In this document: positions 1 through 64,000 of the stretch, one piece after another
Position numbering within the stretch: position 1 is the stretch's first letter
How the letters are laid out: every line of letters begins with the position of its first letter
From: Oligoflexia bacterium
GTDB lineage: Bacteria; Bdellovibrionota; UBA1018
Reading direction: 5' to 3'
Assembly: GCA_014378465.1 (NCBI GenBank)
Contig: JACMNQ010000065.1
Location: 5,186 to 69,185 of the forward strand
DNA length: 64,000 bases
Program-made: the position numbers and the translations under genes
Notes under the pieces: generated by a model
What the model saw: the letters and a program-made list of their open reading frames with translations, nothing else
Database searches by the model: none
What the model was told of the DNA's origin: nothing

Positions 1-2
1 AT

Positions 3-347
3 CTTTTTCCAGACATCGAAGCCCAGCCCGGGATCGGCCTTGCGACCCAGGCGCTCTATTATCGCCTGAAGCCTTCAGAACAGGTCAATGTCATGGGACA
101 GCTCGATCTGACTGCGACCCCCTACATTCATAAAACCTTCATCAATCCGGACGGCACCGAAATTGAGCCGTTTCTCGCGATTCCCTTCGGTCTCGGGTTC
201 AGTGGGGGTCAGTACAAAGCGATCACTTCAGCTGCAGTGGGCACGATCATCAAATCGAGTCCCAACCTGAGATACGTGCTGGAGCTCGGGATCAACATCA
301 ACCATTCAGAGAGTTATGTCTCGGGCGGGATCGCGTTCTATCCTTAA
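3..347 (+). CDS. hypothetical protein, C-terminal fragment entering the window (possible outer-membrane beta-barrel protein)
   Basis: The reading frame is open from window position 3 (LFPDIEAQPGIGL...) through the annotated 93..347 ORF. Glycine/aromatic-rich alternating pattern ending ...GGIAFYP. No recognised family. Confidence 0.3.
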   Translation, partial: LFPDIEAQPGIGLATQALYYRLKPSEQVNVMGQLDLTATPYIHKTFINPDGTEIEPFLAIPFGLGFSGGQYKAITSAAVGTIIKSSPNLRYVLELGININHSESYVSGGIAFYP

Positions 348-1284
348 TGCTCACGCGAGCACGCGCTCGAAAGCAGCGACTCTGGCCCTGGTTGCAACCG
401 TAGGTCTGACCGTGCTCAAACTCGGAGTGGGATTCCTCTCGGGCTCAGTCGGGGTGATCTCCGAAGGGATTCACTCGTTTCTGGATCTGGTCTCGGCCAC
501 GGTCGCATTCTTCACCGTGCGTGAAGCGGGCAAGCCGGCGGATCCCGAGCATCCCTTCGGACATGGCAAGATCGAGACCCTCTCGAGTCTTTTTGAGTCG
601 CTTCTGCTGGTCGTGGCGGCAGGTTTCATCACTTATGAAGGGATCGAGCACTTCTCACATCCCGCGCCGATCGCGCATCAGAATCTCGCAGTGATCACGA
701 TCCTGATCTCCATGGTCGTCAGTTACTTCGTTTACGTTCATAACGCGAAAGCGGCCCAGGAGACTGACAGCAGCGCGATCAAGGTCAATGCCCTCCATTT
801 TCTTTCGGACGTCGTCGCGAGCGCCGGGATTCTGGTTGGGCTTCTCATTCTGCGTTTCACGGGCTGGCTCTTGATTGATCCGCTCATGGCGTTTGGCGTG
901 GCCGGCTACATCCTCCTGATTTCCATCAAGCAGGTCAAAGAAGCCCTGTTTGAATTGGCCGACACGCAGTTGCCTGAGCGGGAAGTCACGGAGCTCAGGA
1001 AAATCCTGGACCGTTTTCAAGGCGGAGAAGCGATCGAATCTCACGACCTTCGCACCAGAAAGAGCGGAGCTACCCGGCACATTGATTTTCATCTGGTCGT
1101 TTGCGGCGAGATGAGCGTGACTGAGTCCCACGCGATCTGTGATGAAATGGAAGCGAAAATCATCGAAGACTTTCCCAGTGCTTCCGTCAACATTCACGTT
1201 GAACCGTGCGAGACCGAAAACATGAATTGCCAGGAAGGATGCGCCCGTTTTCAGGCGCAGCTCGGGAGAAAGAGAAAAGTATGA
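316..1284 (+). CDS. cation diffusion facilitator (CDF) family metal efflux transporter
   Basis: HPFGHGK(I)E motif, six predicted TM helices, and a C-terminal cytoplasmic domain with an H/D/E metal site (HIDFHLVVCGEMSVTESHAICDE). Start overlaps the preceding ORF and may be later or non-ATG. Confidence 0.8.
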   Translation: MSRAGSRSILNAHASTRSKAATLALVATVGLTVLKLGVGFLSGSVGVISEGIHSFLDLVSATVAFFTVREAGKPADPEHPFGHGKIETLSSLFESLLLVVAAGFITYEGIEHFSHPAPIAHQNLAVITILISMVVSYFVYVHNAKAAQETDSSAIKVNALHFLSDVVASAGILVGLLILRFTGWLLIDPLMAFGVAGYILLISIKQVKEALFELADTQLPEREVTELRKILDRFQGGEAIESHDLRTRKSGATRHIDFHLVVCGEMSVTESHAICDEMEAKIIEDFPSASVNIHVEPCETENMNCQEGCARFQAQLGRKRKV

Positions 1285-2198
1285 ATAAAAATCTCTTCAT
1301 CACCGCGCATCCCGCGCCCTGGGAGTCCGCCTCCGAGAAAGAACTCCGCAAAGTCAAAGGCGTCTGCCTTGACATCGATGACACGCTTTCGACTCACGGC
1401 AAACTCACGGCCGAGGCCTATCAGGCCCTCTGGAACCTGAAGAACGCAGGCTTTTTCGTGGTCCCGGTCACGGGCCGTCCTGCAGGCTGGTGTGATCACT
1501 TCGCGCGCTTTTGGCCCGTGGACGCGATCATCGGCGAAAACGGCGCTTTCATCTTTTACATGCATGAAGGCAAAAGAAAGAGACTTGACACTCTGGGCGC
1601 GGCTGCGGGAACGGAAGTGACTCGCAAGCAGAACCTTGAAGAGCTCGGAATAAAAATTCTCGCACGTTACCCCTTCGCGAAGTGGGCTTCCGACCAGAGT
1701 TACCGCGAGTACGATCTTGCGATCGACATCTGCGAGGATGTTCAGGCCTGGAAGAGCGAAGACGTGCAGGGGCTTCTTGAACTCTGTCACGCGCAAGGGG
1801 CGAAGGCCAAGCTCTCGAGCATTCACGTCAACGCCTGGTTCGGAGAGTTCGACAAGCGCAAGGGTTTCGAGAACTGGATGAAACTCGGCTACCCGGGGCT
1901 TGAGAACGCGCGGGGGCCCGACTCTACAGTTCTGGCGCTACCCGCAGAAAACGAATGGCTTTTCATCGGTGACTCTCCGAATGACGAGCCCCTTTTCGCG
2001 ACATTTGAGTTCAGCGTCGGAGTGGCTAATCTGAAGAAATATCTAAGTCCTCAGACTCAAACTCAGAACTCAAGTCAGAATCCAGCCCAACCGCCCGCTC
2101 TGACTCATCCGCCTCGTTGGTTGACTCAGGCTGAGAGTGGAGCTGGATTTGTCCAAATGTCGGACCGGCTCGTAGCTTTGCGTAAAGCTCGGGGCTGA
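1281..2198 (+). CDS. HAD superfamily (Cof-like / IIB) phosphatase
   Basis: Motif I CLDIDDTL, a later GDSPNDEPLF motif IV, and an ATGA start/stop overlap with the CDF gene. The C-terminal ~50 aa are low-complexity and overlap the convergent RluA-like gene. Confidence 0.7.
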   Translation: MNKNLFITAHPAPWESASEKELRKVKGVCLDIDDTLSTHGKLTAEAYQALWNLKNAGFFVVPVTGRPAGWCDHFARFWPVDAIIGENGAFIFYMHEGKRKRLDTLGAAAGTEVTRKQNLEELGIKILARYPFAKWASDQSYREYDLAIDICEDVQAWKSEDVQGLLELCHAQGAKAKLSSIHVNAWFGEFDKRKGFENWMKLGYPGLENARGPDSTVLALPAENEWLFIGDSPNDEPLFATFEFSVGVANLKKYLSPQTQTQNSSQNPAQPPALTHPPRWLTQAESGAGFVQMSDRLVALRKARG

Positions 2199-3225
2199 AC
2201 GCGGTCGCGGGATTTCTTTCGCGTTCGATGAAGTCCTGGATATCTTGCGGAAGCGGCGCCGCATACTCCACCTTCTTGCCCGTGAAGGGGTGCACGAAGC
2301 TGATGCCTGCGGCATGCAGCGCGTGTCTCGGCAACATGAGTCTGGCTTCGAGTTCAGGGGAGATGTACTGGCGGTCATACATGCGAACGGAATCCGTTTC
2401 GGGTACGCCGTAGAGTTTGTCGCCCACGATGGGGTGGCCTGCTGACTCGAGGTGCACGCGGATCTGGTGCTGTCTCCCGGTTTTGGGCATGCACTCCACC
2501 AGCGAAAAATGTCCAGCAGTCTCGATGCGTTTGAACTTCGTCGCCGCGGGCGCGCCGCCCTCTTCGAGCGGGATGCAGGCCATCTTGAGGCCCACGATCG
2601 AAGTTTTGGAGCGTCCCATCGGCAGGTTCACTTCAAACTCGTCGGGAGTGATTCCGTGCACGAGTGCGAGGTACTTTTTTTCTGTACTTCGCTGGGCGAA
2701 TTGTTTCGCGAGGTGGGCGCAGGACTCCTTGTCCTTGGCGAGCACGAGCACTCCGCTCGTTTCCTTGTCGATCCGGTGCGCGAGAAAATAGAATTCTTCC
2801 GCCTTGAGTGGATTTTTCTCACTTTCAGTTTTCAAATGGACCGTCAAAGTGTTGAAGAAGTAGCGTCCGGAAGGATGCACCGGCAGATTTGCAGGTTTTG
2901 AAATCACGAAGAGCACAGTGTCCTGGTGGAGGATCTTGTAATCGAAGGAGACTTCGGGCTCTGGCTTTCGTTCGCTTTTCACAAGCACGACGTCGCCTGC
3001 GACGACCTGCAAACTGGCTTTCATCTTTCCGACGGAGAGGTGAGCGCCCTGCTCGCGCTGAATGGTGATGGCTCCTTCATCGATCGCTTTCTTGATCTGT
3101 TCGCGCGAGCGCTTGCGGTAGAATCCCTTGATGTAGCGGTCGAGTCGGATGCCCGATTGATTCGGGCCTACCGTGTAGCTGACGAGGTAGTGCTCGGAAG
3201 TGAGGGTATGGGAAATGATGGCCAT
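2026..3225 (-). CDS. RluA-family 23S rRNA pseudouridine synthase (S4 domain + catalytic domain) with acidic C-terminal tail
   Basis: N-terminal S4-like segment (GIRLDRYIKGFY...), catalytic motif HRIDKETSGVLVLAK, and conserved GRQHQIRVHL. The acidic tail (SEFESEDLDISSD) lies in the 173-bp convergent overlap with the HAD gene. Confidence 0.8.
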   Translation of the reverse strand: MAIISHTLTSEHYLVSYTVGPNQSGIRLDRYIKGFYRKRSREQIKKAIDEGAITIQREQGAHLSVGKMKASLQVVAGDVVLVKSERKPEPEVSFDYKILHQDTVLFVISKPANLPVHPSGRYFFNTLTVHLKTESEKNPLKAEEFYFLAHRIDKETSGVLVLAKDKESCAHLAKQFAQRSTEKKYLALVHGITPDEFEVNLPMGRSKTSIVGLKMACIPLEEGGAPAATKFKRIETAGHFSLVECMPKTGRQHQIRVHLESAGHPIVGDKLYGVPETDSVRMYDRQYISPELEARLMLPRHALHAAGISFVHPFTGKKVEYAAPLPQDIQDFIERERNPATAFSPELYAKLRAGPTFGQIQLHSQPESTNEADESERAVGLDSDLSSEFESEDLDISSD

Positions 3226-3282
3226 AGCGCGTTAAGTGGTCCTACCATAGAATGCGGACCGCAGTTTGCAAAAGTGGGGGCC

Positions 3283-3771
3283 ATGAACCCGACTTACCTG
3301 GTCTGCGAAAAGTGCTTGAAAACGAACCGAATTCCGACGGCCGGTCCGGCTCACCCGGCAGGCAGCCCAGCCGCACCAGAGTCGAGAGTTCCTGTTTGCG
3401 GCAACTGCAAAGCCGAATTTTCCAACTGGCATTCCGGTGTCAGTGAAGTCAGTGCCGCCGCCCTGGCCAAACTCATCCAGGCTTCGCCCATTCCAGTCGT
3501 TGCCGATTTCTGGGCACCGTGGTGCGGCCCGTGTCGCGCGTTTGCTCCCACCTTTCAACAAGCCGCCACGCAGTGTCTGGGGCGCGCCGTTCTGGTCAAA
3601 GTGAATACGGAGGCTCAGCCTGCCGCCGGTCAGTCTTACGGGATCCGGGGCATACCGACCCTGGTCATTTTCAAAGGGGGAGTGGAGTCCGATCGTCAAT
3701 CGGGTGCCATGCCCTTGCCCACGTTCCTGAGTTGGCTCAATCCCTGGTTGAGTGCACCTCGCGCGGCGTGA
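3283..3771 (+). CDS. trxC: thioredoxin 2 (N-terminal zinc-finger + thioredoxin domain)
   Basis: Two CxxC pairs at the N-terminus (CEKC...CGNC) followed by the WCGPC active site. 162 aa. The ORF-track start at 2926 is antisense read-through of the RluA gene, so the in-frame ATG at 3283 is used. Confidence 0.75.
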   Translation: MNPTYLVCEKCLKTNRIPTAGPAHPAGSPAAPESRVPVCGNCKAEFSNWHSGVSEVSAAALAKLIQASPIPVVADFWAPWCGPCRAFAPTFQQAATQCLGRAVLVKVNTEAQPAAGQSYGIRGIPTLVIFKGGVESDRQSGAMPLPTFLSWLNPWLSAPRAA

Positions 3772-3838
3772 CGAAACTTCTGCGCAGCTGCATATTTTTC
3801 CCAATGCGCGCCTCAAAAGTTTCTGTTTCAATCGTGAG

Positions 3839-4210
3839 ATGAGAAAATTCGGTTGGATGTCCGTCGTTCTTTTTGCCCTGCTGAGTCTACCTTCGTCGGG
3901 ATCGGCAGGACAGGTCGTTTACAAGAACATGTACTCGGGCCATGACCTCGTCCAGGGCATTGGCAAGACCGTGGCCGAAGCCAATCAGGACGCGAAGGCG
4001 GCCATTCCTCCTCAGTTCAAGGTGGACCCCCTGAACAGCGCGACGCTGGAGTGCAGTGTTTCCGATGCGCAGAACCTGCTCGGCGAAGGGACGGAGTGTG
4101 ATCCAAAAATTCCTGGAAATCGGGTGCGAGTCACGATCCCGATCAGCCTTGCGACTTCCGGCGGAAAGGCGGCTGACAAAACGAATGAGAAAGCAGCGTC
4201 AAAGAAGTGA
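3839..4210 (+). CDS. hypothetical small secreted protein
   Basis: Signal peptide MRKFGWMSVVLFALLSLPSSGSAG and lysine-rich C-terminus. No recognised domain. Confidence 0.4.
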   Translation: MRKFGWMSVVLFALLSLPSSGSAGQVVYKNMYSGHDLVQGIGKTVAEANQDAKAAIPPQFKVDPLNSATLECSVSDAQNLLGEGTECDPKIPGNRVRVTIPISLATSGGKAADKTNEKAASKK

Positions 4211-4237
4211 TTGCGGACCCTTGTTGGAAAGTTTCCG

Positions 4238-5248
4238 TCAGAGAAGTTCTTCAAGCACCTGGTCGTGAAATGCAGGGCCTGCGGAATGGCAGTACCGGAT
4301 CAGGCCCCTGGATTCTGAAAAATTTTCGGATACGACAGGATGATTCCGATTTTTCTTTCCCCGTTTTCCGAAGCTGAAATCCGGGAGTGAAAGAATCCTG
4401 AGTCCCAGCTGATCATCACACGTCATCTTTTCAGGTGAGTTGAAGTAGACGGAAGCCAGAAGATCAAAGGGGAGAAACCCGTTTTCGCGCAGCCCAAGCC
4501 TCCAGATCCTGAGCCAGAGTTTTGAATGCCGGGCCAACCAGGCCGAAGCGCCGCCGGATTGCGACAGAAGCCGAAGGTCGGCGGGAGTGATTTCGAAGTG
4601 AAGCGCGACTTCAGTTGAAATCAGCGCGAAGTGCAGCCCGTGTCCCAGCAGTTCGTCAAAGGAGGCCTCATCTCCCCAGTAGTTGCTGTCAGTCAGAACG
4701 AATTGGCGTTTCCCGACTCGGGGTTCGTAGTCCAGGCGACGGCCTCCCACAAAGATCACTTCTGAAACTTTGGATACACCCTCGGGGTAAAGCCGGAACG
4801 CGCCGGCAATCGTCGTGAGCCGTCCCAGGGCCAGGACGGCGATGGGAGCATTCGCAGAACGCTGTCTCAGAAATTCCGCCAGAGCGCGAGACCCCGCGGA
4901 GTCAAAGTCAGTGGGTGAGGTCGCTCCCGAATACAGCGGAATGCTCTCTTGACTCTGGCCATTCAGTGCCAGAACTTTCGCCGCGATCTTCAATGGGCGA
5001 GCGAGGGTCGGCGCGTTTCCATAAGTCACGCTGATGCCTGCTACGGCATCCGGGTAGTGTTTCAGCGCGTGGGTGAGGGCATAACCGTCATCCACATCCT
5101 TGAACGCAAGCCCTGTGGAGATGTCCGTATCGATCCAGACCTGCTTTCCGGTTGCCTGAGCGTCTTCTGCCCGTACCAAATTCGTCCAGCCCGTGAAGCT
5201 GAAAATGAAACCACTGAGCAGGAAAAGGAAGACGAACCGAGCGATCAT
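4238..5248 (-). CDS. inosine-uridine-preferring nucleoside hydrolase family protein with N-terminal signal/anchor
   Basis: Aspartate cluster VWIDTDISTGLAFKDVDDGYAL (DxDxxxDD Ca-binding motif of IUNH enzymes) and a hydrophobic N-terminus MIARFVFLFLLSGFIFSF. Confidence 0.75.
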   Translation of the reverse strand: MIARFVFLFLLSGFIFSFTGWTNLVRAEDAQATGKQVWIDTDISTGLAFKDVDDGYALTHALKHYPDAVAGISVTYGNAPTLARPLKIAAKVLALNGQSQESIPLYSGATSPTDFDSAGSRALAEFLRQRSANAPIAVLALGRLTTIAGAFRLYPEGVSKVSEVIFVGGRRLDYEPRVGKRQFVLTDSNYWGDEASFDELLGHGLHFALISTEVALHFEITPADLRLLSQSGGASAWLARHSKLWLRIWRLGLRENGFLPFDLLASVYFNSPEKMTCDDQLGLRILSLPDFSFGKRGKKNRNHPVVSENFSESRGLIRYCHSAGPAFHDQVLEELL

Positions 5249-5265
5249 CAGTTAGAGAAAGTAGT

Positions 5266-6291
5266 ATGTCATCTGATCAAAAGCAAACGGCAACGGTCCC
5301 TGAAGGGGGCGTCGTGAGAGTCGAGGAATGGACGAGCGGAGAGTGGCAGGATTTTCTTCTGCGGAAATCCTGGCTCACGCCTCAGGAGCGGGTCTCGAAA
5401 GTCACTCGTCTCGCCGGCGGAAACATGAATCTTTCCCTCAAAGTCACCCATACCTCGGGTGAAATGTTCATCAAACAGGGAAGGCCCTGGGTCGAGAAAT
5501 ACCCTCAATTTGAAGCTCCCTGGGGACGCACTGCGCTTGAAGCGGACTTTTATCTTTGCACGCGTGACACTGCGCGGATTCGTGACGCCATGCCTGCTTT
5601 CATCGGGATTGACGCTGAGCTGCAGGTCCTGGCCACGCAGTGGATTGCGGACACCACAGAGGCCAGCTCAATCTATGCGGAGCAGTCGGGCTCACAGTTT
5701 CTCAGGCAGCACTCTGAGTTCCTGCTTTCCTACCTCGAAGCGCTGAACGGCAGCGAAGTCAAAAAGCTCGAAGGGCGTTTCGACCAGAACCCTCTGAAGC
5801 TTCTGAACTCCTTTCACATCCATGATTATCCTTTTCAAGCAGAGCAAATCCGGGTGGCCGAAGAAGCCTCACTGCAGAATCTCGGCTGGCTGCGCGACGC
5901 ACGCTTCACGAAAGTTCGCGATGAGATGAAAGCCGATTACCTCGGCACTGGCGACCATTTTCTGCATGGCGATTTCTATCCAGGCAGTTTGATGATCAAA
6001 GAGGGTCGACCCATCGTCATTGATTCCGAATTCTGCATGATGGGTCGAAGCGAATTTGATGCAGGAAATCTTTTCGGTCATCTGATTCTGGCGGGAGCGA
6101 AGTCGAATGAGATCGAAATTGAGTGGTCGGGTTCACGGTACTTTCAGTCTCTCGACCTCGGGTACTTGAAGAAGACGGCAGGCATCGAAATTCTGCGGCG
6201 TACCCTGGGGGTCGCGAAAGTCCGCGAATTCAAAAGCCCCGAAGCCTTCGCTGCACTGATCGACTCAGCGCGGGCTCTGCTTTTTCAGTAA
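5266..6291 (+). CDS. phosphotransferase family kinase (APH / 5-methylthioribose kinase-like)
   Basis: Brenner-type catalytic loop HGDFYPGSLM (compare MtnK HGDLHTGS) and the downstream IDSEFCMMGRSEFD (D-x-E-F). Its start is divergent from the nucleoside hydrolase gene, only 17 bp away. Confidence 0.65.
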   Translation: MSSDQKQTATVPEGGVVRVEEWTSGEWQDFLLRKSWLTPQERVSKVTRLAGGNMNLSLKVTHTSGEMFIKQGRPWVEKYPQFEAPWGRTALEADFYLCTRDTARIRDAMPAFIGIDAELQVLATQWIADTTEASSIYAEQSGSQFLRQHSEFLLSYLEALNGSEVKKLEGRFDQNPLKLLNSFHIHDYPFQAEQIRVAEEASLQNLGWLRDARFTKVRDEMKADYLGTGDHFLHGDFYPGSLMIKEGRPIVIDSEFCMMGRSEFDAGNLFGHLILAGAKSNEIEIEWSGSRYFQSLDLGYLKKTAGIEILRRTLGVAKVREFKSPEAFAALIDSARALLFQ

Positions 6292-7011
6292 TTTCACGAG
6301 TTCCGGCGCGGCTTGCTTATAGGTCAGCCAGAGGTGGCGACTGGTGGTCTTGAGCCAGCCTCCCTTCTCGTATTTGCGAGGACTTGTGAGAAGGCAGGCC
6401 TGAATTTCACTCAGGGCGATACCTCTCTGGTGAGCATTCCAGATCAGCAGGTGGTCTTCACCGTAAGCGGTACCGAGAGGAAAATCCCCGAGTTCACGAA
6501 AAACCGATTTCTTCATGCACAGTCCCTGATCACCGAAGGGCATCTTGAAGTAGCGAGAGCGGATCAGAACGCCCAGGTCATTCAAGCGAGTCAGAGGCGA
6601 AGTGCCGGAGAAACGCAGCTTGAAATAATGAATCAAATCGGGATTTTTCTGGAGACTCACTTCGAGACCCATGAGGGTCTGAAGCGTGAAACGCGAGTCC
6701 GAGTGGAGGAACCAGACGAAATCACCCGTCGCTTTTTCCGCTCCGGCGTTCATCTGTTCCGCGCGGCCCTGCTTGGCCGTGATCCAGCGAACTGAACGCC
6801 CCAGGGCCAGAGTTTCGCTGATCAGACTGACGGACTCGGGCGCGAAATGTGATCCCACGAACAGAATTTCAGTCTTGAGTGGCAGATTGATGAGGTCTTC
6901 GATCAATTCCTTCCACGCGTTATCATGCGGACCGACCGGAATGACGACCGAAACGTTCTTCAGCGTGATTGAAAAATCCTGGGGGGACGAAGTTCTTGCA
7001 CTCTCAGTCAT
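6265..7011 (-). CDS. family 2 glycosyltransferase (small, single-domain)
   Basis: VVIPVGPHDN near the N-terminus and a DxD-like FLHSDSR motif. Overlaps the upstream radical SAM gene by 8 nt, suggesting an operon. Resembles glycosyltransferases found clustered with radical-SAM enzymes. Confidence 0.6.
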   Translation of the reverse strand: MTESARTSSPQDFSITLKNVSVVIPVGPHDNAWKELIEDLINLPLKTEILFVGSHFAPESVSLISETLALGRSVRWITAKQGRAEQMNAGAEKATGDFVWFLHSDSRFTLQTLMGLEVSLQKNPDLIHYFKLRFSGTSPLTRLNDLGVLIRSRYFKMPFGDQGLCMKKSVFRELGDFPLGTAYGEDHLLIWNAHQRGIALSEIQACLLTSPRKYEKGGWLKTTSRHLWLTYKQAAPELVKLLKKQSPR

Positions 7012-8368
7012 GAGCAGAGGCCGGCGCAGTGGCAGCGGCTACGGCGTACATTCCCACGGTGGGATTCCACGTCTTCACACCTTCATCCGTTTTCACTTCA
7101 ATGGTTTTCAGGATGAAGTCGTCTCTCTTGGCGTTGTGCATGCACATGGAAATCGGTCCTTCATCGGTCATCACCATGAAAGAGCAGGAGTCAATCCGGT
7201 CGCAGTCGAGCTGCGTCGCGTCCATGAAGTTGTGCACGAAGAAAGTGAGTTTTCCCATCTTGCCCTTGGATTTGATCAGGGAAGGCAGCATCTTCATCAC
7301 TTTGGGAATCGCGAGTTTCGTGACTCCACGAGTGGCCAGTTTTGGATTCTGAATCATCCACTTTCCGAGGTTCTTCGCGAAACCGATCTTGTTGGTGCGG
7401 TCCAGGACCAGCCCTTCGGAAGCGTCCATGAAATCCGTGATGAATTCTGGGTTCTCCAGCATCGGGAAAAGCTTGCCGTCGCTCGTGAGGGAAACTGAAT
7501 ACCGATTGCAGTCCTTGTGACCGATCTGGATGGAGTCGTACGGAAGCTTCACGCCGGCGCCTTCTTCGATCTTGGCCCACACCGTGTCGGCATCGATGAT
7601 GGTATCGCGCTTGCGCAGTTCCCCGCGTCCGGTATCGGCCTGGAGCTGAAACGAAGCGAACTGAACGATGTCCGAATTCTCGGCGAAGAACTGGATCAAA
7701 GCCGGGATCTCATGAAAATTGCCCGCGAAAACGGTGGTGTTGAAGATGATGTGGATGGGGAGCCCGCGCACGCGTTCAATGTACATCTTGCGGACTTTGT
7801 TGAGTTCCACTTCAGTCTTGTGGGGCTTGCGCTCCTGAGTGAGATCGACGTGAAAGGCGATGTCCTTGAGTCCGACGGCGAGAAGTTTCTCGATCAGCGC
7901 ACGAGAAGCCTTGAGGCCGTTGGTCATCAGGGTCGGGTTCATGCCCATCGACTTGATGCGCTTCACGATCTGAATCAATTCCGCTTCGTCTCTGAGGGTT
8001 GGATCACCGCCCGTGACCTGCACGTCAGTGCCGGGTCCGTAATGATCCTTGATCGCGTCTATTCGGGCGAAGATTTCCTGCAGCGGAATGTCCTTCACGG
8101 ACTCAGAATTTTCCGAGAGGTAACAGAGCGTGCAATCAAGATTGCACCGTTGAGTCACTTCGAGCGCGACGCAACCGATGGGGTAGCGTTTGCCCAGGAT
8201 CTGCTGGGCCGTCCACGCGCCGGCTTTTTTCACGCGCTCCGCCGCTTTTGCAGTCGCTGCCTTCACGCTTCCCTGGGATCCGATCGTGTAGGGACGAAAC
8301 GTTCTGATCTCCTCAGCGCCGTAAAATTTCATGGGTTCAGAAGAAACGCACTTCGTGAGCAAAGTCAA
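7004..8368 (-). CDS. radical SAM protein (Cys-containing C-terminal extension)
   Basis: CNLDCTLCY (CxxxCxxC) followed by VQVTGGDPTLR (SAM glycine-rich motif). 454 aa, with extra cysteines near the C-terminus (CDRIDSCSF..MCMH). The start may be the internal Met (MKFYG...). Confidence 0.75.
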   Translation of the reverse strand: MTLLTKCVSSEPMKFYGAEEIRTFRPYTIGSQGSVKAATAKAAERVKKAGAWTAQQILGKRYPIGCVALEVTQRCNLDCTLCYLSENSESVKDIPLQEIFARIDAIKDHYGPGTDVQVTGGDPTLRDEAELIQIVKRIKSMGMNPTLMTNGLKASRALIEKLLAVGLKDIAFHVDLTQERKPHKTEVELNKVRKMYIERVRGLPIHIIFNTTVFAGNFHEIPALIQFFAENSDIVQFASFQLQADTGRGELRKRDTIIDADTVWAKIEEGAGVKLPYDSIQIGHKDCNRYSVSLTSDGKLFPMLENPEFITDFMDASEGLVLDRTNKIGFAKNLGKWMIQNPKLATRGVTKLAIPKVMKMLPSLIKSKGKMGKLTFFVHNFMDATQLDCDRIDSCSFMVMTDEGPISMCMHNAKRDDFILKTIEVKTDEGVKTWNPTVGMYAVAAATAPASAHD

Positions 8369-8515
8369 TTGTGGAGAAGCTGTCCGTATTTCGTCCGAGC
8401 GATTTTCACGTGCTTGTGCTGTCCTGCGCAGTCGCCTGTGCAGGCTGCCGCGTCACCCGTGCAAGGAGGATGCAACGAAATGCAATGAAGGGGCGAACCC
8501 GGGAGCGCGCTGGAG

Positions 8516-10780
8516 TCAGTACCGGCTCTTCATCAGAAAAGTGATGACTTCCTTCGCGCAGTTTTCGCAATAGCCGAGTTTGGACTTCATGTTCTCGATG
8601 GTCTGATGAGCCAGGGCGTCGCCTTCTTCGTTCATCTTTCCCGACTCCTTCTTCTCCTGTTCACTGCCGCCCCGGCCGTAGAACAGAAGGGCGTCATGCA
8701 TCTGTGTCAGTCGGGATTTCTGGGACTCGTAATAGTGCTTCTCGAGCTTGTGCCAGAATTCCGGAAAGACTTTGGCATAGCTCACGCCCTCGCGTGGGTG
8801 ATCCAGAGACCAGGCGCCCACTTGCGAAATGATGTTCTGACGGAAAGCGATCTGTTCGGCCGCGTCCGTGGGAGCGCCGACGATCTTTTCAAACTCGTTG
8901 ATGAGAGCGAAGTCGGGATCTTCCATCTTGCCGGTGATGGAGTTTTTGACTTTCTCCTTCTTGAGCACGAGCGCGATGTGCTGGACATACTTCTTCAGAA
9001 AATCTTCCCACTGCACGGAGTTGTAGAGACCGATGGAGTCCCTGACCTCGCGGTCAATCACGGTGAGGTACTCGTTTCGCACCGTATTGATGAAATCAGC
9101 GGAGTCGTGGTAGCCGTCCTTGATGTCCTGTTTGAGAAATTCGTATTCGCTCGTGTGTTTCACGAAATCTTCCATTTCACGAAGCACGGCGAGGGGAGAG
9201 AGGCAGGCGAATCCGGCATTTTGCGCGGCCCCGAAGAGGATCGACTTGATCTCGCGCGCCGAAGCCCCCATGCGGCCTTCGTAGTACGGGATGTTGCTGT
9301 ACTCTTCACGAAGTTTGCGGATGGAGGAGCGCAAAATCTTTCGATCTTCAGGAGAAAGCCCCATGGGCATTTCTCCCGTATCGTAGAGTTTCGCCTTTTC
9401 CAGCGGGGAGAGGTTTGAAATGACGGAGCTGATCTGATTGGGATAGCTGATGCCGTTGGGCTTCTTGAGGCGAGTGAGCACTGCCCAGAGGGCAAGTGCC
9501 CAGTCGGTGTGGGGAGTGACATGCTTTTCGGCTTCGACCTGCTTCAGTTCAGCGTGGTAGATTTCCTTCTCCTGGCTGACGGACAGAAGGTACGGCACGC
9601 GAATCAATTCAATGCGCGCTTTGAAACTCGTGAAATCCGGAAATTCCTTGAATGCATCCAACTGCAGTTCGTTGCTTGAGCCCAGCAGGCAGGTATCGAG
9701 GTAAGCGATGCTCGCTCCCACGTTGACTGAACCCGTCTCGCACGCGATCAGCAGGTATTTGTAAGTTTCGATCGGACGCTTCAGCAGATCGCTGTACTCG
9801 ATGATGCCGCGATTGCCATCCACCAGATCTCCGGTGAGCGTGAAAAGGTTCAGACTCTGGAGTGAAACGGGGAGGGAACTCAAGCTCTTGTTGTAGGAGA
9901 GCTGGTGATACTGGGCATCGACGTGCATCTGGGGCTCGATCGTGACGAGTCCTTTGCGGAAGCGGCGTGCGAAGTAGTAACGCTCGACCTGCACGTGCAT
10001 GAGGACTTTTCTGAAGTCTCCTCCATTGGCGTTGACGAGGGCATTGAAGATTTCCTTGCAACGGTGATTGAGATCGCCTTTGGTGAGGTACTGCGGGAGC
10101 GTTTCCCAGAGTTCATCGCACTTCTTCCTGCCCAGAAGTTTTTCAAGCAGCGCGCGGCGCTGCGCCTGCGGAATGAGAAGAAACGGATGATCGCGCATCA
10201 CGGAAGGAAGGCGCGCGGCGACTTCTTCATCTGGAAGTTTCGCATAAGTGGAAAGATTCGTGCTCTGGCGCTCTGAGTAGGCCCCCAGTCCCAGGCCACC
10301 CTTCGTGTAGCGCTCCAGAGGGAACACCCAGTTGAACGTGTAGAGACCGCCCTTGGGTTCATGGGAGTACTTCTCCATGCCGGCCATCATGCCCTGAATG
10401 AGCGTGCTCTTGGCGCTGCCGTTGGGGCCGTGGAGGAGCACCAGCTTGTTGTTGATGCCCTGGCGCGCGAAAGTGCGGAGGGTATTGTAGATCTTGTTCT
10501 GAACTTCTTCGTGCCCGATGACTTTTCTCGCAAGCTCAGTCTCGTCAAAGATCTTGAAGCGGGCATGAGGCTCACCCTTGTCCGCACCCGTGGATTCTTC
10601 CTTGCCGAAGTAGTCCATCATGTCGGCGGCGTACTGAGCGGAGCCTCGGAGCTGGCACTCCGGCTGTTCGGCCACCAGCTCCAGATACTCGTCGAAACTC
10701 AACAGGCGTCGGTTGCTTTCAAATTCGGTTTTGACCGCTTGTTCCACCCAACGCAAAGTATCCGGAGATTGTTTCGACAT
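8516..10780 (-). CDS. prkA: PrkA family serine protein kinase (AAA-like P-loop N-domain)
   Basis: 754 aa. Walker A LLHGPNGSAKSTL and overall PrkA-like architecture. GAGG RBS 6 nt upstream of the ATG. Confidence 0.85.
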   Translation of the reverse strand: MSKQSPDTLRWVEQAVKTEFESNRRLLSFDEYLELVAEQPECQLRGSAQYAADMMDYFGKEESTGADKGEPHARFKIFDETELARKVIGHEEVQNKIYNTLRTFARQGINNKLVLLHGPNGSAKSTLIQGMMAGMEKYSHEPKGGLYTFNWVFPLERYTKGGLGLGAYSERQSTNLSTYAKLPDEEVAARLPSVMRDHPFLLIPQAQRRALLEKLLGRKKCDELWETLPQYLTKGDLNHRCKEIFNALVNANGGDFRKVLMHVQVERYYFARRFRKGLVTIEPQMHVDAQYHQLSYNKSLSSLPVSLQSLNLFTLTGDLVDGNRGIIEYSDLLKRPIETYKYLLIACETGSVNVGASIAYLDTCLLGSSNELQLDAFKEFPDFTSFKARIELIRVPYLLSVSQEKEIYHAELKQVEAEKHVTPHTDWALALWAVLTRLKKPNGISYPNQISSVISNLSPLEKAKLYDTGEMPMGLSPEDRKILRSSIRKLREEYSNIPYYEGRMGASAREIKSILFGAAQNAGFACLSPLAVLREMEDFVKHTSEYEFLKQDIKDGYHDSADFINTVRNEYLTVIDREVRDSIGLYNSVQWEDFLKKYVQHIALVLKKEKVKNSITGKMEDPDFALINEFEKIVGAPTDAAEQIAFRQNIISQVGAWSLDHPREGVSYAKVFPEFWHKLEKHYYESQKSRLTQMHDALLFYGRGGSEQEKKESGKMNEEGDALAHQTIENMKSKLGYCENCAKEVITFLMKSRY

Positions 10781-10820
10781 GCCTCGATTCTACCCGAAAG
10801 CCCGAGAGAATGAAAAGTCC

Positions 10821-12899
10821 TCAGGCAGGTTCCGGCTTTTTACCCGCTTTGTTCTTGGTGCGTTTCTTCCGGGATCCCTTGCGGCGGCCATGGCCGGACT
10901 TCTTGCTCTTCTCCGGTTTGACGAAAACGAATCTGGGATGCGCTGAATCAATCAGCGGATGTTCGACGGAGTTGAGCCCGCCAAATTTCTGATTGGCGTC
11001 ATTCTGGGCCACGATGGACTGAACGACCACTTCACGCATGATGGGGCCTGCCGTGAGTTTCTTTCGTGCCGCAGGAATTCTGGACATGACCCAGCCCATG
11101 TCGTCACCACCCGTCACCAGGAAGTCGAGCGTGGCGACTTTGTAGAGTTTCGAATCGATGATCGAACTTCCGTCCGTGAACTTCGCGTCCAGAAGTCGGT
11201 TGATTTCCCATGGAGAGATCTGGTGGTCTCCATTGAGGTCGGTCGAGGGAGCGGCGACTGAAGGATCCAGCAGGCGCAGCTGCACTCCGGAGACGGAGAA
11301 CCAGCCTCGCACACCGCTCTCGGCCACCCGGAGCAGCTGCTTGAGTTCCTTGCCATTCACCGTGAGCAGTGAAATCGCATTGTCAAAAGGCAGGGCCTTG
11401 AAGACGTCTCCATAGGTGATCGCGCCTTCTTCAAGCGAAGTGCGGATGCCGCCCGCATTCATGATCGCCACATCAGCCTGAACGCTTTCCCGAATGGCAT
11501 CGGCGACGAGGTCTCCAAAAGGCGATTCCTGAGTGCGGGTGTGCTCAATCCTGCGCACGGCATTTCCGAGAACCTTGTGCTTGGCTTCGGCCGTCCTGTC
11601 AAAAATGGGCTGCAGAAGAGCGGTGATTTCGGAATCCGCCTTGACTTTCTTTCCATGAAAAACAGGAGTGATCAGTTCACCCCGGCCATTTTTGGGAGCC
11701 GGGCGGTCGCCGTTGCAGTCCTTCTGATGAGCGAAAACCTTCGGACAGATCGGGACAGGACCTTCAATGCGAGTCTTGTCGGTGACGAGCTTCTTCTGGC
11801 TCCAGTCGTAAGTCAGGTACAGGAGATTGAAGTACTGATTTCGAGTGCCTCCTTGAATGACCGGAACGCCGGAGATCCAGTGGTGGACCAGAGTATGTGA
11901 GTGACCGGAGACCACTGCGTCCACCGTTCCGGCGGGAAGGGAGTGGAGGAGTTCCACGATTTCTTCACGTGATTCATCCGTCTGGGTGTCGACGCAGTCA
12001 GAGGCCGGATCAGTCGGAGCTCTCAGGGCTTTGGACTTCTTGAACTCCGAGTGAGAAGCGTCGCAGTGCAGGCCGGCGTGGGCCAGAACGAGCACGATCT
12101 GCGCACCCTGCTTGCGAAGTTGATCAGCTTGAATCAGCGTTGCATCCTTCAGGTTCATGAACTCCAGGCTCTTGACGTATTCCTGGCGAGTCGTCACTGG
12201 AGTCTCCAGGGTCGTGAGCCCGATCACTCCGATCGTCAGCCCGCCGGCCTTGATCATGTAGTGAGGAACCGTTCCTGGGATGCCCGGCAGTGCCCGAGTG
12301 CCTTTGTCGATGATGTTCGAGGAAACGTAAGGGTATTTGGCTTCCGAGATTCTCTTTTTGAGGGCACCCAGTGAATCCGATTCAGTCTGACTGTTTTCCG
12401 CACCGAAATCGAATTCGTGATTGCCGATCGTGGCTGCATTCAGACCGATGGCGTTGAAGTACTGCACCATGGCGGCGCCTTTTTCGATGTTGCTTTCAAG
12501 TGAACCCTGAAACTCATCGCCCGCATCGAGAAGCAAAAGTCTCGTGCCGAAGTCGTCTTTCAAAATCCTGATCTGCGACGCGAGGTAGGCTGCGCCGCCG
12601 CGGTCATAGGGAACGACAGGCACTCCTTCGGCTTCTTTCGTCTTGGCGGACTCAGGAGCCAGCGCACCATGCACGTCATTCATTCCGAGGATCACGACGG
12701 TTTCCTGATGGGGGTCCTTGGAGAGTTCCACTTTGGCGCTGTGATCTGATCCGGTCTCATCGGTGGTCTCGTGTGCGCCGTGGCTGCAGCCGCCGAGGGT
12801 TGCACCGAGCGCGGCGGCTGCAGTGAGTGCTGAAAAGGCCTTTGAAAGGTCATGAGAAAAGCGATGAAAGGAGAGTGCCGTACCGGAAAGTTTTCGCAT
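10821..12899 (-). CDS. bifunctional metallophosphatase / 5'-nucleotidase lipoprotein with polybasic C-terminal tail
   Basis: Calcineurin-like motifs GMNDVHG, DAGDEFQGS, GNHEFD and SGHSH. Lipobox LGGC after the signal peptide; start taken at the internal MRKLSG. C-terminus KSKKSGHGRRKGSRKKRTKNKAGKKPEPA. Confidence 0.8.
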   Translation of the reverse strand: MRKLSGTALSFHRFSHDLSKAFSALTAAAALGATLGGCSHGAHETTDETGSDHSAKVELSKDPHQETVVILGMNDVHGALAPESAKTKEAEGVPVVPYDRGGAAYLASQIRILKDDFGTRLLLLDAGDEFQGSLESNIEKGAAMVQYFNAIGLNAATIGNHEFDFGAENSQTESDSLGALKKRISEAKYPYVSSNIIDKGTRALPGIPGTVPHYMIKAGGLTIGVIGLTTLETPVTTRQEYVKSLEFMNLKDATLIQADQLRKQGAQIVLVLAHAGLHCDASHSEFKKSKALRAPTDPASDCVDTQTDESREEIVELLHSLPAGTVDAVVSGHSHTLVHHWISGVPVIQGGTRNQYFNLLYLTYDWSQKKLVTDKTRIEGPVPICPKVFAHQKDCNGDRPAPKNGRGELITPVFHGKKVKADSEITALLQPIFDRTAEAKHKVLGNAVRRIEHTRTQESPFGDLVADAIRESVQADVAIMNAGGIRTSLEEGAITYGDVFKALPFDNAISLLTVNGKELKQLLRVAESGVRGWFSVSGVQLRLLDPSVAAPSTDLNGDHQISPWEINRLLDAKFTDGSSIIDSKLYKVATLDFLVTGGDDMGWVMSRIPAARKKLTAGPIMREVVVQSIVAQNDANQKFGGLNSVEHPLIDSAHPRFVFVKPEKSKKSGHGRRKGSRKKRTKNKAGKKPEPA

Positions 12900-13041
12900 G
12901 AAGATGACGATACCAAAGATTGAATGAAACACACCCAGAAACCGACAAAAAGCTGACGAAAAGCGGATTCCATTAGGCAATTAAAGCAGTCTTTCTTTTT
13001 ACCCAGTGCGCCCCTACCATAGGAAGTCAGGAGAATTGCAT

Positions 13042-13959
13042 ATGCCTCTTAGCTCTGGGTCCAGTCGTTTGAAATACACCATGGTGATCACTGGCGTCCT
13101 GGGAGCATTGGCTCTGACGGTGTACGGAAGTCGATGGGCATATGAAAATTACGTGGCCATGCCTCCTGCCGCCAAGCACGTGGCTGATCCCGCGAAGCTG
13201 AAAAGTTTCACTCCCGAAACCGCGTTGGTCAAGGCGGAGGAGGACGAAAGCCGTGAAGCGCACGGAAACGGCCATGCGACTGGAAAACAGAGCGCGAGGC
13301 ACACCGAGAAATCCCATGCGGGGCTCACGCATGACGCGGAATCTCGTGAGAAGCAGCTTTGCCGAACTCTGGAGATCCCCGGAAAAGGTCCTGAAAGTTC
13401 CCTCGTCAGTGCCGATGACTGGGACGATGTGCTGGATCAGTATCATGAAGTCAAAGCGGGGCTCGTCGCCTGGCTTGAATCTCACGAAGCTAAATTTTCA
13501 CCGGAGAACTACAAGTGGATGCACGCACAGATTCTGGATCTGCGGCTGCAGCGTCCGACCACACCGCAGGAGCCTGACCTGAGCTGGCGCGGAATCGGAG
13601 TGTTGACCCTTGAAGTTGCCAAGCCGCTGGTTCGTCTCGGTGGAGGCTTCCCCGATCTTCTTGAAAAGGATCCGGCACGAGGCCGCTTTGAACTGGCTCG
13701 ACTTCTTTCTCAGGTCTGGACGCCCGCCGCTTTCGAGACGCATGATCTGAAGCACCCCTGGACTTCGGTTTTGAGCTGTCTTCACGTGGATGAAAAAACA
13801 TCGGAAGCGGGCTGGGCGATCTCTACTGCTGTCGCCAGGCAGTTCGTGACCCCCGGTTGCCGCATTCCGGCTTTTTCGGATGAAACTCGCCTCTGTCTCG
13901 AGAATCAGCTCGCGCCTTCACCCACGGCAGCGACTGTGAAAGGAATCTCCCATGAGTAA
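13042..13959 (+). CDS. hypothetical membrane-anchored protein
   Basis: AGGAG RBS 8 nt before the ATG at 13042 and an N-terminal TM segment (MVITGVLGALALTVYG). No recognised domain. Its end overlaps the next gene by 8 nt. Confidence 0.45.
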   Translation: MPLSSGSSRLKYTMVITGVLGALALTVYGSRWAYENYVAMPPAAKHVADPAKLKSFTPETALVKAEEDESREAHGNGHATGKQSARHTEKSHAGLTHDAESREKQLCRTLEIPGKGPESSLVSADDWDDVLDQYHEVKAGLVAWLESHEAKFSPENYKWMHAQILDLRLQRPTTPQEPDLSWRGIGVLTLEVAKPLVRLGGGFPDLLEKDPARGRFELARLLSQVWTPAAFETHDLKHPWTSVLSCLHVDEKTSEAGWAISTAVARQFVTPGCRIPAFSDETRLCLENQLAPSPTAATVKGISHE

Positions 13960-15022
13960 CTTCAGAATAACGCTCAAGTCAAACGCCTGGTCCGTCACTT
14001 CAATTCTTTCAGCCGCTCTGTCCGCTTCCGTTCTGAGTGGTTGCATCAGCCTCACTGGAACTTCAGAAGTGCTGAGTCAGGGAAAGAACAAGGATGGCAC
14101 GGAGGTCGCTGCCTCTCAGATCAATCATTCTCCGATCGTCGAGGCTTACCTCAATTACGAGGCTGCACCGTCCAAATGGGTCGGACCCGCCGCTTTCGTC
14201 GTGCATGTTCAGGCGAAGGACTCCGTTCAGGCTGAATTTTCCGTTCGTCACGGGATGCATTCCTACGTGGCACCCGAAGTGAAGAAGTCGACCCAGAAGG
14301 TGATTCACCGAAGTCTCGCTTCCGAAGGCGGAGGTCATCATCACGAAGTTGCTGCAAAAGCCTCAAAAACCGCCACCAAGAAGGAAATGCCCGCCGTCGA
14401 TGAAACGGGTGAATCGGTCTCCAGTTACGGTCTGAGTCTTTCGACCGAAGTTCTGCGTGAGAGACTCCACACTCTGGCGGAGCTGGTGGCTGACGAAGAT
14501 CAGAACCCTGAAGTGAAAGGCTGCCTTTCTCCTCTGAAGGTCAGACTCGTTCGCAGTGACGGTTCAGTGCTTGAAAAAGAAGGTTGCCGAAACGCTCTCG
14601 GCTGGCCGGGATATGTCAGTCAGATGGTCAGCGCCCTCATCAGCGCACGTACGGATCTTCCGACGCCAGGGGCGGCAGCTGCCGCACCAGCAGTGGTTCC
14701 GGCAACTGCTTCAGCAGGAACTCACGAAGCTGCAAAAGTGGTGAATGCGATTTCCCATGCGGCCCAGGAAGTATTCAAAGAAGCGGCCGTTTCCCAGGCC
14801 GTGGCGAAGGAAACCGTGAGCCACGAAGCGGTGGTGAAGGAAGCTGTTCATGAGAAAGCTTCCCGCTCTCTCGCCAGCGCGTCCGAAACGAAGCCGACTC
14901 TCGCTGCTGAACACAAGGCCGCTCCCACTTCAGAAAGGAAAGCGGATCAGGAACTTCTCAAGGAAATGAACCGCGATGATGCGAAGACTGAGCATCCCGC
15001 GACTGCGCCCGCTTCTCATTGA
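13952..15022 (+). CDS. hypothetical lipoprotein (Ala/Glu/Lys-rich low-complexity C-terminal half)
   Basis: Signal peptide with lipobox LSGC and a GGGHHHE stretch. The 8-nt overlap with the previous gene suggests an operon. Confidence 0.5.
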   Translation: MSNFRITLKSNAWSVTSILSAALSASVLSGCISLTGTSEVLSQGKNKDGTEVAASQINHSPIVEAYLNYEAAPSKWVGPAAFVVHVQAKDSVQAEFSVRHGMHSYVAPEVKKSTQKVIHRSLASEGGGHHHEVAAKASKTATKKEMPAVDETGESVSSYGLSLSTEVLRERLHTLAELVADEDQNPEVKGCLSPLKVRLVRSDGSVLEKEGCRNALGWPGYVSQMVSALISARTDLPTPGAAAAAPAVVPATASAGTHEAAKVVNAISHAAQEVFKEAAVSQAVAKETVSHEAVVKEAVHEKASRSLASASETKPTLAAEHKAAPTSERKADQELLKEMNRDDAKTEHPATAPASH

Positions 15023-15062
15023 GGCAGCCTTGAGGCAGTTTGAAGGCCCGTGAAACGGCCTT

Positions 15063-15088
15063 GAAAAAGGAAACCCATCCGTGGGTTT
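15063..15088 (-). terminator. putative rho-independent terminator (minus strand)
   Basis: On the minus strand, AAACCCA-cgga-TGGGTTT followed by CCTTTTTC, about 110 nt downstream of the exonuclease-like gene. Confidence 0.35.
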
Positions 15089-15200
15089 GTCGCACTCCCT
15101 GTCCCTGGAGTCTCCAAGTCTAAAGACTTTCCTGAATCTGTCACGACTCTTTGCATTCAAAATGAAAAAAACAGAACAGCGCTCCCAGCAGGCGAGCAGC

Positions 15201-15911
15201 TCAGTTCCACTGAACGGGAACTTGAGTGGACGGGTTGTTCGGATCTTCCGAGCGTTGAAGTTTGACGAATCCGTTCTGACGTCCGAACTGAAAGACGTCG
15301 CGAGTCACTTTCACGTCCTGCATGCAGTAGTCGATGATCTTCTGAATCTGGCCGGATTTCCACCATTCCACGGCCATGAGACCGTCGGCGGATTTTCCGG
15401 TGCCCAGTGTTCCGCGCGCCACATACTCGAGTTTCAGAAAGCGCTGGCGTGTCAGGGCTTCGAGATCGTACATGATGTCAAAGACGTCGAGGCGCTCAGG
15501 CTTCAATCCGTAAGGCACCATGACCGGGATGTCGAAGCCTCGGATATTATAGCCGATGACGAGGCGCTCTTCACAGAGTTCAATGAGCTTGGGGAGCTCA
15601 TGTTCCTGATAGGCAGTGTACTGATCCGTCTTGCTGTCATAAGCGCAGGCGATCGAAATGCCGAGCTTGTCCACATGGTCCCAGCCTCCGACGTCCTGCA
15701 CGAGTTTCTGCGTTTCCACGTCCACCACCAGAAAGTGTCGGTGCTTCAGAAAGAGACTCGAGGGAACCACGTCTTCAGAGAAGGGCACGCAGCTGCCATG
15801 GCGCCAGAACGAGGCATTGAGCTTGATGCGGATCCCTGAAGAACCCGAGCCCGTCGGCCCAGAAAGGGTTGGTGATGAAGTTGACGTGGGCGCTGCCCCG
15901 ATGATTGCCAT
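15201..15911 (-). CDS. RNase H-like 3'-5' exonuclease (DEDDy-type, PolB-exonuclease-like)
   Basis: Exo I LVVDVETQ, Exo II YNIRGFD, Exo III YCMQDV. The N-terminal ~60 aa are low-complexity, so the start is uncertain. Confidence 0.55.
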   Translation of the reverse strand: MAIIGAAPTSTSSPTLSGPTGSGSSGIRIKLNASFWRHGSCVPFSEDVVPSSLFLKHRHFLVVDVETQKLVQDVGGWDHVDKLGISIACAYDSKTDQYTAYQEHELPKLIELCEERLVIGYNIRGFDIPVMVPYGLKPERLDVFDIMYDLEALTRQRFLKLEYVARGTLGTGKSADGLMAVEWWKSGQIQKIIDYCMQDVKVTRDVFQFGRQNGFVKLQRSEDPNNPSTQVPVQWN

Positions 15912-15993
15912 GAAAAATCACCTTGGCTGTTCGGACATTTATTGTCAAGATGGCGTCAGGCACGTCAGGCCGTTACGCCACGCCAAAACTTCT

Positions 15994-17436
15994 ATGAAAA
16001 AACCATCAGAAAACCTCTCGTCCGCTATTGCTCATTGTGAAAAGAATTTCAGCACTTATCTCGAAGATTTAAAGGAACTCGCTCGCATTCCGAGTGTCAG
16101 CTTCTCAGGCTTCCCGGAGTCAGAAGTGAGGCGCAGTGCGCAAGCGGTCGCGAAGCTGCTGACCGCGCGTGGTTTCGAAAAAGTCGAGGTTCTGGAAATT
16201 CCAGGCGCGCATCCTTACGTTTATGGGGAGCGTCTCAAAGCGCCGGGTAAACCCACTCTTCTCCTCTACGCGCATCACGACGTTCAACCTCCCGGTCGCG
16301 AAGAGCTTTGGAAAACTCCCCCCTTTGAACCCACTCATCTTGAAGGTCCCGGCGGCGAGCGCCTTTACGGACGAGGTACGGCGGATGACAAAGCCGGAGT
16401 CGTGGTTCATGCTTCTGCAGTCGCGGCATTTCTGGATTCAGGCAGCGAGCTGCCTGTCAACGTCAAGATCGTGGTTGAAGGCGAAGAAGAAATTGGAAGC
16501 GGCTATCTGCCCGAGTTCCTGAAGACCTACCGTCACAAGCTCGATGCTGACATCATGGTCCTGACCGATACGACCAACTTTGATTGCGGAGTGCCGGCCT
16601 TGACCGTCGCTCTGCGTGGACTGGTGGGACTCGAGATTGAAGTCAGGGCCCTCACCAAGTCCGTCCATTCAGGAATGTGGGGCGGACCCGTGCCGGATCC
16701 TGCCATGGCTCTTTCCAAGATGCTCGCGAGTCTCGTGGACGAGCAGGGTCGCATCGCGATTCCTGAGGTGCTCGCCATGGTCAGACCTCTCGGTGATGCC
16801 GAAGCGCAAGAGATGAAGAAAATCCCGTTTCATGAGCCTGATTTCAGAAAACAGGTCGGCATGGTCGAAGGCTCTCATCTGCTCCGCGAAGGTCCCAATC
16901 CGAATGCGCAGATCTGGCGTTTTCCGAGTCTCACCGTGAATGCGATCCAGGCTTCTTCTCGCAAACAGGCCGGCAATATCATCAATGACACGGCCTGGGC
17001 GAAAGTCACGATCCGCACCGTGGCCGACATGGACTCGGAACGCACGATGGAGCTCCTGCAAAGTCATCTGAGAAAAGTGGCACCCTGGGGTGTCGAAGTT
17101 CATTTTGAAATCGAGTCTTCCAATGGCCCGTGGGCTCTGGATTTGAAAGCTCCGGGAGTCGAAGAGGCTCTGGGGGTCGCGATCAGCGCGATGAAAAAGG
17201 GATATGGTACCGAGCCGCTCCAGATCGGCTGCGGCGGCAGCATTCCCTTCGTCAAGCCTTTCGCCGACGCGCTCGGTGGGGCGCCCGCACTCCTCGTGGG
17301 AGTCGAAGATCCCTACACCAATGCACATGGCGAAAACGAAAGTCTCCTCATCAGCGATCTGAAGAAGGCATGCCTCAGTCAGATTCATCTCTTTTCAGAG
17401 ATCGCCGAGAAAATCTCACCCAAACGAAAGAGTTGA
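15994..17436 (+). CDS. M20 family metallopeptidase (dipeptidase / desuccinylase-like)
   Basis: LLYAHHDVQP, GRGTADDKAG and EGEEEIGS metal-binding motifs. Start chosen at MKKPSEN; the upstream extension is antisense to the exonuclease gene. Confidence 0.8.
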   Translation: MKKPSENLSSAIAHCEKNFSTYLEDLKELARIPSVSFSGFPESEVRRSAQAVAKLLTARGFEKVEVLEIPGAHPYVYGERLKAPGKPTLLLYAHHDVQPPGREELWKTPPFEPTHLEGPGGERLYGRGTADDKAGVVVHASAVAAFLDSGSELPVNVKIVVEGEEEIGSGYLPEFLKTYRHKLDADIMVLTDTTNFDCGVPALTVALRGLVGLEIEVRALTKSVHSGMWGGPVPDPAMALSKMLASLVDEQGRIAIPEVLAMVRPLGDAEAQEMKKIPFHEPDFRKQVGMVEGSHLLREGPNPNAQIWRFPSLTVNAIQASSRKQAGNIINDTAWAKVTIRTVADMDSERTMELLQSHLRKVAPWGVEVHFEIESSNGPWALDLKAPGVEEALGVAISAMKKGYGTEPLQIGCGGSIPFVKPFADALGGAPALLVGVEDPYTNAHGENESLLISDLKKACLSQIHLFSEIAEKISPKRKS

Positions 17437-17440
17437 CCTC

Positions 17441-18418
17441 ATGACGACAGCAACTGATTCACAGAACCCTTCCCATCTGGAAAACTCCGGCGATGCTCCC
17501 GAGCACCAGCCGAGCCTCGTCGAGCAGACTCTTCGAGAGCAGCGCGAATCCTGGCGCGAAATCTCTGAGCGCGTGTCCAGCATTTCAGGGCGTGAGCTCC
17601 CGCACGAATCTCCGAAGCGCATTCTGCTCTTTGGTCTCGGCAGCAGTCTCTTTGCGGCGCGACTTTCCGCTTTCGCGCTGATTCGCGAAAAAAGTCGGCA
17701 GCGCATCCCCGTGATCGCGTGCTCCAGCACTCGCATCGGCATCGACATCGTGCCTCAGCGTGGCGACTGGGCTTTCGCATTCACTCACCGCGGGGGAGCG
17801 GGTCCGACTCTTCAGGCGATGGAGCTCTGTGAAAAACTCGGCGCTTTCACCGTCATGGTCTGCGCTCAAGGCATTGAAGCTCCGGCCAGTGCAAGATTTC
17901 AGTTGCCCACGGTACCTTTGGAAAAAGTCGAACCCCACACTTCCGCCGTGACCGGCGCCATCTGCGCGGTGAGCACGCTTCTGCTCGGCAACAAGGCCGT
18001 CGAGGAATGGGACGCTCTTCGCAGTATCGGAACTCCTGATCTGGAACTCTACCGCAGACGCGCGGGGCTCGGGCCAACGATCCTCATCGGGGAGTGGGAA
18101 GGCGAATGGCTGGCACGCGAAGGCGCACTCAAAGTCATGGAAATGGCGCGACTCCCGATCCGCGCGTTCGGCAGCGAAGAATTCTTTCACGGCCCCCATT
18201 ACACGCTGACTCCTGAAGACCGCATCTGGCACATCTCCGTGCCGAAGGATCCCCGGAACGACACGATCGCGAAAATGAAACCTCATTATTCCATCGGCAT
18301 CTTCGGCGCGACTCCGCTTGCCTGGATCCCGGCTCTTGTCGAACTTCAGTGGCTGGCACTCGCCGTCGCGATCAACCGCGGAGTGGATCCGGATCTGAAA
18401 GCTCCGTCGGAAAGCTGA
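17441..18418 (+). CDS. SIS (sugar isomerase) domain protein
   Basis: Two SIS-like Rossmann segments (ILLFGLGSSLFAA ... FTVMVCAQG). Begins 5 nt after the M20 gene. Confidence 0.7.
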   Translation: MTTATDSQNPSHLENSGDAPEHQPSLVEQTLREQRESWREISERVSSISGRELPHESPKRILLFGLGSSLFAARLSAFALIREKSRQRIPVIACSSTRIGIDIVPQRGDWAFAFTHRGGAGPTLQAMELCEKLGAFTVMVCAQGIEAPASARFQLPTVPLEKVEPHTSAVTGAICAVSTLLLGNKAVEEWDALRSIGTPDLELYRRRAGLGPTILIGEWEGEWLAREGALKVMEMARLPIRAFGSEEFFHGPHYTLTPEDRIWHISVPKDPRNDTIAKMKPHYSIGIFGATPLAWIPALVELQWLALAVAINRGVDPDLKAPSES

Positions 18419-18452
18419 CTTGGAATGAAAAAAGCCCGGACTTGCGGCTTTC

Positions 18453-18839
18453 TCAGAAAAAGAAGGAGAACGCAAGCGGAGTGATGGCGACGGCGCCGAG
18501 GGCGCTGGATTCTGATCGGTTTCCCGCGGTGGCGGTGATGAAACCAATTTGTGGAGAAACATAGAAAGCGTTTTCGATGTTGTCGACATTGAAGAAGTTG
18601 AAAGTGGGTCCGACATTCAGGTTGAACGCCGATGCATTGATTGAGCCGGTCGCATAGGCCGCGGAAGTACTGAGCTGAATTGAAGAAGTGAGGAGGCGAG
18701 AGTACCCGATGCTGATCTTGAAAGTGGATTCGCCGCTCTGGAAAATCAGGCTCGAAGTGGTGCTGCCATCAAGCTCATTGAGCTGGCTCGTGGCCGCGTG
18801 TGATGCCCTTGACGCGTAGTTGCGGTATCTCCCATGGTG
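18453..18839 (-). pseudogene. truncated paralog of the adjacent outer-membrane beta-barrel gene (no start codon, no signal peptide)
   Basis: The minus-strand frame is open for 128 codons (HHGRYRNYASRASHAATSQLNELDGSTTSSLIFQSGESTFKISIGYSRLL...PLAFSFFF*). It aligns to residues ~30-184 of the 19030..19584 gene and ends in an OMP-like FFF. No ATG/GTG/TTG in frame, which explains its absence from the ORF track. Confidence 0.5.
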
Positions 18840-18899
18840 TCACACTTCGTTTCATTGCCAACTGAAAAGACCGATCAGAGGGAGCTCTCTGGAAACATT

Positions 18900-18948
18900 C
18901 AGTTTACTGGGGTAAGCGTACACGGTGTACGCTTACCCCAGTAAACTG
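18900..18948. repeat. 49-bp perfect palindrome (24-bp arms, single central G)
   Basis: cAGTTTACTGGGGTAAGCGTACAC g GTGTACGCTTACCCCAGTAAACTg. Lies between the intact OMP gene and its truncated paralog. Confidence 0.85.
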
Positions 18949-19003
18949 TACTTTTCTCAGGCCCCGTTCCGCGGTTGGGCCCGTTCAAATGTTGAGCCTC
19001 CCA

Positions 19004-19043
19004 TTCAAAGAAAGAACGCGATGGCGCGTTCAAAGAAAGAACG
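19004..19043. repeat. 15-bp direct repeat x2 (TTCAAAGAAAGAACG) spanning the OMP stop codon
   Basis: Copies at 19004-19018 and 19029-19043 separated by 10 bp. The second copy encodes the C-terminal ...TFFL* of the OMP. Confidence 0.7.
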
Positions 19044-19584
19044 TGAAGGCGAGTGGCACGACCGCGGTTCTCAGATCCGTATTGAAGTAATCGCTCGATG
19101 AGAAGCGTTCTGAGAGCGTGAGGTAAGGAGCGTATGACACTGAGTCATTCACGGCGAAGCGTTTTCCAAAAGTCAGAATGCCGCCGAAAGTGGCAGCCGA
19201 CGTCCGATTGCTCACTGCCACGAAATAAATCTGAGGGAGGAGAAAGAAGGCATTGCCAAGCCGGTCGGTGTCGGCAAAATTGAACGTGGGACCGGCTGCG
19301 AGAGTGAAGGATGTCGTCGTGTTCGACACCCCGGAAGAGCTGGACTTGACCGTACCTATCCCGAGATCGAAGTTGCCCGTCAGCTGAATGGACGGAGCGA
19401 CGAGCCGCGAATAACCCAGAGAAAAACCGAAAGCGGTATCGCCACTTTGAAAGACGAGTGAACTGCGCGAGCTGGCGTCGAGTTCATTGAGTTCGCCGAG
19501 TTCGCCGAGTTCAGCGGCACGTGCAGGGTTGCCGAACGCGAAGAGAGCAAGGAACAGGATGGTTCTCGAAGAAGTTTTCCTCAC
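19030..19584 (-). CDS. outer-membrane beta-barrel protein (small porin / OmpA-N-like)
   Basis: Signal peptide, alternating hydrophobic beta-strand pattern and C-terminal ...PLAFTFFL. The N-terminal (ELG)n segment is encoded by GAGTTCGCC repeats. Overlaps the rmuC start by 4 nt. Confidence 0.55.
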   Translation of the reverse strand: MRKTSSRTILFLALFAFGNPARAAELGELGELNELDASSRSSLVFQSGDTAFGFSLGYSRLVAPSIQLTGNFDLGIGTVKSSSSGVSNTTTSFTLAAGPTFNFADTDRLGNAFFLLPQIYFVAVSNRTSAATFGGILTFGKRFAVNDSVSYAPYLTLSERFSSSDYFNTDLRTAVVPLAFTFFL

Positions 19585-20927
19585 AGCGGAAATTTTTCCT
19601 GACCGCTCTGTGCACTGGGTTCAATCGTGTCTTCGCCCTTGGCTCTGGGTGGCGGGAGTTCCGCCGTCCCGTCCGCTCCTCCGAGTTCGGGAGGTTCACC
19701 TGCTTCACCGACGAGGCGGTACACACTGGATTCATATCTGCCGAGATGAGTGTTTGCCGTTTCGAAGGCTTCCTGCGCTTTCTTGAGGCCTTTTCCGATG
19801 TCTTCGAATTTGCGCTCAAAATGCTCGAAGTGGCGGCGAGCTTTTTTGATGTCGCCAATCGTCTTTTCAACTCCGCGGGACATGTCATAGTATTCCTGCG
19901 CCATCGTGACCGACCGAAGTCCCATGGCAAGCGTATTCGGAGAAACCGGATAGACTTTGAGTTTGGTGATGTCCTCAAAGAGTCTGCCGTTTCGAATCAC
20001 TTCAAAGTAGAGAATTTCGCTTGGGAGAAAAAGCATCGCCATGTCAGTCGTCCCGTGGTCCGGACGAATGTACTTGTCAGCGATGGACTTGGACTGAGTG
20101 CGGATGAAAGTTTCGAGCGCTTTTCGCGCGACTTCAAGCATCGCCGGATCCTGGGATTCGAACAGGGGGAGGACCTGTTCACGCGGAAACTTGCTGTCGA
20201 TCGGAAGGACCTGTCTGGCCATCTTGACGACGGCGTCCACTCGCTCCGGCGAGTTGGGTACGACCGCATACTGCAGCTCATACCCACCCGGAGGCAGAAA
20301 GTCCGCAAGCAGTCTTTCGAGAGTCGCTTCGCCGAAGCCCCCTCGCAGATGCGGGAGTTTCAGAAGACTGTTGAGATCTGAAATGGACTGACCCACCACG
20401 TTCAGGGACTGCAGCTTGAGTTCCGCCGCCTGAAGATGTTCCTGCACCTTTTCAAAATGCTTGAAGCCTTCCTTGAGATTCTCATTGAGCTTGGTCTCGA
20501 CACTCTTGCCGATGTTCTCGAGTCGCGTTCCGACCTGCAGCTCCAGGGACTGGAAACGACCTTGGAGCGCTTCGGTAGTCTTGAGGAGTCCGGTTTGCAG
20601 TTCGGACCTGCCTTGGGCGAGGGTCCGGTCGATCCGTTCCTGAGCTTCAAGAAAGTGTTTGTTCAGGCGTTCTGTCGTACTCTCACGGCTTTCTCCGACC
20701 ATACGAGTCATTCTTTCGGTCAGGTCGAGTATGGGCCCCTGCAGGGTGTGTCCCATCTGGCTCTGAAACGTCTGTCCCATGGATTCAATCATTTGAGCGA
20801 GCGAGGCTTCTGAAAGTCCGTTAAAACGGCCCTTCAGCCAGATGAACAGGAAGACGAGAGCGACAAGCGCCAGCCCGAGGCCAAACAGAATGATTTCGAT
20901 GAGGAACGCAGAGACGTCTGAATGCAT
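19581..20927 (-). CDS. rmuC: DNA recombination protein RmuC
   Basis: N-terminal TM helix, long coiled-coil region and conserved C-terminal RmuC core (...FLPSEILYFEV...PNTLAMGLRSV...). Confidence 0.85.
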   Translation of the reverse strand: MHSDVSAFLIEIILFGLGLALVALVFLFIWLKGRFNGLSEASLAQMIESMGQTFQSQMGHTLQGPILDLTERMTRMVGESRESTTERLNKHFLEAQERIDRTLAQGRSELQTGLLKTTEALQGRFQSLELQVGTRLENIGKSVETKLNENLKEGFKHFEKVQEHLQAAELKLQSLNVVGQSISDLNSLLKLPHLRGGFGEATLERLLADFLPPGGYELQYAVVPNSPERVDAVVKMARQVLPIDSKFPREQVLPLFESQDPAMLEVARKALETFIRTQSKSIADKYIRPDHGTTDMAMLFLPSEILYFEVIRNGRLFEDITKLKVYPVSPNTLAMGLRSVTMAQEYYDMSRGVEKTIGDIKKARRHFEHFERKFEDIGKGLKKAQEAFETANTHLGRYESSVYRLVGEAGEPPELGGADGTAELPPPRAKGEDTIEPSAQSGQEKFPL

Positions 20928-20986
20928 TTCACGGCTTTAGCATGTCGAGCATTGCCTGACAATCCGGGGCGAGGTAAGGTCGGCGC

Positions 20987-21661
20987 ATGGAATTGTCTTC
21001 AGCTCAACCGTCCGGAAACCCATCGAACTTGAAATCGTCTGGTCGCGGACCCGGCAAATATCCAGACAGTATCCGTCTCTTCAAGAGCGACTTCCTCGAG
21101 CGCTTCACGCACGTCCATCCCATCATTCCACTGGTGATGTGGACGCCGGTCATCACGTATTTGATCTGGCACTCTTTTGCAGTGGACCACCTTTCATTTG
21201 CAACCGTGGCGGGACTCGGTCTGGCAGCGCTGTTCGTCTGGACTTTCGCGGAATACACGCTTCACCGTTTCGTCTTTCATCTGAAGCAGACCACTCCTGC
21301 ACGCACGCGCCTGGCTTTCATCATTCATGGACTGCATCACGATGATCCGGTGGACGCCTCCCGCCTCGTGATGCCGCCTTTGCCCGGGCTGATCCTCGCG
21401 GCTCTGCTGTATTCCCTTTTTCGCGGGCTGCTCGGGCCAGTACTCGTCGAGCCGTTCTTCGCCTTCTTCATCGTCGGCTACCTCTGTTACGACTACATTC
21501 ACTTCTCCGTGCACCACTTCAATCCGAAGACCCGCGCCGGGAAATACCTCAAAGCCAGTCACATGCGACATCACTTCGTAAGTCATGAAGCCCGCTGGGG
21601 CGTGAGCTCCCCACTCTGGGATTACGTTTTCGGGACGGTTCATCCTCCCAAAAAGACCTGA
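20987..21661 (+). CDS. fatty acid hydroxylase / sterol desaturase superfamily membrane protein
   Basis: Three histidine boxes (HRFVFH, HGLHHDD, HMRHHF) within four TM segments. Confidence 0.7.
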   Translation: MELSSAQPSGNPSNLKSSGRGPGKYPDSIRLFKSDFLERFTHVHPIIPLVMWTPVITYLIWHSFAVDHLSFATVAGLGLAALFVWTFAEYTLHRFVFHLKQTTPARTRLAFIIHGLHHDDPVDASRLVMPPLPGLILAALLYSLFRGLLGPVLVEPFFAFFIVGYLCYDYIHFSVHHFNPKTRAGKYLKASHMRHHFVSHEARWGVSSPLWDYVFGTVHPPKKT

Positions 21662-21664
21662 GTC

Positions 21665-22640
21665 GTGACCGGACGGAAAGTCTTCTCCTTCCTCATCGTG
21701 GCGCTCTTTCTGTACATCGCTCCGCCACTTTTCATACCCGTGGCATTCGGGGCGATTTTCGCTGTGCTTTTCTTTCCTGCCTTTGAGTTCCTGCAGCGAA
21801 AAAAGGTGAAAAGCTCGTTTGCCGCAGCTCTGATCAGCCTGCTCGTCACTCACGTGTTTCTTCTGCCTTCAGCTCTTCTGCTCTTCGTCGGTGCACGGAC
21901 CGGGCTTCAGCAGCTCGGAGGCCTTCGAGATGTCCCGATCGTCAACCCTGGATCCGGAGGGGGAGCTGGACACCCGGGCTTCTTTGAAAATCTGGTCAAT
22001 ACTCCCGGTCTGCACGGGCTCTTCGTGAGCCTGTCGAAATCCTTTCCAGTCGAAGTCGAAGAGCTCGTTCACACGGCCAGCGACCTCGCCAAGGGAGTAT
22101 CGCTGCGTTTTGCCGATTTTCTCGGAGATCTAGTCACACGCCTCCCCGTCATGATCATGGGAATGGTGATCATGGTCCTGAGTACCCTACTTCTTTCTCG
22201 TCGATGGAAAACGACTCACTCAGTGTGTGCGCGCCAACTCAGTCTACGACTCAGTCCAGACTGAACGCCTGATTCGCGCTTTCGCCGGAATGTGCCGTTC
22301 CGTCATTCTGGCGACCGTGATTTCAGGCTTCGTGCAGGCCTCGATCTTTTCCCTCGTCTACATGGGGTTCGGATTGGGCAACGTCGGTCTCATCGCTTTC
22401 CTCGTCTTTCTCTGCTCTTTCATCCCACTGATCGTCGCCGCCTTCGTGGGCGTGATCGACAACTTCATCCGTCCCGCAGTGTTGCGCGGATCAGCGAACC
22501 TGCATCCGCTTCTGGCTTTCGTCGCGGCCTTTGGAGGACTTCAGGTCTTTGGCTTTTCGGGCGTGTTTCTGGGGCCGATCATCGCGGGGATGTTCGTCAT
22601 CACGGTCGAGAATCTCCTCAGCAAATCAGAGCCCGCCTGA
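21665..22640 (+). pseudogene. AI-2E family transporter (PerM/YhhT-like) interrupted by a +1 frameshift near 22180-22195
   Basis: ORF 21665..22264 encodes the N-terminal half. The 0-frame is open from 22182 (VPYFFLVDGKRL...) and continues to 22640. The two halves join cleanly if one C of the CCC run at 22185-22187 is removed. May be a sequencing error or a genuine pseudogene. Confidence 0.6.
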
Positions 22641-22659
22641 ACCTTCTTGAAAAAGAGCT

Positions 22660-24456
22660 TCAGGAAAAGATCTTGCTGATCAGACTTTTCAGCATCCCGG
22701 GCTTCTTGGACTTCGAAGCGTTCGCGGTCTGAGTGTGTTTCTTGGCAGCATGGGCTGATGTCCCTGCTGGCTTTGCAGCGGTAGCCGACTGTGATGTCCC
22801 GTCGGCAGTGCTCTTTGAAGATCCGTTTGACCCGCCGTTTGAAGGGGCGGGAGCACCGCCATCCACGGGAGCAGTTTTGTAGAAAGTGCGAGGATTGGGC
22901 TGCGCAGGAGGCTGATGATCCGCTTTCTTCGCTGAAGTTTTCTTTTCAGGGCGTCCTTCACCTTTGGATTCGTTCTTCGCTGGTCGATCCAGGCGGCTCG
23001 AGCCATCGCCGCGAGGGGAGGTCGGATCCGCTGAAATTGGGGCAGAGGTCTGTGCAGCGCCCGCAGCACGAGGGCGAATCCCCGTCGATGGAGTGCCCGG
23101 TGCTGGAGAAGCGCCGGCAGCGCGAGGCTGGGCCCCGTCTTCAAATTTTCTGGGGGCCCCGCCGCGACCACCGCGAGAGGAGCCATTTCTGGATGAGCCT
23201 TCACCGGAGCGGGAACCGCCGCGATGACTGCGTCCACTGGATTCGCCGTCTCCCGAACTGGCAGAAGGGGAGGCTTCTGCGTATTCCGCTGGAATTTCCT
23301 TACCCAGGATCTTGTGAATCTCGCCCAGGATCTTGCGGTCCTGAGGAGTGACGAAGCTCGTGGCCTTGCCCGAGAGATCCGCGCGTCCCGTACGACCGAT
23401 GCGGTGGACGTAGTCTTCAGGATCCATGGGCAGATCGTAATTCACGACGTGAGCGATGCCATCGACATGAATGCCGCGGCCTGCAACGTCAGTCGCGATC
23501 ATGATCCGGTATTTGCCTTCCTTGAATTCAGCCAATGCCTGCTCTCGGTGCGATTGCATGCGGTCGGAGTGGATGTAAGTGGCGTCATAGATGCCAGCGC
23601 TGTGGAGCGATCTCCAGACGCGGGTCGCTTTGTCCTTGGAGCGCGTGAACACGATGATACTGCCCGGCTCTTCACGAAGAAGGCGCCTGAGTTCACGGGT
23701 CTTGCTCTCTTCAGGCATGTGAAGAAGCCGCTGAGTCACGGATGTGGATGCGGAATTGAGTTTACCGATCGCTACCGTTTTAGGGTTCTTTAAAATCTTC
23801 TTGGCCAGGTTGGTGACCGACGTCGCCATGGTGGCGGAGAACAGAAGAGTCTGCCTCTTGGCCGGCACGTCCTGCATGATGCGGGCAAGCTGGTCGGCAA
23901 AGCCCATGTCGAGCATGCGATCCGCTTCGTCCAGAACCACGACTTCAATGTAGTCGAGCCAGATGTTGCCGCGGTCCAGATGATCGCAGAGGCGGCCCGG
24001 AGTGGCGATGATCACCTGGGGGTAAGTGCCGAGCGCGGCGACATCGATTTTCATGTCAATTCCGCCGATGAGCACGACTGAGCGCACTTTTCGCGGAGCA
24101 CCGAACATTTCAAGCGTCGCTTGAGTCTGCTGAGCCAATTCACGAGTGGGGGCGAGGATCAACCCGAAGGTTCCTTCACGCCCCGCAAAACGGTCGACCA
24201 TCGGCAATACGAAGGCTGCCGTCTTGCCGGTCCCGGTCTGAGCGGAAGCGATGAGGTCGGTTCCTTCCAGAGCGATGGGAATGCCCTCGGCCTGAACGCC
24301 ACTGGGGGTTTTGAAGCCTGCTTTTTCAATCAGCAGAAGTGCTTCAGGGGAGAGTCCCAACGAGTCCCAGCGGGGATTCGGAGCAAGTTCAGCCGTTACG
24401 GCAGCGGGAGAGGACGATGGGGTCACTAGAGAGTCAATTGGCGGCTTTTCTTCCAT
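22660..24456 (-). CDS. DEAD-box ATP-dependent RNA helicase with RGG/low-complexity basic C-terminal tail
   Basis: Q-motif, AQTGTGKT, PTRELA, DEAD-box (VVLDEADRML), SAT and HRIGRTGR motifs. About 200 aa of G/R/S/P/A-rich tail. Confidence 0.85.
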   Translation of the reverse strand: MEEKPPIDSLVTPSSSPAAVTAELAPNPRWDSLGLSPEALLLIEKAGFKTPSGVQAEGIPIALEGTDLIASAQTGTGKTAAFVLPMVDRFAGREGTFGLILAPTRELAQQTQATLEMFGAPRKVRSVVLIGGIDMKIDVAALGTYPQVIIATPGRLCDHLDRGNIWLDYIEVVVLDEADRMLDMGFADQLARIMQDVPAKRQTLLFSATMATSVTNLAKKILKNPKTVAIGKLNSASTSVTQRLLHMPEESKTRELRRLLREEPGSIIVFTRSKDKATRVWRSLHSAGIYDATYIHSDRMQSHREQALAEFKEGKYRIMIATDVAGRGIHVDGIAHVVNYDLPMDPEDYVHRIGRTGRADLSGKATSFVTPQDRKILGEIHKILGKEIPAEYAEASPSASSGDGESSGRSHRGGSRSGEGSSRNGSSRGGRGGAPRKFEDGAQPRAAGASPAPGTPSTGIRPRAAGAAQTSAPISADPTSPRGDGSSRLDRPAKNESKGEGRPEKKTSAKKADHQPPAQPNPRTFYKTAPVDGGAPAPSNGGSNGSSKSTADGTSQSATAAKPAGTSAHAAKKHTQTANASKSKKPGMLKSLISKIFS

Positions 24457-24585
24457 GGATGTGCCCCATGCTAGTAGAAAAGTCCGCCAAATGCACCCAC
24501 TAAATCTGACCCGGGCGCTTCCGGTGCTTCCGTCCCGGCGGCCTCAGGCGCTCTTTTCAGGCCGTTTCACAGGGTTTGCAAGACC

Positions 24586-25155
24586 TCAGGCGACTGCTTG
24601 GGTTGGATCCATCGTCATGAGAAAGCTGGCCATATCTTCGGCATGCTCTTCTTCCTGGCCCAGGATATCTTCCATCAGCCGGCGGGAAGTCGGGTCATTG
24701 TCGCCGAGATAACGGATAATCTCACTATAAGAATCGATTGCGATTCTTTCGGCGATCAGATCCTCCTGGATCATTTCAACAAGTGAGCCGCCCTCATGGT
24801 ATTGAGAGTGACTGCGGTCCAGAAGTCCTTCAGGATTCATGTTCGGGTTTCCGCCGAGCTGGCGAATTCGGACGGCCAGGCGATCCGCGTGAACCTGCTC
24901 TTCGTTTGCATGCTGGAGAAATTCATCGGCAACGGCTTTGGCCTGCATTCCCTCGGCGGTGAAGTAGTGGTGCTTGTAGCGAAGCACGCAGACCAGTTCA
25001 GTTGCCAGGGCCTCATTGAGGATCTTGATGACCTGTTCACGGTCGCCGCGGTAGCCAGGAGTCACCGCGCCATTCTTGATGTGTTCCCGAGCTCGGCGTT
25101 GAATTTCTCTGATGTTGCTCACAAACGGTTGGTTGGCCATGATTGAATCCTTCAT
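24586..25155 (-). CDS. bfr: bacterioferritin-like ferritin-fold protein
   Basis: Four-helix ferritin-like pattern with a conserved E...ExxH...E...ExxH arrangement (ELVCVLRYKHHY, EEQVHADR, QEEEHAED). The N-terminal extension makes the start uncertain. Confidence 0.6.
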   Translation of the reverse strand: MKDSIMANQPFVSNIREIQRRAREHIKNGAVTPGYRGDREQVIKILNEALATELVCVLRYKHHYFTAEGMQAKAVADEFLQHANEEQVHADRLAVRIRQLGGNPNMNPEGLLDRSHSQYHEGGSLVEMIQEDLIAERIAIDSYSEIIRYLGDNDPTSRRLMEDILGQEEEHAEDMASFLMTMDPTQAVA

Positions 25156-25357
25156 TTTTTTCGTTAAATGGTTTTTGACAAATTTCGAGCGGCTCGCCGT
25201 TCAGCTCCTGAATGGCTCATACGCTCGTGCCCAGAACAGGCTCAGATTGCAAAACTTGGACTCAAGCGGCTTATTCTTTTGCAAATTGACACTGTTCGAC
25301 TCACATGGCTGAAACGAGTTGGACACAAGTTGACTCAACTCTTTCGATGAAGCGATC

Positions 25358-27295
25358 TTGACACAAGGTGCTGATCTTGATTCAATTCTGTCCATGGTAA
25401 AAAAAGCGGACAGCAAAGCTGCAGCAAAAAAAGCAGCACCCAAAGCCTCATCCACTCCTTCAGCAAAGGGAGGCGCGGCTTCAGAAACGAAAGGCGCCAA
25501 GGCTTCTCCAAAATCTGCTGGTTCTGCTGCCAAAAAGACTGCAGATGCCGACACGGATGCTCCGGTACGGGCTTCCAAAGCTTCGAAGTCGATCACGACA
25601 TCGAGCACTGCCGAGTACTTCTCGAAGAATCTTCAGCAAGTTGGATTCTCTTCACAGGTCAAAGCGGTTCTCACGACGCTCAAGGAAGCCGTCGATAATG
25701 CCCTGGACGCCTGCGAAGAACATGGTTTTTTGCCTGAAGTTGAAATCTGGGTCGAAAAGATCGGCGCAGGCTCCCTCAAGAATTCAGATCAGGTTCGCAT
25801 CCGAGTTCTCGACAACGGTCCGGGCATTGATCCGGATGACGTTCCCAAAGTTTTCGGCGAATACCTCGCTTCTTCAAAGTTCGGTCGCGGGCGCTGTTCA
25901 CGTGGACAGCAGGGGATCGGGATTTCCGCGGCCACCACCTGGGCGCAGTTGACCAATGCCACTGGGGCTCGAGTCATCACCAAGACTCCGAAGATGCGCA
26001 AGGCGATGTCCTGCACCGTCGAAGTGGACATCAAGCACAACAAAGGCGTGTTGAAAGACCGCGAGATGATTGAATGGGACCGCGAAAACGGAACATCGGT
26101 CGAGTTCGTGATCGATGGACGCATTCAGCTGAACGGCGAAGCCGGCCTCATCAACTACCTCACGGGCACCACGCTCGTGAATCCGCATCTCACTCTCCAT
26201 TCCAATCTTCCGGATCTCGGTCGTCAGACCGTGGAACGAGTGACTCAGGAAATCCCCGCGATCCCTGAAGCCGTCGAACCTCATCCTCACACGATGAAGC
26301 TGGGTGAATTCATTGCGCACTCCCATCTCTTCGGACGTGTGAAAGTCGGAGCCTGGCTCAAGAAGGGCTTCTCCCGCGTGAACGAAGGCACTCTCAAGGA
26401 CCTCGTCAAAGCGGGCATCAAGGCTTCACTCCTTGAAAAGTCGGTCGATGGAATGAATGAAGTCGAGTTCAAAGACCTCTTCACGAAGATCCAGAACATT
26501 CAGCTCATGGCGCCTTCCACGAAGTCAGTTCTCTCAATCGGTGAAGAAGCCCTCGCCAAGAGCATCAAGCGTCTGGGCGCAGTCGACTTCTTCGCAGTCG
26601 TGACCCGCAAGCCGACCATCTGCGATTTCAAACCCGTCGAAGTCGAAGTGGCGGTGGCCCGACTCGAAGACCGCGCGATGGAAGCGGACGCTCCCGTGCA
26701 GGTTCTTCGTTTCGCCAACCGCGTGCCGCTTCAGTTCGACAAGGCAGCCTGCGCGATCGTGCAGGCCCTGACTTCAGTGAACTGGAGAGCGTACGGAATC
26801 TCGCAGCCGAAGGAAGCTCTGCCTCAGGGTCCGTACATCATCGCGGTCAGCGTGGTGTCGCCTTTCATCAAATTCAAGAACGCCTCCAAGGAAACGGTCG
26901 ATGCTTCGGACGAACTGGTCGAAGAGATTCGCCGTGCGCTGATCCAGGCGGGACAACGCCTTTCCAAGCACATCCGCAAGGAAGACAAAGCGAATGATCT
27001 GGAAGAAAAACTTCGCCACATCGAGCAGTTCTGTCCAATTCTGGTCGATGGACTCTGCAGAATCACCGAAGCCAGCGAGGCTCGCAAGAAGCGCGCGGAA
27101 GATGGACTGGTCAAACTTCTCGGACGGGACACTCGCGTCGCGGAACAGGAACTTGCCCATGCTCATGTCTCTCTCGAAAAAATGACCGCCGCTGAAAATG
27201 CGGACCCTTCGCTGGCCGGCACCAAAAAAGGTTCAGGCAAGAAAAACGCAGAGAAAAAGAAGTCCTCCAAAAAAGAAGCTGTAGCAGCGGAGTAG
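25358..27295 (+). CDS. top6B: type IIB DNA topoisomerase VI subunit B (GHKL/Bergerat ATPase) with Lys/Ala-rich N- and C-terminal tails
   Basis: Bergerat-fold motifs EAVDNALDA (N-box), VLDNGPGI (G1) and GRCSRGQQGIGISAA (G2), then a transducer region. The track start at 25358 is TTG; the ATG at 25394 (MVKKADSK...) is more likely. N-tail AAKKAAPKASSTPSAKGG..., C-tail KKGSGKKNAEKKKSSKKE. Confidence 0.8.
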   Translation: MTQGADLDSILSMVKKADSKAAAKKAAPKASSTPSAKGGAASETKGAKASPKSAGSAAKKTADADTDAPVRASKASKSITTSSTAEYFSKNLQQVGFSSQVKAVLTTLKEAVDNALDACEEHGFLPEVEIWVEKIGAGSLKNSDQVRIRVLDNGPGIDPDDVPKVFGEYLASSKFGRGRCSRGQQGIGISAATTWAQLTNATGARVITKTPKMRKAMSCTVEVDIKHNKGVLKDREMIEWDRENGTSVEFVIDGRIQLNGEAGLINYLTGTTLVNPHLTLHSNLPDLGRQTVERVTQEIPAIPEAVEPHPHTMKLGEFIAHSHLFGRVKVGAWLKKGFSRVNEGTLKDLVKAGIKASLLEKSVDGMNEVEFKDLFTKIQNIQLMAPSTKSVLSIGEEALAKSIKRLGAVDFFAVVTRKPTICDFKPVEVEVAVARLEDRAMEADAPVQVLRFANRVPLQFDKAACAIVQALTSVNWRAYGISQPKEALPQGPYIIAVSVVSPFIKFKNASKETVDASDELVEEIRRALIQAGQRLSKHIRKEDKANDLEEKLRHIEQFCPILVDGLCRITEASEARKKRAEDGLVKLLGRDTRVAEQELAHAHVSLEKMTAAENADPSLAGTKKGSGKKNAEKKKSSKKEAVAAE

Positions 27296-27305
27296 GAAGC
27301 ATCAC

Positions 27306-28454
27306 ATGGCAATCAGACCCGATCAGGAAATTCCCAAACTCAGCAAGGAACTCTGCAACAAGCTCCTGTTGGATCTTGAAAAAGCGAAACGTCCGGTCCT
27401 CTATGCGACCAAATGCTCGCTCGACAACGCGCTTTACAATCACAAGGTGGGGTACCTCACTCCCGGACCGAAGAAAGTGGCCACTGAACTGAACGTCAGT
27501 TCGGTGAAGAAGATGTCGCGCGCGATCTTCATGCTTGAGATCATCCTGCGCAACATTGACAGCGGTGGTGTGAACACGAAGCGCGAGTTGTACTACATGA
27601 GCAAGGGTGAAATTAAGCACAATTCGATCCTGAAGCCTCTCGACTTCGGCGATCAGGATGAATCTGATGGAACCATCGATTTCATCTGCGAGCTCCTTGA
27701 ATGTTACCGCGAGGACCTGAACTGTTACGCAAATGACCGAGGCGGTCAGACTTACTCCCAGCAGCTCGTCGTGACGGAAACCCTCCCGGATGGTGACACT
27801 GCCGTCATCGATCTCGGAAAGCTCGGAACGACTCCGTTTCAGCCCAAAAATCGTCCCCAGAATCTCAAGCTCAAAGCGAAGGAAAAGATCGATTTTTGCC
27901 TGATCGTCGAGTCCGAAGGTACAGCCAACACTCTGGTCGCCAATGGATTCACGAAACGCCATCCCTCGATCCTGATGGGTGCGCAGGGCGTTCCATCCAA
28001 TGCGGTTCGCGGTTGGTGCAAGCTGATTCAGGATCAGCTCAATATCCCGCTCTATTTCTTCGGCGATCTGGATGCGTACACGATGCAGAACATCTTTCGC
28101 ACGCTCAAGGCCGGCTCTGCCGCGTCCCTGATCCGAAATTCCGATTACTCCGCGCCGGATGTCAGATTTCTTGGGGTTTTGCCTGAAGACATCAAGAAGT
28201 ACGACTTGCTCGATTATCCCGTGAAGGAAAACGACGCGCAGGAAGTCCGCGCACTCAAGAAGGCGCAGGATGCTCTCAAAAACGATCCCTTCTTTCAAGA
28301 CAAGCGCAACAAAGGCCTCACCGAGATCCTCAACTGGCTCCTCAAGAACAAAAGACGTTGTGAGCAGCAGGCTTTCTTCACCGTCAATCCTCGTGATCCC
28401 CAGATGCCTGAGAAGATCATCATGGAGAAGATCAAAGCCGGGAAATTCGTCTGA
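27306..28454 (+). CDS. top6A: type IIB DNA topoisomerase VI subunit A (Spo11/Top6A; 5Y-CAP + Toprim)
   Basis: Catalytic-tyrosine motif RELYYMS, Toprim acidic motifs LIVESEG and FFGDLDAY. Begins 8 nt after top6B, the same B-then-A order as the archaeal operon. Confidence 0.8.
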   Translation: MAIRPDQEIPKLSKELCNKLLLDLEKAKRPVLYATKCSLDNALYNHKVGYLTPGPKKVATELNVSSVKKMSRAIFMLEIILRNIDSGGVNTKRELYYMSKGEIKHNSILKPLDFGDQDESDGTIDFICELLECYREDLNCYANDRGGQTYSQQLVVTETLPDGDTAVIDLGKLGTTPFQPKNRPQNLKLKAKEKIDFCLIVESEGTANTLVANGFTKRHPSILMGAQGVPSNAVRGWCKLIQDQLNIPLYFFGDLDAYTMQNIFRTLKAGSAASLIRNSDYSAPDVRFLGVLPEDIKKYDLLDYPVKENDAQEVRALKKAQDALKNDPFFQDKRNKGLTEILNWLLKNKRRCEQQAFFTVNPRDPQMPEKIIMEKIKAGKFV

Positions 28455-28499
28455 TCTTTTGATTGCATGATCACACAGGGGTCCGATCTGAAAAATCTG

Positions 28500-28532
28500 A
28501 AGCCGTCACTCCGCTGGGGTGGCGGCTTTTTC
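28500..28532 (+). terminator. rho-independent terminator after top6A
   Basis: 12-bp GC-rich stem (AGCCGTCACTCC-gct-GGGGTGGCGGCT, two G-U pairs) followed by TTTTTC, 45 nt after the top6A stop. Confidence 0.55.
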
Positions 28533-28992
28533 ATTCCAGCGCATGGGGGTTGGGGACGGGCCGTTCGTGGATCGTGAATTGCTCGCACGCCATGAAGCTC
28601 CTGAGCTTCCCCATGAATAGGGATGCAGCGGCGCCATAGTTGAGCGGGAAGTGCAGGTTTGCGAAAGAGTACATGATCCAGAGTGAAGCTGAGGTGCGTA
28701 CGATTCCGACCATGAGAAGTCGATAGGTGTGTTTCGTTGATGCACTTCTGTGCTCGACGACTGCCAGAGATGAAGTCGCTTCCGGCGAAAGTTTGTAGAT
28801 CATCAATCCCAGAAAAACCAGGAGTCCCAGGGCCCAACGATTCGAAAAATCGATGACCAGTGTCCCGCCGAGCGCGACCGCAAGGATAAAAGCGACGAAA
28901 AGCAGGCGTCTGGGCATCCTGTTCTTTTTCCGCGGAACTGCCACTTGAGAAAGATCCAGTTTTGTCACGGGAGCTTCGATGGGATAATCCAT
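28531..28992 (-). CDS. hypothetical membrane protein
   Basis: Start chosen at the internal MDYPIEAP with a GAGG RBS. Three predicted TM segments. No recognised domain. Confidence 0.4.
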   Translation of the reverse strand: MDYPIEAPVTKLDLSQVAVPRKKNRMPRRLLFVAFILAVALGGTLVIDFSNRWALGLLVFLGLMIYKLSPEATSSLAVVEHRSASTKHTYRLLMVGIVRTSASLWIMYSFANLHFPLNYGAAASLFMGKLRSFMACEQFTIHERPVPNPHALE

Positions 28993-29248
28993 GTCCTCAT
29001 TCTGTTCCAGATGGGATTTCTTGTGAAGCGGTCGCAATGTCAGAAATCTTGCCGTATGAACCACCACTCGGTGAGTTGCCTGAACGCGGTGGGAGACTTG
29101 GAACTGGACTGTTTGCACCACTCGCATGAGGATGTGCGGGTGCAGGGGGAGTGAAGTGGGTGCCTGCTCTGGATTTGAGTCCGGCTGCAGAGTCATCTTT
29201 TATGATTCTAAGTTCTCATGCTCATTTTCCAAAGCCTGGTCATAGTGT

Positions 29249-29881
29249 TCAGTGGAGGATATTTTGCAAGTCTATGCGTTGACTGGATTTGAAAGGAGAC
29301 TGGGACGATTGGGCGGATGACTTGATTGAGGACTCCCCACTCAGCAGTTCAAAAACTTTCGCACGGGTGCCCGCTCGGATGATTCCGAAGTCGATCAGTT
29401 CTTCGCCGATGCAGGGAATGCCGAGCTTCTCCTTGACCCGAATGGCGCCAATGTTCTGGACGGGTGTCTTGAAGAGAATGCGCTTCAGATCGAAACGTTC
29501 GAAAAAAACCTGGCAAGCTTTCGGATAGCTCCGTAGTCCCAGCCCCCGATTTCGGAAAGTGGGATTCCACACGTGCGCATGAAAAATGCCGTGGTCGCCC
29601 TCAATCAGTGGAAAGAGGGTGTGCACACCCACGGTCCGTCCGTCGCAAGTGATTGCGAGAGCGTGGAGTTTGGAAGTCGAGAGCAGACAATTGTCGGTGA
29701 TATTCTGAAGAGTGCCGCGGGCCATTTCGGCTTCAGTCGGTAACTTCGACAGGTCTACGCCCATTCTTTCAACGAAACCGGGAGGAGAGCGGTACCAGTA
29801 GTCCAGCATCAGGGGGACATCCTGCTCCGAGAGATCACGTACTGAGATGTGCTCAGTCGAGAGTGGGCGGGAAACAATCAT
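29249..29881 (-). CDS. GNAT family N-acetyltransferase
   Basis: GNAT core (GVHTLFPLIEGD...RNRGLG). Start chosen at the internal MIVSRPL, which has a GGAGG RBS 7 nt upstream. Confidence 0.65.
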   Translation of the reverse strand: MIVSRPLSTEHISVRDLSEQDVPLMLDYWYRSPPGFVERMGVDLSKLPTEAEMARGTLQNITDNCLLSTSKLHALAITCDGRTVGVHTLFPLIEGDHGIFHAHVWNPTFRNRGLGLRSYPKACQVFFERFDLKRILFKTPVQNIGAIRVKEKLGIPCIGEELIDFGIIRAGTRAKVFELLSGESSIKSSAQSSQSPFKSSQRIDLQNILH

Positions 29882-29906
29882 CCTCGAGCCTCCAAAAAGG
29901 TCCCGC

Positions 29907-30296
29907 TCAAGACTTCTGAATCCCATCCCGAAACGCGGACTCAAACTTGATCCAGCTTCGTATATCCTGATCAGGCAAACCATTTTCCCGCAACACTTCC
30001 TCGAGAATTCGAAGCCGCCGATCAAAATGGCCAGCGAGAATGGGGGCAAGTTCGAGGTGCGCCTGGGCAGGAGCTTTACCGGAGTATGAGAAGCTGCCGC
30101 CCATGGCTCGCATGAGGAACTGTTTCTGCTTTTCGGCGATAACGTCGACGTCCTTCCCATCGAAGAAAAAACCGATGAGGATGTCATCACGCATGCGCGC
30201 GTAAAAAGTGTGAAGGATTTTCGAGAGACCCGTTTCTCCGCCGATTTTTTCGTAAATGGCCTTGAGCTCGGGTTTGCTGACGGAGATCTCTTTCAT
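29907..30296 (-). CDS. group I truncated hemoglobin (2/2 Hb)
   Basis: 129 aa. trHb pattern: Phe/Tyr B-helix pair (FYARMRDD) and proximal His region (...AHLELAPILAGHF). Confidence 0.6.
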   Translation of the reverse strand: MKEISVSKPELKAIYEKIGGETGLSKILHTFYARMRDDILIGFFFDGKDVDVIAEKQKQFLMRAMGGSFSYSGKAPAQAHLELAPILAGHFDRRLRILEEVLRENGLPDQDIRSWIKFESAFRDGIQKS

Positions 30297-30311
30297 TTCA
30301 TTCTTTCTGAG

Positions 30312-31202
30312 TCAGAACGCCTGGGCCTTGGCCTGAATCCAGGAGTAGAAGAATACTGCGTCGGGATCGTCCTTCAGACGTTCCAGTTCCTGTTCCATCT
30401 CGTCGACGATTTCCTGAGTGACTTTTCCCGCTTCGATCAGGCCGGCCGCGCCGCTGAGGAGGAGGTTGATCCAGTACTCAATGAACTGCGCGCGCTGCTT
30501 GGGCGCGCGGTTGTCGTAGTGGTGAATGAGATTTTTGGTCGTGATGTTCTGAAATCCCGCAGCCATCAGGTAATTGGCGAGCTTCGCACCCACGAAAGGA
30601 TCTCCTTTGAGATTCCATTGATGGTCGTTGAAAGCAAACCAGTATTGAAGTGTGGCCGGGCTGTACGGATGGACGTAGAAGGAAGAGTTGAGAACTTCGT
30701 TGCAGTAAATCGTACCGCTCGGCTTCATCACGCGGCGGATTTCGCGGAGAATTTCGATCGGCTCCTGAACGTGTTCAAGAAACCAGCAGACGAAGGCTCC
30801 GTCGAAGGCATCTTCTTCGAAGGGGAGGTGGAGCGCGTCGGCGACGTCCAGCTTCAGACGATTGGAACTGAGGTGAGAGGCGAGGTGATTGCGGGCACGC
30901 TTGACTTGAGCCTCAGAGGCATCAAGTCCGTGGATGAAAAGCTGGGGAAAGCGCTCGAGGAGAATTTCCGTCTGAGCTCCCACCCCGCAGCCGACTTCCA
31001 GGACCTGATGCTGTTGAGAGAAATCAATATGTTCGTAAACGCTTTTTTCGAGGAAACGAGCCTGCTTGTAGAGCCGGTCCTGTTCATCAGACGAATAACC
31101 GTGTAGGTAGCCCGGGGCCACTCCCGTTGCGGGTTTCGTTTTTGACGGACGGGGAGGACGTGCAGCTGGAGCCGCGTGAGCGGGCTTTTTCTTCATCGCC
31201 AT
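30312..31202 (-). CDS. class I SAM-dependent methyltransferase with Lys/Pro-rich N-terminal tail
   Basis: Motif I VLEVGCGVG and post-I acidic LD. N-terminus MAMKKKPAHAAPAARPPRPSKTKP. Begins 45 nt downstream of the histone-fold gene on the same strand. Confidence 0.75.
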   Translation of the reverse strand: MAMKKKPAHAAPAARPPRPSKTKPATGVAPGYLHGYSSDEQDRLYKQARFLEKSVYEHIDFSQQHQVLEVGCGVGAQTEILLERFPQLFIHGLDASEAQVKRARNHLASHLSSNRLKLDVADALHLPFEEDAFDGAFVCWFLEHVQEPIEILREIRRVMKPSGTIYCNEVLNSSFYVHPYSPATLQYWFAFNDHQWNLKGDPFVGAKLANYLMAAGFQNITTKNLIHHYDNRAPKQRAQFIEYWINLLLSGAAGLIEAGKVTQEIVDEMEQELERLKDDPDAVFFYSWIQAKAQAF

Positions 31203-31247
31203 CGTAACCTTTTCATGACCTCAACAGGCCGTCTGTAAAACCCGGAA

Positions 31248-31466
31248 TTACATGAAATCGCGGTCCATGACGGTCTTGCGACCTTCACGTTTCGCGTTTT
31301 CAATGGCCTGGTCACACAAAGCACGCACTTTGTCGGACAGAGCGCTGATCACGGCGCCAGAAGTGTTCATTCCAGACTTGGCACGGATGTAGTTTTTCAG
31401 CTTGGAAGCGACTACGAGAACTTCTGCGCCATCAGTACCGGTGTTTTCTTGGTTTTCGTTTTCCAT
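31248..31466 (-). CDS. bacterial histone-fold protein (Bdellovibrio HBb / DUF1931-like)
   Basis: 72 aa. LVVASKLKNYIRAKSGMNTSGAVISALSDKVRALCDQAIENAKREGRKTVMDRDF resembles the histone fold (alpha1-L1-alpha2-L2-short alpha3) including the (A)GRKT(I/V)xxxD signature of archaeal HMf-type and Bdellovibrio histones. AGGA RBS. Confidence 0.6.
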   Translation of the reverse strand: MENENQENTGTDGAEVLVVASKLKNYIRAKSGMNTSGAVISALSDKVRALCDQAIENAKREGRKTVMDRDFM

Positions 31467-31487
31467 TTGAGATTCCTTTGCTTCTTT

Positions 31488-31527
31488 GTATTTCTGGGTA
31501 TTTCTGGGTATTTCTGGGTATTTCTGA
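31488..31527. repeat. tandem 10-bp repeat x4 (GTATTTCTGG; CCAGAAATAC on the coding strand) immediately upstream of the histone-fold gene
   Basis: Three perfect copies plus a fourth with one mismatch, 22-61 nt upstream of the histone ATG, within the 85-bp spacer after the FKBP gene. Confidence 0.85.
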
Positions 31528-31551
31528 AAAATCGATGAAATTAAGGATTCC

Positions 31552-32046
31552 TTATTCGACGTTCAGGAGTTCAACGTCGAAGATCAGAGTCGCATTCGGA
31601 GGAATGACTCCGCCGGCACCTTGAGCGCCGTAACCCAGCTTCGCAGGGATGGTCAGCTTGCGCTTGCCGTGAACTTTCATTCCAGCGACGCCCTGGTCCC
31701 AGCCTGCGATGACCTGCTGAGCGCCGAGCACGAACTTGAACGGCTGGCCGCGATCCACGGAGGAGTCGAACTTTTTGCCATCAGTCAGAGTGCCCGTGTA
31801 ATGCACGGTCACGGTTTTTCCAGCGACGGCTTCTTTGCCGTCTCCCACTTTTTGGTCTTCAATTTTCAGTTCAGTCACGTCGGCAACTTTCTGGTTGGTG
31901 TTCGCGCTGGTTGAAGCCGTGGTGTTGCCACCAGCGGGAGCTTCAGCATTTTCCTTCTTGGTGCATCCAGCGGTCACAGTGAGAGCTGCGGCAATCGCGC
32001 CAACAGCCAATAACGAGTTTAAATTCTTCATGAGTTCTCTCTCCAT
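31552..32046 (-). CDS. FKBP-type peptidyl-prolyl cis-trans isomerase lipoprotein
   Basis: Signal peptide with lipobox TAGC, and an FKBP domain (TVHYTGTLTDGKKFDSS...FDVELL). Confidence 0.8.
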   Translation of the reverse strand: MERELMKNLNSLLAVGAIAAALTVTAGCTKKENAEAPAGGNTTASTSANTNQKVADVTELKIEDQKVGDGKEAVAGKTVTVHYTGTLTDGKKFDSSVDRGQPFKFVLGAQQVIAGWDQGVAGMKVHGKRKLTIPAKLGYGAQGAGGVIPPNATLIFDVELLNVE

Positions 32047-32163
32047 TTGATCTTAAAACAGCTTGGGTTAGGTCTGTAGAGTGGCATAGGTTTTTGAGAT
32101 CCGCGAGCCCAGAATGGTTTAAAAGCGTATTCAGGTTCAAGTTGTGCGTTGCGTGATTTGACG

Positions 32164-32940
32164 TCAAGCTCCAGCGCGGGGCGGCGAATTCTGCCGAAGC
32201 TTCAGGCCAAGGACCTGGGCATGATCGCGGAGAATTCGAATCACTTCGTCCGGATCATCTGTGAGAGTGAGGAGGTCGAGAGACTCCGGACCGATGGTTC
32301 CCTCACGGAGCAAAGTGTCTTTGAACCAGTCCAGGAGCCCTTTCCAGTAATCGCTGCCCATGAGGATCACCGGGAAGTCGTAAAGCTTGCCGGTCTGTAT
32401 GAGAGTCATCGCTTCCGAAAGTTCATCGATTGTTCCATAGCCTCCGGGCAGGATGATGAATGCGGATGAGTATTTCACGAGGATGACTTTGCGGACGAAG
32501 AAGTAATAGAAGGTCACGACCTGGTCGACATAAGGGTTCGAACTCTGTTCATGGGGCAGAACGATATTCACACCGATGGACTGCCCGTTGGCTTCTTTTG
32601 CTCCTCGATTTGCAGCCTCCATCAGCCCAGGGCCGCCTCCGGTCATGACTGCGAAGCCAGCGCGAGCCACTGCCGAGCCGATGGCCTGAGCTTGAGCGTA
32701 GTAGCGATGGTTTTCAGGAAAACGTGCGGAGCCGAAAATCGTCACTGCCGGCCCGAGGTCATGAAAAGCTCGGAAGCCGCGGACGAATTCCTGTCCAATC
32801 CGCAGAATCCGCATGAGCTCACGCGTACGGGAGCGTCGCGTGGCGAGAAAGAGCGCTTCTCCCTGGAGATCGCTCATTCGGCGGACACGGGCTCGAGGGC
32901 TGAAGAATTGCCTCCATTCAAGCAGGTTTAAGAGTGACAT
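32164..32940 (-). CDS. LOG family protein (cytokinin riboside 5'-monophosphate phosphoribohydrolase-like / TIGR00730)
   Basis: PGGYGTIDEL motif and a Rossmann-like fold. Start chosen at the internal MSLLNLLEW; the 95-aa N-terminal extension in the ORF track is low-complexity. Confidence 0.75.
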   Translation of the reverse strand: MSLLNLLEWRQFFSPRARVRRMSDLQGEALFLATRRSRTRELMRILRIGQEFVRGFRAFHDLGPAVTIFGSARFPENHRYYAQAQAIGSAVARAGFAVMTGGGPGLMEAANRGAKEANGQSIGVNIVLPHEQSSNPYVDQVVTFYYFFVRKVILVKYSSAFIILPGGYGTIDELSEAMTLIQTGKLYDFPVILMGSDYWKGLLDWFKDTLLREGTIGPESLDLLTLTDDPDEVIRILRDHAQVLGLKLRQNSPPRAGA

Positions 32941-33023
32941 CGTATCCCTGGTTCTAGAGGGGTTGCGTGCAGGAGTCAAACGCAGCTTGACTGGGTATCC
33001 ACTGATGTTATTCCTGAAGACCC

Positions 33024-34031
33024 ATGAAACTTCTGCCGCGCCTGACGAATACTGTTTCCATGCTCGTACTGCGTGCTGCAAGTCTCCTGAGTCTCTTGAG
33101 TCTCTTGGTGCTTCTGCTGGCGCCCAGTGCCTTCTGTTTTCAGCTGGATACGGAAGTGGCGGGGGCGGGGATCCTGAAGTGCAAAGCATACCTGCGTCTG
33201 CCTGCGGGTGCCGCAAGAGGTTCAAGTGCGCCTCGCAAGTTTCCTCTCGTGGTGGAACAGCGGGGAACCGGCATCTACTCGACTCACGATCTCGCAGGTC
33301 CCGTTCTCTACGCGCTGGTCAGGGAAGGCAAAGCCGCACTGCTCACGATCGACAAGCCCGGAATCAGTGTGCTGCTCGACGGAGAACTCCGAGTGGACCG
33401 TCAGACCTACCTGCAGCACACTCAGCGTGATCTCGTGGAATGTCTGGATCATGCCATCACCTGGGCTTCGCAGGATCTGCATGTCGGCACGGCTTCTGAC
33501 GTCTACTTCTTCGGCCACAGCGAAGGCACTCAGGTTCTTTCTCGTCTCTACCTGAAATTCCTGAACGAACGAGCCGCGATGCTCTCGCGCGTGAAAATGA
33601 TTCAGCTCAGCGGCCTGATCCTGAATTCCTGGAAGGACATCCTGGACTTTCAACTCAAGCAGGACACGACGATCCATCGTTTTGAGTTCTGGCATGCGAT
33701 GGAGACGAAGAATGACACTCGTCTGATTCAACTGGCGGAACTGGGGCACGTCTACTTTGAGGACATCTTCGCGACTGAAACCAACCTGGACACTCTGAAG
33801 GAAATCATTCGGAGAGCTCCAGGCGTTCAGTTCCAGATCTATCAGGGACTCAAGGATGAGCGGACGGAAGCGGGACCGGTTCAGGCCTTCGAAGACTTCA
33901 ATGAGAGCCAGCGAAAAAAAGGTTTCCGGCACCTGAAGATCAAAGCGCGCTATTACCAGGCGATCCATGCCCTGAGCGCGACCGCGAAAGCCGACGTCCT
34001 GTATGCTCTGTTTTCGCACTTAAGTGATTGA
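33024..34031 (+). CDS. secreted alpha/beta hydrolase
   Basis: Leu-rich signal peptide and nucleophile elbow GHSEG (GxSxG). Confidence 0.55.
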   Translation: MKLLPRLTNTVSMLVLRAASLLSLLSLLVLLLAPSAFCFQLDTEVAGAGILKCKAYLRLPAGAARGSSAPRKFPLVVEQRGTGIYSTHDLAGPVLYALVREGKAALLTIDKPGISVLLDGELRVDRQTYLQHTQRDLVECLDHAITWASQDLHVGTASDVYFFGHSEGTQVLSRLYLKFLNERAAMLSRVKMIQLSGLILNSWKDILDFQLKQDTTIHRFEFWHAMETKNDTRLIQLAELGHVYFEDIFATETNLDTLKEIIRRAPGVQFQIYQGLKDERTEAGPVQAFEDFNESQRKKGFRHLKIKARYYQAIHALSATAKADVLYALFSHLSD

Positions 34032-34071
34032 TTTTGTGGACTGGCTTCCGTCTAGACTGTAAGCGTTATAA

Positions 34072-51977: not shown

Positions 51978-54355
51978 GAAATCCTCGTCAGCGGAGGAGG
52001 GGCGTCGGCCGGATTTGAGGGATGATTCGTCAAATGACCCGACCTCAACGTGAAGTAAAAGGTCGTTCCATGCCCAAGGCTCGAATCAAACCAGATTTTG
52101 CCGCCGTGGCGTTCGATGATTTTCCGAACGATGGTGAGACCGGCTCCTGATCCGCCGCCGTATTTGTCCTGCGCATGGAGTCGCTTGAAGATCTGAAACA
52201 CCAGATCCCGGTGCTTGAGATCAATTCCGATCCCGTTGTCACGGACGAAAAAGACCGGGCACTCCGCTGATTCCGGGCCGCCCCCCTGCTGCACGGTCCC
52301 GATCTCAATCGTCTTCTTCTCGATTTCATTGTACTTGGTCGCATTGACGATGAGGTTATGGAAAACTTCGGTGATCTGAATCCGGTCGCAGACCAGAGTG
52401 GGCAGTTCCCCCAGGATGGTCACGTTCGCATGAGTGTCAGTCAGACACGTTCTCAGGGAGTCACATGCCTCTTCGACCGCTTCCCGAAGCGGGGTTGGCT
52501 GAAGTTCAAGGTCGATGCGGCCAACCCGCGACAACCGAAGGAGCGACTCGATCAGAGCATTCATCCTGCCCGTCATGGTCATGAGTCGACTCAATTTGTG
52601 TTTTCCGTCTTCATCAAGTTTGTCGGCGTAGTCTTCGATGAGAAAAGTGGCATAAGTGTGAATGCCGCGCAGCGGTTCCTTGAGATCATGCGAAGCCACG
52701 TAAGCGAAGGAGTCGAGCTCCTGATTGCTTCTCTCAAGTTCCTGATTGAGTCTGAACATTTCCTTGGCGCGGTCCGCGATGAGCATCATGAAGGCCTGCC
52801 TGAACTCAAGCGCGATTTGCTTCTCGGAGGCTTTCCAAGGGGTGCTTTTTCCCCTGACGATTTCATCCCAGAGTTCGAAGGATTTCCGAGGCGTGAGTTT
52901 TTCACCAGAAGCGAGATTCTTCGCTGATTTGCGCGGATCAGCGCCCCAGGGGATGGTCTGCATCTGTTCGCTTCGAAACCAGATCACCACATATTTCTCA
53001 TCCGGCGTCAGTGAGACGCCCAGCATCCCGCTCGCCTGTGACGCCCAGTCTGCGGCATGGGGAAAGATTCGGGCGATCTCATCCGTCGCATAGACGGGCT
53101 GTTCGCTCTGGTTCATCACATGGTTCACCAGTTCAGAAATCGCTTCACGGGGCGGGGTCTTTCCCAGCAGGAGCGGGGGTTCGTTGCGCAGACAGAAGGC
53201 GGCTCCTTCGGCTTCAACCATGGCGAGAAAGTCCTCTTCCTGGCTTTTGATCCCCTGAAGAAGCGTACGAACATCAGGGGCGCTCAGGAGTTTCAGAACA
53301 TCAAGCAGATGCACTCGCAGGCGGAGTTCGGCTTCGGTTTTTATTTTGGTTTCGAGACCCGGAATCTGAAGCGAGATGATTCTTCCGATGAACTCACATG
53401 CCGCACGTTTCTGATAATCGAGTTCATGGGGAGAATCGTGATGGCAGGAGATGAGGCCCCAGAGTTCCCCGTCCTTGACAAGGGAAATGGACATGGAAGC
53501 TTCGACTTGAATGTTGCTCAGATATTCGACATGAACGGGCGATACGGCTCGCAGAAAGCATTTGCTCAAGTCCAGGCGGTCTCCTGTTACCGGATTGAAT
53601 TCGGGCACGATGGGAGAAGAAGGAGCCTTGACTTCCGTGATCAGACGCAGGCGGTTGAGTGCAAACAGGCGCCGCGCCTGTTTCGGGATATCGCTTTCAG
53701 GAAAATGCAGTCCGAGAAAAGCGTCCTGGTCATCCCGTTTTCGCTCAGCGATGACTTTCAGGTGTCCACCCTCCACGACCCGGTGAATCCACACGCGGTC
53801 AAAGCCGGTGATGGACCTCACTTCTTCGACTGCACTTTCACAGAGGTCATGAAGCGAGGCAGCCTGCTGAATCCGGAAGATTGAACTGGTGAATTGATCG
53901 TAGAATTCCACAAAAGAAAGCAGCGGTTCGCTTTGAAGAGAGGTCTCAAACTCCAGAACCGCGATGGAGGCTTCGATGGATACTTCTGGCAAAGGATGAA
54001 TGGAGACCGTGTAGTCCCGGACTCCGCCGCTGAGCTGCAGGGAAAGTTTCAGCGGCTTCACTTCCTTCGAATCAATTGAAGCCTGCAGTTGGTCGCCCAG
54101 GCGCTGAGTGTCTCGTGGATTTATCCAGCCGGAAATGGATCTGCCGAGGAGGGCACTGGCCGGCAAATCCATGAAACTGACACAGTTTTCGCTGGCCTGA
54201 AGAATTTTCCCGGAGGGAAACTGAACCACGAGGAGACAGCCGTGGGGCTGCACGCCACCGATCAGGTGGATGGGTTCCCGGTCACAATTGGTCAAATCAA
54301 CGGTCTGCCCCGCGGTTTTCCAGGAATTGAAAGTGCTCACCGGGGAGCCACCCAC
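51974..54355 (-). CDS. bphP: bacteriophytochrome photosensory histidine kinase (PAS-GAF-PHY-HisKA-HATPase_c)
   Basis: N-terminal CDREPIHLIGGVQPHGCLL (biliverdin-binding Cys plus PAS knot region). GAF with ...DIPKQARRLF...HVEYLSNIQVEASMSISL... HK H-box ASHDLKEPLR and ATPase boxes. Confidence 0.85.
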   Translation of the reverse strand: MGGSPVSTFNSWKTAGQTVDLTNCDREPIHLIGGVQPHGCLLVVQFPSGKILQASENCVSFMDLPASALLGRSISGWINPRDTQRLGDQLQASIDSKEVKPLKLSLQLSGGVRDYTVSIHPLPEVSIEASIAVLEFETSLQSEPLLSFVEFYDQFTSSIFRIQQAASLHDLCESAVEEVRSITGFDRVWIHRVVEGGHLKVIAERKRDDQDAFLGLHFPESDIPKQARRLFALNRLRLITEVKAPSSPIVPEFNPVTGDRLDLSKCFLRAVSPVHVEYLSNIQVEASMSISLVKDGELWGLISCHHDSPHELDYQKRAACEFIGRIISLQIPGLETKIKTEAELRLRVHLLDVLKLLSAPDVRTLLQGIKSQEEDFLAMVEAEGAAFCLRNEPPLLLGKTPPREAISELVNHVMNQSEQPVYATDEIARIFPHAADWASQASGMLGVSLTPDEKYVVIWFRSEQMQTIPWGADPRKSAKNLASGEKLTPRKSFELWDEIVRGKSTPWKASEKQIALEFRQAFMMLIADRAKEMFRLNQELERSNQELDSFAYVASHDLKEPLRGIHTYATFLIEDYADKLDEDGKHKLSRLMTMTGRMNALIESLLRLSRVGRIDLELQPTPLREAVEEACDSLRTCLTDTHANVTILGELPTLVCDRIQITEVFHNLIVNATKYNEIEKKTIEIGTVQQGGGPESAECPVFFVRDNGIGIDLKHRDLVFQIFKRLHAQDKYGGGSGAGLTIVRKIIERHGGKIWFDSSLGHGTTFYFTLRSGHLTNHPSNPADAPPPLTRIS

Positions 54356-54984
54356 TCGGTCAATCGCTCAAAGCTCTCATGAGCGGAGTTGCAGAGGTTT
54401 TTTTCCTGCGCCGGATGGGCCTGCACGAATCGCTTGAGAGTTTCCGTGAAAGCCTTCCAACGAGGCCCTGTTTCCGCGCCGTAGATGGAAAAGTAATGCA
54501 TCGCTGTCGTTCCCTGAAGTCCCAGAGTCTTGGAGAGGTGGTTGCTGATGATGCGCCCTCCGAGGCTTGAACCTTCGATGACGTACAGAAAGCCCAGGCG
54601 CTGCGCCGGGGTTTCGAGGGGAGGCAGATCCTTGCACCAGGAGAAATCCGCGATTTCCCGCTGCGCGAAGCCCAAGGTGATCAGGTCGTGAAGGATTGCA
54701 GGGGCCCTGATGCGTGCGGGGTAAGAAAGCTCCGTGAGCCAGGGGTCTTGTTGCAGTCTGTCAATGGCGGAAAGCCTGGCCTCCTGGGGGACGAGGAAAG
54801 TGTAGAAGCGGCTGAGAAGTTGACCCAGCTCCCCATGGGAAAGGTCTGGCGACATCAGGAAGGCCAGTCGGGACTCGATCTTCAGGTGTGACGACTCCGT
54901 ATGGACCTTGATCCTGCCCAGAACGGTATCCACGCGTTCAGCAGCAATGGGAGCTACTTTAGAAGCCTGGTTTTGTAGTGACAT
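54337..54984 (-). CDS. bphO: heme oxygenase (biliverdin-producing, BphO-like)
   Basis: About 215-aa all-helical protein with proximal His region (TESSHLKIESRLAF). Immediately upstream of bphP with a 19-nt overlap. Assignment rests mainly on context plus weak motif match. Confidence 0.55.
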   Translation of the reverse strand: MSLQNQASKVAPIAAERVDTVLGRIKVHTESSHLKIESRLAFLMSPDLSHGELGQLLSRFYTFLVPQEARLSAIDRLQQDPWLTELSYPARIRAPAILHDLITLGFAQREIADFSWCKDLPPLETPAQRLGFLYVIEGSSLGGRIISNHLSKTLGLQGTTAMHYFSIYGAETGPRWKAFTETLKRFVQAHPAQEKNLCNSAHESFERLTEWVAPR

Positions 54985-55160
54985 AATTCCTTTTGTGCTT
55001 TTATATTCAACACTTCACCAGTAGTCAATTGACTCAAAATAGTCGAGGCCAAACCCGCCTTTTTGGCGTTTCCCTCGGTGGTTCACCTGGAGTCGGACAG
55101 AATCAGGATAGAAGTCGGCAGGTGCGGGCAACATCGAAGAGCTGGCCGCTCCTGCCTGAC

Positions 55161-55169
55161 GGGGGGGGG
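55161..55169. repeat. G9 homopolymeric tract in divergent intergenic region
   Basis: GGGGGGGGG flanked by TGCCTGAC/CAGAC. Lies between the bphO operon (minus) and the secreted-protein / clan-CD-like gene pair (plus). Confidence 0.9.
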
Positions 55170-55245
55170 CAGACTTTTGACGGTCTCGAAGTGCCTTTCC
55201 TCAGGCCACATTTCTTCAAGCCACTGTGTGATTTGCCGAAGAGTC

Positions 55246-55662
55246 ATGAGGAGTAAACTGCCCCAAATGACCTTGCGCAGCTTGGCCCAGACTCTCATGA
55301 TCGCCTTTTTCACTTTGCCTCTGAACTCTCGCGCAGGCACCGTCGAAGTTCATGCGCTCAAGCCGGGCGCGAGTCTGGATGAATTCGCGAATATCAGTGC
55401 GAAGGTTCATTCGTATGAATCTCAGCACGGAACCGCAGGTGACCTGCCTTTCACGGCGAAAAAGCGCAACCACTGGCTGCAGGAATCAGGACTGAGTGAA
55501 GTCACGAAGGACTGGGATGCACTCAAGCGGGATGAACTGGTCCTCAACGCCGGGGTGGTTTCTGAAGGCGCCTTGACTGCGAAATACCCGGATCTACCCC
55601 CAGTCCGGTTGCGGAAGTTGAGACGCCTGCGAGTGCGGGCCGCACGAGGGTCAAAATCCTGA
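55246..55662 (+). CDS. hypothetical small secreted protein (Arg-rich C-terminus suspicious)
   Basis: Signal peptide MRSKLPQMTLRSLAQTLMIAFFTLPLNSRAG. The last ~20 aa (VRLRKLRRLRVRAARGSKS) look like out-of-frame translation and overlap an alternative open frame that leads into the next gene. Confidence 0.4.
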   Translation: MRSKLPQMTLRSLAQTLMIAFFTLPLNSRAGTVEVHALKPGASLDEFANISAKVHSYESQHGTAGDLPFTAKKRNHWLQESGLSEVTKDWDALKRDELVLNAGVVSEGALTAKYPDLPPVRLRKLRRLRVRAARGSKS

Positions 55663-55685
55663 AAAATCTGCTGAACCTCCGCTTT

Positions 55686-57086
55686 GTGAGTCTCGCGTTC
55701 GTCGCCATGACAGCCGTTTCGGCCTGCACTGCCGACTCGGCGTCGGCAAAAATTCTGTTTCTCAATCTCAATGATGCGGAGCCTGAGATCCAGGTTGCTC
55801 GAGCGGAGGCGCTCCGCCGAGGCGAAGAATTCGTGGTGATTCCAGACTCCGATTTCATCCGGCGAAAGACTGAATCGCTGAAAAAAATGAACGCGGTGAC
55901 GCCCAGCTCAAAGTTGTCCTCCCAGGAAATTCAGGATGCAGTCGTCCGTCTTGGAAAGGGTGCAACCACCGTGATCATCTCCGGACACTCCGACGGCACG
56001 GAGTACCATGGAGACACCGTCGAAACCATTTTGCGTCAGGATCTGGTTCGTGCCTTCAAAAAGGCGGGAATGGATTCGAGCATTCAGTCGATCTACCTCT
56101 GGGGCTGTTACACGGCGTCTCATGGCGCGGTCCGCTCATGGGATACGATTTTTCCAAATGCTCATTACCTCATCGGGTACACGACTGCGGGAGCGCCCAA
56201 GAATGACCGCGAAGGTCCACGGCAGTTGGCCGGTGCCTTGCGGGCTGAGGAGAAGATCAGGAGCGAATCCGATTCAAAACAGATCCTGGCGGATCTCAAG
56301 CTCGTCAATCAGGGTGATCGTCATTCGCTCGGAGGGCGGGTCAATGATCACTACTACTGTGTCCAGCGTGGCCTGATCACCGGTCTGGACGAAATCAAAG
56401 AAGGTTGCCGGGATTTTGCCCACAGCATGGCCGCCGAAAAGTATGATCTCTATGATCCCTATTTCAGCGGTCAGCTGCCGATCCCGGAGGATGGTCTCAA
56501 GAGTCCGCTGAGGGCTTTCTATCAGAATGTTCAGGATCATTCCCAGTGTCTGCTCTGTGGCTCCGAAGAAGAGCAGGAGAAAGTTCTGAAAGAGATGCAG
56601 TCCAGCTTCAATCAGAAGGATCTTGAAGCACTTTCGCAGATCCCCTGTCCGGGCGTGCTGATCCGTTTGATCAAATTCAGTCACATCGTGAACAATTATC
56701 GCAAGGTTTACGCTCGGGAGTTCGATTTCTACAGGAAAGAATTCAAAAAGCTGCCTCCGGCTTCTCCCGAGAATGCAGCCTGCAGAAAGATTCTCACGGG
56801 TGAATACGGCCCATCCGATCGAAAGCTCTTCGAGGATCTTGCGAGGGATTCCGTTTGCAATGACATGAATCTGCCAGCGGAGCTTGCAGATCTGGCGGCA
56901 AGTTCGATTCGAAGAGCGGAGACCCTGCTCGGAAACTTGCGAAGTGTCCCTTTTTCCTGGATCGCGGACGCCCCGACGGACCAAGCGCCCGAGTCACTGA
57001 TGAATTCTCCTGAAGAGCTGAGTTTGAGTCTGGCTCCGATCACCGCGGTGATTCTCCCACCGTCAAGGCCAGGCGGCACGAATTAA
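55686..57086 (+). CDS. putative lipoprotein with caspase/CHAT-like (clan CD) His-Cys dyad
   Basis: GTG start as given in the ORF track. The in-frame upstream extension VKILKNLLNLRFVSLAFVAMTAVSAC looks like a complete lipoprotein signal peptide but has no canonical start. Candidate dyad VIISGHSDG ... IYLWGCYTASHG, about 40 aa apart. Tentative. Confidence 0.4.
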   Translation: MSLAFVAMTAVSACTADSASAKILFLNLNDAEPEIQVARAEALRRGEEFVVIPDSDFIRRKTESLKKMNAVTPSSKLSSQEIQDAVVRLGKGATTVIISGHSDGTEYHGDTVETILRQDLVRAFKKAGMDSSIQSIYLWGCYTASHGAVRSWDTIFPNAHYLIGYTTAGAPKNDREGPRQLAGALRAEEKIRSESDSKQILADLKLVNQGDRHSLGGRVNDHYYCVQRGLITGLDEIKEGCRDFAHSMAAEKYDLYDPYFSGQLPIPEDGLKSPLRAFYQNVQDHSQCLLCGSEEEQEKVLKEMQSSFNQKDLEALSQIPCPGVLIRLIKFSHIVNNYRKVYAREFDFYRKEFKKLPPASPENAACRKILTGEYGPSDRKLFEDLARDSVCNDMNLPAELADLAASSIRRAETLLGNLRSVPFSWIADAPTDQAPESLMNSPEELSLSLAPITAVILPPSRPGGTN

Positions 57087-57553
57087 AGAAGTCCGATCTT
57101 CTTCGCTATCCAGACGGTGAAGAGAAGAGTGGCCGCAAGCATCGCGAGTGCGAGAAGCAGTCCCAAAAGCATCACGGTACTGAGCAGCAGAGTCGATCGA
57201 CGACTCACGCGGTGGGGATTGTCAAAATAGGCGCGCAGAATGCGTGAATTTCTGAGATTGGCTTTGTAAGCGACGTGAAAGATGTCCCCGGCGACTGGAA
57301 ACGCGCCGAGTGTGGTTTCAGCGGCGACGTTTCCGACCATTCGGAGCACCACGGACTGGGGCGCGCCGGCACGCGCGGCTTCAGCCACGATATAGAAAGA
57401 CAGAACGAGGGTCAGGAGATCTCCCACGACGGGAATCAGTCCGATGATGCCATCGATGCCAAACCGGATCCCTCCGATTCGAAAGCGTGTATCCAGTAGA
57501 TTCGCGACTGCGTCAACTCGAGCCAGAGTCGGATTGGAAGCAGGTGGATTCAT
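57083..57553 (-). CDS. DUF4112 family membrane protein
   Basis: LLDTRFRIGGIRFGIDGIIGLIPVVGDLLTLVLSFYIV signature followed by a C-terminal TM helix. Confidence 0.6.
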   Translation of the reverse strand: MNPPASNPTLARVDAVANLLDTRFRIGGIRFGIDGIIGLIPVVGDLLTLVLSFYIVAEAARAGAPQSVVLRMVGNVAAETTLGAFPVAGDIFHVAYKANLRNSRILRAYFDNPHRVSRRSTLLLSTVMLLGLLLALAMLAATLLFTVWIAKKIGLL

Positions 57554-57723
57554 CAGGATGCTCCTTCATTTCGCTTGGGAGAGTTCACTCCGGAACATGC
57601 CTTGCAACTCCCCTCGGAGACTTGCCGAAGTTTGACGCTTCACTCATCAGCAGTTGCCGGCAAGTCTGCGAACACTGTCCCAAATTGCCCTCGACTCAGA
57701 TTTTTAACCAGAGGAAACGTCTC

Positions 57724-58104
57724 ATGAAACTTTCAGCTTTGATCCTGGTCCTGGGTGCACTGTCGGCCTGTTCTTCGACTTCTTCGCGATCTGGGCCACA
57801 GACGGGGTTCACGACGCAGTCCAACGGCGATGCCCGGAATCCCTCTCCGGGTGCTGGCAACGCGCCAGGAAATGCTCCTGAGAAAACCTATGAGGCAGGG
57901 GTGATCTCTCCTTCTTCAAATGAGCTCGAAGCCCTTGAGCGCCGAGGGGAGCGAGACGGAACTTCGCCTCAGGATCCCAACACGAAACGTCAACAAGCTG
58001 GGAAAATGGCCCCTCGCTCTGAAGCCACTCCGAAACCCGCGGCCCCGGAATCAGATCCGAGCTATGAAACGGAATCTGACTACGAAAATGCGCCCACGAA
58101 CTAG
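57724..58104 (+). CDS. hypothetical lipoprotein (low-complexity, Pro/Ser/Glu-rich)
   Basis: MKLSALILVLGALSAC lipobox. Start chosen at the internal ATG; the track's upstream extension is antisense to the DUF4112 gene. Confidence 0.5.
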   Translation: MKLSALILVLGALSACSSTSSRSGPQTGFTTQSNGDARNPSPGAGNAPGNAPEKTYEAGVISPSSNELEALERRGERDGTSPQDPNTKRQQAGKMAPRSEATPKPAAPESDPSYETESDYENAPTN

Positions 58105-58178
58105 CCCCACGAACTGGCAAAGCAGGGCCGCGAACACTGGCGTCATCCTTCTCTTTCGGTTAGGCTTCGGGCACCCTC

Positions 58179-60752
58179 ATGGCGCCCAAACTCATTCCGC
58201 TTCCCATTGATTCCTCTCTGTCTGAGATCCTGCGGGAGCTCGAAGCGCGGAATTGCATCGTCGTTCAGGCTGAACCGGGTACGGGAAAAACCACGCGCAT
58301 CCCGCCGGCATTGTTGCAGGCGAGCTTTCGAAAACCGGATCAGGAGATCCTGGTGCTTGAGCCCAGGCGTCTCGCCGCAAAGATGGCGGCTTTTCGCGTG
58401 GCTGAAGAAATGGGCGAGTTCCCGGGTGATGCAGTTGGTTATCATTTTCGCTTCGAGAAAAAGGCAGGCCCGAAGACTCGACTTCTTTTTCTGACCGAAG
58501 GCATGCTCATGCGCCGGCTTCTGGGAGATCCGACTTTGAAGAACGTGGCGGGCGTCGTGCTCGATGAGTTTCATGAAAGACACCTTCATGGCGATCTCGG
58601 GCTCGCCTACCTGCGGCGGCTGCAGAAAACCGTGAGACCTGAGCTGAGGCTCGTCGTCATGTCGGCCACTCTGGATGCGCAGGGGATCGCGAAATACCTC
58701 GGCGACTGCCGCACTCTGCTGGTGCCTGGCTCAAAATTTCCCATCTCGATCGAGTACCTGAGTTCCGGCACGGGACGCGCACGCGATCTCGAAACTTCCG
58801 TTCGTGATGCGGTCGTTGAAGCACTGTCGCGTCCGGACGCCGAAAAGTTCGGGCATCTGCTCGTGTTTCTTCCGGGGATGGCGGAGATCAGGCGAAGTGC
58901 GCAGGCGCTCGAAGCGGATTCGCGGAGATTCAATTTTGATGTGTTTCCGCTTCATGGTGAGCTTTCCCGAGAAGAGCAGGAGCGGGCCATTCAGCCTTCA
59001 AAACCAGGACCCGGAAATCCGCTCGGCCGAACCAAAGTGATTCTTTCCACCAATGTCGCCGAAACTTCGCTCACCCTGCCGGGCGTGAACACGGTGATTG
59101 ACAGCGGACTCGCACGAGTGGCCAGTTACTCGAGCTGGTCAGGTTTGCCGTCTCTCAAGACCAAAGCCGTGAGCAAGGCTTCCGCGATTCAGAGGGCAGG
59201 AAGATCCGGTAGAACTTCCCCTGGACGCTGCTTCAGACTCTATTCCAAAGGCGAATTCGACGGCAAGGCGTCGTTTGAAATTCCAGAAATTCTGAGAGCC
59301 GATCTCTGTCAATCGTTGCTCGAACTCAGTACGATGGGCATTCAGGATCCTTCCGATCCACTGAAATTCGAGTGGTTTCAGGCTCCACCCCCACAGGCGC
59401 TGTCGTCTGCACGGTCTCTGGCTGAGATGTTGGGAGCCTTGGATTCTTCAGGAAAGTTGACTCCACTCGGCCACCAGTTGGCGGAGCTCCCGGTTCATCC
59501 GCGACTCGGAAAACTGATTCTTGAAGGAGTGAAAAGGGGAGTCAGCACCGAAGCCATTGAGATGGCTTCGCTCTTGAGCGAGGCGAAGAACTCTCCCGGC
59601 AGCAGTCTTGATCTGCTCAGGGAGTTCGACTCCTACCAGCCCGGTGAAGCCGGCCGAAAGTTGATTCAGCAACTTTCGGCACGCATGCCGTCCAACCCCA
59701 GACCGCGCATGAATCCTCCACAAGACCGTGAACTGCAGCTCAAGCTTGCACTGCTCAGCGCGTTTCCCGACCGGGTGGCGCGCAAAAAATCACTGGAGAA
59801 GGGCTCCGTCTTTCAGCTGGTGATCTCCAGTGGAGGATCCGTCACCGTCGAGCAGTCGGCGGTGGTGAATTTTGCAGAGTACTTCGTGATCCCCGCACTC
59901 CAGGAAAGTCAGGGCCTTGGGCAGTTGCGTTCTTCACTCCGGGTGCGGTCACTTTTTTCCATCGAGCCCGAATGGCTTTTTGATCTGGAGCCTTCCGGGA
60001 TCACTGAAACCGATGAGATGAGCTGGGATGCGGATCGAAAGCGCGTCTTTCAGTTATCCATGTTGAGTTACGGCCAGCTGATTCTTTCACAGAGCAAGGG
60101 GGTGCCTTCGGACGCTCCCGCTGTCCGGCGAAAAGCGGCCGAGCTTCTCGCCGTTCAGGTTTCAAAATTTCTCAAGACCCATCTTCCTTCTCAGGAAGCG
60201 CTCAAGGAAATGAGGGTCAGACTGTCGCTTCTCAAGAAGCATTCGGGTCTCGAACTGCCGGAGTTTCCGGGGGCGGATGATGCGGCCTTTTCAGCGCCTC
60301 TGCTCGAGGTCTGTCTGGGGAAAACCAGCTGGAGTGAAATTCAGTCTGAAATCGATGCTGAGTCGCTTGTTTCAGGCCTTGTGCAGAGCTGGCTTGCACT
60401 GCAGGACCAGAGCTCGCTCGCCAATCGCCTCGACCGTGAGGTTCCCCTTCAGACCGTGCTGGCTCGAGGTCGAAAAGTGAAGATTCATTACGTGGAGAAT
60501 CAGGCTCCCTGGATTGAGAGTCGAATCCAGGATTACTTTGGCATGTCTGATGGCCCGAAGATTCTGGGAGGCAAACTTGCCCTCACTCTCCATTTGCTCG
60601 CGCCCAATTACCGGGCCGTGCAGGTGACTTCTGATCTCAAGGGGTTCTGGGTCCGAAGTTACGCTGAGGTGAGAAGGGAGTTGGGGAGACGCTATCCCCG
60701 GCACTCGTGGCCGGAAGACCCGCTTCAGGCTTTTGTGGAAAAATCCCGCTAG
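58179..60752 (+). CDS. hrpB: ATP-dependent RNA helicase HrpB (DEAH-box)
   Basis: AEPGTGKTT Walker A, DEFHER (DEAH variant), SAT, helicase C, HA2 domain and the HrpB-specific C-terminal domain. 857 aa. Confidence 0.85.
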   Translation: MAPKLIPLPIDSSLSEILRELEARNCIVVQAEPGTGKTTRIPPALLQASFRKPDQEILVLEPRRLAAKMAAFRVAEEMGEFPGDAVGYHFRFEKKAGPKTRLLFLTEGMLMRRLLGDPTLKNVAGVVLDEFHERHLHGDLGLAYLRRLQKTVRPELRLVVMSATLDAQGIAKYLGDCRTLLVPGSKFPISIEYLSSGTGRARDLETSVRDAVVEALSRPDAEKFGHLLVFLPGMAEIRRSAQALEADSRRFNFDVFPLHGELSREEQERAIQPSKPGPGNPLGRTKVILSTNVAETSLTLPGVNTVIDSGLARVASYSSWSGLPSLKTKAVSKASAIQRAGRSGRTSPGRCFRLYSKGEFDGKASFEIPEILRADLCQSLLELSTMGIQDPSDPLKFEWFQAPPPQALSSARSLAEMLGALDSSGKLTPLGHQLAELPVHPRLGKLILEGVKRGVSTEAIEMASLLSEAKNSPGSSLDLLREFDSYQPGEAGRKLIQQLSARMPSNPRPRMNPPQDRELQLKLALLSAFPDRVARKKSLEKGSVFQLVISSGGSVTVEQSAVVNFAEYFVIPALQESQGLGQLRSSLRVRSLFSIEPEWLFDLEPSGITETDEMSWDADRKRVFQLSMLSYGQLILSQSKGVPSDAPAVRRKAAELLAVQVSKFLKTHLPSQEALKEMRVRLSLLKKHSGLELPEFPGADDAAFSAPLLEVCLGKTSWSEIQSEIDAESLVSGLVQSWLALQDQSSLANRLDREVPLQTVLARGRKVKIHYVENQAPWIESRIQDYFGMSDGPKILGGKLALTLHLLAPNYRAVQVTSDLKGFWVRSYAEVRRELGRRYPRHSWPEDPLQAFVEKSR

Positions 60753-60836
60753 GATGCCTTTCAAGCGACTTCACCCCGTTTGGAGCCTGCTTTGCCCGAC
60801 CGGGGTCCAATTAAAAATAATTAATACTTCAGCTGA

Positions 60837-60867
60837 CTTGACTGGCCCCCTCTTTATGCCCATTTTA
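60837..60867 (+). promoter_or_regulatory. putative sigma32 (RpoH) heat-shock promoter for htpX
   Basis: CTTGACT-N15-CCCATTTTA matches the sigma32 consensus CTTGAAA-N13-15-CCCCATNTA. Followed by an AAGGAGG RBS and the htpX ATG at 60893. Confidence 0.35.
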
Positions 60868-60892
60868 TAGACTACCAATCAAGGAGGCTGTC

Positions 60893-61810
60893 ATGGCCAT
60901 GTTTAAGCGAATCGGCTTGTTTCTTCTGTTGAATATTCTGGTGGTGACCACCCTCTCGGTCGTCGCTCATTTCCTGGGCATCGGAAATTACATCACTCGC
61001 TATGGAATGGACTACAACTCCCTGGCCGCTTTCTGCCTGCTCTGGGGGATGGGCGGCGCCTTCATTTCGCTCGCGATGTCCCGCGTGATGGCGAAGTGGA
61101 TGATGGGAGTTCAGGTCATTGATCCAAACACGCGCGATCCGCAGCTTCAGGAGCTCGTGCAGACCGTTTATGGACTGGCTCGCAGTGCGGGTTTGCCAAA
61201 GATGCCTCAGGTTGGAATCTACGATTCACCTGAGCTCAACGCTTTTGCCACCGGACCCACGAAGTCGCGCGCACTGGTCGCAGTTTCTTCCGGACTGGTC
61301 CAGCGCATGTCGTCTGAAGAAATTCATGGAGTGCTCGGTCACGAGATCGCCCACATCGCAAACGGAGACATGGTCACGATGACCCTCCTGCAGGGCGTCG
61401 TCAATGCGTTCGTCATGTTCGCAGCCCGTGCGATCGCGTTTGCAATCACTCAGGGGAGTCGTGACAGCAATGACAACCGTCAGGGCGGTGGCTCGTCGAT
61501 GTCCTATTTTCTCATTCAGATGGGACTGCAGATCGTGTTCATGATTCTGGGTTCGATTGTCGTGGCCTGGTTCTCGAGACTGCGTGAGTACCGTGCCGAT
61601 GCGGGCGGCGCTCGACTCGCAGGGCGCGAAAGCATGATCCAGGCTCTGCGCGCGCTCCAGAGAACTTATGACTTCGTGGACACTTCGGCTCAGCCCGCGG
61701 TTCAGACTCTCAAGATTTCGAGCAAGCCGGGAGGAGCCCTCCGTTTCTTCTCCACGCATCCGCCGCTGGCGGATCGCATCGCGCGTCTGGAAGGCCGGAT
61801 GTCCGCCTGA
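60893..61810 (+). CDS. htpX: zinc metalloprotease HtpX (M48 family)
   Basis: Two N-terminal TM helices, HEIAH zinc motif and a downstream glutamate ligand. Confidence 0.85.
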   Translation: MAMFKRIGLFLLLNILVVTTLSVVAHFLGIGNYITRYGMDYNSLAAFCLLWGMGGAFISLAMSRVMAKWMMGVQVIDPNTRDPQLQELVQTVYGLARSAGLPKMPQVGIYDSPELNAFATGPTKSRALVAVSSGLVQRMSSEEIHGVLGHEIAHIANGDMVTMTLLQGVVNAFVMFAARAIAFAITQGSRDSNDNRQGGGSSMSYFLIQMGLQIVFMILGSIVVAWFSRLREYRADAGGARLAGRESMIQALRALQRTYDFVDTSAQPAVQTLKISSKPGGALRFFSTHPPLADRIARLEGRMSA

Positions 61811-61829
61811 TTTTCTGAAGTGAAATTTT

Positions 61830-63014
61830 TTGTCGAAAATCACCGTCATCTTTCATCTGGATCTCGACAGTTTCTTCGTTTCGGCTGAGCGTCTCGCTCG
61901 GCCGGAGCTGAAGGGCAAGTGCGTTGCCGTCGGGGGAGAAGGTGGACGGGGAGTCATTTCGTCAGCTTCCTATGAGGCGCGAAAGTTCGGTGTGCGTTCG
62001 GCGATGCCCACGGCGCAGGCCCTTCGGCTCTGTCCACGGCTGATTCTGCTTCCTTCCAATTTTGCGCTCTACTCGCGTCTTTCCAAGCAGGTCTTCGATA
62101 TCCTGAGCCGCTACACGCCCACTTATGAAGCCGTGAGTGTTGACGAAGCTTACCTCGACATGAGTGGCAGTGAGTCGCTTTTTGGGAAGGCGAAAGAAGC
62201 GGCCGAACTCATGCGGGCGGAAATTCTCGCCAAAACGGGGCTGACGGCGTCGATCGGCATTTCATCCAATCGCCTGGTTTCAAAAGTGGCGAGTGATTTC
62301 GCGAAACCCGATGGGGTTCACGAAGTACTGCAGGGAGAAGAAGCCCGGTTTCTGGCTCCGCTTGCCGTCCGGGTTCTGCCTGGAGTCGGCAAAGTGAGTG
62401 AGCAGTGGCTTCATGAACGCAGGATCTTCAAAGTCTTTGAGCTGCAGAAGTATGCAGTCGAGACGCTCGAGCGTCACCTGGGCAAGTACGGACTCTACCT
62501 GCATGAAGCGGCCTGGGGTCGAGGCAGCACCGCCTTTCACGAAGAATCAAGGACTCGCTCCATGTCCAGAGAGCAGACTTTCGAAGTGAATGTCTTCGAA
62601 GAGAAGATTTTGAAGAAGGAGCTCTGGACAATGGCGGCAGACCTCGGCAATTCGCTGCGCTCTGAAGCGGAAACCCACCGCGATCACGCCACCACGGTCA
62701 GGCTCAAGATTCGCTACGCCCCCTTTGATACGGTGACTCGCTCGCGTGTCCTGCCTGCACCGGCCAAGCAGGACCTCGAGATTTACAAGGCCATCGAAAG
62801 GCTTTTTGAAGAGAACTGGGATCCGTATCGGCCCGTGCGCCTCATTGGCGCCGGAATCGTGCTTGGCGAAGGAGCGCATCAACTGAACCTTTTTGAAAAT
62901 TCACCTGCGAAGAATCAGGAGCATCTCAAGCGGGGCGCGATCGACGAACTCAAGGACAGGCTTCGCGAAAAATTTGGTCCGAACGCCCTGCGCACGGGTC
63001 GGGATTATGAGTAG
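61830..63014 (+). CDS. dinB: DNA polymerase IV (Y-family)
   Basis: FHLDLDSFFVSAE (catalytic Asp pair), SVDEAYLD, palm/fingers/little-finger organisation. 394 aa. Confidence 0.85.
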   Translation: MSKITVIFHLDLDSFFVSAERLARPELKGKCVAVGGEGGRGVISSASYEARKFGVRSAMPTAQALRLCPRLILLPSNFALYSRLSKQVFDILSRYTPTYEAVSVDEAYLDMSGSESLFGKAKEAAELMRAEILAKTGLTASIGISSNRLVSKVASDFAKPDGVHEVLQGEEARFLAPLAVRVLPGVGKVSEQWLHERRIFKVFELQKYAVETLERHLGKYGLYLHEAAWGRGSTAFHEESRTRSMSREQTFEVNVFEEKILKKELWTMAADLGNSLRSEAETHRDHATTVRLKIRYAPFDTVTRSRVLPAPAKQDLEIYKAIERLFEENWDPYRPVRLIGAGIVLGEGAHQLNLFENSPAKNQEHLKRGAIDELKDRLREKFGPNALRTGRDYE

Positions 63015-63035
63015 TTCAGGCTGGATTGTGGTGTT

Positions 63036-63500
63036 CTAGGCGGCGTCCTCGGCGGTCCATGGGCCCCCAGGGGCGTCACCCAGTGCGCCTGTGAGAGGAA
63101 GTTCAATTGCCGCGGGTTCCACGGAGTGTTTGCGGTAGCTGTGCCTTTTGCGCTCGACGTAATCATGAAGGACTCGCTGAGCCGCATGAAATGCGTCCGA
63201 CAGGGAAGTGGTCAGGATCCTGTGAGTGATCTGATTGTGAGGATCACCTCCCACGACGAGTTGTTCTCCGGGAACATCCAGGGTGATGCGGACCCGGAAG
63301 AGATTGCCTCGTTGATGATGTCGGTGAGGTGCTTCAACCATCACCTGGCAGCCGACTACCCGGTGGTAGTAGCTGACCAGCTTGTTCGCTTTTCTTTCAG
63401 TCATCGCTCTTTCGTCCAAGGAAGGGTAAAAGTCTCTGAAGATGATATGAGGGGATTGGTCCATGAGAAACCTCCGAGCAAATAGATCTACAGAAGTCAT
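63036..63500 (-). CDS. hpf: ribosome hibernation promoting factor / RaiA family protein
   Basis: beta-alpha-beta-beta-beta-alpha pattern with a basic patch (YYHRVVGCQVMVEAPHRHHQRG...RVRITLDVPGEQLVV...DAFHAAQRVLHDYVERKRH). The real start may be the internal MDQSP. Confidence 0.6.
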   Translation of the reverse strand: MTSVDLFARRFLMDQSPHIIFRDFYPSLDERAMTERKANKLVSYYHRVVGCQVMVEAPHRHHQRGNLFRVRITLDVPGEQLVVGGDPHNQITHRILTTSLSDAFHAAQRVLHDYVERKRHSYRKHSVEPAAIELPLTGALGDAPGGPWTAEDAA

Positions 63501-63635
63501 GCCGCATCAAACGGTCAGCTGAAATTTGGGCGGCCGGGGAGCATTCTGATGGAGGGCGGCCGGCTTGAGAGCCTTCCCGGCTTCCTAACGGATTCCTGAC
63601 ATGAATTTCGGCGAGTTCGGGGTTAAATCAGAATT

Positions 63636-64000
63636 ATGGATCCGCTCAGTTCAATGAAGTCCTGCAAAGTGCTGCTGGTTGAAGACGAGGCGGATGTACG
63701 CGAGCTGATGCACCTTCATCTCAAAAGGGATGGTCTGCAGTGCGTGGCGGTCGAAGACGGCGAAAAAGCTCTTGAGATCCTGCGCCAGGAGTCCTTTGAT
63801 CTGCTCGTTCTGGACTGGATGCTGCCGGGAGTGTCAGGGCTTGAGATCTGCAAATGGGCTCATGCCCAGAAGAATGGCACACCCATCCTCATGGTGACGG
63901 CTCGAGCGGACACTCCGGATATCGTCCGTGGACTGGACGCGGGAGCGGATGATTACGTCACCAAGCCGTTTGATGTTCCTGTTTTTCTCGCTCGCGTTCG
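63636..64000 (+). CDS. response regulator (receiver domain; 3' end outside window)
   Basis: KVLLVEDEADVRELM...DLLVLDWMLPGVSGLEIC...ILMVTARAD...GADDYVTKPF. Open to the window end, so it is not in the ORF track. Confidence 0.7.
   Translation, partial: MDPLSSMKSCKVLLVEDEADVRELMHLHLKRDGLQCVAVEDGEKALEILRQESFDLLVLDWMLPGVSGLEICKWAHAQKNGTPILMVTARADTPDIVRGLDAGADDYVTKPFDVPVFLARV

Follow-up and report, generated by a model that had tools for sequence, protein, structure and literature searches.

A start-less, internally shortened paralogue beside an intact gene for a small outer-membrane β-barrel protein of an Oligoflexia genome is probably a young pseudogene

Two members of a family of small outer-membrane proteins lie in tandem on the minus strand of the window (the whole 64-kb stretch of DNA that was analysed), between rmuC and a convergent SIS-domain gene. 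The upstream member is designated OMP1 and the downstream member copy 2. The host is an uncultured predatory-type bacterium, represented by an environmental Oligoflexia/Bacteriovoracaceae-like metagenome-assembled genome (MAG). The features of the locus are as follows.

17441–18418, plus strand: convergent SIS-domain gene (Pfam SIS), which abuts rmuC directly in relatives.
18428–18454, minus strand: weak hairpin followed by a U-run, a possible residual terminator (fold −9.8 kcal/mol, z −0.85, not significant).
18453–18839, minus strand: copy 2, what probably remains of a second member of the family, with 128 codons and a TGA stop. Still present are a c-region-like YASRA, LNELD, strands 1–5, strand 6/8 in fused form and the terminal PLAFSFFF; a start codon, the n and h regions of the signal peptide and profile positions 134–163 (GKRF...P) are missing.
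18840–18854, minus strand: two in-frame TGA codons closing the copy 2 frame on its 5' side (18854–18852 and 18842–18840).
18901–18947, no strand assigned: perfect 23+23-nt palindrome between OMP1 and copy 2 (terminator scan; −43.7 kcal/mol, z −10.9).
19004–19051, minus strand: 25-nt tandem duplication of the OMP1 3' end with its stop (TRF period 25, 1.9 copies, 91% match).
19014–19031, minus strand: terminator-like hairpin and T-rich run at the junction of the 25-nt duplication (terminator scan; −9.8 kcal/mol, z −2.0).
19030–19584, minus strand: OMP1, intact 184-aa small outer-membrane β-barrel protein (open reading frame, signal peptide, β-signal).
19478–19513, minus strand: in-frame 9-nt tandem repeat within OMP1, encoding ELG-ELG-ELN-ELD (TRF period 9, 2.7 copies, 100% match).
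19581–20927, minus strand: rmuC, 448 aa (Pfam RmuC, E = 4.8e-45).

OMP1 is the working gene of the pair. Its product, identical to the NCBI protein H7222_13795 of the MAG, carries a typical Sec signal peptide (MRKTSSRTILFLALFAFGNPARA, then AE) and ends in the aromatic β-signal PLAFTFFL, to which PLAFSFFF corresponds in copy 2. The AF2 model of OMP1 (pLDDT 84.8) has eight antiparallel strands, and a Foldseek search with this model retrieves the OmpA TM domain, OmpX, NspA and OmpW (1bxw, 1qj9, 1p4t and 2f1t) with E-values from 4e-5 to 1e-3. OMP1 resembles these eight-stranded barrels (PF13505, MBB clan) in its signal peptide, strand count and β-signal, but differs from them in that its match to PF13505 (OMP_b-brl) stays below the Pfam gathering score (17.4 versus 28.7 bits) and its family has motifs of its own; copy 2 differs further in having only six predicted strands. 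The TGA stop codon of rmuC overlaps the GTG start codon of OMP1 in a GTGA tetranucleotide (ccgctGTGAgg at 19581–19584), and OMP1 is probably translationally coupled to rmuC via this overlap. At the site of the 9-nt repeat of OMP1, copy 2 has a single QLNELD. The 25-nt duplication at the 3' end of OMP1 reads LAFTFFL and stop, followed one base out of frame by RAIAFFL and stop.

The family to which both copies belong is marked by the motifs LNE(L/I)(D/E)xSS, GPTFNF, NAFF, GKRF..Y.P and PLAFSF(L)F. Its members are annotated only as 'hypothetical protein' and come mostly from metagenomes and from one Bdellovibrionales MAG; 11 of 30 match PF13505. Neither OMP1 nor copy 2 has an NCBIfam match, a sequence search of the PDB with the family profile gives no meaningful match, and a word-indexed protein search with OMP1 finds only the MAG's own protein. 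OMP1 itself is the sole high-scoring match in a profile search of 1.84 billion representatives, in which copy 2 does not figure as a called CDS. A search for related loci in GTDB genomes and JGI metagenomes yields no confirmed relative, and no orthologous locus with the OMP pair occurs in the databases searched. Another metagenome contains two intact members of the family in tandem (L050, 244–756 and 898–1443), each of which has its signal peptide and covers the whole profile.

The copy 2 frame extends over 128 sense codons from 18839 to 18456 on the minus strand and ends with a TGA stop at 18455–18453, its translation being HHGRYRNYASRASHAATSQLNELDGSTTSSLIFQSGESTFKISIGYSRLL...AITPLAFSFFF. An earlier note on this DNA had described it as a minus-strand OMP homologue with an FFF terminus of outer-membrane type, devoid of ATG, GTG and TTG codons and of a signal peptide, and abutted on its 5' side by an in-frame stop. 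Each of these points is borne out: the homology by translation and BLASTP (E = 4e-27), the terminus by the final PLAFSFFF, the absence of start codons by the codon list over 18839–18456, the stop by the TGA at 18842–18840 directly 5' of the frame together with a second one at 18854–18852, and the missing signal peptide by translations of the adjoining frames. No hydrophobic signal peptide precedes LNELD in the copy 2 frame, and in every frame adjoining copy 2 the n and h regions are missing, the c-region-like YASRA alone being kept. Beyond the two TGA codons the frame is open up to 18932 and reads ...SKLNVSRELPLIGLFSWQ. Upstream of copy 2 there is neither an RBS-like sequence nor a promoter-like site. 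A frameshift rescue from the ATG at 18856 (MKRSVTPWEIPQ...) was considered and rejected, since no frame contains a hydrophobic core up to YASRA.

OMP1 and copy 2 share 39% identity over 122 aa, well above chance and in accordance with the earlier note's description of a diverged paralogue, and a tblastn search of the window recovers the match between them (E = 1e-23) and no further family match below E = 0.1, so that the window has one truncated copy only. In a neighbour-joining tree of the family they are sister taxa. Within this diffuse family of 160–200-aa outer-membrane proteins, no other member is closer to either copy than the two are to each other. The nucleotide alignment of the two copies, which the earlier note had proposed as a check, gives about 55% identity throughout, and the longest identical run is 8 nt in register and 10 nt at any register. 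Identity is highest at the second codon position (71%), lower at the first (58%) and lowest at the third (35%), the pattern left by purifying selection on both copies; with pN at 0.35 and pS saturated at 0.77, the duplication is ancient. The membrane strands of the two proteins have diverged as much as the loops.

The earlier note had raised the possibility that copy 2 is a silent cassette of a gene-conversion-based antigenic-variation system. In this reading copy 2 would be a promoterless donor for RecA-type gene conversion into OMP1, by which an antigenic surface or a prey or phage receptor would vary. Copy 2 does superficially resemble the silent copies of Neisseria pilE/pilS, Borrelia vlsE/vls and Anaplasma msp2 in being a start-less, promoterless, 5'-truncated paralogue beside OMP1, directly downstream and in the same orientation, and the locus pairs an intact gene of the expressed type with a silent copy that has neither promoter nor start. 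Its retained codons are undecayed, and the differences between the copies include predicted loops, for example a 9-aa gap at OMP1 residues 81–89. The known gene-conversion systems, however, depend on conserved tracts common to the donor and the expression site (PMC4534519), and with about 55% DNA identity and such short identical runs the two copies offer no substrate for recombination. Unlike pilE/pilS, vlsE/vls and msp2 (PMC4534519), the locus has no shared tracts, no archive of donors, no cis elements and a donor without core segments: copy 2 is single within the 64 kb, the locus has neither a G4 motif nor a simple-sequence tract nor direct repeats at its flanks, the repeats present being the 25-nt duplication at the OMP1 end and the unique palindrome, and the surrounding 10 kb or so contain no recombinase gene. 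In addition, differences in the strands are as large as in the loops, the lack of two strands and of GKRF...P leaves copy 2 without a complete barrel to donate, and the organism, known from an environmental MAG, faces no adaptive immune system that it would have to evade. Two assemblies of the locus, probably from one read set, differ by single SNPs and show no mosaic tract. The cassette proposal is therefore abandoned here as extremely unlikely.

On the family HMM, copy 2 matches positions 23–133 and 164–175 (E = 5e-31). The gap between them covers the 30 profile positions 134–163, or about 37 aa; it preserves the reading frame, and on either side of it copy 2 follows the family profile cleanly. 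Projected onto the OMP1 model, it removes half of strand 6, strand 7 and the start of strand 8, and it takes in G140, K141, R142 and P153, each of which is at least 90% conserved in 30 family members. OMP1 has eight strands including the nearly invariant GKRF...P hairpin, whereas copy 2 lacks the hairpin and has six predicted strands. The AF2 model of copy 2 has a pLDDT of 87.7, and no PDB entry matches this six-stranded model at E ≤ 0.001; a six-stranded product would have no counterpart among solved monomeric membrane barrels. Among the 75 family hits, no member that retains both ends is without the GKRF hairpin.

The 108 codons of the retained part show no excess divergence, internal stop or frameshift. 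Against a family HMM from which the window sequences had been left out, copy 2 reaches 88.4 bits, compared with 74.2 for the same region of OMP1 and 67.8 ± 13.5 for intact family members in leave-one-out scoring, and its identity to 28 outgroups is 31.6%, that of OMP1 being 29.7%; because copy 2 was part of the profile used to collect the family set, it looks more typical of the family than it otherwise would. GC3 of copy 2 is 0.66, in line with host genes. Among mononucleotide shuffles of its 381 nt, just 1.3% remain open, and the stop-free frame bounds neutral divergence loosely, since the probability of staying open is 0.56 at 5% divergence and 0.32 at 10%. Since the retained codons are as typical of the family as those of intact members and contain no stop, copy 2 was probably inactivated recently relative to the duplication. 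Two to three independent lesions with neither an internal stop nor a frameshift need either such a recent inactivation or some residual constraint.

In another reading, copy 2 would be expressed conditionally or unconventionally and act as a six-stranded module, being switched on through phase variation, through stop-codon read-through or through the gain of a 5' end in a rearrangement, such as the site-specific shuffling of promoter plus signal peptide of the Mycoplasma vsa type. The silent vsa-type genes of Mycoplasma have no promoter, start codon or signal peptide (PMC4534519), and copy 2 resembles those of Mycoplasma pulmonis vsa and M. agalactiae vpma in missing just these parts. A hydrophobic LPLIGLFSW stretch and a GTG at 18923 lie upstream of both TGA codons in the copy 2 frame, the loss of an even number of strands leaves the C-terminal β-signal in frame, the six-stranded AF2 model is a confident one, and the retained codons are well conserved. 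In contrast to vsa and vpma, which encode repeat lipoproteins rather than a barrel and lie in invertible orientation, OMP1 and copy 2 are arranged as direct copies, so that a site-specific exchange would delete OMP1; the junctions between signal peptide and mature protein have no recombination site in common, 17 of 24 nt being identical around LNELD, and no recombinase or invertase gene is found among the open reading frames at 8.5–28.5 kb of the window.

As to phase variation, the Opa proteins of Neisseria are eight-stranded barrels that are phase-varied by CTCTT repeats in the region coding for the signal peptide. The likeness to Opa is that of a small eight-stranded surface barrel with the signal-peptide region of one copy out of frame or absent; unlike opa genes, copy 2 has no pentamer or homopolymer tract at its 5' end, and from 18300 to 19700 there is no homopolymer of at least 7 nt and no simple repeat of at least 4 copies apart from the in-frame 9-nt array of OMP1. 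Recoding of TGA was rejected, because TGA is the true stop of rmuC, of OMP1 and of copy 2 itself. Also against a six-stranded module are the presence of the hairpin in every one of the 75 family hits that keeps both ends and the lack of a solved membrane barrel matching the model. Taken together, conditional or unconventional expression of copy 2 is very unlikely.

The lesions could also be an artefact of assembly or binning, in which a chimeric metagenome join hides a real genome with an intact second gene. The sequence does come from a MAG, and a second broken gene, an AI-2E transporter frameshifted near 22190 in both assemblies, lies about 2.6 kb away. A Logan contig from run SRR9661224, however, contains copy 2 with identical damage, both the 5' lesion and the internal gap, and over 6.4 kb the two assemblies, made by different assemblers and probably from the same read set, differ by 4 SNPs and no indels. 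One of these SNPs is synonymous in OMP1 and one changes F to S in copy 2. The gene calls of the Logan contig leave copy 2 out. Moreover, exact matches between the paralogues never exceed 10 nt, too little for the two to collapse in a k-mer graph, and the internal loss is in frame and has clean flanks against the family profile. An artefact is accordingly judged very unlikely, and the broken transporter gene indicates that gene inactivation is unexceptional in this genome.

The surroundings of the pair differ from those in relatives. Orthologues of rmuC with 60–80% identity occur in Bacteriovoracaceae/Oligoflexia MAGs, and among 46 related loci the junction between rmuC and the SIS gene contains no family member, the exceptions being one weak match (L044, E = 1e-4) and an unrelated-looking small OMP (L027). 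The earlier note had named an intact second OMP gene with its own start, at the homologous position in relatives, as a refuting condition; relatives carry no OMP gene whatever there. Since rmuC lies directly next to the SIS gene in relatives, the comparison of gene order indicates that the OMP pair was inserted in this lineage specifically, at a variable junction where insertions differ between relatives. A role of rmuC in a variation system was considered and rejected, since the neighbours of rmuC are unchanged in relatives without an OMP gene. Recent horizontal acquisition of the pair was likewise rejected, as neither copy departs from the flanking genes in GC or GC3, leaving no composition signal.

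The palindrome between the copies may serve to block or terminate transcription or to bind a protein. It is unique in the window, and a half-site search finds no exact match in JGI metagenome contigs, so that no evidence favours a dispersed element; an Rfam search of 18300–19700 returns only hairpin-shaped miRNA noise on the palindrome. The hairpin at the OMP1 stop and the 23-bp arms of the palindrome together suggest that read-through from rmuC–OMP1 into copy 2 is probably low. The weak hairpin at 18428–18454 follows directly after the copy 2 stop, between copy 2 and the convergent SIS gene.

These observations lead to the interpretation that copy 2 is, with good probability, a non-functional relic, or pseudogene, of a once-intact second gene in a tandem pair encoding eight-stranded outer-membrane proteins. 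An ancestral tandem pair of small eight-stranded OMP genes would have diverged for a long time under purifying selection, and copy 2 would later have lost its start, the n and h regions of its signal peptide and, in frame, about 37 aa. With neither a start nor a Sec signal, its product would be neither made nor exported. Copy 2 combines homology to the family with lesions that preclude a product, as pseudogenes do. Relaxed constraint, a further mark of pseudogenes, is not seen in the remaining sequence, which is compatible with a pseudogene only if inactivation was recent. Copy 2 resembles the ordinary pseudogenes of tandem paralogues, which decay with a bias to deletion, in its lost start, its nonsense codons, its deletion and its intact neighbouring paralogue; it differs from them in that its surviving codons show no measurable decay, which implies that a very old paralogue became a pseudogene only very recently. 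The alternative offered by the earlier note, a decaying tandem duplicate, is accordingly right as to kind, a disabled paralogue, and wrong as to timing, since pS is saturated and the surviving part is undecayed.

A copy kept by selection, either as a six-stranded module or as a reservoir that needs no long homology (through capture of a 5' end, templated repair or low-level TGA read-through from the hydrophobic stretch upstream), would account for 108 family-typical codons and for a two-strand loss that keeps the β-signal in frame, but is very improbable. If true, it would be an undescribed use of partial barrel genes, and nothing here requires such a reading.

If copy 2 is a pseudogene, 18453–18839 should be annotated as such. 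The locus illustrates that a start-less paralogue beside a surface-protein gene does not amount to an antigenic-variation cassette unless nucleotide tracts are shared between the two. It also identifies the junction between rmuC and the SIS gene as a variable insertion point in this lineage and, through OMP1 and its relatives, defines an uncharacterised family of small outer-membrane proteins with the signature LNELD...GPTFNF...GKRF...PLAFSFLF.

The minus-strand frame downstream of OMP1, here called copy 2, reads HHGRYRNYASRASHAATSQLNELDGS...PLAFSFFF and is homologous to OMP1, an intact gene for a small outer-membrane protein (BLASTP E-value of 4e-27, 39% identity over 122 residues). The elements of the locus are as follows.

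19581-20927, minus strand: rmuC, adjoining OMP1
19030-19584, minus strand: OMP1, a 184-aa ORF, the next gene after rmuC
19004-19051: 25-nt tandem duplication (1.9 copies, 91% match) spanning the final codons of OMP1 and its stop
19014-19031: terminator-like hairpin made by the junction of the 25-nt duplication
18901-18947: perfect 23+23-nt palindrome between OMP1 and copy 2 (dG -43.7 kcal/mol, z -10.9)
18839-18456, minus strand, with TGA at 18455-18453: copy 2, 128 sense codons, downstream of OMP1

The earlier note had described copy 2 as an OMP1 homologue lacking a start codon and a signal peptide and preceded by an in-frame stop, and this is confirmed as written: the frame contains no ATG, GTG or TTG, a TGA (18842-18840) lies directly 5' of it with another at 18854-18852, and no signal peptide is found ahead of LNELD. 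No further match to either copy was found across the 64 kb. The Logan assembly of run SRR9661224 matches the entire locus except for four substitutions and shows no indels; one substitution is synonymous in OMP1 and one changes F to S in copy 2. It is very improbable that copy 2 is an assembly artefact.

OMP1 is predicted to be a divergent small outer-membrane barrel, because AlphaFold2 modelling on the family alignment gives an eight-stranded sheet (pLDDT 84.8) that Foldseek groups with the OmpA transmembrane domain, OmpX, NspA, OmpW and Ail. It has a typical N-terminal signal peptide, MRKTSSRTILFLALFAFGNPARA before AE, and ends in PLAFTFFL. Its match to PF13505 (OMP_b-brl) is below threshold, and NCBIfam and PDB sequence searches gave no result. 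A profile of OMP1 and copy 2 searched against 1.84 billion representative proteins yielded 75 matches at E <= 1e-3, nearly all of 160-200 residues, with a best non-self E-value of 8e-18. The aligned family has in common a signal peptide, the motifs (L)NE(L/I)(D/E)xSS, GYS, GPTFNF, NAFF and a nearly invariant GKRF...Y.P, and the terminus PLAFSF(L)F; PF13505 is touched by 11 of 30 members. The ten closest members checked are unnamed or annotated as 'hypothetical protein' and come mostly from metagenomes, one being from a Bdellovibrionales MAG. After the signal peptide of OMP1, an in-frame 9-nt tandem repeat (19478-19513) encodes ELG-ELG-ELN-ELD, of which copy 2 has one unit; slippage there could alter length with the frame unchanged.

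Copy 2 has lost parts of this barrel. Against a family HMM from which the window sequences were left out, it matches positions 23-133 and 164-175 and skips 134-163 (GKRF...P), and the pairwise alignment places the gap at OMP1 residues of about 138-174, so that on the OMP1 model the missing part runs from the middle of strand 6 through strand 7 into the beginning of strand 8. AlphaFold2 predicts six strands for what is left, and a search with that model matched no PDB entry at E <= 0.001; that copy 2 is a six-strand module expressed conditionally or by an unconventional route is quite unlikely. On its 5' side, copy 2 retains a cleavage-site-like YASRA, comparable to that of the family member P0009 (...SYAARAESQLNEIE), with no adjoining n- or h-region found. 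The ATG at 18856 was rejected as a signal-peptide start, its frame having 26 non-hydrophobic codons. Upstream of both TGAs, the copy 2 frame is open to 18932 and reads ...SKLNVSRELPLIGLFSWQ; a GTG at 18923 falls within the palindrome. Conjecturally, this open stretch may be what remains of an earlier N-terminus shut by nonsense mutations.

The paralogue looks old and its surviving codons well kept. From LNELD on, identity between OMP1 and copy 2 is 58%, 71% and 35% at the three codon positions, and pS is 0.77 (saturated) against a pN of 0.35. Neutral evolution of copy 2 over even half of this divergence time would have brought identity at the second position down to about 45% or less. Because the observed value exceeds this expectation, purifying selection acted on both lineages over most of their history. 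Copy 2 is on average 31.6% identical to 28 outgroups and OMP1 29.7%, and the retained region scores 88.4 bits and 74.2 bits, respectively, with intact members at 67.8 +/- 13.5 (leave-one-out); copy 2 thus seems no further from the family than OMP1, in a family set retrieved with a profile containing copy 2. Its GC3 of 0.66 equals that of the neighbouring genes. Under simulated neutral substitution, the frame stays open with a probability of 0.56 at 5% divergence and 0.32 at 10%. Of the decaying tandem duplicate proposed earlier, the disabled duplicate therefore stands and the decay of its surviving codons does not, the family fit being as good as that of OMP1.

The other proposal, that copy 2 is a silent cassette for gene conversion into OMP1, is hardly credible. 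Such systems need conserved tracts common to donor and expression site and usually hold many donors, with silent pilS copies lacking promoter and RBS (PMC4534519). Copy 2 resembles them as a start-less neighbour, but the nucleotide-level alignment called for in the earlier note gives an identity of about 55%, with a longest identical run of 8 nt in register and 10 nt at any register; moreover, the 64 kb hold one copy rather than an array of donors, a search for a G4 motif, homopolymer or simple-repeat tract found none, and the window shows no mosaic difference from the Logan assembly. A vsa-type exchange of 5' ends also lacks support: the copies have no shared site and lie in direct orientation, with no recombinase between 8.5 and 28.5 kb. 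The GTG start of OMP1 overlaps the TGA stop of rmuC as GTGA (19581-19584), which suggests that translation of an outer-membrane protein gene is coupled to that of a DNA-recombination gene. The adjacency of this 'recombination' gene to the pair is incidental, because relatives keep the order FA-hydroxylase, rmuC, SIS, M20 peptidase without any OMP. Despite the overlap here, rmuC and OMP1 are unlinked in relatives.

The 25-nt duplication encodes 'LAFTFFL*' and then an out-of-frame 'RAIAFFL*'. The palindrome has no second copy in the 64 kb and no exact match in JGI metagenome contigs, and could serve as a terminator or operator or be the scar of a recombination event. A weak hairpin with a U-run follows the copy 2 stop. 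Since hairpins lie between the copies and no sigma-70-like site was found upstream of copy 2, transcription into it is likely to be low. Elsewhere in the window, genes for subunits B and A of topoisomerase VI (Topo-VIb_trans, TP6A_N/Toprim) lie at 25358-28454 and are also present in the relatives L002 and L005; this enzyme is uncommon in bacteria.

RmuC orthologues at 60-80% identity occur commonly among Bacteriovoracaceae/Oligoflexia MAGs, in which the junction downstream of rmuC (loci L002-L047) is a hot spot of lineage-specific insertions. At about a dozen of these loci the convergent SIS-domain gene lies directly beside rmuC, some 70-350 nt away as counted from the conserved core; others carry differing inserts of 0.5-4.5 kb whose cargo is unrelated, including a cysteine-rich secreted protein (L027, L042) and an aminotransferase-like gene (L030, L040, L045). 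Small OMP-like ORFs occur there in L027 (7139-7723) and L044 (7573-8142). Because none of the 46 loci has this family at the junction (L044 gives a weak match, and the small OMP of L027 looks unrelated), the pair is a lineage-specific occupant of a variable site.

An intact tandem pair of the family exists on a JGI contig (L050, metagenome 3300063180; 244-756 and 898-1443), the two being 38% identical, each with a signal peptide; its 141-nt spacer holds a terminator-like hairpin. The contig of P0007 may carry another (188 aa and 185 aa). A neighbour-joining tree pairs OMP1 with copy 2 as sisters, on branches of similar length. The best-supported reading, given good confidence, is that copy 2 is an old tandem paralogue that has only recently become a pseudogene. 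Its surviving codons are pristine, the one mildly odd feature, and recent inactivation explains this. An AI-2E family transporter gene (21665-22625, plus strand), 2.6 kb from the pair, shows that gene breakage occurs in this genome: it is frameshifted near 22190, where tblastn with a 342-aa orthologue passes from frame 2 to 3, is split alike in the window and the Logan contig (gene calls of 199 + 137 aa), and is probably a second pseudogene. Copy 2 would once have been the second member of a tandem OMP pair, an old paralogue that was then disabled recently, a finding that is real but ordinary.

Follow-up and report, generated by a model that had tools for sequence, protein, structure and literature searches.

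A perfect 49-bp palindrome and a related hairpin in intergenic spacers of an Oligoflexia bacterium: candidate copies of a lineage-specific, REP-like element

REP elements are defined by a conserved tetranucleotide, GT(A/G)G, at the 5' end with a short palindrome after it, and they modulate transcription and mRNA stability (PMC3686654). In the REP/REPIN systems of Enterobacteria, Pseudomonas and Stenotrophomonas the stems are imperfect and 8-9 bp or shorter, and copies number tens to hundreds. Since these elements were described, hairpin repeats at gene ends that influence transcripts have been a known phenomenon. They are mobilised by RAYT tyrosine transposases, and the cognate RAYT (Y1 transposase) gene has the repeats on its flanks and is typically present as a single copy in a genome. 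Other small palindromic or MITE-type repeats are the Correia/NEMIS elements of Neisseria, ERIC of enterobacteria, RPE of Rickettsia and SMAG of Stenotrophomonas. Elements of the Correia, ERIC and RPE types are 100-150 bp long and bounded by terminal inverted repeats and, in many cases, target-site duplications (TA for Correia), and SMAG carries a GTAG head. For Bdellovibrionota and Oligoflexia, our literature search returned no description of a palindromic repeat. Here we analyze a long perfect palindrome (M1) and a related hairpin (M2) in a 64-kb stretch of DNA from an Oligoflexia bacterium, referred to as the window, and compare them with these systems and with ordinary terminators.

M1 is a 49-bp palindrome whose arms, complementary at 24/24 positions, flank a central G at 18924 (Table 1). 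An initial reading of the DNA from its letters alone (the sequence-only reading) had reported this structure, and we verified it both on the letters of the window and in an independent assembly. By our estimate, ~1e-9 perfect 24-bp stems would be expected by chance in 64 kb, and the 23-mer arm is found at two places only in the window, with 0 expected from shuffles. By surveying hairpins over the whole window we found three with a score of at least 11, among which M1 is top by far with a score of 24. The palindrome extends outward imperfectly, the plus strand reads TACTTTTCTC right after this extension, and homology between the arms past 32 nt is not above that of shuffled controls. For M1, the predicted folding energy is -42.5 kcal/mol for the RNA (z ~ -10) and -26.6 kcal/mol for single-stranded DNA. 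With a stem two to three times the usual length, M1 is, as had been claimed, stronger than a normal terminator, and its context is also as described, between an intact gene for an outer-membrane-type protein (OMP) and a truncated paralog (OMP').

Table 1 Features of the window discussed in the text, with coordinates counted from its first letter.
Feature	Coordinates	Strand	Description
M1	18900-18948		CAGTTTACTGGGGTAAGCGTACAC-G-GTGTACGCTTACCCCAGTAAACTG; conserved core 18909-18939
M1 imperfect outward extension	18892-18956		32-nt arms, 91% complementary, two mismatches; GAAA...TTTC ends
M2	38778-38816		GAAAGGGGTGAGCGAACAC-C-GTGTCCGCTCACCCCTTTC; 18/19 pairs; second-strongest hairpin of the window
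M20 peptidase gene	15658-17436	+	Ahead of the SIS gene
SIS-domain gene	17441-18418	+	Converges on rmuC; conserved flank of the variable junction
OMP' pseudogene	18453-18893	-	Paralog of OMP, 39% aa identity, E = 9e-23; signal-peptide remnant starts 7 nt from M1
Small terminator-like hairpin	19014-19031	-	GAACGCG-ccat-CGCGTTC, then TTTCTTT; overlaps the OMP stop codon; -9.8 kcal/mol
OMP gene	19030-19584	-	Intact, 184 aa, signal peptide, outer-membrane beta-barrel-like, C-terminal PLAFTFFL; start overlaps the rmuC stop
rmuC	19581-20927	-	Lies upstream in the rmuC-OMP unit; conserved flank of the variable junction
Small ORF	38476-38730	-	Conserved, 84 aa, lysine-tailed, MEKTRRIELIQRSLGLRHKLKV..., no Pfam match; downstream of M2
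Aconitase gene (acnA)	38860-41727	-	Upstream of M2

Perfect palindromes can also be generated in metagenome assemblies by chimeric reads or misjoins, and a related MAG (L031) holds a 107-nt perfect palindrome of doubtful origin. That M1 is such a fold-back chimera, with no biological existence, is nevertheless barely credible. Its flanks differ between the two sides and are collinear with the expected genes, and by reasoning its non-self-complementary central base makes all k-mers of at least 26 nt unambiguous. Furthermore, the identical palindrome is present in the independent Logan assembly of SRR9661224 (contig L001), which matches window positions 17499-23926 at 99.94% identity with 4 SNPs, all outside the palindrome, so that an artefact of a single assembly is excluded for M1. 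M2 is likewise unchanged in an independent Logan contig (L127) that differs from the window by SNPs elsewhere. The palindrome of the related MAG (positions 6658-6764 of CAYIHX010000074.1) has 51-nt perfect arms, lies near or within an M20 peptidase region, and could be either an assembly fold-back artefact or a genuinely long palindrome. A separate observation concerns coding potential: the symmetry of M1 places a GTG-initiated ORF inside the palindrome on each strand, at 18923 (-) and 18925 (+), the first eight residues (MYAYPSKL) being common to both, and gene calling on L001 annotated a 36-aa ORF over half of the palindrome.

M2 lies ~20 kb from M1, 43 nt past the aconitase stop and 47 nt ahead of the ATG of a small conserved ORF. 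M1 and M2 have a 31-nt core in common, GGGGTRAGCGNACAC-N-GTGTNCGCTYACCCC, in the same register around the 1-nt centre, with a match at 13/15 positions per arm and 26 of the 31 positions invariant. We estimated the probability that one of the two other hairpins would match in register so well by chance at ~4e-6. The differences between M1 and M2 are mirrored in both arms, so that what is preserved is the pairing and not the sequence: at arm position 6, M1 has A:T where M2 has G:C, and both sides of three outer pairs are changed as well, although covariation between n = 2 independent sequences has little statistical weight. The only mismatch in M2 is A.C on the plus strand and G.U on the minus strand, which is the sense strand of the flanking genes, and its predicted folding is -33.8 kcal/mol on the minus strand versus -29.7 kcal/mol on the plus strand. 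The G.U pair gives a slight indication that pairing matters for the minus-strand transcript. The flanks of M1 and M2 have no homology above shuffled controls, and an apparent outer motif of the two, GTTTA(A)CTG / AGT(T)AAAC, carries no statistical weight.

The sequence-only reading had proposed a search for additional copies, treating a single-copy palindrome with transcript 3' ends mapping right after it as the mark of an unusually strong bidirectional terminator; run on the window, this search returned one related copy, M2, and the palindrome is thus not single-copy there. A covariance model built from M1 and M2 scores the two at ~65 bits and, with filters off, finds no further copy in the window, where everything else is at or below 12 bits. 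The same model found no M1- or M2-like copy in 39 RmuC loci of related genomes or in contigs L121-L126, and the ~5 kb of extra flanking sequence reached via Logan contigs holds none either. On 80 aconitase loci it gave one weak match of 27.8 bits (L055, positions 8841-8889), and 1.4 Mb of related loci contain no core match apart from this hairpin. The pattern GGGTNAGCGNACACNGTGTNCGCTNACCC had 0 matches in 185,579 species genomes and 0 in JGI metagenomes, and the looser pattern GGGGTNAGCGNACACNGTGT had 0 in IMG/VR viral contigs. No match was returned by BLAST of 18880-18970 against phages and plasmids, and Rfam over the window gave no family at gathering score, with sub-threshold matches to miRNA precursors (generic hairpins) only at M1 and M2. 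Six-frame translations of M1 and M2 matched nothing at E <= 10 among 5.8 billion proteins, an approach too insensitive for peptides of ~15 aa. The L055 hairpin (Ga0256830_1003826), TCAAGGGGTCAGAACAC[15 nt]GTGTTCTGACCCCTTGA, is terminator-like, lies between convergent PilZ-like and ClpB(-like) genes, and has GGGGT.AG..ACAC in common with M1 and M2; we judged 27.8 bits on a distant metagenome contig to be insufficient and did not count it as a family member.

A symmetric core with this many invariant positions could also be the operator or architectural site of a dimeric DNA-binding protein with half-site GGGGTRAGCGNACAC, in which case M1 and M2 would form one regulon, each upstream of a minus-strand ORF. 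The placement of M2 ahead of the conserved small ORF and of M1 just upstream of OMP' agrees with such a role. However, the half-sites here, at 15-24 nt around a 1-nt spacer, are to our knowledge far longer than those of known operators, and the mirrored differences, together with a G.U pair on the transcribed strand only, point to selection on pairing. In addition, M1 has a pseudogene downstream of it, both sites are missing at orthologous positions in relatives with the same genes, and a promoter scan found nothing at the palindrome. The dimeric-regulator operator, which was among the candidates initially put forward, is therefore very unlikely.

We then considered the genes on either side of M1. 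The OMP protein (GenBank MBC7692829.1, H7222_13795) has a weak Pfam match to OMP_b-brl. A word-based search of 5.8 billion proteins returned the protein itself as the sole match, and HMMER, run in full on 1.84 billion representatives, detected ~25 remote homologs, most of them 160-200 aa long (range 113-238 aa), in which the motifs GPTxNF, GKRF and PLxFSFxF are conserved. The gene is real and encodes a rare small protein of outer-membrane type. A 15-nt direct repeat, CGTTCTTTCTTTGAA, is present at its 3' end on the minus strand, at 19045-19031 (last OMP codons and stop) and, 12 nt downstream, at 19018-19004; the terminator-like hairpin at the OMP stop, with its 7-bp stem, is formed by the two copies jointly, and the repeat looks like a small tandem duplication of the 3' end of the coding sequence.

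OMP' has two in-frame TGA codons, at 18854-52 and 18842-40, with no in-frame ATG, GTG or TTG after the second, and an internal deletion of ~40 aa in which the conserved 'GKRF' beta-hairpin is gone. It is still open over 128 codons, which suggests that its inactivation is probably not ancient, and its stop is 34 nt from the convergent SIS stop. The alignment of the OMP and OMP' proteins reaches the signal peptide (SRTILFLALFA versus SRELPLIGLFS) and ends 7 nt short of the palindrome; M1 adjoins the 5' truncation point of OMP', where the ribosome-binding site and start codon are missing. We found no coding remnant 5' of M1, which would be the sign of a simple insertion into an intact OMP'. Since the remnant is on the downstream side alone, a signal peptide split across M1 was rejected. 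The GTG at 18923, which the palindrome contains in the OMP' frame, was likewise rejected as the true start because of the two in-frame TGA codons.

To place the junction in its lineage, we compared 39 RmuC loci of related Bacteriovoracaceae/Oligoflexia MAGs, with RmuC 60-79% identical. The order FA-hydroxylase / RmuC -> <- SIS / M20 is conserved over these loci. At ~12 of the 39 the convergent stops abut or overlap, with a gap of -12 to +12 nt and no hairpin, and the remaining ones hold 0.5-6 kb of unrelated accessory genes; none of the 39 has an OMP homolog or an M1-like hairpin. The RmuC/SIS convergent junction is a hotspot for accessory genes, and inserts observed there (L002-L040) include an unrelated small OMP (L020), Cys-rich secreted proteins (L020, L035), an aminotransferase-like gene and an AAA ATPase. 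Window positions 15.2-27.8 kb are collinear, at 70-75% DNA identity, with the nearest relative found (L124/L125), whose RmuC/SIS spacer of 275 nt (L124 7254-7530, L125 4181-4457) is unrelated. That spacer has four separate hairpins, including a 12-bp stem, CGCGAGTGTAAG-cttaaat-CTTACACTCGCG; hairpins accumulate at this convergent junction in more than one lineage. Since the junctions of relatives are abutting or unrelated, the 1162-nt (1.16-kb) insert of OMP, M1 and OMP' is lineage-specific content of a variable junction. In E. coli, the neighbouring gene rmuC keeps inversion at short inverted repeats in check. A functional link between it and M1 was rejected as proximity only, rmuC being at the same place in all relatives, which are without the palindrome.

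The position of M1 exactly at the 5' truncation boundary of OMP', in a junction whose length among relatives ranges from -12 nt to 6 kb, raises the alternative that M1 is the by-product of a rearrangement (an inverted duplication or template switch that truncated OMP') or its agent (a hotspot for breaks, of the cruciform or SbcCD type, within a variable island); the perfect arms would also suggest a young structure. But M2 carries the same core at an unrelated, non-rearranged locus, which implies that the sequence pre-exists as an element. The longest exact DNA match between OMP and OMP' is 10 nt, which leaves no substrate for homologous exchange between them. Moreover, a palindrome of 49 bp is below the length at which strong instability occurs in E. 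coli, and M1 is stable over two assemblies that differ by SNPs. We regard the rearrangement reading as improbable, and the earlier suggestion of a cruciform hotspot that promotes exchange between the OMP copies did not hold up, given their 39% protein identity, the short exact match and an M2 locus without OMP genes.

At the M2 site, the spacer between acnA and the small ORF is 129 nt here, compared with gaps of 5, 15 and 19 nt, without a hairpin, in three relatives that are among the closest (aconitase 71-73% identical). Two other relatives have a 1.9-kb insert between the two genes. The small ORF is 53-62% identical in these five relatives and is predicted to be an uncharacterised partner of acnA in this lineage. 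Both M1 and M2 appear to be insertions relative to related genomes, with a polarity that is read from relatives of another genus at 65-80% protein identity.

M1 resembles Rho-independent (intrinsic) terminators in being a stem-loop 3' of a gene in a convergent setting, with an A-rich lead (GAAA...TTTC) and a T-rich tail on the plus strand. M1 could thus be a plain, unusually strong (bidirectional) intrinsic terminator that separates rmuC-OMP from M20-SIS with no mobility, the likeness of M2 being a by-product or an old local duplication. A terminator scan of the plus strand flags M1, with a 20-pair stem and then TACTTTTCTC, a tail that fits a U-tract; the transcription units on its two sides converge, several ordinary hairpins occur in the corresponding junction of the nearest relative, and M2 has the GAAA...TTTC ends typical of bidirectional terminators. 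In contrast, on the minus strand, that of the upstream genes OMP and rmuC, the tail (AATGTTTCC) does not fit. M1 has no proper U-tract there (AAUGUUUCC), which makes termination on that strand doubtful, and in M2 the TTTC belongs to the stem.

Other differences from terminators concern context and kinship. The OMP stop already has a canonical small terminator-like hairpin with a T-tract, between OMP and M1, and the M1 stem is far longer than such stems. Its sequence is common to a second hairpin within a conserved gene pair, and agreement in register at 13/15 bases per arm is unexpected for unrelated terminators. M2, in turn, is inside a pair of genes that are 5-19 nt apart in the closest relatives, where no terminator is expected. 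Nor are terminator-like hairpins a general feature of this genome: counts found in the window versus expected from shuffles were 28 versus 24, 18 versus 21 and 26 versus 22, without enrichment, which indicates that M1 and M2 are not merely the strong end of a common terminator population. Taken with these points, the plain terminator is an unlikely explanation, though less so than the other alternatives.

In several respects M1 and M2 are like REP/REPIN elements: they are short palindromic DNA in intergenic spacers, including within operons (M1 between the OMP stop at 19030 and the OMP' pseudogene, M2 between the aconitase stop at 38860 and the ATG at 38730), they are lineage-specific with sequence-related copies in which changes preserve the hairpin, and their expected effect is that of a 3' hairpin by which upstream mRNA would be stabilised or read-through attenuated. 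They differ in that neither has an unpaired 5' GT[A/G]G head; GTAG or GTGG is absent beside both, every base is inside the palindrome, and the conserved GGGGTRAGCG is entirely paired in the stem. Their stems of 19-24 bp are nearly perfect, and the window holds 2 copies and no RAYT gene. Neither Y1_Tnp nor any other transposase domain was found in ~57 window ORFs scanned with Pfam, although a RAYT is typically one per genome and its absence from 64 kb therefore decides nothing. As the arms of M1 are not themselves palindromes, M1 is not a REP doublet. Of the three candidates first put forward, the REP/BIME-like element has the best support, at the level of behaviour, with a related second palindrome and both copies as extragenic insertions; with the defining head missing, the stems far longer and nearly perfect and no RAYT in the window, membership of M1 and M2 in the REP family is not supported.

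Like Correia/NEMIS, ERIC, RPE and SMAG, M1 and M2 are non-coding hairpin insertions beside or in gene ends, of a kind that can inactivate or remodel neighbours and alter transcript processing. Unlike these elements, they are 39-49 bp long, wholly one hairpin, without the GTAG head of SMAG and with no recognisable flank duplication. A MITE-type element does not fit, there being no direct repeat at M1 or M2, unrelated flanks and no IS transposase in the window. A protelomerase target, of the telRL type known from linear prophages and plasmids as a single palindrome beside a protelomerase gene, does not fit either, as the context is chromosomal and housekeeping, collinear with relatives, and there are two related copies. 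No phage, plasmid or protelomerase domain was found, and no match in phage, plasmid or viral collections.

Several other genes of the window are of interest in their own right. Topoisomerase VI subunit B (Topo-VIb_trans, HATPase_c; 25358-27295, +) is adjacent to subunit A (TP6A_N, Toprim; 27306-28454, +), and L123 and L124, two contigs of relatives, conserve the pair. Topo VI occurs mainly in archaea and plants, and finding it conserved in a lineage of Oligoflexia may merit attention. An AI-2E family transporter is encoded by two overlapping ORFs (21665-22264 and 22227-22640, both +), split also in L001, whereas a single gene of 342-348 aa encodes it in relatives; a frameshift has probably turned it into a pseudogene here, near that of OMP'. 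A bacteriophytochrome histidine kinase (PAS_2-GAF-PHY-HisKA-HATPase; 51974-54984, -) is encoded directly downstream of a heme oxygenase gene and followed by a hybrid PAS kinase/receiver (49855-51630), and the three genes make up a predicted light-sensing operon.

The explanation that we place first, with confidence evenly divided for and against, is that M1 is a lineage-specific, REP-like inserted palindromic element that forms an RNA hairpin and acts as a 3'-end barrier or insulator, where 'family' means n = 2 copies known from a 64-kb window (plus ~5 kb of flanks). Under this explanation, the element would have been copied or inserted into spacers between same-strand genes. Transposase, RAYT, integrase and phage genes are all absent among the ~57 window ORFs scanned against Pfam, where the context is housekeeping, and neither a target-site duplication nor a shared flank marks the element ends at M1 and M2. 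The boundary at 18900 suggests that arrival of M1 there replaced the 5' end of OMP', which would then have decayed by two stop codons and one internal deletion. Co-transcription with rmuC-OMP on the minus strand would produce a very stable M1 RNA hairpin (about -42 kcal/mol) that may block 3'-to-5' exonucleases and cause RNA polymerase to pause or terminate. On the plus strand, the palindrome with its T-rich tail may also stop the convergent M20-SIS transcript. M1 would thereby keep the two converging units apart, in much the way of enterobacterial REP elements, and M2 would have the same role between aconitase and its small downstream ORF.

A more speculative extension, which we consider a long shot, is that M1 and M2 are the visible tip of an undescribed class of self-templating perfect-palindrome elements in Oligoflexia, in which one arm is copied by fold-back (snap-back) synthesis at insertion. 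Fold-back synthesis would explain the mirrored substitutions and a 3-nt indel (AAA/TTT in M2), as well as the perfect youngest copy and the absence of a REP-type head and RAYT. Some machinery distinct from RAYT and IS200-family transposases would spread such elements, and gene inactivation would be possible, as with OMP'.

M1 and M2 are a new lineage-specific example of an extragenic palindromic repeat or terminator-like hairpin, and no new principle is required so far. The core motif (pattern GGGGTNAGCGNACAC with 2-3 mismatches) is a countable marker that could tell a repeat family from two odd terminators. If our preferred explanation of an inserted REP-like element is true, it would add a lineage-specific palindromic repeat for the phylum Bdellovibrionota/Oligoflexia, and would provide a concrete case of such an element landing at a gene start, with a duplicated small OMP then decaying, while a second element splits the normally contiguous aconitase/small-ORF pair.

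Follow-up and report, generated by a model that had tools for sequence, protein, structure and literature searches.

Is a bacterial topoisomerase VI (topo VI) whose B subunit carries lysine-rich tails, and which is encoded close to a histone gene, part of a functional chromatin neighborhood, or is it an ordinary enzyme of its clade whose histone neighbor is independent? The question is raised by a 64,000-nucleotide stretch of DNA from an Oligoflexia bacterium (GCA_014378465.1, JACMNQ010000065.1), here called the window, for which the initial annotation described a Top6B-Top6A operon with histone-H1-like tails about 3 kb from a histone-fold gene.

Identification of the topo VI operon

The listed ORF at 25358-27295 on the plus strand scored 501.3 bits with the NCBIfam topo VI-B equivalog NF003218 (cutoff 274) and just under the cutoff of TIGR01052 (370.7 versus 380.7 bits). 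Pfam Topo-VIb_trans (PF09239) was covered over its whole length (E 3.5e-45), and HATPase_c (PF02518) and PF13589 were also matched. Residues 62-557 aligned to the Methanosarcina mazei subunit (2q2e_B, E 1e-81, HMMER alignment) as one unbroken stretch (M. mazei residues 8-493); going by published descriptions, this region would take in the H2TH domain between GHKL and transducer, the AlphaFold2 model of this protein being too weak to show the fold. The GHKL/Bergerat ATP-binding motifs KEAVDNALDA (with the E-x-x-x-N box), DNGPGI and the G2 box RGQQGIGIS aligned to those of M. mazei and Saccharolobus shibatae; in the transducer the switch lysine is kept in FKNASKET, and WKxY reads WRAY, a conservative K-to-R replacement. 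With a score above the equivalog cutoff and intact catalytic motifs, the protein is, as the initial annotation had proposed, a genuine topo VI subunit and not MutL, GyrB or Topo VIII. The MutL model gave 19.7 bits, far below its cutoff of 180, and Topo VIII was rejected because the topo VI-B cutoff was exceeded and no sign of a plasmid or of a fused architecture was seen. The surrounding genes are chromosomal housekeeping genes, including aconitase, a DinB-type polymerase, HrpB and RmuC.

The start codon called mechanically, TTG 25358, lies 12 codons too far upstream. ATG 25394 (Met13 of the listed ORF) is the likely start, because the public record and the orthologues begin there: the NCBI entry "DNA topoisomerase VI subunit B" (P0001) is 100% identical over 633 aa and starts with MVKKADSK, and orthologous N-termini read MAKKADSK or MAKKADDK. 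The same 633-aa product was also called in an independent Logan assembly.

Top6A matched Pfam TP6A_N (PF04406, E 3e-14) and TOP6A-Spo11_Toprim (PF21180, E 7e-37), both above threshold, scored slightly under the cutoff of NCBIfam NF003335 (390.6 versus 424 bits), and was similar to Methanocaldococcus jannaschii Top6A (1d3y, E 6e-33). Its RELYY motif aligned with REAYY of M. jannaschii and RDLYY of S. shibatae, and the Toprim residues in VESEG (Glu) and GDLDAY (DxD) aligned with IETSG and TDGDPY. The two genes lie on the same strand with a 10-nt gap, the sequence AGGAAG overlaps the Top6B stop codon, and Top6A directly follows Top6B in all Bdellovibrionota loci with enough sequence, so the B-A operon stands as described. 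Judging by these motifs, the pair would assemble as a catalytically competent A2B2 type IIB enzyme. A terminator-like hairpin probably marks the operon end, although it is weak evidence since such sites are no more numerous in this region than expected from shuffled sequence. A promoter consensus scan found no plus-strand promoter upstream of Top6B, and site numbers were no higher than in shuffled sequence. In a neighbor-joining tree the Bdellovibrionota topo VI sequences formed one monophyletic, long-branched clade; the window enzyme belongs to this clade, which is vertically widespread in the phylum.

Table 1. Positions of the topo VI operon, its notable segments and the histone gene, counted from the first nucleotide of the window
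Feature	Position	Strand	Details
Top6B CDS (topoisomerase VI subunit B)	25394..27295	+	633 aa; NF003218, PF09239, PF02518
Top6B N-tail, Lys/Ala/Ser-rich	25394..25591	+	66 aa, 14 K, net charge +10
Top6B loop R243-G251 (RIQLNGEAG)	26120..26146	+	HMMER alignment to 2q2e_B
Top6B C-tail	27179..27292	+	38 aa, 10 K, net charge +5; after conserved terminal helix
Top6A (Spo11-like subunit A)	27306..28454	+	382 aa; PF04406, PF21180, NF003335
RELYY motif of Top6A winged-helix (5Y-CAP) domain	27582..27596	+	catalytic tyrosine Y97, by alignment
Terminator-like GC hairpin and T-run	28511..28525	+	consensus scan; 57 nt past Top6A stop
HBb/Bd0055-type histone	31248..31466	-	72 aa, short acidic N-extension; 8cmp, 8fvx

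Lysine-rich tails of Top6B

The Lys/Ala-rich stretches noted earlier at both ends of Top6B are present with the sequences quoted. The N-tail ends just before the conserved N-strap ITTSSTAEYF (from 25592), and the C-tail terminates in ...GTKKGSGKKNAEKKKSSKKEAVAAE. No in-frame ATG, GTG or TTG occurs between 25394 and the N-strap, so the N-tail must be translated, and a misplaced start codon is excluded as its source. Such termini are uncommon in this region: a comparably lysine-rich end was found in only 3 of 50 window ORFs, whose mean lysine content is 5.4%. One of the two other ORFs with such an end encodes a DEAD-box helicase.

The likeness to histone H1 is compositional only. Linker-histone H1 C-terminal tails extend over about 100 aa with roughly 40% Lys plus Ala and Pro, and carry S/TPKK-type motifs. 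The N-tail of Top6B has 21% Lys over 66 aa, the C-tail reaches at most 36% Lys per 25-aa segment, the two tails together contain a single SPK tripeptide, and a search of the tails against Pfam and NCBIfam models gave no match. In an AlphaFold2 model built from a 26-sequence alignment, the N-tail was predicted as coil with a pLDDT of about 33 and residues 604-633 as coil with a pLDDT below 50. These values are weak evidence of disorder because the whole model is of low confidence (mean pLDDT 58, pTM 0.39). Codon usage also differed between tails and core: lysine is encoded by AAA in 17 of 24 tail positions and by AAG in 28 of 40 core positions, and tail codons are AT3-rich (AAA, GCT, GCA), unlike those of the core, a pattern that fits recent slippage-type expansion.

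We then compared the termini of related proteins. The close homologues of Top6B (120 sequences, 74-84% identity) were all of Bdellovibrionota/Oligoflexia type. Lysine-rich tails recurred among relatives, mainly at the C-terminus in Bdellovibrionota. In counts uncorrected for shared ancestry, 27 of 28 species-level Bdellovibrionota Top6B proteins with C-tails of at least 40 aa had a net-positive, lysine-rich end, as did all 20 long C-tails among close homologues in net charge, whereas short C-termini were mostly acidic (44 of 59). Basic N-extensions were rarer (20 of 77 close homologues; 6 of 36 species-level loci), and both tails occurred together in only 3 of the 77. Neither tail was present in 40 of these 77 proteins (at least 74% identical), which indicates that core function does not require the tails. 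Across relatives tail length ranged from 0 to about 150 aa, and the sequences could not be aligned. The statement that canonical Top6B lacks such tails thus holds for the archaeal enzymes with solved structures and fails within Bdellovibrionota, where a lysine-rich C-terminus is the rule. In the subclade of the window protein (with loci L001-L005) C-termini are mostly short, and the window protein is unusual in having basic tails at both ends. Basic N-extensions were also detected in sampled Planctomycetota, Acidobacteriota and Myxococcota; they are coding, as GC3 matches that of the core in most cases, and two further candidates (L042 and L048) were discounted as over-extended ORFs. Nothing relevant to lysine-rich or C-terminal topo VI tails was found in the literature searched; the tails are real and apparently undescribed there, which does not in itself prove novelty.

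Loss of the basic loop at the KGRR position

In M. mazei topo VI, KGRR is an essential loop that senses the T-segment or crossing, and KGRR mutants are devoid of strand passage (PMC5922973). Loop R243-G251 of the window protein occupies the site of M. mazei KGRR186-189 and lacks the basic cluster. In a column comparison all 40 Bdellovibrionota sequences read R[IV]QLNG[ED][AG]G or nearly so, and none had a basic cluster, whereas 31 of 41 other sequences had at least two basic residues at this position. A basic loop is also missing from several archaeal sequences, so KGRR marks the characterized enzymes and is not strictly required for membership of the family.

The neighboring histone gene

A histone-fold gene within about 3 kb was confirmed: it lies 2.8 kb downstream of the Top6A end on the opposite strand. 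The product scored below the cutoffs of generic Pfam and NCBIfam histone models and matched the structures of Bdellovibrio bacteriovorus HBb/Bd0055 (8cmp and 8fvx) with an E of 6e-13 and about half of the residues identical. HBb proteins are defined by one histone fold some 60 aa long, an RKTxxxD motif and lysines on helix alpha-1 (PMC11390915); the window protein contains the corresponding GRKTVMDRD and SKLKNYIRAK sequences. Four unrelated genes and the terminator-like hairpin lie between the operon and the histone gene; the latter forms a transcription unit of its own, outside the topo VI unit.

Conservation of this arrangement was examined in 39 Bdellovibrionota loci, of which 28 had at least 6 kb of downstream and 29 at least 6 kb of upstream sequence. 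Six-frame translations of 80 loci of 21 kb were searched for histones, first with phmmer and afterwards with jackhmmer, using the window histone and Bd0055 as seeds, and only L001 and L002 gave hits. These are 2 of the 28 loci with downstream sequence, each with a histone within 10 kb of topo VI, and none of the 29 loci with upstream sequence had one on that side. Within the same subclade no histone was found beside topo VI in L003 (the sister of L002) or in L005, and L004 kept the globin and FKBP-like neighbors with no histone in the interval, which was also checked by hand for a hidden small ORF. L002 has a histone nearby, yet its Top6B is essentially tail-less. In B. bacteriovorus HD100 the histones are Bd0055 and Bd3044, and topo VI is Bd2864 (PMC11318664). 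Proximity in so few loci, on opposite strands and with intervening genes, does not define a functional neighborhood; the idea of a shared chromatin locus was thus not borne out, and the proximity looks like a narrow-subclade feature, a local accident rather than functional coupling.

Possible function of the tails

We favor, with a probability of roughly 0.6, an ordinary bacterial Top6B-Top6A decatenase with electrostatic DNA-tethering tails and an independent histone gene. The role of bacterial topo VI is still called unclear; bacteria that have topo VI outside Pseudomonadota and Terrabacteria lack topo IV, and M. mazei topo VI complements E. coli parE(ts) according to unpublished data of the same authors (PMC11302465). 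Following this published reasoning, the enzyme would decatenate and relax DNA at the expense of ATP in bacteria that possess gyrase and lack topo IV. The lysine-rich stretches at both ends of Top6B may be intrinsically disordered, fast-evolving appendages, as the model tentatively predicts. Their charge, and analogy with other topoisomerases, suggest that they could act as non-specific electrostatic DNA tethers that would raise the local DNA concentration at the ATP gate and so aid DNA capture and retention. The tails of actinobacterial TopA (PMC7587558) offer a precedent for such a DNA-binding function.

A broader proposal, which we regard as doubtful, is that bacterial topo VI lineages repeatedly gained basic disordered Top6B tails that were selected as built-in DNA-capture modules and partly replaced the KGRR sensor in Bdellovibrionota. 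The tails would then alter how topo VI finds or holds DNA and might play in cis a role like that of the accessory proteins or extra domains of plant and archaeal topo VI. C-terminal tails in Bdellovibrionota, N-terminal ones in Planctomycetota, Acidobacteriota and Myxococcota, and both in the window lineage would represent such gains.

Other explanations were weighed against the same observations. Unlikely, but a real possibility, is that replication slippage in A-rich codons generated the tails as neutral low-complexity expansions under no selection, and that the enzyme works the same as its tail-less orthologue. Their absence from about half of the close homologues, the rarity of proteins with both, their unalignable sequences and variable length, and the AT3-rich codons argue for this. 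The directional charge bias is harder to reconcile with neutrality, as nearly all long C-tails are positive and short C-termini mostly acidic, and the same is true of the coding N-extensions in three other phyla and of the scarcity of lysine-rich ends among window proteins. An artefact of annotation or assembly (a wrong start, a frameshift or a chimeric contig), to which only the mechanical TTG start lends color, has negligible probability: an identical product is found in the independent assembly and in NCBI, no other in-frame start exists, a stop codon bounds the C-tail, and comparable tails occur in many independent assemblies.

Two more specific roles may also be considered. That the tails make up for the loss of KGRR and for the absence of a C-terminal domain of the M. 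mazei type, providing the basic surface for a modified sensing or capture of the T-segment or crossing, is quite improbable. The clade-wide loop change, the strand-passage defect of the M. mazei mutants, the alignment of Top6B to residues 8-493 only of the 621-aa M. mazei chain, and the typical lysine-rich C-tails of the clade point in this direction; however, the 40 tail-less close homologues also have the altered loop, a KGRR-like loop coexists with long basic N-tails in other bacterial phyla, and some archaeal sequences have lost the basic loop as well. Moreover, the solved structures 2Q2E and 2ZBK place the Top6B C-terminus where the transducer stalk meets Top6A, a long way from the cavity of the ATP gate. 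We consider it very improbable that the tails tether topo VI specifically to HBb-coated (or AT-rich) DNA, with the histone and topo VI genes forming a functional chromatin neighborhood. In its favor, the window and its two closest species-level loci, L001 and L002, have a histone no more than 3 kb away, and a basic tail could be drawn to the short acidic N-extension of the HBb copies in this subclade. Bdellovibrionota retain both gene families (PMC10627809), and some metagenomes contain gene clusters in which another histone family accompanies topo VI-like genes (PMC11390915). Against this, synteny is missing in 26 of 28 downstream-covered and all 29 upstream-covered loci, including members of the same subclade, the genes are oppositely oriented and separated, a histone-adjacent Top6B is essentially tail-less, lysine-rich C-tails are the norm with no adjacent histone, and only 67% of Bdellovibrionota genomes yielded Bd0055 homologues (PMC10627809).

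Bdellovibrio topo VI, its histones and their occurrence in the same genome are already known, and an identical protein is annotated in NCBI, so that the locus itself adds little to what is published. What may be useful for work on bacterial topo VI is that Bdellovibrionota Top6B typically has a lysine-rich, consistently positive and possibly disordered C-tail. The clade-wide loss of KGRR concerns a loop that M. mazei topo VI, the only one whose mechanism has been dissected, cannot do without, and together with the tails it calls for caution in applying the M. mazei mechanism unaltered to bacterial enzymes. The negative synteny result undercuts the attractive story of an archaeal-type chromatin island.

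Comparison with known systems

The plant topo VI accessory proteins RHL1 and BIN4, which bind DNA, resemble the Top6B tails insofar as topo VI beyond archaea can need extra components, and differ in being non-homologous, separate polypeptides that act in trans. They always accompany eukaryotic topo VI and do not occur in bacteria or archaea (PMC11302465). Topo VIII and mini-A, also of type IIB, are plasmid- or virus-borne (PMC11302465, PMC9665070). Actinobacterial TopA of Streptomyces and Mycobacterium likewise has a Lys/Ala-rich low-complexity terminus on a bacterial topoisomerase, and its lysine-rich C-tails bind DNA and confer processivity, according to PMC7587558, which cites Strzalka 2017 and Ahmed 2013; however, TopA belongs to an unrelated class (type IA, single-strand passage), and its tail function is known, whereas the topo VI tails were recognized from sequence.

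All catalytic motifs are shared with archaeal topo VI (M. mazei 2Q2E; S. shibatae 2ZBK and 1MU5; M. jannaschii 1D3Y). A continuous alignment of Top6B with the M. mazei and S. shibatae subunits (E 1e-81 and 2e-56) runs through the GHKL and transducer regions and the presumed H2TH segment between them, and in Top6A the alignment with the archaeal subunit covers the 5Y-CAP and Toprim domains. Unlike M. mazei, the window Top6B has no C-terminal domain of that type and reads QLNGE for KGRR and WRAY for WKxY; its basic tails at both ends are absent from the archaeal enzymes with solved structures.

The closest known system is that of B. bacteriovorus. Topo VI of strain HD100 (Bd2864/Bd2865) and annotated orthologues in Bdellovibrionota metagenome-assembled genomes belong to the same clade and have the same B-A operon, and the window Top6B is 58-81% identical to those of species-level loci, including B. 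bacteriovorus YOA24 (L016). The B. bacteriovorus-type enzyme shares the altered loop and the kind of lysine-rich C-terminus seen in the window clade, and a review notes that it coexists with histones Bd0055 and Bd3044 in one genome (PMC11318664). The two differ in that a histone gene lies near topo VI in the window and not in B. bacteriovorus, and the window Top6B unusually carries basic tails at both its N- and C-termini.

Topoisomerase VI genes and their relatives

On sequence grounds, the Top6B–Top6A gene pair is a bona fide, intact topoisomerase VI (topo VI) B-A operon, and its identification in the initial annotation was confirmed by NCBIfam and Pfam profiles, structure alignments and complete catalytic motifs. 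The Top6B ORF reached 501 bits against NF003218, the NCBIfam equivalog for topo VI-B (cutoff 274), and contained the Pfam domains HATPase_c and full-length Topo-VIb_trans (E 3.5e-45). Top6A scored 390.6 bits against NF003335, slightly below the strict cutoff of this model, and both its TP6A_N and its Top6A/Spo11-type Toprim domain passed the Pfam threshold. Continuous alignments with window Top6B were obtained for the proteins of M. mazei (2q2e_B, E 1e-81, residues 62–557 versus 8–493) and S. shibatae, and the solved Top6A structures of M. jannaschii and S. shibatae aligned with window Top6A. Catalytic elements were retained in both Top6B (Glu/Asn box KEAVDNALDA, DNGPGI, G2 box and the switch lysine in FKNASKET) and Top6A (RELYY including the catalytic tyrosine, Toprim Glu and DxD). 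The genes are separated by 10 nt, and an AGGAAG sequence overlaps the Top6B stop codon. MutL and histidine-kinase models reached only about 15–20 bits on Top6B, via the common GHKL fold, and a MutL identity was rejected. The ferritin-like/rubrerythrin-family gene and Top6B point away from each other with 238 nt between them; the former was also present in a Logan contig (L081), yet stood beside topo VI in none of the 39 Bdellovibrionota loci described below.

Features of the topo VI region and other genes of the window discussed in the text
Feature	Position	Strand	Remarks
5'-nucleotidase/metallophosphoesterase	10821-12899	-	692 aa
Putative DEAD-box helicase	22660-24456	-	598 aa; by reading of sequence
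Ferritin-like/rubrerythrin-family gene	24586-25155	-	
Top6B ORF as listed	25358-27295	+	TTG start; family profiles
Top6A ORF	27306-28454	+	Co-oriented with Top6B; family profiles
Terminator-like hairpin after Top6A	28511-28525		Weak evidence
Top6A-histone interval genes		-	221-aa protein without family match; GNAT acetyltransferase; bacterial-like globin; class I methyltransferase
Class I SAM methyltransferase, bacterial-like globin, GNAT acetyltransferase	29249-31202	-	Three of the four interval genes above; directly downstream of histone, same strand
HBb/Bd0055-type histone	31248-31466	-	72 aa; matches 8cmp, 8fvx (E 6e-13); GRKTVMDRD motif
Histone N-extension	31428-31466	-	

A protein database search with Top6B returned thousands of matches; the best 120 of these showed 74–84% identity, and the named ones were Bdellovibrionota/Oligoflexia MAGs. 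An alignment of Top6B relatives, scanned against a single genome for each species, yielded 80 loci. Those from Bdellovibrionota (L001–L039, 58–81% identity) included complete genomes of B. bacteriovorus and Bdellovibrio sp.; the others (L040–L080) were only 33–38% identical and belonged to Planctomycetota, Acidobacteriota, Myxococcota and other groups, as well as to archaea (DPANN and Methanosarcinales). Neighbour-joining placed the Bdellovibrionota sequences in a single clade on a long branch, with L001 as the sister of the window. Wherever a Bdellovibrionota locus extended far enough, Top6A lay 3' of Top6B. Topo VI of this type also occurred on contigs labelled Methylotenera sp., Cryobacterium sp., Lysobacteraceae, Nitrospira sp. 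and Polynucleobacter sp. (protein records P0001 and P0107, loci L005, L007 and L039); these names probably reflect errors in MAG binning or labelling.

Lysine-rich tails of Top6B

The Lys-rich extensions that the initial annotation had described at both ends of Top6B are present: the N-tail has 66 aa with 14 Lys (net charge +10), and the C-tail has 38 aa beyond the last conserved helix with 10 Lys (net charge +5). An annotation or assembly artefact is excluded. The same 633-aa product was called on an independent assembly, and a public record (P0001, 'DNA topoisomerase VI subunit B', 633 aa, 100% identical) begins at Met13 of the listed ORF, the ATG at 25394; orthologues begin with MAKKADSK. 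Past the ATG at 25394, no further in-frame ATG, GTG or TTG occurs before the conserved N-strap (ITTSSTAEYF, starting at 25592), so the N-tail must be translated. Mean Lys content was 5.4% in a crude set of 50 window ORFs, only three of which (Top6B, the DEAD-box helicase and the 5'-nucleotidase) had a comparably Lys-rich end. The helicase carries a low-complexity, Ser/Gly/Ala/Pro-rich C-terminal region of ~220 aa, Lys-rich at its end, and the 5'-nucleotidase ends in a Lys/Arg-rich tail, EKSKKSGHGRRKGSRKKRTKNKAGKKPEPA. AlphaFold2 modeled the Top6B ends as coil (pLDDT about 33 for residues 1–69 and below 50 for residues 604–633), which supports disorder only weakly because the model was poor overall (mean pLDDT 58).

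Conservation of the tails in orthologues, a point raised in the initial annotation, held for their kind, in that positive charge recurs, and not for their sequence. Of 36 complete species-level Bdellovibrionota Top6B proteins, 28 had a C-tail of 40 aa or more; in 27 of these 28, kinship ignored, the last 25 residues were net-positive, often beyond an acidic linker. An example is the C-terminus of B. bacteriovorus YOA24, ...TKKTTTKKTVTTKKTTGKKA. Among close homologues, again with kinship ignored, long C-tails ended positive in 20/20 and short C-termini were mostly acidic (44/59). Basic N-extensions were rarer than C-tails (6/36 loci and 20/77 close homologues), and both tails occurred in 3 and neither in 40 of the 77 close homologues, counts that likewise ignore kinship. 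Because of these counts, we regard the tails as dispensable for core function and subject to rapid gain and loss with a strong bias toward positive charge, as far as sequences can tell. Codon usage differed between tails (25394–25591 and 27179–27292) and core (25592–27178): AAA made up 17/24 Lys codons in the tails versus AAG 28/40 in the core, and GCT/GCA accounted for 18/28 Ala codons in the tails versus 12/49 in the core, which prefers GCC/GCG. Such AT-ending tail codons against GC-ending core codons fit recent slippage-type growth of the tails.

In a subset of Bdellovibrionota Top6B proteins (P0051, P0064, P0070, P0098, P0099 and P0107; columns ~730–745 of the Top6B alignment A1), a G-K-[KR]-P-K-I-[IV]-[LV] motif was observed close to the C-tail end, e.g. 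GKKPKIILSGGK and GKRPKIILNGKR. It was the sole alignable element of otherwise unalignable C-tails and is a candidate short linear motif.

Bacterial Top6B outside Bdellovibrionota often had a Lys/Arg/Ala-rich N-extension of 40–150 aa (predicted starts) followed by a conserved TAESMA N-strap, as in loci of Planctomycetota, Acidobacteriota and Myxococcota (L044, L045, L052–L054, L059, L062, L063, L070, L074, L079 and L080). In most cases GC3 of the extension matches that of the core, which marks it as coding. Archaeal Top6B proteins in the sample had short N-termini without such an extension and acidic C-termini; for archaea this agrees with the earlier statement that canonical Top6B lacks Lys/Ala-rich tails.

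Neighbouring histone gene

A histone gene had been placed within about 3 kb of topo VI, and it indeed lies 2.8 kb past Top6A on the opposite strand, beyond four genes, all on the minus strand. The chromatin neighbourhood proposed from this proximity was not supported. In sensitive searches of all 80 loci, a histone was found within 10 kb of topo VI only in L001 and L002; at least 6 kb was available downstream in 28 and upstream in 29 of the 39 Bdellovibrionota loci. No histone was found near topo VI in L003, L004 and L005, which belong to the subclade of the window; L004 retained the globin and an FKBP-like gene just 93 nt apart. L002 has the histone nearby and essentially no Top6B tails. The proximity is best read as a local arrangement within a narrow subclade. 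In B. bacteriovorus HD100, co-presence of histones (Bd0055, Bd3044) and topo VI (Bd2864) was already remarked on in a review (PMC11318664), and a Bd0055 homologue could be detected in 67% of Bdellovibrionota genomes (PMC10627809).

In this subclade, the HBb-type histones carry a short acidic/polar N-extension absent from Bd0055 (MENENQENTGTDGAE in the window, MENTTTEETKE in L001 and MDNQDQGAGGE in L002). In L001 and L002, neither the methyltransferase nor the GNAT gene was found close to the histone, which makes a histone-modifying cluster unlikely.

Possible role of the tails

Outside Pseudomonadota and Terrabacteria, bacteria with topo VI have no topo IV (PMC11302465), so topo VI plausibly supplies decatenation. 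The basic, probably disordered tails of Top6B would most likely act as non-specific DNA tethers, as suggested by their charge bias and by analogy with actinobacterial topoisomerase I, whose lysine-rich C-tails bind DNA and increase processivity (PMC7587558). Neutral low-complexity expansion is a credible alternative, consistent with the frequent absence of the tails. Tethering of topo VI specifically to the histone has no supporting synteny.

Compensation by the tails for a lost DNA-crossing sensor was also considered. In M. mazei Top6B this sensor is the basic KGRR loop (residues 186–189), mutation of which abolishes strand passage (PMC5922973). The corresponding position in window Top6B reads RIQLNGEAG, and R[IV]QLNG[ED][AG]G or a close variant, without the basic cluster, was present in 40/40 Bdellovibrionota sequences; 31 of 41 other sequences had at least two basic residues there. 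A basic loop is not family-defining, since some archaeal sequences also lack basic residues at this position. Compensation does not fit, because tail-less orthologues have the same altered loop.

The enzyme is already known, as are its occurrence in the phylum and its co-presence with histones, and the exact protein is annotated; a limited literature search turned up no account of either the Top6B tails or the loop replacement across the clade. The finding is modest and not surprising, and its value is as a pointer for biochemistry on bacterial topo VI. Window Top6B also differs from the M. mazei protein in missing its C-terminal domain, and with the altered loop the M. mazei mechanism may not carry over unchanged to Bdellovibrionota topo VI.

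Follow-up and report, generated by a model that had tools for sequence, protein, structure and literature searches.

The closest described system to the gene reported here is HBb (Bd0055) of Bdellovibrio bacteriovorus HD100 (PDB 8CMP, 8FVX, 8FW7, 9EZZ, 9F0E). HBb is enriched in the nucleoid, ranks in the top 6% of genes by expression and is probably essential (PMC10627809; PMC11390915). Its binding mode is disputed, with bending of DNA described in one study (Hu 2024, PMC11317129) and filament-like coating of straight DNA in another (Hocher 2023, PMC10627809). In the filament crystal, N-termini are swapped between dimers. Simulations of HBb single out N22, R57, S9, T53, T8, S24, K10, K12, K52 and K16 as the ten top DNA-contact residues, and HBb D49 braces the RD clamp (PMC11317129). 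Bd0055 needed A48, S45 and I61 mutated to H, F and L, respectively, before it wrapped DNA (Hocher et al., PMC10627809). Two archaeal-histone residues, the 'sprocket' arginine and His49 of the four-helix bundle, are missing from bacterial singlets (Hocher 2023, PMC10627809). The 'bacterial dimer' category was delineated by sequence clustering (Schwab 2024, PMC11390915), and its members are defined by the lack of exactly the two face-to-face residues (Schwab et al., PMC11390915). In the face-to-face histone HLp of Leptospira perolatii, the tetramer interface residues are R49 and N53 (bioRxiv 10.1101/2025.05.08.652872). DUF1931 proteins are pseudodimeric, have no DNA-binding residues and are treated as a class of their own (PMC11390915; bioRxiv 10.1101/2025.05.08.652872).

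Histones are found in 1.86% of bacterial genomes, and a Bd0055 homologue in ∼67% of Bdellovibrionota genomes (PMC10627809). Hence, the rarity that the initial annotation of this locus attributed to bacterial histones holds for bacteria at large but not within this phylum. Because ∼67% of the phylum's genomes carry such a homologue, the histone described below extends a known family by one unexceptional member. HBb-type histones have already been crystallised, biochemically characterised and catalogued, and one more adds little scientifically. The only leads that go past the published picture are an acidic tail and a histone–topoisomerase VI neighbourhood.

The window, i.e. the whole stretch of DNA analysed (64,000 nucleotides), contains a 72-codon ORF with an ATG start whose product, taken from the ORF list and its translation, is MENENQENTGTDGAEVLVVASKLKNYIRAKSGMNTSGAVISALSDKVRALCDQAIENAKREGRKTVMDRDFM. 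The gene and its start signal are laid out as follows:

31248–31466, minus strand: histone gene, HBb-type with truncated α3, called from the ORF, HBb matches, purifying selection, predicted secondary structure and residue mapping
31467–31486, minus strand: ribosome-binding region AAAGGAAT, abutting the ATG on its 5′ side, read from the sequence

The product has an acidic N-terminal tail (residues 1–13) followed by the histone fold (residues 14–72). An identical protein at NCBI, MBC7692842.1 from a 194-kb contig of an Oligoflexia MAG, is named 'hypothetical protein', and the annotation can therefore be improved. That accession is filed under both 'Methylotenera sp.' (locus tag H7222_13860) and, in nr, 'Oligoflexia bacterium'. 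Since all close relatives and the gene context indicate Bdellovibrionota (class Oligoflexia, by MAG-level labels), the former name is apparently a mistake of binning or labelling.

The ORF had initially been annotated, from the letters of the sequence, as an HBb-like histone-fold gene in a bacterium, with these coordinates, a length of 72 aa and a GRKTV..D motif. All of this was borne out, the motif lying at G62–V66 ... D70, confirming that a bacterial histone can be spotted by reading raw sequence. When phmmer was run against all PDB sequences, the best matches were HBb/Bd0055 entries (8cmp, E 6.4e-13; 8fvx, E 8.5e-13). The alignment to HBb is ungapped over residues 14–71, with 31 of 58 positions identical (53%), and α1, α2 and the loops are thus equal in length to those of HBb. 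A profile (A1) built from 46 relatives matched HBb with an E value of 2.8e-21. The next class was 10 orders of magnitude behind: HLp (9qt0) scored 1.3e-11, the HTkC-type entry 9f2c at 4.6e-7, HmvA at 0.015 and archaeal histone A at 0.18, with archaeal histones spanning 0.015–0.19. In the AF2 model (single chain, moderate confidence), helices at residues 11–31 and 37–61 are separated by a loop, and a second loop leads to a one-turn helix at 66–68. This three-residue helix is what remains of α3, and only six residues follow the RKTV loop. Foldseek comparison of the model, which the initial annotation had proposed as a check, placed five HBb entries first (probability 0.97–0.99, TM 0.53–0.64). 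Collectively, these data indicate that the protein very probably belongs to the HBb (Bd0055) family, within the 'bacterial dimer' subgroup, and by analogy would be a handshake dimer that binds DNA non-specifically and bends or coats it without wrapping.

To compare individual residues, we numbered HBb positions onto the histone with the +12 offset given by the phmmer alignment. The ten HBb contacts then map, in the order given above, to N34, R69, S21, T65, A20, S36, K22, K24, K64 and R28. Eight of the ten are identical; K16 is conservatively replaced by R, and T8 by an alanine (A20) that is invariant in the clade. The contact positions show little or no variation among the 46 relatives. The S-K motif at the start of α1 is kept, with S21-K22 invariant, K24 nearly so, and R28 in place of HBb K16. 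Loop L2 reads G62-R63-K64-T65-V66 and continues M67-D68-R69-D70, in agreement with the RKTxxxD signature. The RD clamp, R51–D58 in HBb, is R63–D70 here, and the auxiliary D49 corresponds to E61. Across the 46 relatives, S21, K22, N34, T35, S36 and the whole run from R63 through F71 are invariant. The histone thus has in common with HBb the S-K motif, the N-T-S of L1, the GRKTV loop and the RD clamp with its acidic brace (D49/E61), as well as the absence of the tetramerisation histidine, and the two proteins share a phylum. Unlike HBb, it has a 12-residue acidic extension, is net neutral rather than +2, and carries A20 for T8.

By homology to HBb, two chains would form a handshake histone-fold homodimer, which is predicted to contact the DNA phosphate backbone at the minor groove without sequence specificity. 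Contacts from one chain would come from the first turn of α1 (S21, K22, K24, R28) and from loop L1 (N34, T35, S36), and those from the partner chain from loop L2 and α3 (K64, T65, R69). The R63–D70 clamp would fix loop L2, reinforced by E61. Nucleosome-like wrapping is not expected, because both the tetramerisation histidine (R60 here) and the face-to-face R/N pair (N57/E61) are missing. Instead, DNA may be bent by isolated dimers, covered densely by a protein filament when the protein:DNA ratio is high, or both. Extrapolating from experiments on HBb, a homologue with 53% identity, the protein is likely to be an abundant, sequence-nonspecific major nucleoid protein in this organism too.

One alternative is that the protein is a tetramer-forming, DNA-wrapping 'face-to-face' α3 histone like Leptospira HLp or archaeal HTkC. 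The histone resembles HLp (9QT0) and HTkC (9F2C) in its truncated-α3 fold, similar length, A-S-K start of α1, RD clamp and C-terminal D-F ending. Among PDB matches, HLp also ranks second, with E 1.3e-7 for the single sequence and 1.3e-11 for the profile. Moreover, its ...TDF end, in which F63 lies in the tetramer interface (bioRxiv 10.1101/2025.05.08.652872), is echoed by the ...RDF-M end here, and F71 is invariant in the clade. Against this, the conserved R49/N53 pair at the HLp interface (R48/N52 in the HMM logo) is absent, its places in the alignment being taken by N57 and E61, and E61 matches HBb D49, the RD-clamp brace (PMC11317129). It is by lacking just these two residues that bacterial dimers are defined (PMC11390915). 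L2 also differs, being RKT here and RTT in HLp, and the HBb match is better by ∼5 orders of magnitude with the single sequence (6e-13 versus 1.3e-7) and by 10 with the profile. The positions that had to be changed before Bd0055 wrapped DNA point the same way: the counterparts of A48 and S45 are R60 and N57, and I61 has none, since the C-terminus is four residues shorter and that position falls past it. We therefore consider the face-to-face reading improbable and retain that of an HBb-type dimer.

With archaeal HMfA/B and HTkA (PF00808), the histone shares the GRKT[IV]xxxD signature of L2 and the RD clamp and the α1-L1-α2-L2-α3 plan. Unlike the archaeal nucleosomal histones, it has a shorter α2 and an α3 cut short of their three turns, and R60 stands at the equivalent of His49. 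Hypernucleosome formation is not expected. The kinship with archaeal HMf that had been read from the motif is real, but it is weak by sequence: the archaeal-histone models score below threshold (PF00808, 17.1 versus a cut-off of 21.4 bits; NF043032, 19.9 versus 50). BLASTP against HMfB, the other check proposed at the outset, gave no alignment (HMfB sequence entered by hand). With the same hand-entered HMfB sequence, hhalign of profile A1 covered 30 columns (C-terminal α2, L2 and α3) with an E value of 2.3e-4 and a probability of 44%.

The initial annotation had further attached the label DUF1931 to the protein, which proved wrong. A Pfam search at E ≤ 1 returned only PF00808 and no DUF1931 (PF09123) match. 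DUF1931 proteins (Aq_328, 1R4V; T. thermophilus, 1WWI) do belong to the same bacterial histone-fold superfamily. However, they are doublets (pseudodimers) without DNA-binding residues, as described in the literature (PMC11390915; bioRxiv 10.1101/2025.05.08.652872), whereas the present protein is a 72-aa singlet that keeps them. The label may have originated in the PDB, whose depositors called the singlet HLp a 'DUF1931 domain-containing protein'.

The DUF1931 pseudodimers do raise a second alternative, since they have been proposed to act outside chromatin, as protein–protein interaction modules or specific regulators. Prokaryotic histone-fold proteins need not all organise genomes (Schwab et al., PMC11390915), the acidic tail makes the whole protein net neutral, and its DNA binding is predicted by homology to HBb. 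Yet the core alone is +5, nearly all HBb DNA-contact residues are kept and are invariant in the clade, and HBb, the nearest relative to have been characterised, is a DNA-binding protein enriched in the nucleoid (PMC10627809). Together with the singlet architecture and the lack of a DUF1931 match, these observations make a non-chromatin role highly improbable, and they favor the HBb-type nucleoid protein described above.

ZZ histones were also considered. No zinc-finger sequence occurs in the histone ORF or anywhere in the window. Hence, by every sequence criterion compared, the protein falls outside the face-to-face, nucleosomal, ZZ and DUF1931 classes. Among the 80 best related loci, 12 (L005, L011–L014, L016, L017, L022, L024, L030, L051, L060) do show a Cys-rich zinc finger (…CSSCKK…CNVSTCNRKR…FCSVSCWDAHVP…) directly 5′ of the histone core, in the same frame in L005, L051 and L060, as in ZZ histones. 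This domain, assigned by eye, is probably ZZ-type. No second histone was found in the window. Elsewhere, the top-scoring 50%-identity cluster representatives (P0121–P0170) include many of 120–270 aa with two matched stretches; these long forms appear to be tandem (doublet) histone folds or N-terminally extended forms.

The 72-codon ORF is a real gene. A search of 5.8 billion proteins yielded 1385 homologues at E ≤ 1e-3, 608 clusters (50% identity) in the representative library match the histone (287 at E ≤ 1e-10), and relatives are encoded in no fewer than 558 species-representative genomes. For locus comparisons, we used the best 80 related loci from these ≥558 genomes, nearly all of which are labelled as Bdellovibrionota, Oligoflexia or Bacteriovoracaceae MAGs; the Bd0055 locus of strain HD100 is not one of the 80. 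In a 55-codon core compared with 74 related genes, codon positions 1, 2 and 3 differ at 0.161, 0.125 and 0.577 of sites, respectively, and 1730 synonymous codon differences stand against 861 non-synonymous ones. These excesses at third positions and synonymous sites indicate that selection acts on the protein (purifying selection). An AGGA ribosome-binding site lies 8–11 nt 5′ of the ATG, and the annotated start is further supported by the 'MEN...' N-termini kept in relatives. A scan for promoters and terminators around the gene found neither a sigma-70 consensus promoter nor an intrinsic terminator, and an Rfam scan of the whole window gave no match. Although the missing promoter and terminator and the length of only 72 codons might suggest a chance open frame, the >1300 homologues, the protein-level selection, the well-placed ribosome-binding site and the match to crystallised HBb refute that idea, leaving it a negligible likelihood.

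The clearest departure from HBb is at the N-terminus. HBb starts MAEVL, and the histone has 12 additional residues, which form the acidic tail MENENQENTGTDG. The charge of the tail is about −4 to −5, versus +5 for the fold core, and since the acidic tail cancels the basic core, the whole protein is net neutral (HBb, +2). The tail is a general feature of the clade: the segment preceding the LVVASK motif is net negative in 76 of 76 relatives examined, with a median length of 12 residues (range 5–29) and a mean charge of −3. We speculate that the tail may temper DNA affinity or compete with DNA, or may alter dimer–dimer packing. The C-terminus also differs, ending ...DRDFM as compared to ...RDIVIDHL in HBb. 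It stops one residue past RDF, four residues sooner than HBb, an ending more frequent in the clade than any other. Given the neutral charge and the shorter C-terminus, quantitative behaviour could differ from that of HBb.

The histone gene sits inside a run of genes on the same strand, convergent with the genes for topoisomerase VI B and A. In order of coordinate, the surrounding genes are:

25358–27295, plus strand: topoisomerase VI B (Pfam Topo-VIb_trans, 3.5e-45)
27306–28454, plus strand: topoisomerase VI A (Pfam TOP6A-Spo11_Toprim, 7.2e-37)
28531–29196, minus strand: 221-aa protein with no assignment
about 29249–29878, minus strand: GNAT without specific family assignment
29907–30296, minus strand: truncated globin
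30312–31202, minus strand: class I SAM-dependent methyltransferase (UbiE/MenG-like), the downstream neighbour (Pfam Methyltransf_11, 1.7e-21; NCBIfam below every cut-off)
31552–32046, minus strand: lipoprotein FKBP-type peptidyl-prolyl isomerase, the upstream neighbour (Pfam FKBP_C, 5.9e-39; NCBIfam FkpA/FklB/BamJ-like)
32164–33225, minus strand: LOG-family protein

This neighbourhood (25358–36069 in the window) is kept in a Bdellovibrionota MAG subclade (L001–L078). The order is B12-radical-SAM, LOG, (gap), lipoprotein FKBP, histone, (methyltransferase), truncated globin, (0–4 kb) and convergent topoisomerase VI A/B. Among the 80 best related loci, an FKBP gene lies directly upstream on the same strand as the histone in 41, a globin gene downstream in 29, and a topoisomerase VI A gene within 6 kb in 23; a methyltransferase gene adjoins the histone in 12 and a GNAT gene in one.

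The FKBP gene is possibly co-transcribed with the histone gene. Its product is predicted to be exported, because the translation shows a lipoprotein signal peptide (...LTVTAGC lipobox). We considered whether it could be a histone chaperone and rejected the idea in view of this signal peptide and the resemblance to periplasmic FkpA/BamJ-type proteins. The suggestion in the initial annotation that possible modifying enzymes lie nearby also failed. The methyltransferase is a generic class I UbiE/MenG-like enzyme that matches only small-molecule families, far below cut-off, and the GNAT has no specific family; neither has a link to chromatin, and they accompany the histone in just 12 and 1 of the 80 loci, respectively.

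The type IIB topoisomerase noted at the start is, by contrast with these enzymes, as annotated: the histone gene does have genuine topoisomerase VI genes as neighbours, at a distance of 2.8 kb. Unlike here, the two loci of HD100 carry widely separated locus numbers (Bd0055 versus Bd2864/5; PMC11318664); that histone and topoisomerase VI co-occur in B. bacteriovorus had been noted before. A topoisomerase VI-like gene near IHF histones, a different class, appears in a figure of PMC11390915. Topoisomerase VI is by far the best-conserved neighbour (71–89% identity), and 22 loci show the convergent layout, with 0.4–6 kb between histone and topoisomerase. In locus L047 (2691–6228, plus strand), TopoVI-B, TopoVI-A, FKBP and histone all read in one direction, and only 5 and 13 bp separate FKBP from TopoVI-A and from the histone, respectively; this operon-like arrangement is unlike the convergent layout of the window. 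The close linkage is clade-specific and could reflect either selection or plain synteny inertia. Topoisomerase VI is thus a conserved neighbour, for which functional partnership is a candidate reading only.

A bolder proposal, which we regard as rather unlikely, is that in one Bdellovibrionota clade the histone and topoisomerase VI form a selectively maintained chromosome-architecture neighbourhood whose linkage survives rearrangement, and that the universal acidic tail serves to adjust, from within the protein, how tightly DNA is bound or how filaments pack. If true, histone-coated or histone-bent DNA would be functionally coupled with a type IIB decatenase. Neither the coupling to topoisomerase VI nor the tail as modulator was found in the bacterial-histone literature cited here, and the two features could guide work on the tuning and topology of bacterial histone chromatin.

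The topoisomerase VI B ORF opens at TTG, a putative start, and begins with a ∼75-residue N-terminal extension (25358–25590, plus strand) that is rich in Lys, Ala, Ser and Pro (…KKADSKAAAKKAAPKASS…) and histone H1-like. It ends in a Lys-rich C-terminal tail (27200–27295, plus strand). Most TopoVI-B relatives begin just ahead of ITTSSTAEYF. A similar N-tail is present in L023, and Lys-rich C-tails in L002, L006, L008, L043 and L059.

The 85-bp spacer between FKBP and histone contains a short tandem repeat, located between the FKBP stop codon and the ribosome-binding site:

31487–31526, minus strand: four tandem 10-bp units, CAGAAATACC three times and then CAGAAATACA (TRF period 10, 3.9 copies, 100% match)

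The period equals one helical turn. The array is absent from 80 of the 80 best related loci, whose FKBP–histone spacers are shorter, and elsewhere in the window the unit recurs, with one mismatch, at just five scattered sites, never in tandem. Its absence from all 80 loci led us to reject a conserved regulatory element; the repeat looks like a lineage-specific slippage expansion.

GC content is 0.51–0.59 throughout the window, as in ordinary chromosomal DNA. With GC uniform and no compositional anomaly, recent horizontal acquisition was likewise rejected. The surroundings are of a housekeeping kind, with genes for aconitase, H+-pyrophosphatase, PrkA, helicases, RmuC and a bacteriophytochrome kinase. 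The last of these, a bacteriophytochrome-type histidine kinase (51974–54355, minus strand) with PAS_2, GAF, PHY, HisKA and HATPase domains, is unrelated to the histone. The B12-binding radical SAM protein (34072–36069, plus strand) reads DAGGG-DAGGG-DAGGG around residues 140–160, a peptide repeat that implies a 15-bp tandem repeat in the coding sequence.

Follow-up and report, generated by a model that had tools for sequence, protein, structure and literature searches.

In strong bacterial promoters, phased A-tracts and UP-like elements are located 5' of the -35 hexamer, direct repeats with a centre-to-centre distance of 10 bp represent the geometry used by regulators of the OmpR/PhoB type, and unstructured A/C-rich or CA-repeat segments act as translational enhancers and ribosome standby sites. 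In H. influenzae, the adhesin genes hmw1A and hmw2A carry (ATCTTTC)n in their 5'-UTR, and the copy number of this repeat sets the protein level; hmw arrays contain at least 11 copies, with the repeats representing one arm of a long hairpin that has a G-rich partner and is cleaved by RNase III (PMC12721329). In Beggiatoaceae, Cyanobacteria and Bacteroidetes, TAACTGA repeats have been described just 5' of start codons; they recur at more than 100 loci per genome and were proposed to be single-stranded RNA sites for proteins of the S1, Csp or CsrA type (PMC4679880).

Here we analyzed a tandem array of a 10-bp unit that precedes a histone gene in a stretch of 64,000 nucleotides from an Oligoflexia bacterium (referred to as the window). 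Bacterial histones have been recognized as major chromatin proteins only recently, and to our knowledge no account exists of how their expression is determined; should a repeat tune histone dosage, it would represent the first handle on the control of bacterial histone expression. The B. bacteriovorus histone Bd0055 ranked 12th of 2,125 quantified proteins and exceeded all other proteins of the nucleoid fraction in abundance, attempts to delete its gene failed, and an abundant nucleoid-associated DNA-binding role is known only for the proteins of B. bacteriovorus and L. interrogans (PMC10627809).

The array and its genomic context

An earlier note on this DNA had described four tandem 10-bp repeats at 31488-31527, located 22-61 nt upstream of the start codon of a histone-fold gene. 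The repeats were borne out by TRF, which called an array at 31488-31526 with a period of 10, 3.9 copies and 100% matches (score 78), and the position was found to be exact, with the A of the histone ATG at 31466 and 21 nt separating the end of the array from the ATG. On the + strand the unit reads GTATTTCTGG x 3.9 with no mismatch, while on the - strand (i.e., the coding strand, which carries the flanking genes) the array can be written as CAGAAATACC x 3.9 or as CCAGAAATAC x 3 plus TCAGAAATAC. The composition of the array on the coding strand is 50% A, 30% C, 10% G and 10% T, and its GC content is 37.5%, as compared to 34% for the spacer between the FKBP and histone genes and 55.5% for the window. 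The coordinates of the array and of the features around it are listed in Table 1.

Table 1. Features of the FKBP-histone locus (coordinates of the window)
Feature	Position	Strand	Evidence
FKBP-histone spacer, 85 nt, 34% GC	31467..31551	-	ORF map, GC content, syntenic spacers in relatives
Tandem array, CAGAAATACC x 3.9, perfect	31488..31527	-	TRF, exact and 1-mismatch unit matches, alignment gap
Shine-Dalgarno (SD) sequence AAGGAA, 6 nt 5' of histone ATG	31473..31478	-	Read from sequence
8-nt direct repeat AAGGAATC, downstream copy, contains the SD	31471..31478	-	Repeat search
8-nt direct repeat AAGGAATC, upstream copy, overlaps FKBP stop codon (TAAGGAATC)	31546..31553	-	
UCCUU, anti-SD-like; predicted pairing with the histone SD, with the array in between	31543..31547	-	MFE and centroid structures
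Perfect 9-bp inverted repeat TTCGACGTT/AACGTCGAA, last FKBP codons	31555..31581	-	Repeat search, RNA fold
Bacterial histone gene (72 aa), Bd0055/HBb family, acidic N-terminal tail MENENQENTGTDG	31248..31466	-	PDB matches, homologues
FKBP-type peptidyl-prolyl isomerase gene, lipoprotein-like N-terminus, adjoins spacer upstream	31552..32046	-	Pfam FKBP_C 5.9e-39
LOG/SLOG-family gene	32164-33225	-	
SAM-dependent methyltransferase gene	30312-31202	-	
Bacterial globin gene	29907-30296	-	

The array is the only perfect one in the window with a period of 7-15 and at least 3.5 copies. Perfect arrays of this kind did not occur in five shuffled windows, and 485 kb of related loci contained no perfect array unless its period was divisible by three; the arrays with three or more copies in these loci were all imperfect, with periods that were nearly all multiples of three, as is typical of coding repeats. 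The other TRF rows >50 in the window represent repeats with two to three copies within or overlapping coding sequence, and on this basis the earlier note was correct in stating that such an array is missing from all other intergenic regions of the window. Overall, the array is real and rare for genomes of this kind. The other high-scoring tandem repeats of the window are a 25 bp x 1.9 repeat at 19004-19051, which extends across the end of ORF 19030-19584 (- strand) and its stop codon, and a perfect 15 bp x 2.8 repeat at 34491-34532 within ORF 34072-36069.

The downstream gene proved to be a histone-fold gene, as the earlier note had proposed. A phmmer search against PDB matched its product to the Bd0055 structures 8cmp (E = 6.4e-13) and 8fvx (E = 8.5e-13) over query residues 14-71, and a homologue search with the 72-aa protein returned 1385 matches, many of them labelled histone H3/H4 by JGI, which have the motif RKTVMDRD in common with the window histone. 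The score against the Pfam model CBFD_NFYB_HMF was 17.1 bits and fell under the cutoff of 21.4; the Bd0055/HBb family is known to diverge from the Pfam histone-fold model. On the strength of these similarities, the gene is a genuine homologue of Bd0055/HBb, the histone of Bdellovibrio, and, by analogy, is probably among the most highly expressed genes. Its 13-residue acidic low-complexity N-terminal tail (31428-31466, - strand) is absent from Bd0055, and tails vary in length and sequence among relatives (e.g., MENENQQTEGETTGG and MQNPNTESSAHSNASGTEEGG). An N-terminal extension of the histone through the array was rejected; the frame is open, but contains no ATG, GTG or TTG, and orthologues start at MEN... 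with an SD in place.

The closest genomes are MAGs of the Oligoflexia/Bacteriovoracaceae type. The histone protein (P0001) is assigned to "Methylotenera sp." in its NCBI record and to "Oligoflexia" in nr for the identical protein; as all relatives and the synteny point to Bdellovibrionota/Oligoflexia, the former label looks like a binning or taxonomy error.

On the - strand, the genes form a tight run in the order LOG/SLOG, FKBP, 85-nt spacer, histone, SAM methyltransferase and globin. The order FKBP, histone, (SAM methyltransferase), globin (29907-32046) is conserved in MAGs of the Bacteriovoracaceae/Oligoflexia type, i.e., in locus L081, in loci L082-L091 and in 27 of the loci L001-L080. The 353-aa ORF at 32164-33225 overlaps the + strand ORF 33024-34031, and its LOG domain begins only at approx. 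residue 160; due to both, its true start is probably located much further downstream. The overlapping + strand ORF contains, at 33081-33107, a 9-bp x 3 repeat (AGTCTCTTG) that encodes (SLL)3 in a predicted signal peptide.

Comparison with related loci and origin of the array

The comparison set consisted of 80 species-representative loci of histone relatives (L001-L080) plus 11 contigs for the two closest histone proteins, which show 87% and 85% identity. In at least 27 related loci an FKBP gene that shares its C-terminal sequence (…PNATL[VI]F[ED]VELL…) with that of the window is located just upstream of the histone gene on the same strand, and in L082-L091 an FKBP gene likewise ends upstream of the histone gene. 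Because the FKBP gene ends just upstream in so many loci, the FKBP-histone gene pair is ancestral to the clade. The spacers between the two genes range from 9 to 60 nt in the 27 syntenic loci, with one of 127 nt. Six spacers have 17 nt or less (9 nt in L022 and L027, 10 in L018, 13 in L031, 16 in L006 and 17 in L002), and in these six the SD abuts or overlaps the FKBP stop codon. More generally, AAGGA or GGAG is found at the SD position in orthologues as well.

The 10-bp array was absent from all 91 related loci (80 at the species level and 11 from the closest relatives), and thus even from relatives with 85-87% histone identity. TRF analysis of the 200 nt upstream of the 80 histone starts found only small repeats with two to three copies and nothing comparable (e.g., 12 bp x 2.1 in L020 and 12 bp x 3.1 with 80% matches in L009). 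When the ten nearest FKBP-histone junctions were aligned with MAFFT, the coding sequences on both sides matched up, while the array and its immediate flanks corresponded to a gap in all other sequences. One related species that was sampled ten times (L082-L091) showed a nearly invariant spacer of 42-43 nt without a repeat. Orthologous spacers are A-rich and, outside the SD, G-poor, as is that of the window; this is as expected of the leader of a highly translated gene.

As every related locus examined lacks the array, these comparisons indicate that it is specific to the window's own lineage and does not appear to be a conserved regulatory element of bacterial histone genes. The earlier note had given absence of the repeat from orthologous loci as the first half of what would speak against a functional element, and absence is what was found at all orthologous loci examined. 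The comparative result marks the array as a novelty of one lineage that lies outside the regulation of the family, and its value is mainly negative; the more general finding is that, in this clade, the histone gene follows the FKBP gene by 9-60 nt.

The earlier note had also placed the repeats in a 5' leader or promoter region. Spacers of 9-17 nt leave no room for a promoter, and with orthologous spacers this short the spacer in this clade is most likely part of a transcript rather than an upstream promoter region. By analogy with these loci, we infer that the histone gene is transcribed together with the FKBP gene or from within the FKBP coding region, that the 85-nt spacer is most likely an intercistronic region or a 5' leader, and that the RNA most likely includes the array. 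The proximity of the two genes across the clade points to co-transcription and to translational, and not promoter-level, control of histone abundance. As an observation in its own right, spacers of 9-17 nt suggest co-transcription of a periplasmic-type lipoprotein isomerase with the main chromatin protein. In loci of the Bdellovibrionales type (L009-L016, L060 and L079), the ORF upstream of the histone gene is Cys-rich and zinc-ribbon-like (…CSxCKK…CSVSTCN…FCSVxCFExH…); at L060:95-574 and L079:2740-3192 it continues in frame and without a stop into the histone fold, so that fusions of 159 and 150 aa, respectively, are predicted, which may correspond to a second, longer histone-fold paralogue.

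The explanation that we favor, with a probability of roughly 60%, is that the array represents a young tandem expansion, confined to one lineage and located in a transcribed spacer, that is neutral or mildly favorable for translation. An ancestral short FKBP-histone spacer would have taken up approx. 50-75 nt by insertion or duplication, after which one 10-nt unit would have been amplified, most simply by replication slippage. As the copies show no divergence, the expansion would be recent or homogenization ongoing. The spacer would be transcribed either as the FKBP-histone intercistronic region or as part of a leader that starts within or near the 3' end of the FKBP gene, and the mRNA would carry the array as a G-poor, A/C-rich, unstructured stretch just 5' of the SD. 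Any effect would most likely be passive, in that the array would lengthen an unstructured leader and distance the ribosome-binding site from the upstream UCCUU and the FKBP 3' hairpin, mildly favoring translation initiation. We infer the origin by slippage and the neutral or modest functional effect; the array is an instance of an intergenic simple sequence repeat in a leader.

The two copies of AAGGAATC are located 75 nt apart and bracket a 75-nt block that includes the array. Deletion of one copy together with the 67 nt between them would yield TAAGGAATCTCAAATG, with a 10-nt spacer and an SD that overlaps the stop codon, which is the architecture found in L018, L022, L027 and L031. A repeat of at least 8 nt occurred in 3% of shuffles of the one-copy spacer (p ~0.03) and is only modestly improbable; as 3% of shuffles match and the motif includes the SD, the insertion history that it brackets is suggestive and not proven. 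A mobile element was rejected as the source, with the flank CTTAATTTCATCGATTTTTCAG having no other copy in the window (at up to 3 mismatches) and with phage records giving no match and plasmids a single insignificant one.

Some points weigh against a neutral expansion. A non-canonical promoter may lie inside the 85-nt spacer, the occurrence of a rare array before what is probably a top-expressed gene is a coincidence that the neutral account must accept, and the exact 10-bp period together with the predicted curvature would equally fit a role at the DNA level.

Alternative readings of the array

One alternative is that the array acts as a copy-number rheostat of the contingency type, in which slippage would change the number of units between cells or strains and thereby alter histone output through the spacing of anti-SD and SD in the mRNA or through promoter geometry, with heritable and reversible variation in histone dosage. 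Perfect copies are a substrate for slippage, and a precedent exists in the 7-bp repeat of the hmw1A 5'-UTR, which sets HMW1A levels (PMC12721329). The array is nevertheless short, and four copies of a 10-mer would be expected to slip at a low rate. The identical histone was found on no other contig of the indexed assemblies, and metagenome contigs gave 0 matches when scanned, with codon degeneracy, for MENENQENTG, the N-terminus specific to the species; a second strain was thus not found. Likely essentiality in the family, as suggested by the failed Bd0055 deletions, argues against on/off switching, but not against tuning.

Structure prediction bears on this reading as well as on the favored one. 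The 144 nt from the 3' end of the FKBP gene to histone codon 10 folded with -17.8 kcal/mol, i.e., no better than shuffled sequences (z = -0.31), by which a structured leader or riboswitch was rejected; a search of 30000-33000 against Rfam gave no match with E < 1. In the MFE as well as the centroid structure the array is predicted to be unpaired, and the predicted fold pairs UCCUU, located just past the FKBP stop, with the AAGGA of the SD, leaving the array as the loop between them. In most transcript contexts that contain UCCUU, the predicted accessibility of the SD rose with copy number, with a mean unpaired probability of 0.2-0.3 for 0-2 copies, 0.3-0.7 for 4 copies and up to 0.78 for 6 copies. 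In one transcript context, however, accessibility was unchanged by copy number, transcripts that start downstream of UCCUU were predicted to have an open SD at any copy number, and shuffled 39-mers in place of the array gave unpaired probabilities of 0.33-0.57. The predicted effect thus depends on transcript boundaries and is reproduced by shuffled spacers. As shuffled 39-mers also raise SD accessibility, any benefit would be a generic length effect of an unstructured, G-poor insert and not an effect of the sequence. Taken together, we consider a rheostat unlikely.

A second alternative, that four phased AAAT tracts form a static DNA bend which would serve as an upstream activating element or as a nucleoid-protein, histone-loading or autoregulatory site, is likewise doubtful. 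In three dinucleotide wedge models, the curvature predicted for the array per helical turn was 12.5 degrees (Bolshoy-Trifonov), 15.4 degrees (AA wedge) and 17.8 degrees (De Santis), corresponding to the 98.4th, 99.85th and 100th percentile of the window, respectively, and to approx. 45-70% of a phased A6 control; in addition, the HBb/Bd0055 family bends or coats DNA (PMC11317129, PMC10627809). The A-tract-like bent DNA proposed by the earlier note hence stands as far as predicted curvature is concerned (top 0-1.6% of the window), although no promoter was found on which the bend could act. Moreover, the high score is uninformative on function, because any 10-bp tandem repeat with AAAT scores as curved, no promoter-like site overlaps the array or lies downstream of it in the 21 nt to the ATG, and relatives presumably express the histone highly without an array.

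Promoter and terminator searches covered several classes of site. A consensus scan found no sigma-70-like promoter on either strand of 30900-32400. A relaxed sigma-70 scan of the FKBP 3' half and the spacer gave one 7/12 match with an unfavorable 19-nt spacer, as compared to a window-wide background of 2.4 such matches per 294 nt, and found nothing downstream of or overlapping the array; a sigma-70 promoter in or near the array was rejected on these grounds. A conserved promoter in the 3' end of the FKBP gene was not supported, as the synonymous sites of the VEL codons (a potential TTGAAC) vary freely among relatives. No match to sigma-54 (GG-N10-GC) was found on either strand by eye. The attack-phase promoter consensus of B. 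bacteriovorus is TTAAG-N16-CCGATA (PMC3627812), and a sigma-28-like sequence, aTAAG-N15-tCGATt, immediately precedes the array at 31555-31530. The narrow pattern TAAG-N15/16-CGAT occurs only once in the window, but was chosen post hoc from the sequence; when judged fairly (8 or more of 11 positions matching, with a CGA core) the window contains 139 sites as compared to 114 +/- 10 in shuffles, with approx. 0.09 expected per spacer, and the perfect consensus occurs nowhere in the window. A sigma-28/FliA promoter was rejected as evidence given this background frequency. With no sigma-70-like site and no array in orthologues, the earlier note's proposals of a promoter or UP-type element and of a general histone-dosage device are not supported.

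No intrinsic terminator was found on either strand of 30900-32400, and none was called after the FKBP gene, where the 9-bp inverted repeat is predicted to form a stable RNA hairpin, the strongest locally, without an adjacent U-tract. This inverted repeat is made of the FDV…NVE codons at the end of the FKBP gene, and its arms, inspected by eye, are not complementary in relatives.

It is quite improbable that the array represents an operator, i.e., four head-to-tail 10-bp sites at which a direct-repeat regulator (e.g., an OmpR/PhoB winged-helix protein) would repress or activate the histone gene. Its period of exactly 10 bp falls within the head-to-tail spacing of 10-11 bp of OmpR/PhoB-type operators, and the window contains 13 matches to the CAGAAATACC unit with no more than one mismatch, as compared to 2.0 expected. 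All nine matches outside the array, however, are single and located inside coding sequence, which also led us to reject a dispersed operator; a second tandem pair of the unit was not found in the 64-kb window even with three mismatches. The lack of an intergenic copy of the unit elsewhere in the window argues against a regulon and hence against the operator array of the earlier note, no regulator gene is adjacent (the neighbors being LOG, FKBP, methyltransferase and globin genes), and the array is conserved in no orthologue.

A further point against an operator is that two adjacent units (a 20-mer) occur on 28 metagenome contigs, whose approx. 8 contexts are unrelated, have no neighboring gene in common and in no case adjoin a histone gene; similar arrays thus evidently arise independently in many genomes and would not represent one shared element. 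Degenerate arrays that have a 10-bp period and include CAGAAATACC were observed to be conserved among diverged metagenome contigs (e.g., …CAGAAATACCCAGAAATACCGAGAAATGCCCACAAATACC…), with one group formed by L092, L094, L096, L105, L106, L108-L112, L116 and L118, a second by L093, L107 and L113, and, in addition, L104, which carries a long array of CCnAAAATAC-like units. These metagenome arrays look like iteron or curved-DNA elements of replicons and have no relation to histone genes.

We regard as similarly remote a combined reading, in which a helically phased and slippage-prone module would tune histone dosage through anti-SD/SD spacing or through a bent autoregulatory site occupied by the histone itself; if true, the level of the main chromatin protein would vary heritably within a population. 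Finally, although the source is a metagenome-assembled genome and repeats are a classic cause of assembly error, a misassembly that created the array or its copy number is extremely unlikely, as the 39-bp array is shorter than typical reads and assembly k-mers, its unique flanks are perfectly syntenic with relatives and the rest of the locus is regular.

Comparison with described repeat systems

Among loci of the same gene family, the window resembles the Bd0055/HBb locus of B. bacteriovorus in that the downstream gene is a clear homologue, while it differs from loci of the Bdellovibrionales type in having an FKBP gene, in place of a zinc-ribbon gene, upstream of the histone gene. A leader repeat at the Bd0055 locus is not mentioned in the literature searched, including the main Bd0055 paper.

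Like phased A-tract DNA, the array shows 10-bp phasing of A3T tracts and a predicted curvature in the uppermost part of the window's range; unlike UP-like elements, it has no detectable promoter and ends a short distance before the ATG. The array therefore has the geometry of curved DNA and of a direct-repeat operator, and departs from both in position, recurrence and conservation. It also resembles A/C-rich translational enhancers in being G-poor, A/C-rich, predicted to be single-stranded and located directly 5' of the SD, although orthologues reach a similar composition without any repeat.

As in the case of TAACTGA repeats, which have two to six copies, a short tandem unit is placed a few nucleotides 5' of a start codon. 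Unlike those repeats, the unit of the histone array is found in the 64 kb neither as a second tandem nor in any further intergenic region.

The array shares with hmw1A a perfect tandem of a short unit, with a length that is not a multiple of three, between an upstream gene or promoter and a start codon, and, as in hmw1A (PMC12721329), the repeat would be located in the leader RNA. Conversely, it has 3.9 copies and no complementary partner, and is predicted to be unpaired. With too few copies and no pairing partner, the array lacks the defining hairpin of the hmw1A repeat, which is nevertheless its nearest functional analogue.

Follow-up and report, generated by a model that had tools for sequence, protein, structure and literature searches.

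A two-gene unit for predicted secreted proteins, with a CTG codon at its stop/start overlap, in an Oligoflexia bacterium contig

The two genes and their junction

Two co-oriented genes on the forward strand of the 64,000-nucleotide stretch of DNA that we analysed (hereafter the window) overlap by four nucleotides. The first (55246..55662) encodes a small secreted partner protein of 138 aa from ATG 55246 and ends with TGA 55660-62; the NCBI model of this gene has 131 aa from ATG 55267 (H7222_13960). The second, large gene (55659..57086) comprises 475 codons plus a stop when read from the start that we infer, CTG 55659, and its public model (MBC7692863.1) has 459 aa (MTAVSAC...) from ATG 55707 (55707..55709), the start in both the NCBI and the Logan gene calls. 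Upstream of the two-gene unit, at 54958..55007 on the forward strand, are two overlapping sigma-70-like promoter matches; as shuffled sequences lead one to expect 1.0, this number is not significant, and the matches are a weak indication consistent with a separate two-gene transcript.

In a codon scan, the frame of the large gene was closed by TGA at 55563-65 and had no further stop between 55566 and the one at 57084-86. The initial annotation had described this frame as lacking a canonical start before GTG 55686, and the scan confirmed that there is no in-frame ATG, GTG or TTG between 55566 and that codon; the only canonical in-frame starts before 55710 are GTG 55686 and ATG 55707. The near-cognate codons in frame are ATA 55584, ATC 55656 and CTG at 55659, 55668 and 55671. 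The open stretch 55566-55658 corresponds to the 3' end of the partner gene read in its -1 frame. Given that -1 frames open for at least 31 codons occur at 33% of the positions sampled in the coding DNA of the window, this stretch is no more than chance, and only the last ten or so codons before the GTG matter.

At the junction (CTGA, 55659..55662, forward strand), CTG 55659-61 overlaps the partner stop TGA 55660-62 with -4 spacing. The motif NTGA is the commonest spacing motif of translational coupling (PMC12548453); in the window N is C, the sole base that gives no canonical start, and the codon is a single base from ATG, GTG or TTG. A Shine-Dalgarno-like GAGGG (55646..55650, forward strand) lies within the 3' end of the partner gene, 8 nt before CTG 55659 and 5 nt before ATC 55656. 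Its pairing with the anti-Shine-Dalgarno sequence has an energy of -6.4 kcal/mol, and as good a site at a spacing of 4-10 nt is found at only 5% of random window positions. No comparable site precedes GTG 55686 (+0.4 kcal/mol) or ATG 55707. The GTG (55686..55688, forward strand) is located 24 nt past the partner stop.

The signal peptide predicted for the large protein (55659..55748, forward strand) reads (M)KNLLNLR-FVSLAFVAMTAVSAC-TADSASA, as delimited by alignment with homologues, and the signal-peptide-like stretch ...VKILKNLLNLRFVSLAFVAMTAVSAC is encoded upstream of the GTG as the initial annotation described. An n-region charge of +2 is obtained only with translation from 55656 or 55659. 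A product started at GTG 55686 (MSLAFVAMTAVSAC...) retains the whole hydrophobic core and cleavage region and lacks the basic n-region; the product of ATG 55707 has no signal peptide. The public annotation from ATG 55707 cuts the signal peptide off the large protein, which is likely to be misread as cytoplasmic.

A gene pair from Bdellovibrio-type bacteria

A full HMMER scan (E <= 1e-3) recovered a family of 724 clusters at 50% identity to which the large protein belongs. A word-indexed protein search returned only the identical protein and one relative at 27% identity; the family is visible with the full scan. All named members are 'hypothetical proteins' without a Pfam domain, and the named relatives come from Bdellovibrio, Bdellovibrionales and Halobacteriovoraceae. 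The searched protein collections and the metagenome scan contained no close orthologue of the window protein, and a literature search on Bdellovibrio with caspase or cysteine protease returned nothing on this family. Named members and genome loci are all from predatory Bdellovibrio-type bacteria. A predatory host was also presumed in the initial annotation; for this metagenome-assembled genome (MAG) it is not shown, and the label differs between nr ('Oligoflexia bacterium') and the MAG record ('Methylotenera sp.').

We compared the window with related loci found by searching with a 10-sequence alignment of the family. The small gene adjoins the large gene in all 18 of these loci and lies upstream of it in 17; the gene order is swapped in the remaining one. 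In 13 of 13 loci (L001, L004-L015) the large gene begins with ATG followed by a signal peptide, and the partner stop is found at -4 (six loci), -1 (five), -11 (one) or +10 (one). The junction reads ATGA or GTGA in seven loci (ATGA in L001, L007, L011, L012, L014 and L015; GTGA in L021) and TAATG or TGATG in five, so that the geometry of coupled pairs, either NTGA (-4) or TGATG/TAATG (-1), is shared by 55659-62 and 12 of the 18 related loci. Within the closest subfamily the junctions are more varied: -11 with ATG, -20 with ATG, -4 with GTGA and +5 with GTG, plus one swapped locus. Overall, the start lies no more than 11 nt from the partner stop in 16 of the 17 partner-upstream loci, L019 having an overlap of 20 nt, and a start 24 nt beyond the stop is found in none of the 17.

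When the proteins were aligned with MAFFT, the Met-Lys of the homologues fell on the (CTG)Leu-Lys of the window, placing their starts at CTG 55659, upstream of the GTG and ATG. The window and L001 share AAA (Lys) as second codon, and a Lys or Arg is present in the n-region of nearly all homologues. The homologues' Met and signal peptides align with 55659..55748, and are cleaved at AxA|D immediately before a conserved ILF(L/I)DLN strand; this supports the earlier view that the true N-terminus, with an export signal, lies upstream of the annotated GTG and ATG. The same alignment bears on the description of the signal as that of a textbook lipoprotein. A lipobox-like VSAC that fits the pattern [LVI][ASTVI][GAS]C is present (Cys codon 55725-27), and the signal peptide ends in an AxA-type site, SASA|K. 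Because the closest relatives use AxA-type cleavage, their AxA|D signal-peptidase-I sites aligning with SASA|K, lipoprotein status is doubtful. The lipobox Cys is not conserved, with relatives having no Cys at the aligned position; in L013 and L014 a Cys is present in a non-lipobox context. Counted by hand, the signal peptides of five close relatives (P0127, P0067, P0087, P0050 and P0102) are 19-27 aa long, against 30 aa from CTG and 21 aa from GTG in the window.

The partner ORF is a real, conserved gene for a small secreted protein, with an N-terminal signal peptide, a disordered linker and a conserved C-terminal helical domain that closes in a basic helix. It ends ...PPVRLRKLRRLRVRAARGSKS before TGA 55660-62, and its homology reaches to this very end (pairwise E = 7e-11, a 14-sequence alignment, and HMM matches in five more loci). 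The Arg-rich tail, which had been dismissed as junk, has its counterpart in the Lys/Arg-rich tails of aligned homologues and falls within the region modelled by AF2 with pLDDT above 90 (residues ~60-125, tail helix included). A Pfam/NCBIfam scan of the partner gave no match, a fold search with its AF2 model gave no informative match, and neither detected similarity to known inhibitors.

Taken with the junctions, these alignments point to a conserved two-gene secreted cassette, so far from Bdellovibrio-type bacteria. The arrangement resembles operons of the staphopain-staphostatin type, in which a protease is encoded with its cognate inhibitor or chaperone; the gingipain RgpB carries a pro-domain. 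As in those operons, a small partner gene invariably accompanies one for a cysteine-protease-like protein and the coding sequences overlap, whereas in the window both proteins carry signal peptides and the partner is unlike known inhibitors.

A caspase-like fold and a candidate catalytic pair

The AF2 model of the large protein begins, directly after the signal peptide, with a caspase-hemoglobinase-like (clan CD fold) domain (55749..56384, forward strand; residues 31-242). This domain, an alpha/beta/alpha sandwich around a mostly parallel central sheet, resembles solved clan CD enzymes in structure; the gingipain RgpB (PDB 4ief) appears in the structural comparison. It is followed by an all-helical C-terminal domain (56385..56993, forward strand; residues 243-445; model and alignment) with family-conserved Cys250, Cys297, R285, Y288, N346 and a VPFxW motif, and by a tail (56994..57083, forward strand; residues 446-475) with pLDDT below 50, probably disordered, which stands in place of the coiled-coil tail of long family members.

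The initial annotation had proposed a caspase/CHAT-like His...Cys dyad. Its motifs are present, VIISGH with His110 (codon 55986-88) and LWGCY with Cys150 (codon 56106-08), and the modelled fold agrees with the proposal: H110 follows strand 102-108 (TTVIISG) and WGC150 follows strand 144-147 (SIYL), so that the two residues, in the order His, Cys, sit at the C-terminal ends of adjacent hydrophobic strands. Both residues are invariant in 39 aligned sequences; in the relative P0083, Glu replaces the His of the pair. The corresponding sequence profiles, C14, C11 and CHAT, gave no match. With the window protein as query, none of Peptidase_C14, C11, C13, C25, CHAT, C80 or DUF4347 gave a match up to E <= 10, nor were these families among the 25 Pfam families matched at that threshold by most of the 39 relatives. 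A Pfam/NCBIfam scan of the window large protein was without a match, a Pfam scan of P0002 and its partner gave nothing relevant, Foldseek against PDB gave no significant match, and the family profiles found no clan CD chain among PDB sequences. The PDB sequences that the family profile did match, S100-A9 and a Tpp toxin, were chance matches on the helical part. It is the modelled fold, and not sequence, that links the large protein to clan CD.

His-Gly and Ala/Gln-Cys motifs are typical of most clan CD families. In the large protein the motifs are G-H-[DS]-G/x-x-G and W-G-C-Y instead, and the reading GH[SD]xG in place of a literal His-Gly speaks against assignment to the clan. The family thus differs from the clan CD peptidases with which we compared it (CHAT, gingipains C25, clostripain-like C11, legumain C13, caspases and metacaspases C14, separase C50) in having no sequence-profile match to them, in its motifs (SGH[DS]GxG and LWGCYT rather than H-G and (Q/A)-A-C), in a domain that begins directly after the signal peptide, in a specific Cys-rich helical domain to which most members add a long coiled coil, and in always lying beside a small secreted partner gene. 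It also differs from the DUF4347 protein Tce1 (PA0256, PDB 9qpe), a type VI secretion effector of P. aeruginosa: the window family has no Pfam DUF4347 match, Tce1 is exported by an Hcp-dependent route and the window protein has a Sec signal peptide, and the domain context differs as well. The large protein may be enzymatically active, as a cysteine peptidase or transpeptidase, in the periplasm or outside the cell. A large family of apparently secreted caspase-fold proteins, with no Pfam model, no name and no paper found, is brought to light here, and its members, if active proteases, would be candidates for prey-directed or self-processing enzymes and a new branch of clan CD.

The window protein keeps all 17 residues that are invariant in the family, His110 and Cys150 included. 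Of 65 highly conserved columns it deviates at 22, more than any other of the 39 sequences. It also lacks the Cys of the C-terminal CVP...GC pair of its subfamily. The motif SGHSxG and the loss of the Cys264/Cys272 pair, in contrast, are common to the window and its short subfamily, and such shared departures argue against decay of this gene. We rejected decay as the cause of the divergence, as a number of the most striking deviations characterise the subfamily.

Initiation at the junction and its alternatives

In the relatives, the large gene begins with an ATG (sometimes GTG) that overlaps or abuts the partner stop, as is usual in translational coupling. Because the window has their NTGA geometry in the form CTGA, the large gene ancestrally started, in all probability, at 55659, where a near-cognate CTG now stands. 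The start-codon change offered as one option in the initial annotation is in line with this. We consider it probable that the cassette is intact and that the CTG is still used. Ribosomes would initiate at 55659 aided by the retained GAGGG and by termination of the partner on the same four bases, giving fMet-KNLLNLR... with a normal Sec signal peptide. Near-cognate codons (CUG, AUU, AUC, AUA) are annotated as rare starts, and CUG initiation is about 1-2% of that of AUG in E. coli (bioRxiv 10.1101/063800); initiation would probably be weak, and the putative protease made in lower amounts than its partner. The partner might act as a co-secreted regulator, either inhibitor or chaperone, of the large protein. 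Among genes with near-cognate starts, E. coli infC begins with AUU, and the window likewise has a near-cognate codon with a Shine-Dalgarno-like site at proper spacing, the use of its CTG being putative. Several observations weigh against use of the CTG: the resulting signal peptide of 30 aa exceeds the range of the five close relatives, near-cognate starts are weak in E. coli, and GTG 55686, 24 nt past the partner stop, is within reach of a re-initiating ribosome.

That last observation is the core of an alternative that we regard as possible at a rather low probability, namely that the ancestral start was lost when NTG became CTG and that ribosomes terminating at TGA 55660-62 now scan 24 nt to GTG 55686, yielding a product with a shortened signal peptide that is still exported. 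The GTG is the first canonical start, it leaves the hydrophobic core and cleavage region whole, its 21-aa signal peptide falls within the range of the close relatives, and phage fr provides a demonstrated case of coupled re-initiation at +23 to +35 nt (review PMC12548453). Against this are the missing Shine-Dalgarno site, a product without the n-region Lys or Arg present in nearly all homologues, and the distances in the partner-upstream loci, none of which starts so far beyond the stop. Start loss might instead have largely silenced the gene, or left a mislocalised cytoplasmic product from ATG 55707, with the ORF intact only because the loss is recent. The missing canonical start at the ancestral position, the excess of deviating columns and the absent subfamily Cys would fit such a pseudogene in the making, but the 475-codon frame is still open, every invariant residue is retained, the GHS motif and Cys264/Cys272 loss are subfamily traits, and the Shine-Dalgarno site, signal-peptide coding sequence and partner gene are all intact; we consider this improbable.

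The remaining alternatives concern the sequence itself and its frame. An error or minority allele at base 55659, with ATGA, GTGA or TTGA in the true genome, would restore a canonical start by one base change in what is a single MAG, and variant sequence occurs nearby in a Logan contig (L003, run SRR9661224), which has 12 differences from the window within 55159-55258. This contig is identical to the window over 55259-58551, and the two assemblies may share reads; on account of that identity an assembly error at the junction is unlikely. Substitution errors are also uncommon in short-read consensus, and the chance that the base is wrong or a minority variant appears very small. A frameshift, accidental or programmed, that fuses the upstream ORF to the large ORF was also raised in the initial annotation, and frame 0 indeed has no stop over the last 32 codons of the upstream ORF. 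We find it scarcely credible: homologues conserve the upstream frame as far as its stop codon and its tail is modelled as a helix, the homologues are separate genes with their own Met and signal peptides in all 18 loci (once in swapped order), an equally long -1 frame is common in the coding DNA sampled, the junction shows no conspicuous RNA structure (z = 0.26), reading by eye found no in-frame X XXY YYZ slippery heptamer, and fusion would place a signal peptide inside a protein. Both genes keep an intact reading frame, with no frameshift.

A more far-reaching version of CTG use, which we think unlikely, is that the codon has been selected as a weak start, the enzyme being made only by ribosomes that finish the partner, at a few per cent of its level, with the partner in large excess; the proteins would then form a new Bdellovibrionota-restricted clan-CD-fold family with an obligatory co-secreted regulator, possibly directed at prey envelopes. 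The junction is a compact natural test case for termination-reinitiation at a near-cognate start, and gene callers limited to ATG, GTG and TTG would repeat the truncation seen in the public model at any coupled CTGA junction.

Reading frame and the upstream partner gene

In a translation of 55200-57300 in the three forward frames, the frame of the large gene (55659-57086, plus strand) is open from the TGA at 55563-65 to the stop at 57084-86. Its only ATG, GTG or TTG codons before 55710 are GTG 55686 and ATG 55707, and ...VKILKNLLNLRFVSLAFVAMTAVSAC is encoded 5' of GTG 55686. Another ORF, read in the +1 frame (55246-55662, plus strand), terminates at TGA 55660-62, ending ...PPVRLRKLRRLRVRAARGSKS. 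Translation thus confirms what the initial annotation had observed, namely an open frame with an upstream signal-like stretch and no canonical start before GTG 55686; the VIISGH and LWGCY motifs it named are both present in the large-gene product. The open stretch at 55566-55658 is the 3' end of the upstream gene read in the -1 frame and carries no evidential weight, because the -1 frame inside long ORFs of the window is open for at least 31 codons at 33% of sampled positions. As L003, a contig from a separate public assembly (run SRR9661224), is identical to the window over 55259-58551, misassembly of the junction is unlikely.

A word-indexed protein search with the large protein returned only the identical P0001 (459 aa, MBC7692863.1) and P0002, a single relative at 27% identity. 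On the contig of P0002, L001, a 128-aa gene lies directly 5' with an ATGA overlap; its product is homologous to that of the window's upstream ORF (BLASTP E 7e-11), in an alignment that extends through YPDLPPVRLRKLRRL / YPNISPQKLATLKNL. We inspected 12 further genome loci (Bdellovibrio, Bdellovibrionales, Halobacteriovoraceae) and five of the closest subfamily, and found that a small-ORF homologue adjoins the large gene at 18/18 loci, upstream in 17 and downstream in one. In each of these homologues a signal peptide is followed by a linker of variable sequence and then by a conserved C-terminal module (...W[DS]xLEKDxLxLRA...YPxIPxxxL, then a basic tail), and the AlphaFold model of the window's module, including its Arg-rich tail (helix 112-128), has pLDDT >90. 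The conserved module and confident tail helix indicate that the upstream frame is under selection as far as its stop codon; the tail, earlier dismissed as 'Arg-rich junk', is part of the module.

The two genes are strictly adjacent, even where their order is swapped, their coding sequences overlap, and both products carry signal peptides; this argues that they form a pair, physically or functionally, within one compartment. By analogy with protease-inhibitor operons, the partner might act as an inhibitor or chaperone of the large protein. At the swapped locus (L018; ENA ERZ28653421 scaffold_4488, 1501-3268) the caspase-fold gene comes first and the partner homologue second, with an overlap of ~56 nt as called; adjacency therefore survives rearrangement. 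In L021/L022 (685-1504) the large gene is preceded by two small ORFs in a row (122 and 123 aa). The one nearer to it matched the partner profile; the distal one gave no match at the threshold used and may be unrelated or a duplicate that has diverged. Positions 1-100 of L003 differ from window positions 55159-55258 at 12 sites, two of them single-base indels, against identity over the other 3.3 kb; these clustered differences reflect an artefact of the contig end or else a second strain. One of them, C->A at 55258, turns the fifth codon of the partner ORF into ATG, the start chosen by the Logan gene-caller (134 aa), so the partner's own start is uncertain (ATG 55246, ATG 55267, or 55258 in the L003 variant).

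Position and use of the large-gene start

ATG opens the large gene at 13/13 of the related loci compared first, each time ahead of a typical signal peptide, and across all 18 its start position is tied to the partner's stop: ATGA or GTGA at -4 in seven, TAATG or TGATG at -1 in five, a spacing of -11 in two and of -20, +5 and +10 in one each; the one remaining locus has the swapped gene order. The window junction has the -4 geometry as CTGA (CTG 55659-61, TGA 55660-62). The codon after CTG is AAA, as is the second codon in L001, and multiple alignments put the Met-Lys of homologues on the window's (CTG)Leu-Lys. An SD-like GAGGG (55646-50, -6.4 kcal/mol) lies 8 nt 5' of the CTG, and just 5% of randomly chosen window positions equal it in strength; neither GTG 55686 nor ATG 55707 has a comparable site. 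SD-like sites of <=-5 kcal/mol occur within the partner's 3' end at 6 of the first 13 homologous junctions. The CTGA geometry, Met-Lys alignment and SD-like site together point to 55659 as the ancestral start. In this genome that start is a near-cognate codon, one substitution from ATG, GTG or TTG; GTGA in L021 indicates that the junction tolerates non-ATG starts.

The initial annotation had offered a start-codon change, a frameshift or a fusion of the two ORFs. Only the first agrees with the comparison, as CTG occupies the position at which homologues start (ATG; GTG in L021). Frameshift and fusion were rejected: the upstream frame is kept to its stop, the genes are separate in 18/18 loci, the large gene has its own start and signal peptide in homologues, and junction RNA structure is not unusual (z = 0.26). 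Pseudogenisation of the large gene is also less likely. The window protein departs from 22 of 65 highly conserved columns, but its frame of 475 codons is unbroken, 17/17 invariant family residues are retained, and conspicuous departures, among them SGHSxG in place of SGHDGNG and the joint loss of Cys264 and Cys272, are common to its short subfamily (P0127, P0067, P0087, P0050, P0102).

We infer that ribosomes still initiate at CTG 55659. Those terminating on the partner would sit on this codon owing to the stop/start overlap, and coupled genes most often have the NTGA layout (PMC12548453). The GAGGG is still in place, and the basic n-region (Lys2, Arg8), found in nearly all homologues, arises only with a start at 55656/55659. 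Counting against CTG use, CUG initiates at ~1-2% of AUG in E. coli reporters (bioRxiv 10.1101/063800), GTG 55686 is only 24 nt 3' of the partner stop, a distance (~24 nt) at which re-initiation has been observed in phage systems (PMC12548453), and a signal peptide of 21 aa, as read from GTG 55686, falls inside the range counted in five close relatives (19-27 aa), against 30 aa from CTG 55659.

Fold and export of the large protein

The start-codon anomaly matters at the level of annotation and has a mechanistic twist; of greater interest is an unannotated caspase-fold family, linked to a partner gene, in predatory bacteria. A full HMMER search, run from a profile of two sequences, gave 724 cluster representatives at E<=1e-3, of which 589 remain at 1e-10. 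Members are 435-810 aa long, are named only 'hypothetical protein' and gave no Pfam domain in a Pfam scan; some genomes, such as Bdellovibrio sp. KM01 and ZAP7, carry two copies. After the signal peptide come an alpha/beta domain and then a helical domain rich in Cys (CYxxAxxxCxxPPxNT...LRxxYNxLQxxxHC, IRLIFF, VPFxWVEP); most members also have a long coiled coil, missing from the window's subfamily.

The AlphaFold2 model of the large protein (39-sequence alignment; mean pLDDT 83.6, pTM 0.82) places His110 after strand 102-108 and Cys150 after strand 144-147, the arrangement of clan CD; His110, Cys150, Ser108 and Gly149 are invariant in the alignment. Foldseek with this model gave no significant match, and sequence profiles did not link the family to C14, C11, C13, C25, CHAT or C80. 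The link to clan CD thus lies in the predicted fold, and we describe a new family with a clan CD fold, outside any named family; the caspase/CHAT-like proposal holds for the fold and not for profile matches. The protein is putatively catalytic. In P0083, a family member with Glu for the otherwise invariant catalytic-position His (SGESTG) and the GC motif retained, this replacement makes an inactive pseudo-enzyme possible.

Export of the large protein is well supported, and lipidation is not. VSAC matches the lipobox pattern, but the family comparison points away from it: its Cys is not conserved among aligned homologues, in which AxA|D sites directly precede ILF(L/I)DLN, the conserved first strand, and are in exact register with SASA|K of the window protein. 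Thus, from the initial interpretation, the start-codon change, export signal and clan CD fold stand, and the frameshift, 'junk' tail and 'textbook lipoprotein' do not. Family cysteines vanish in pairs (alignments A2/A6), the short subfamily being without Cys264 and Cys272; in the window protein the Cys of that subfamily's CVP motif is missing too, and its C-terminal GC motif has no counterpart. Such pairwise loss would fit disulfide partners, and the conserved C-terminal-domain cysteines would be consistent with disulfide bonds in an exported protein.

Genomic surroundings

The cassette, with one copy of each gene in the window, is isolated between unrelated genes: a bacteriophytochrome histidine kinase and heme oxygenase (51974-54984, minus strand), a DUF4112 gene (57083-57553, minus strand) and a HrpB-type helicase (58179-60752). 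Hexamers that weakly resemble promoter elements occur at 54958-55007. The kinase (PAS_2-GAF-PHY-HisKA-HATPase_c, 793 aa) overlaps the upstream heme-oxygenase gene (215 aa, minus strand) by 19 nt; together they make up a light-sensing operon, here in a member of a predatory lineage. MBC7692863.1 carries the label 'MAG: ... [Methylotenera sp.]' in the MAG submitter's record and '[Oligoflexia bacterium]' in nr. Family distribution agrees with the latter, and since every relative of the cassette belongs to Bdellovibrionota, the Methylotenera label seems to stem from a mistake in binning or labelling. The ORF at 57487-58104 (plus strand), which has no Pfam match, encodes an internal Met, then MKLSALILVLGALSAC, then low-complexity Ser/Pro/Gly-rich sequence, and its lipoprotein signal is far more typical than that of the large gene.
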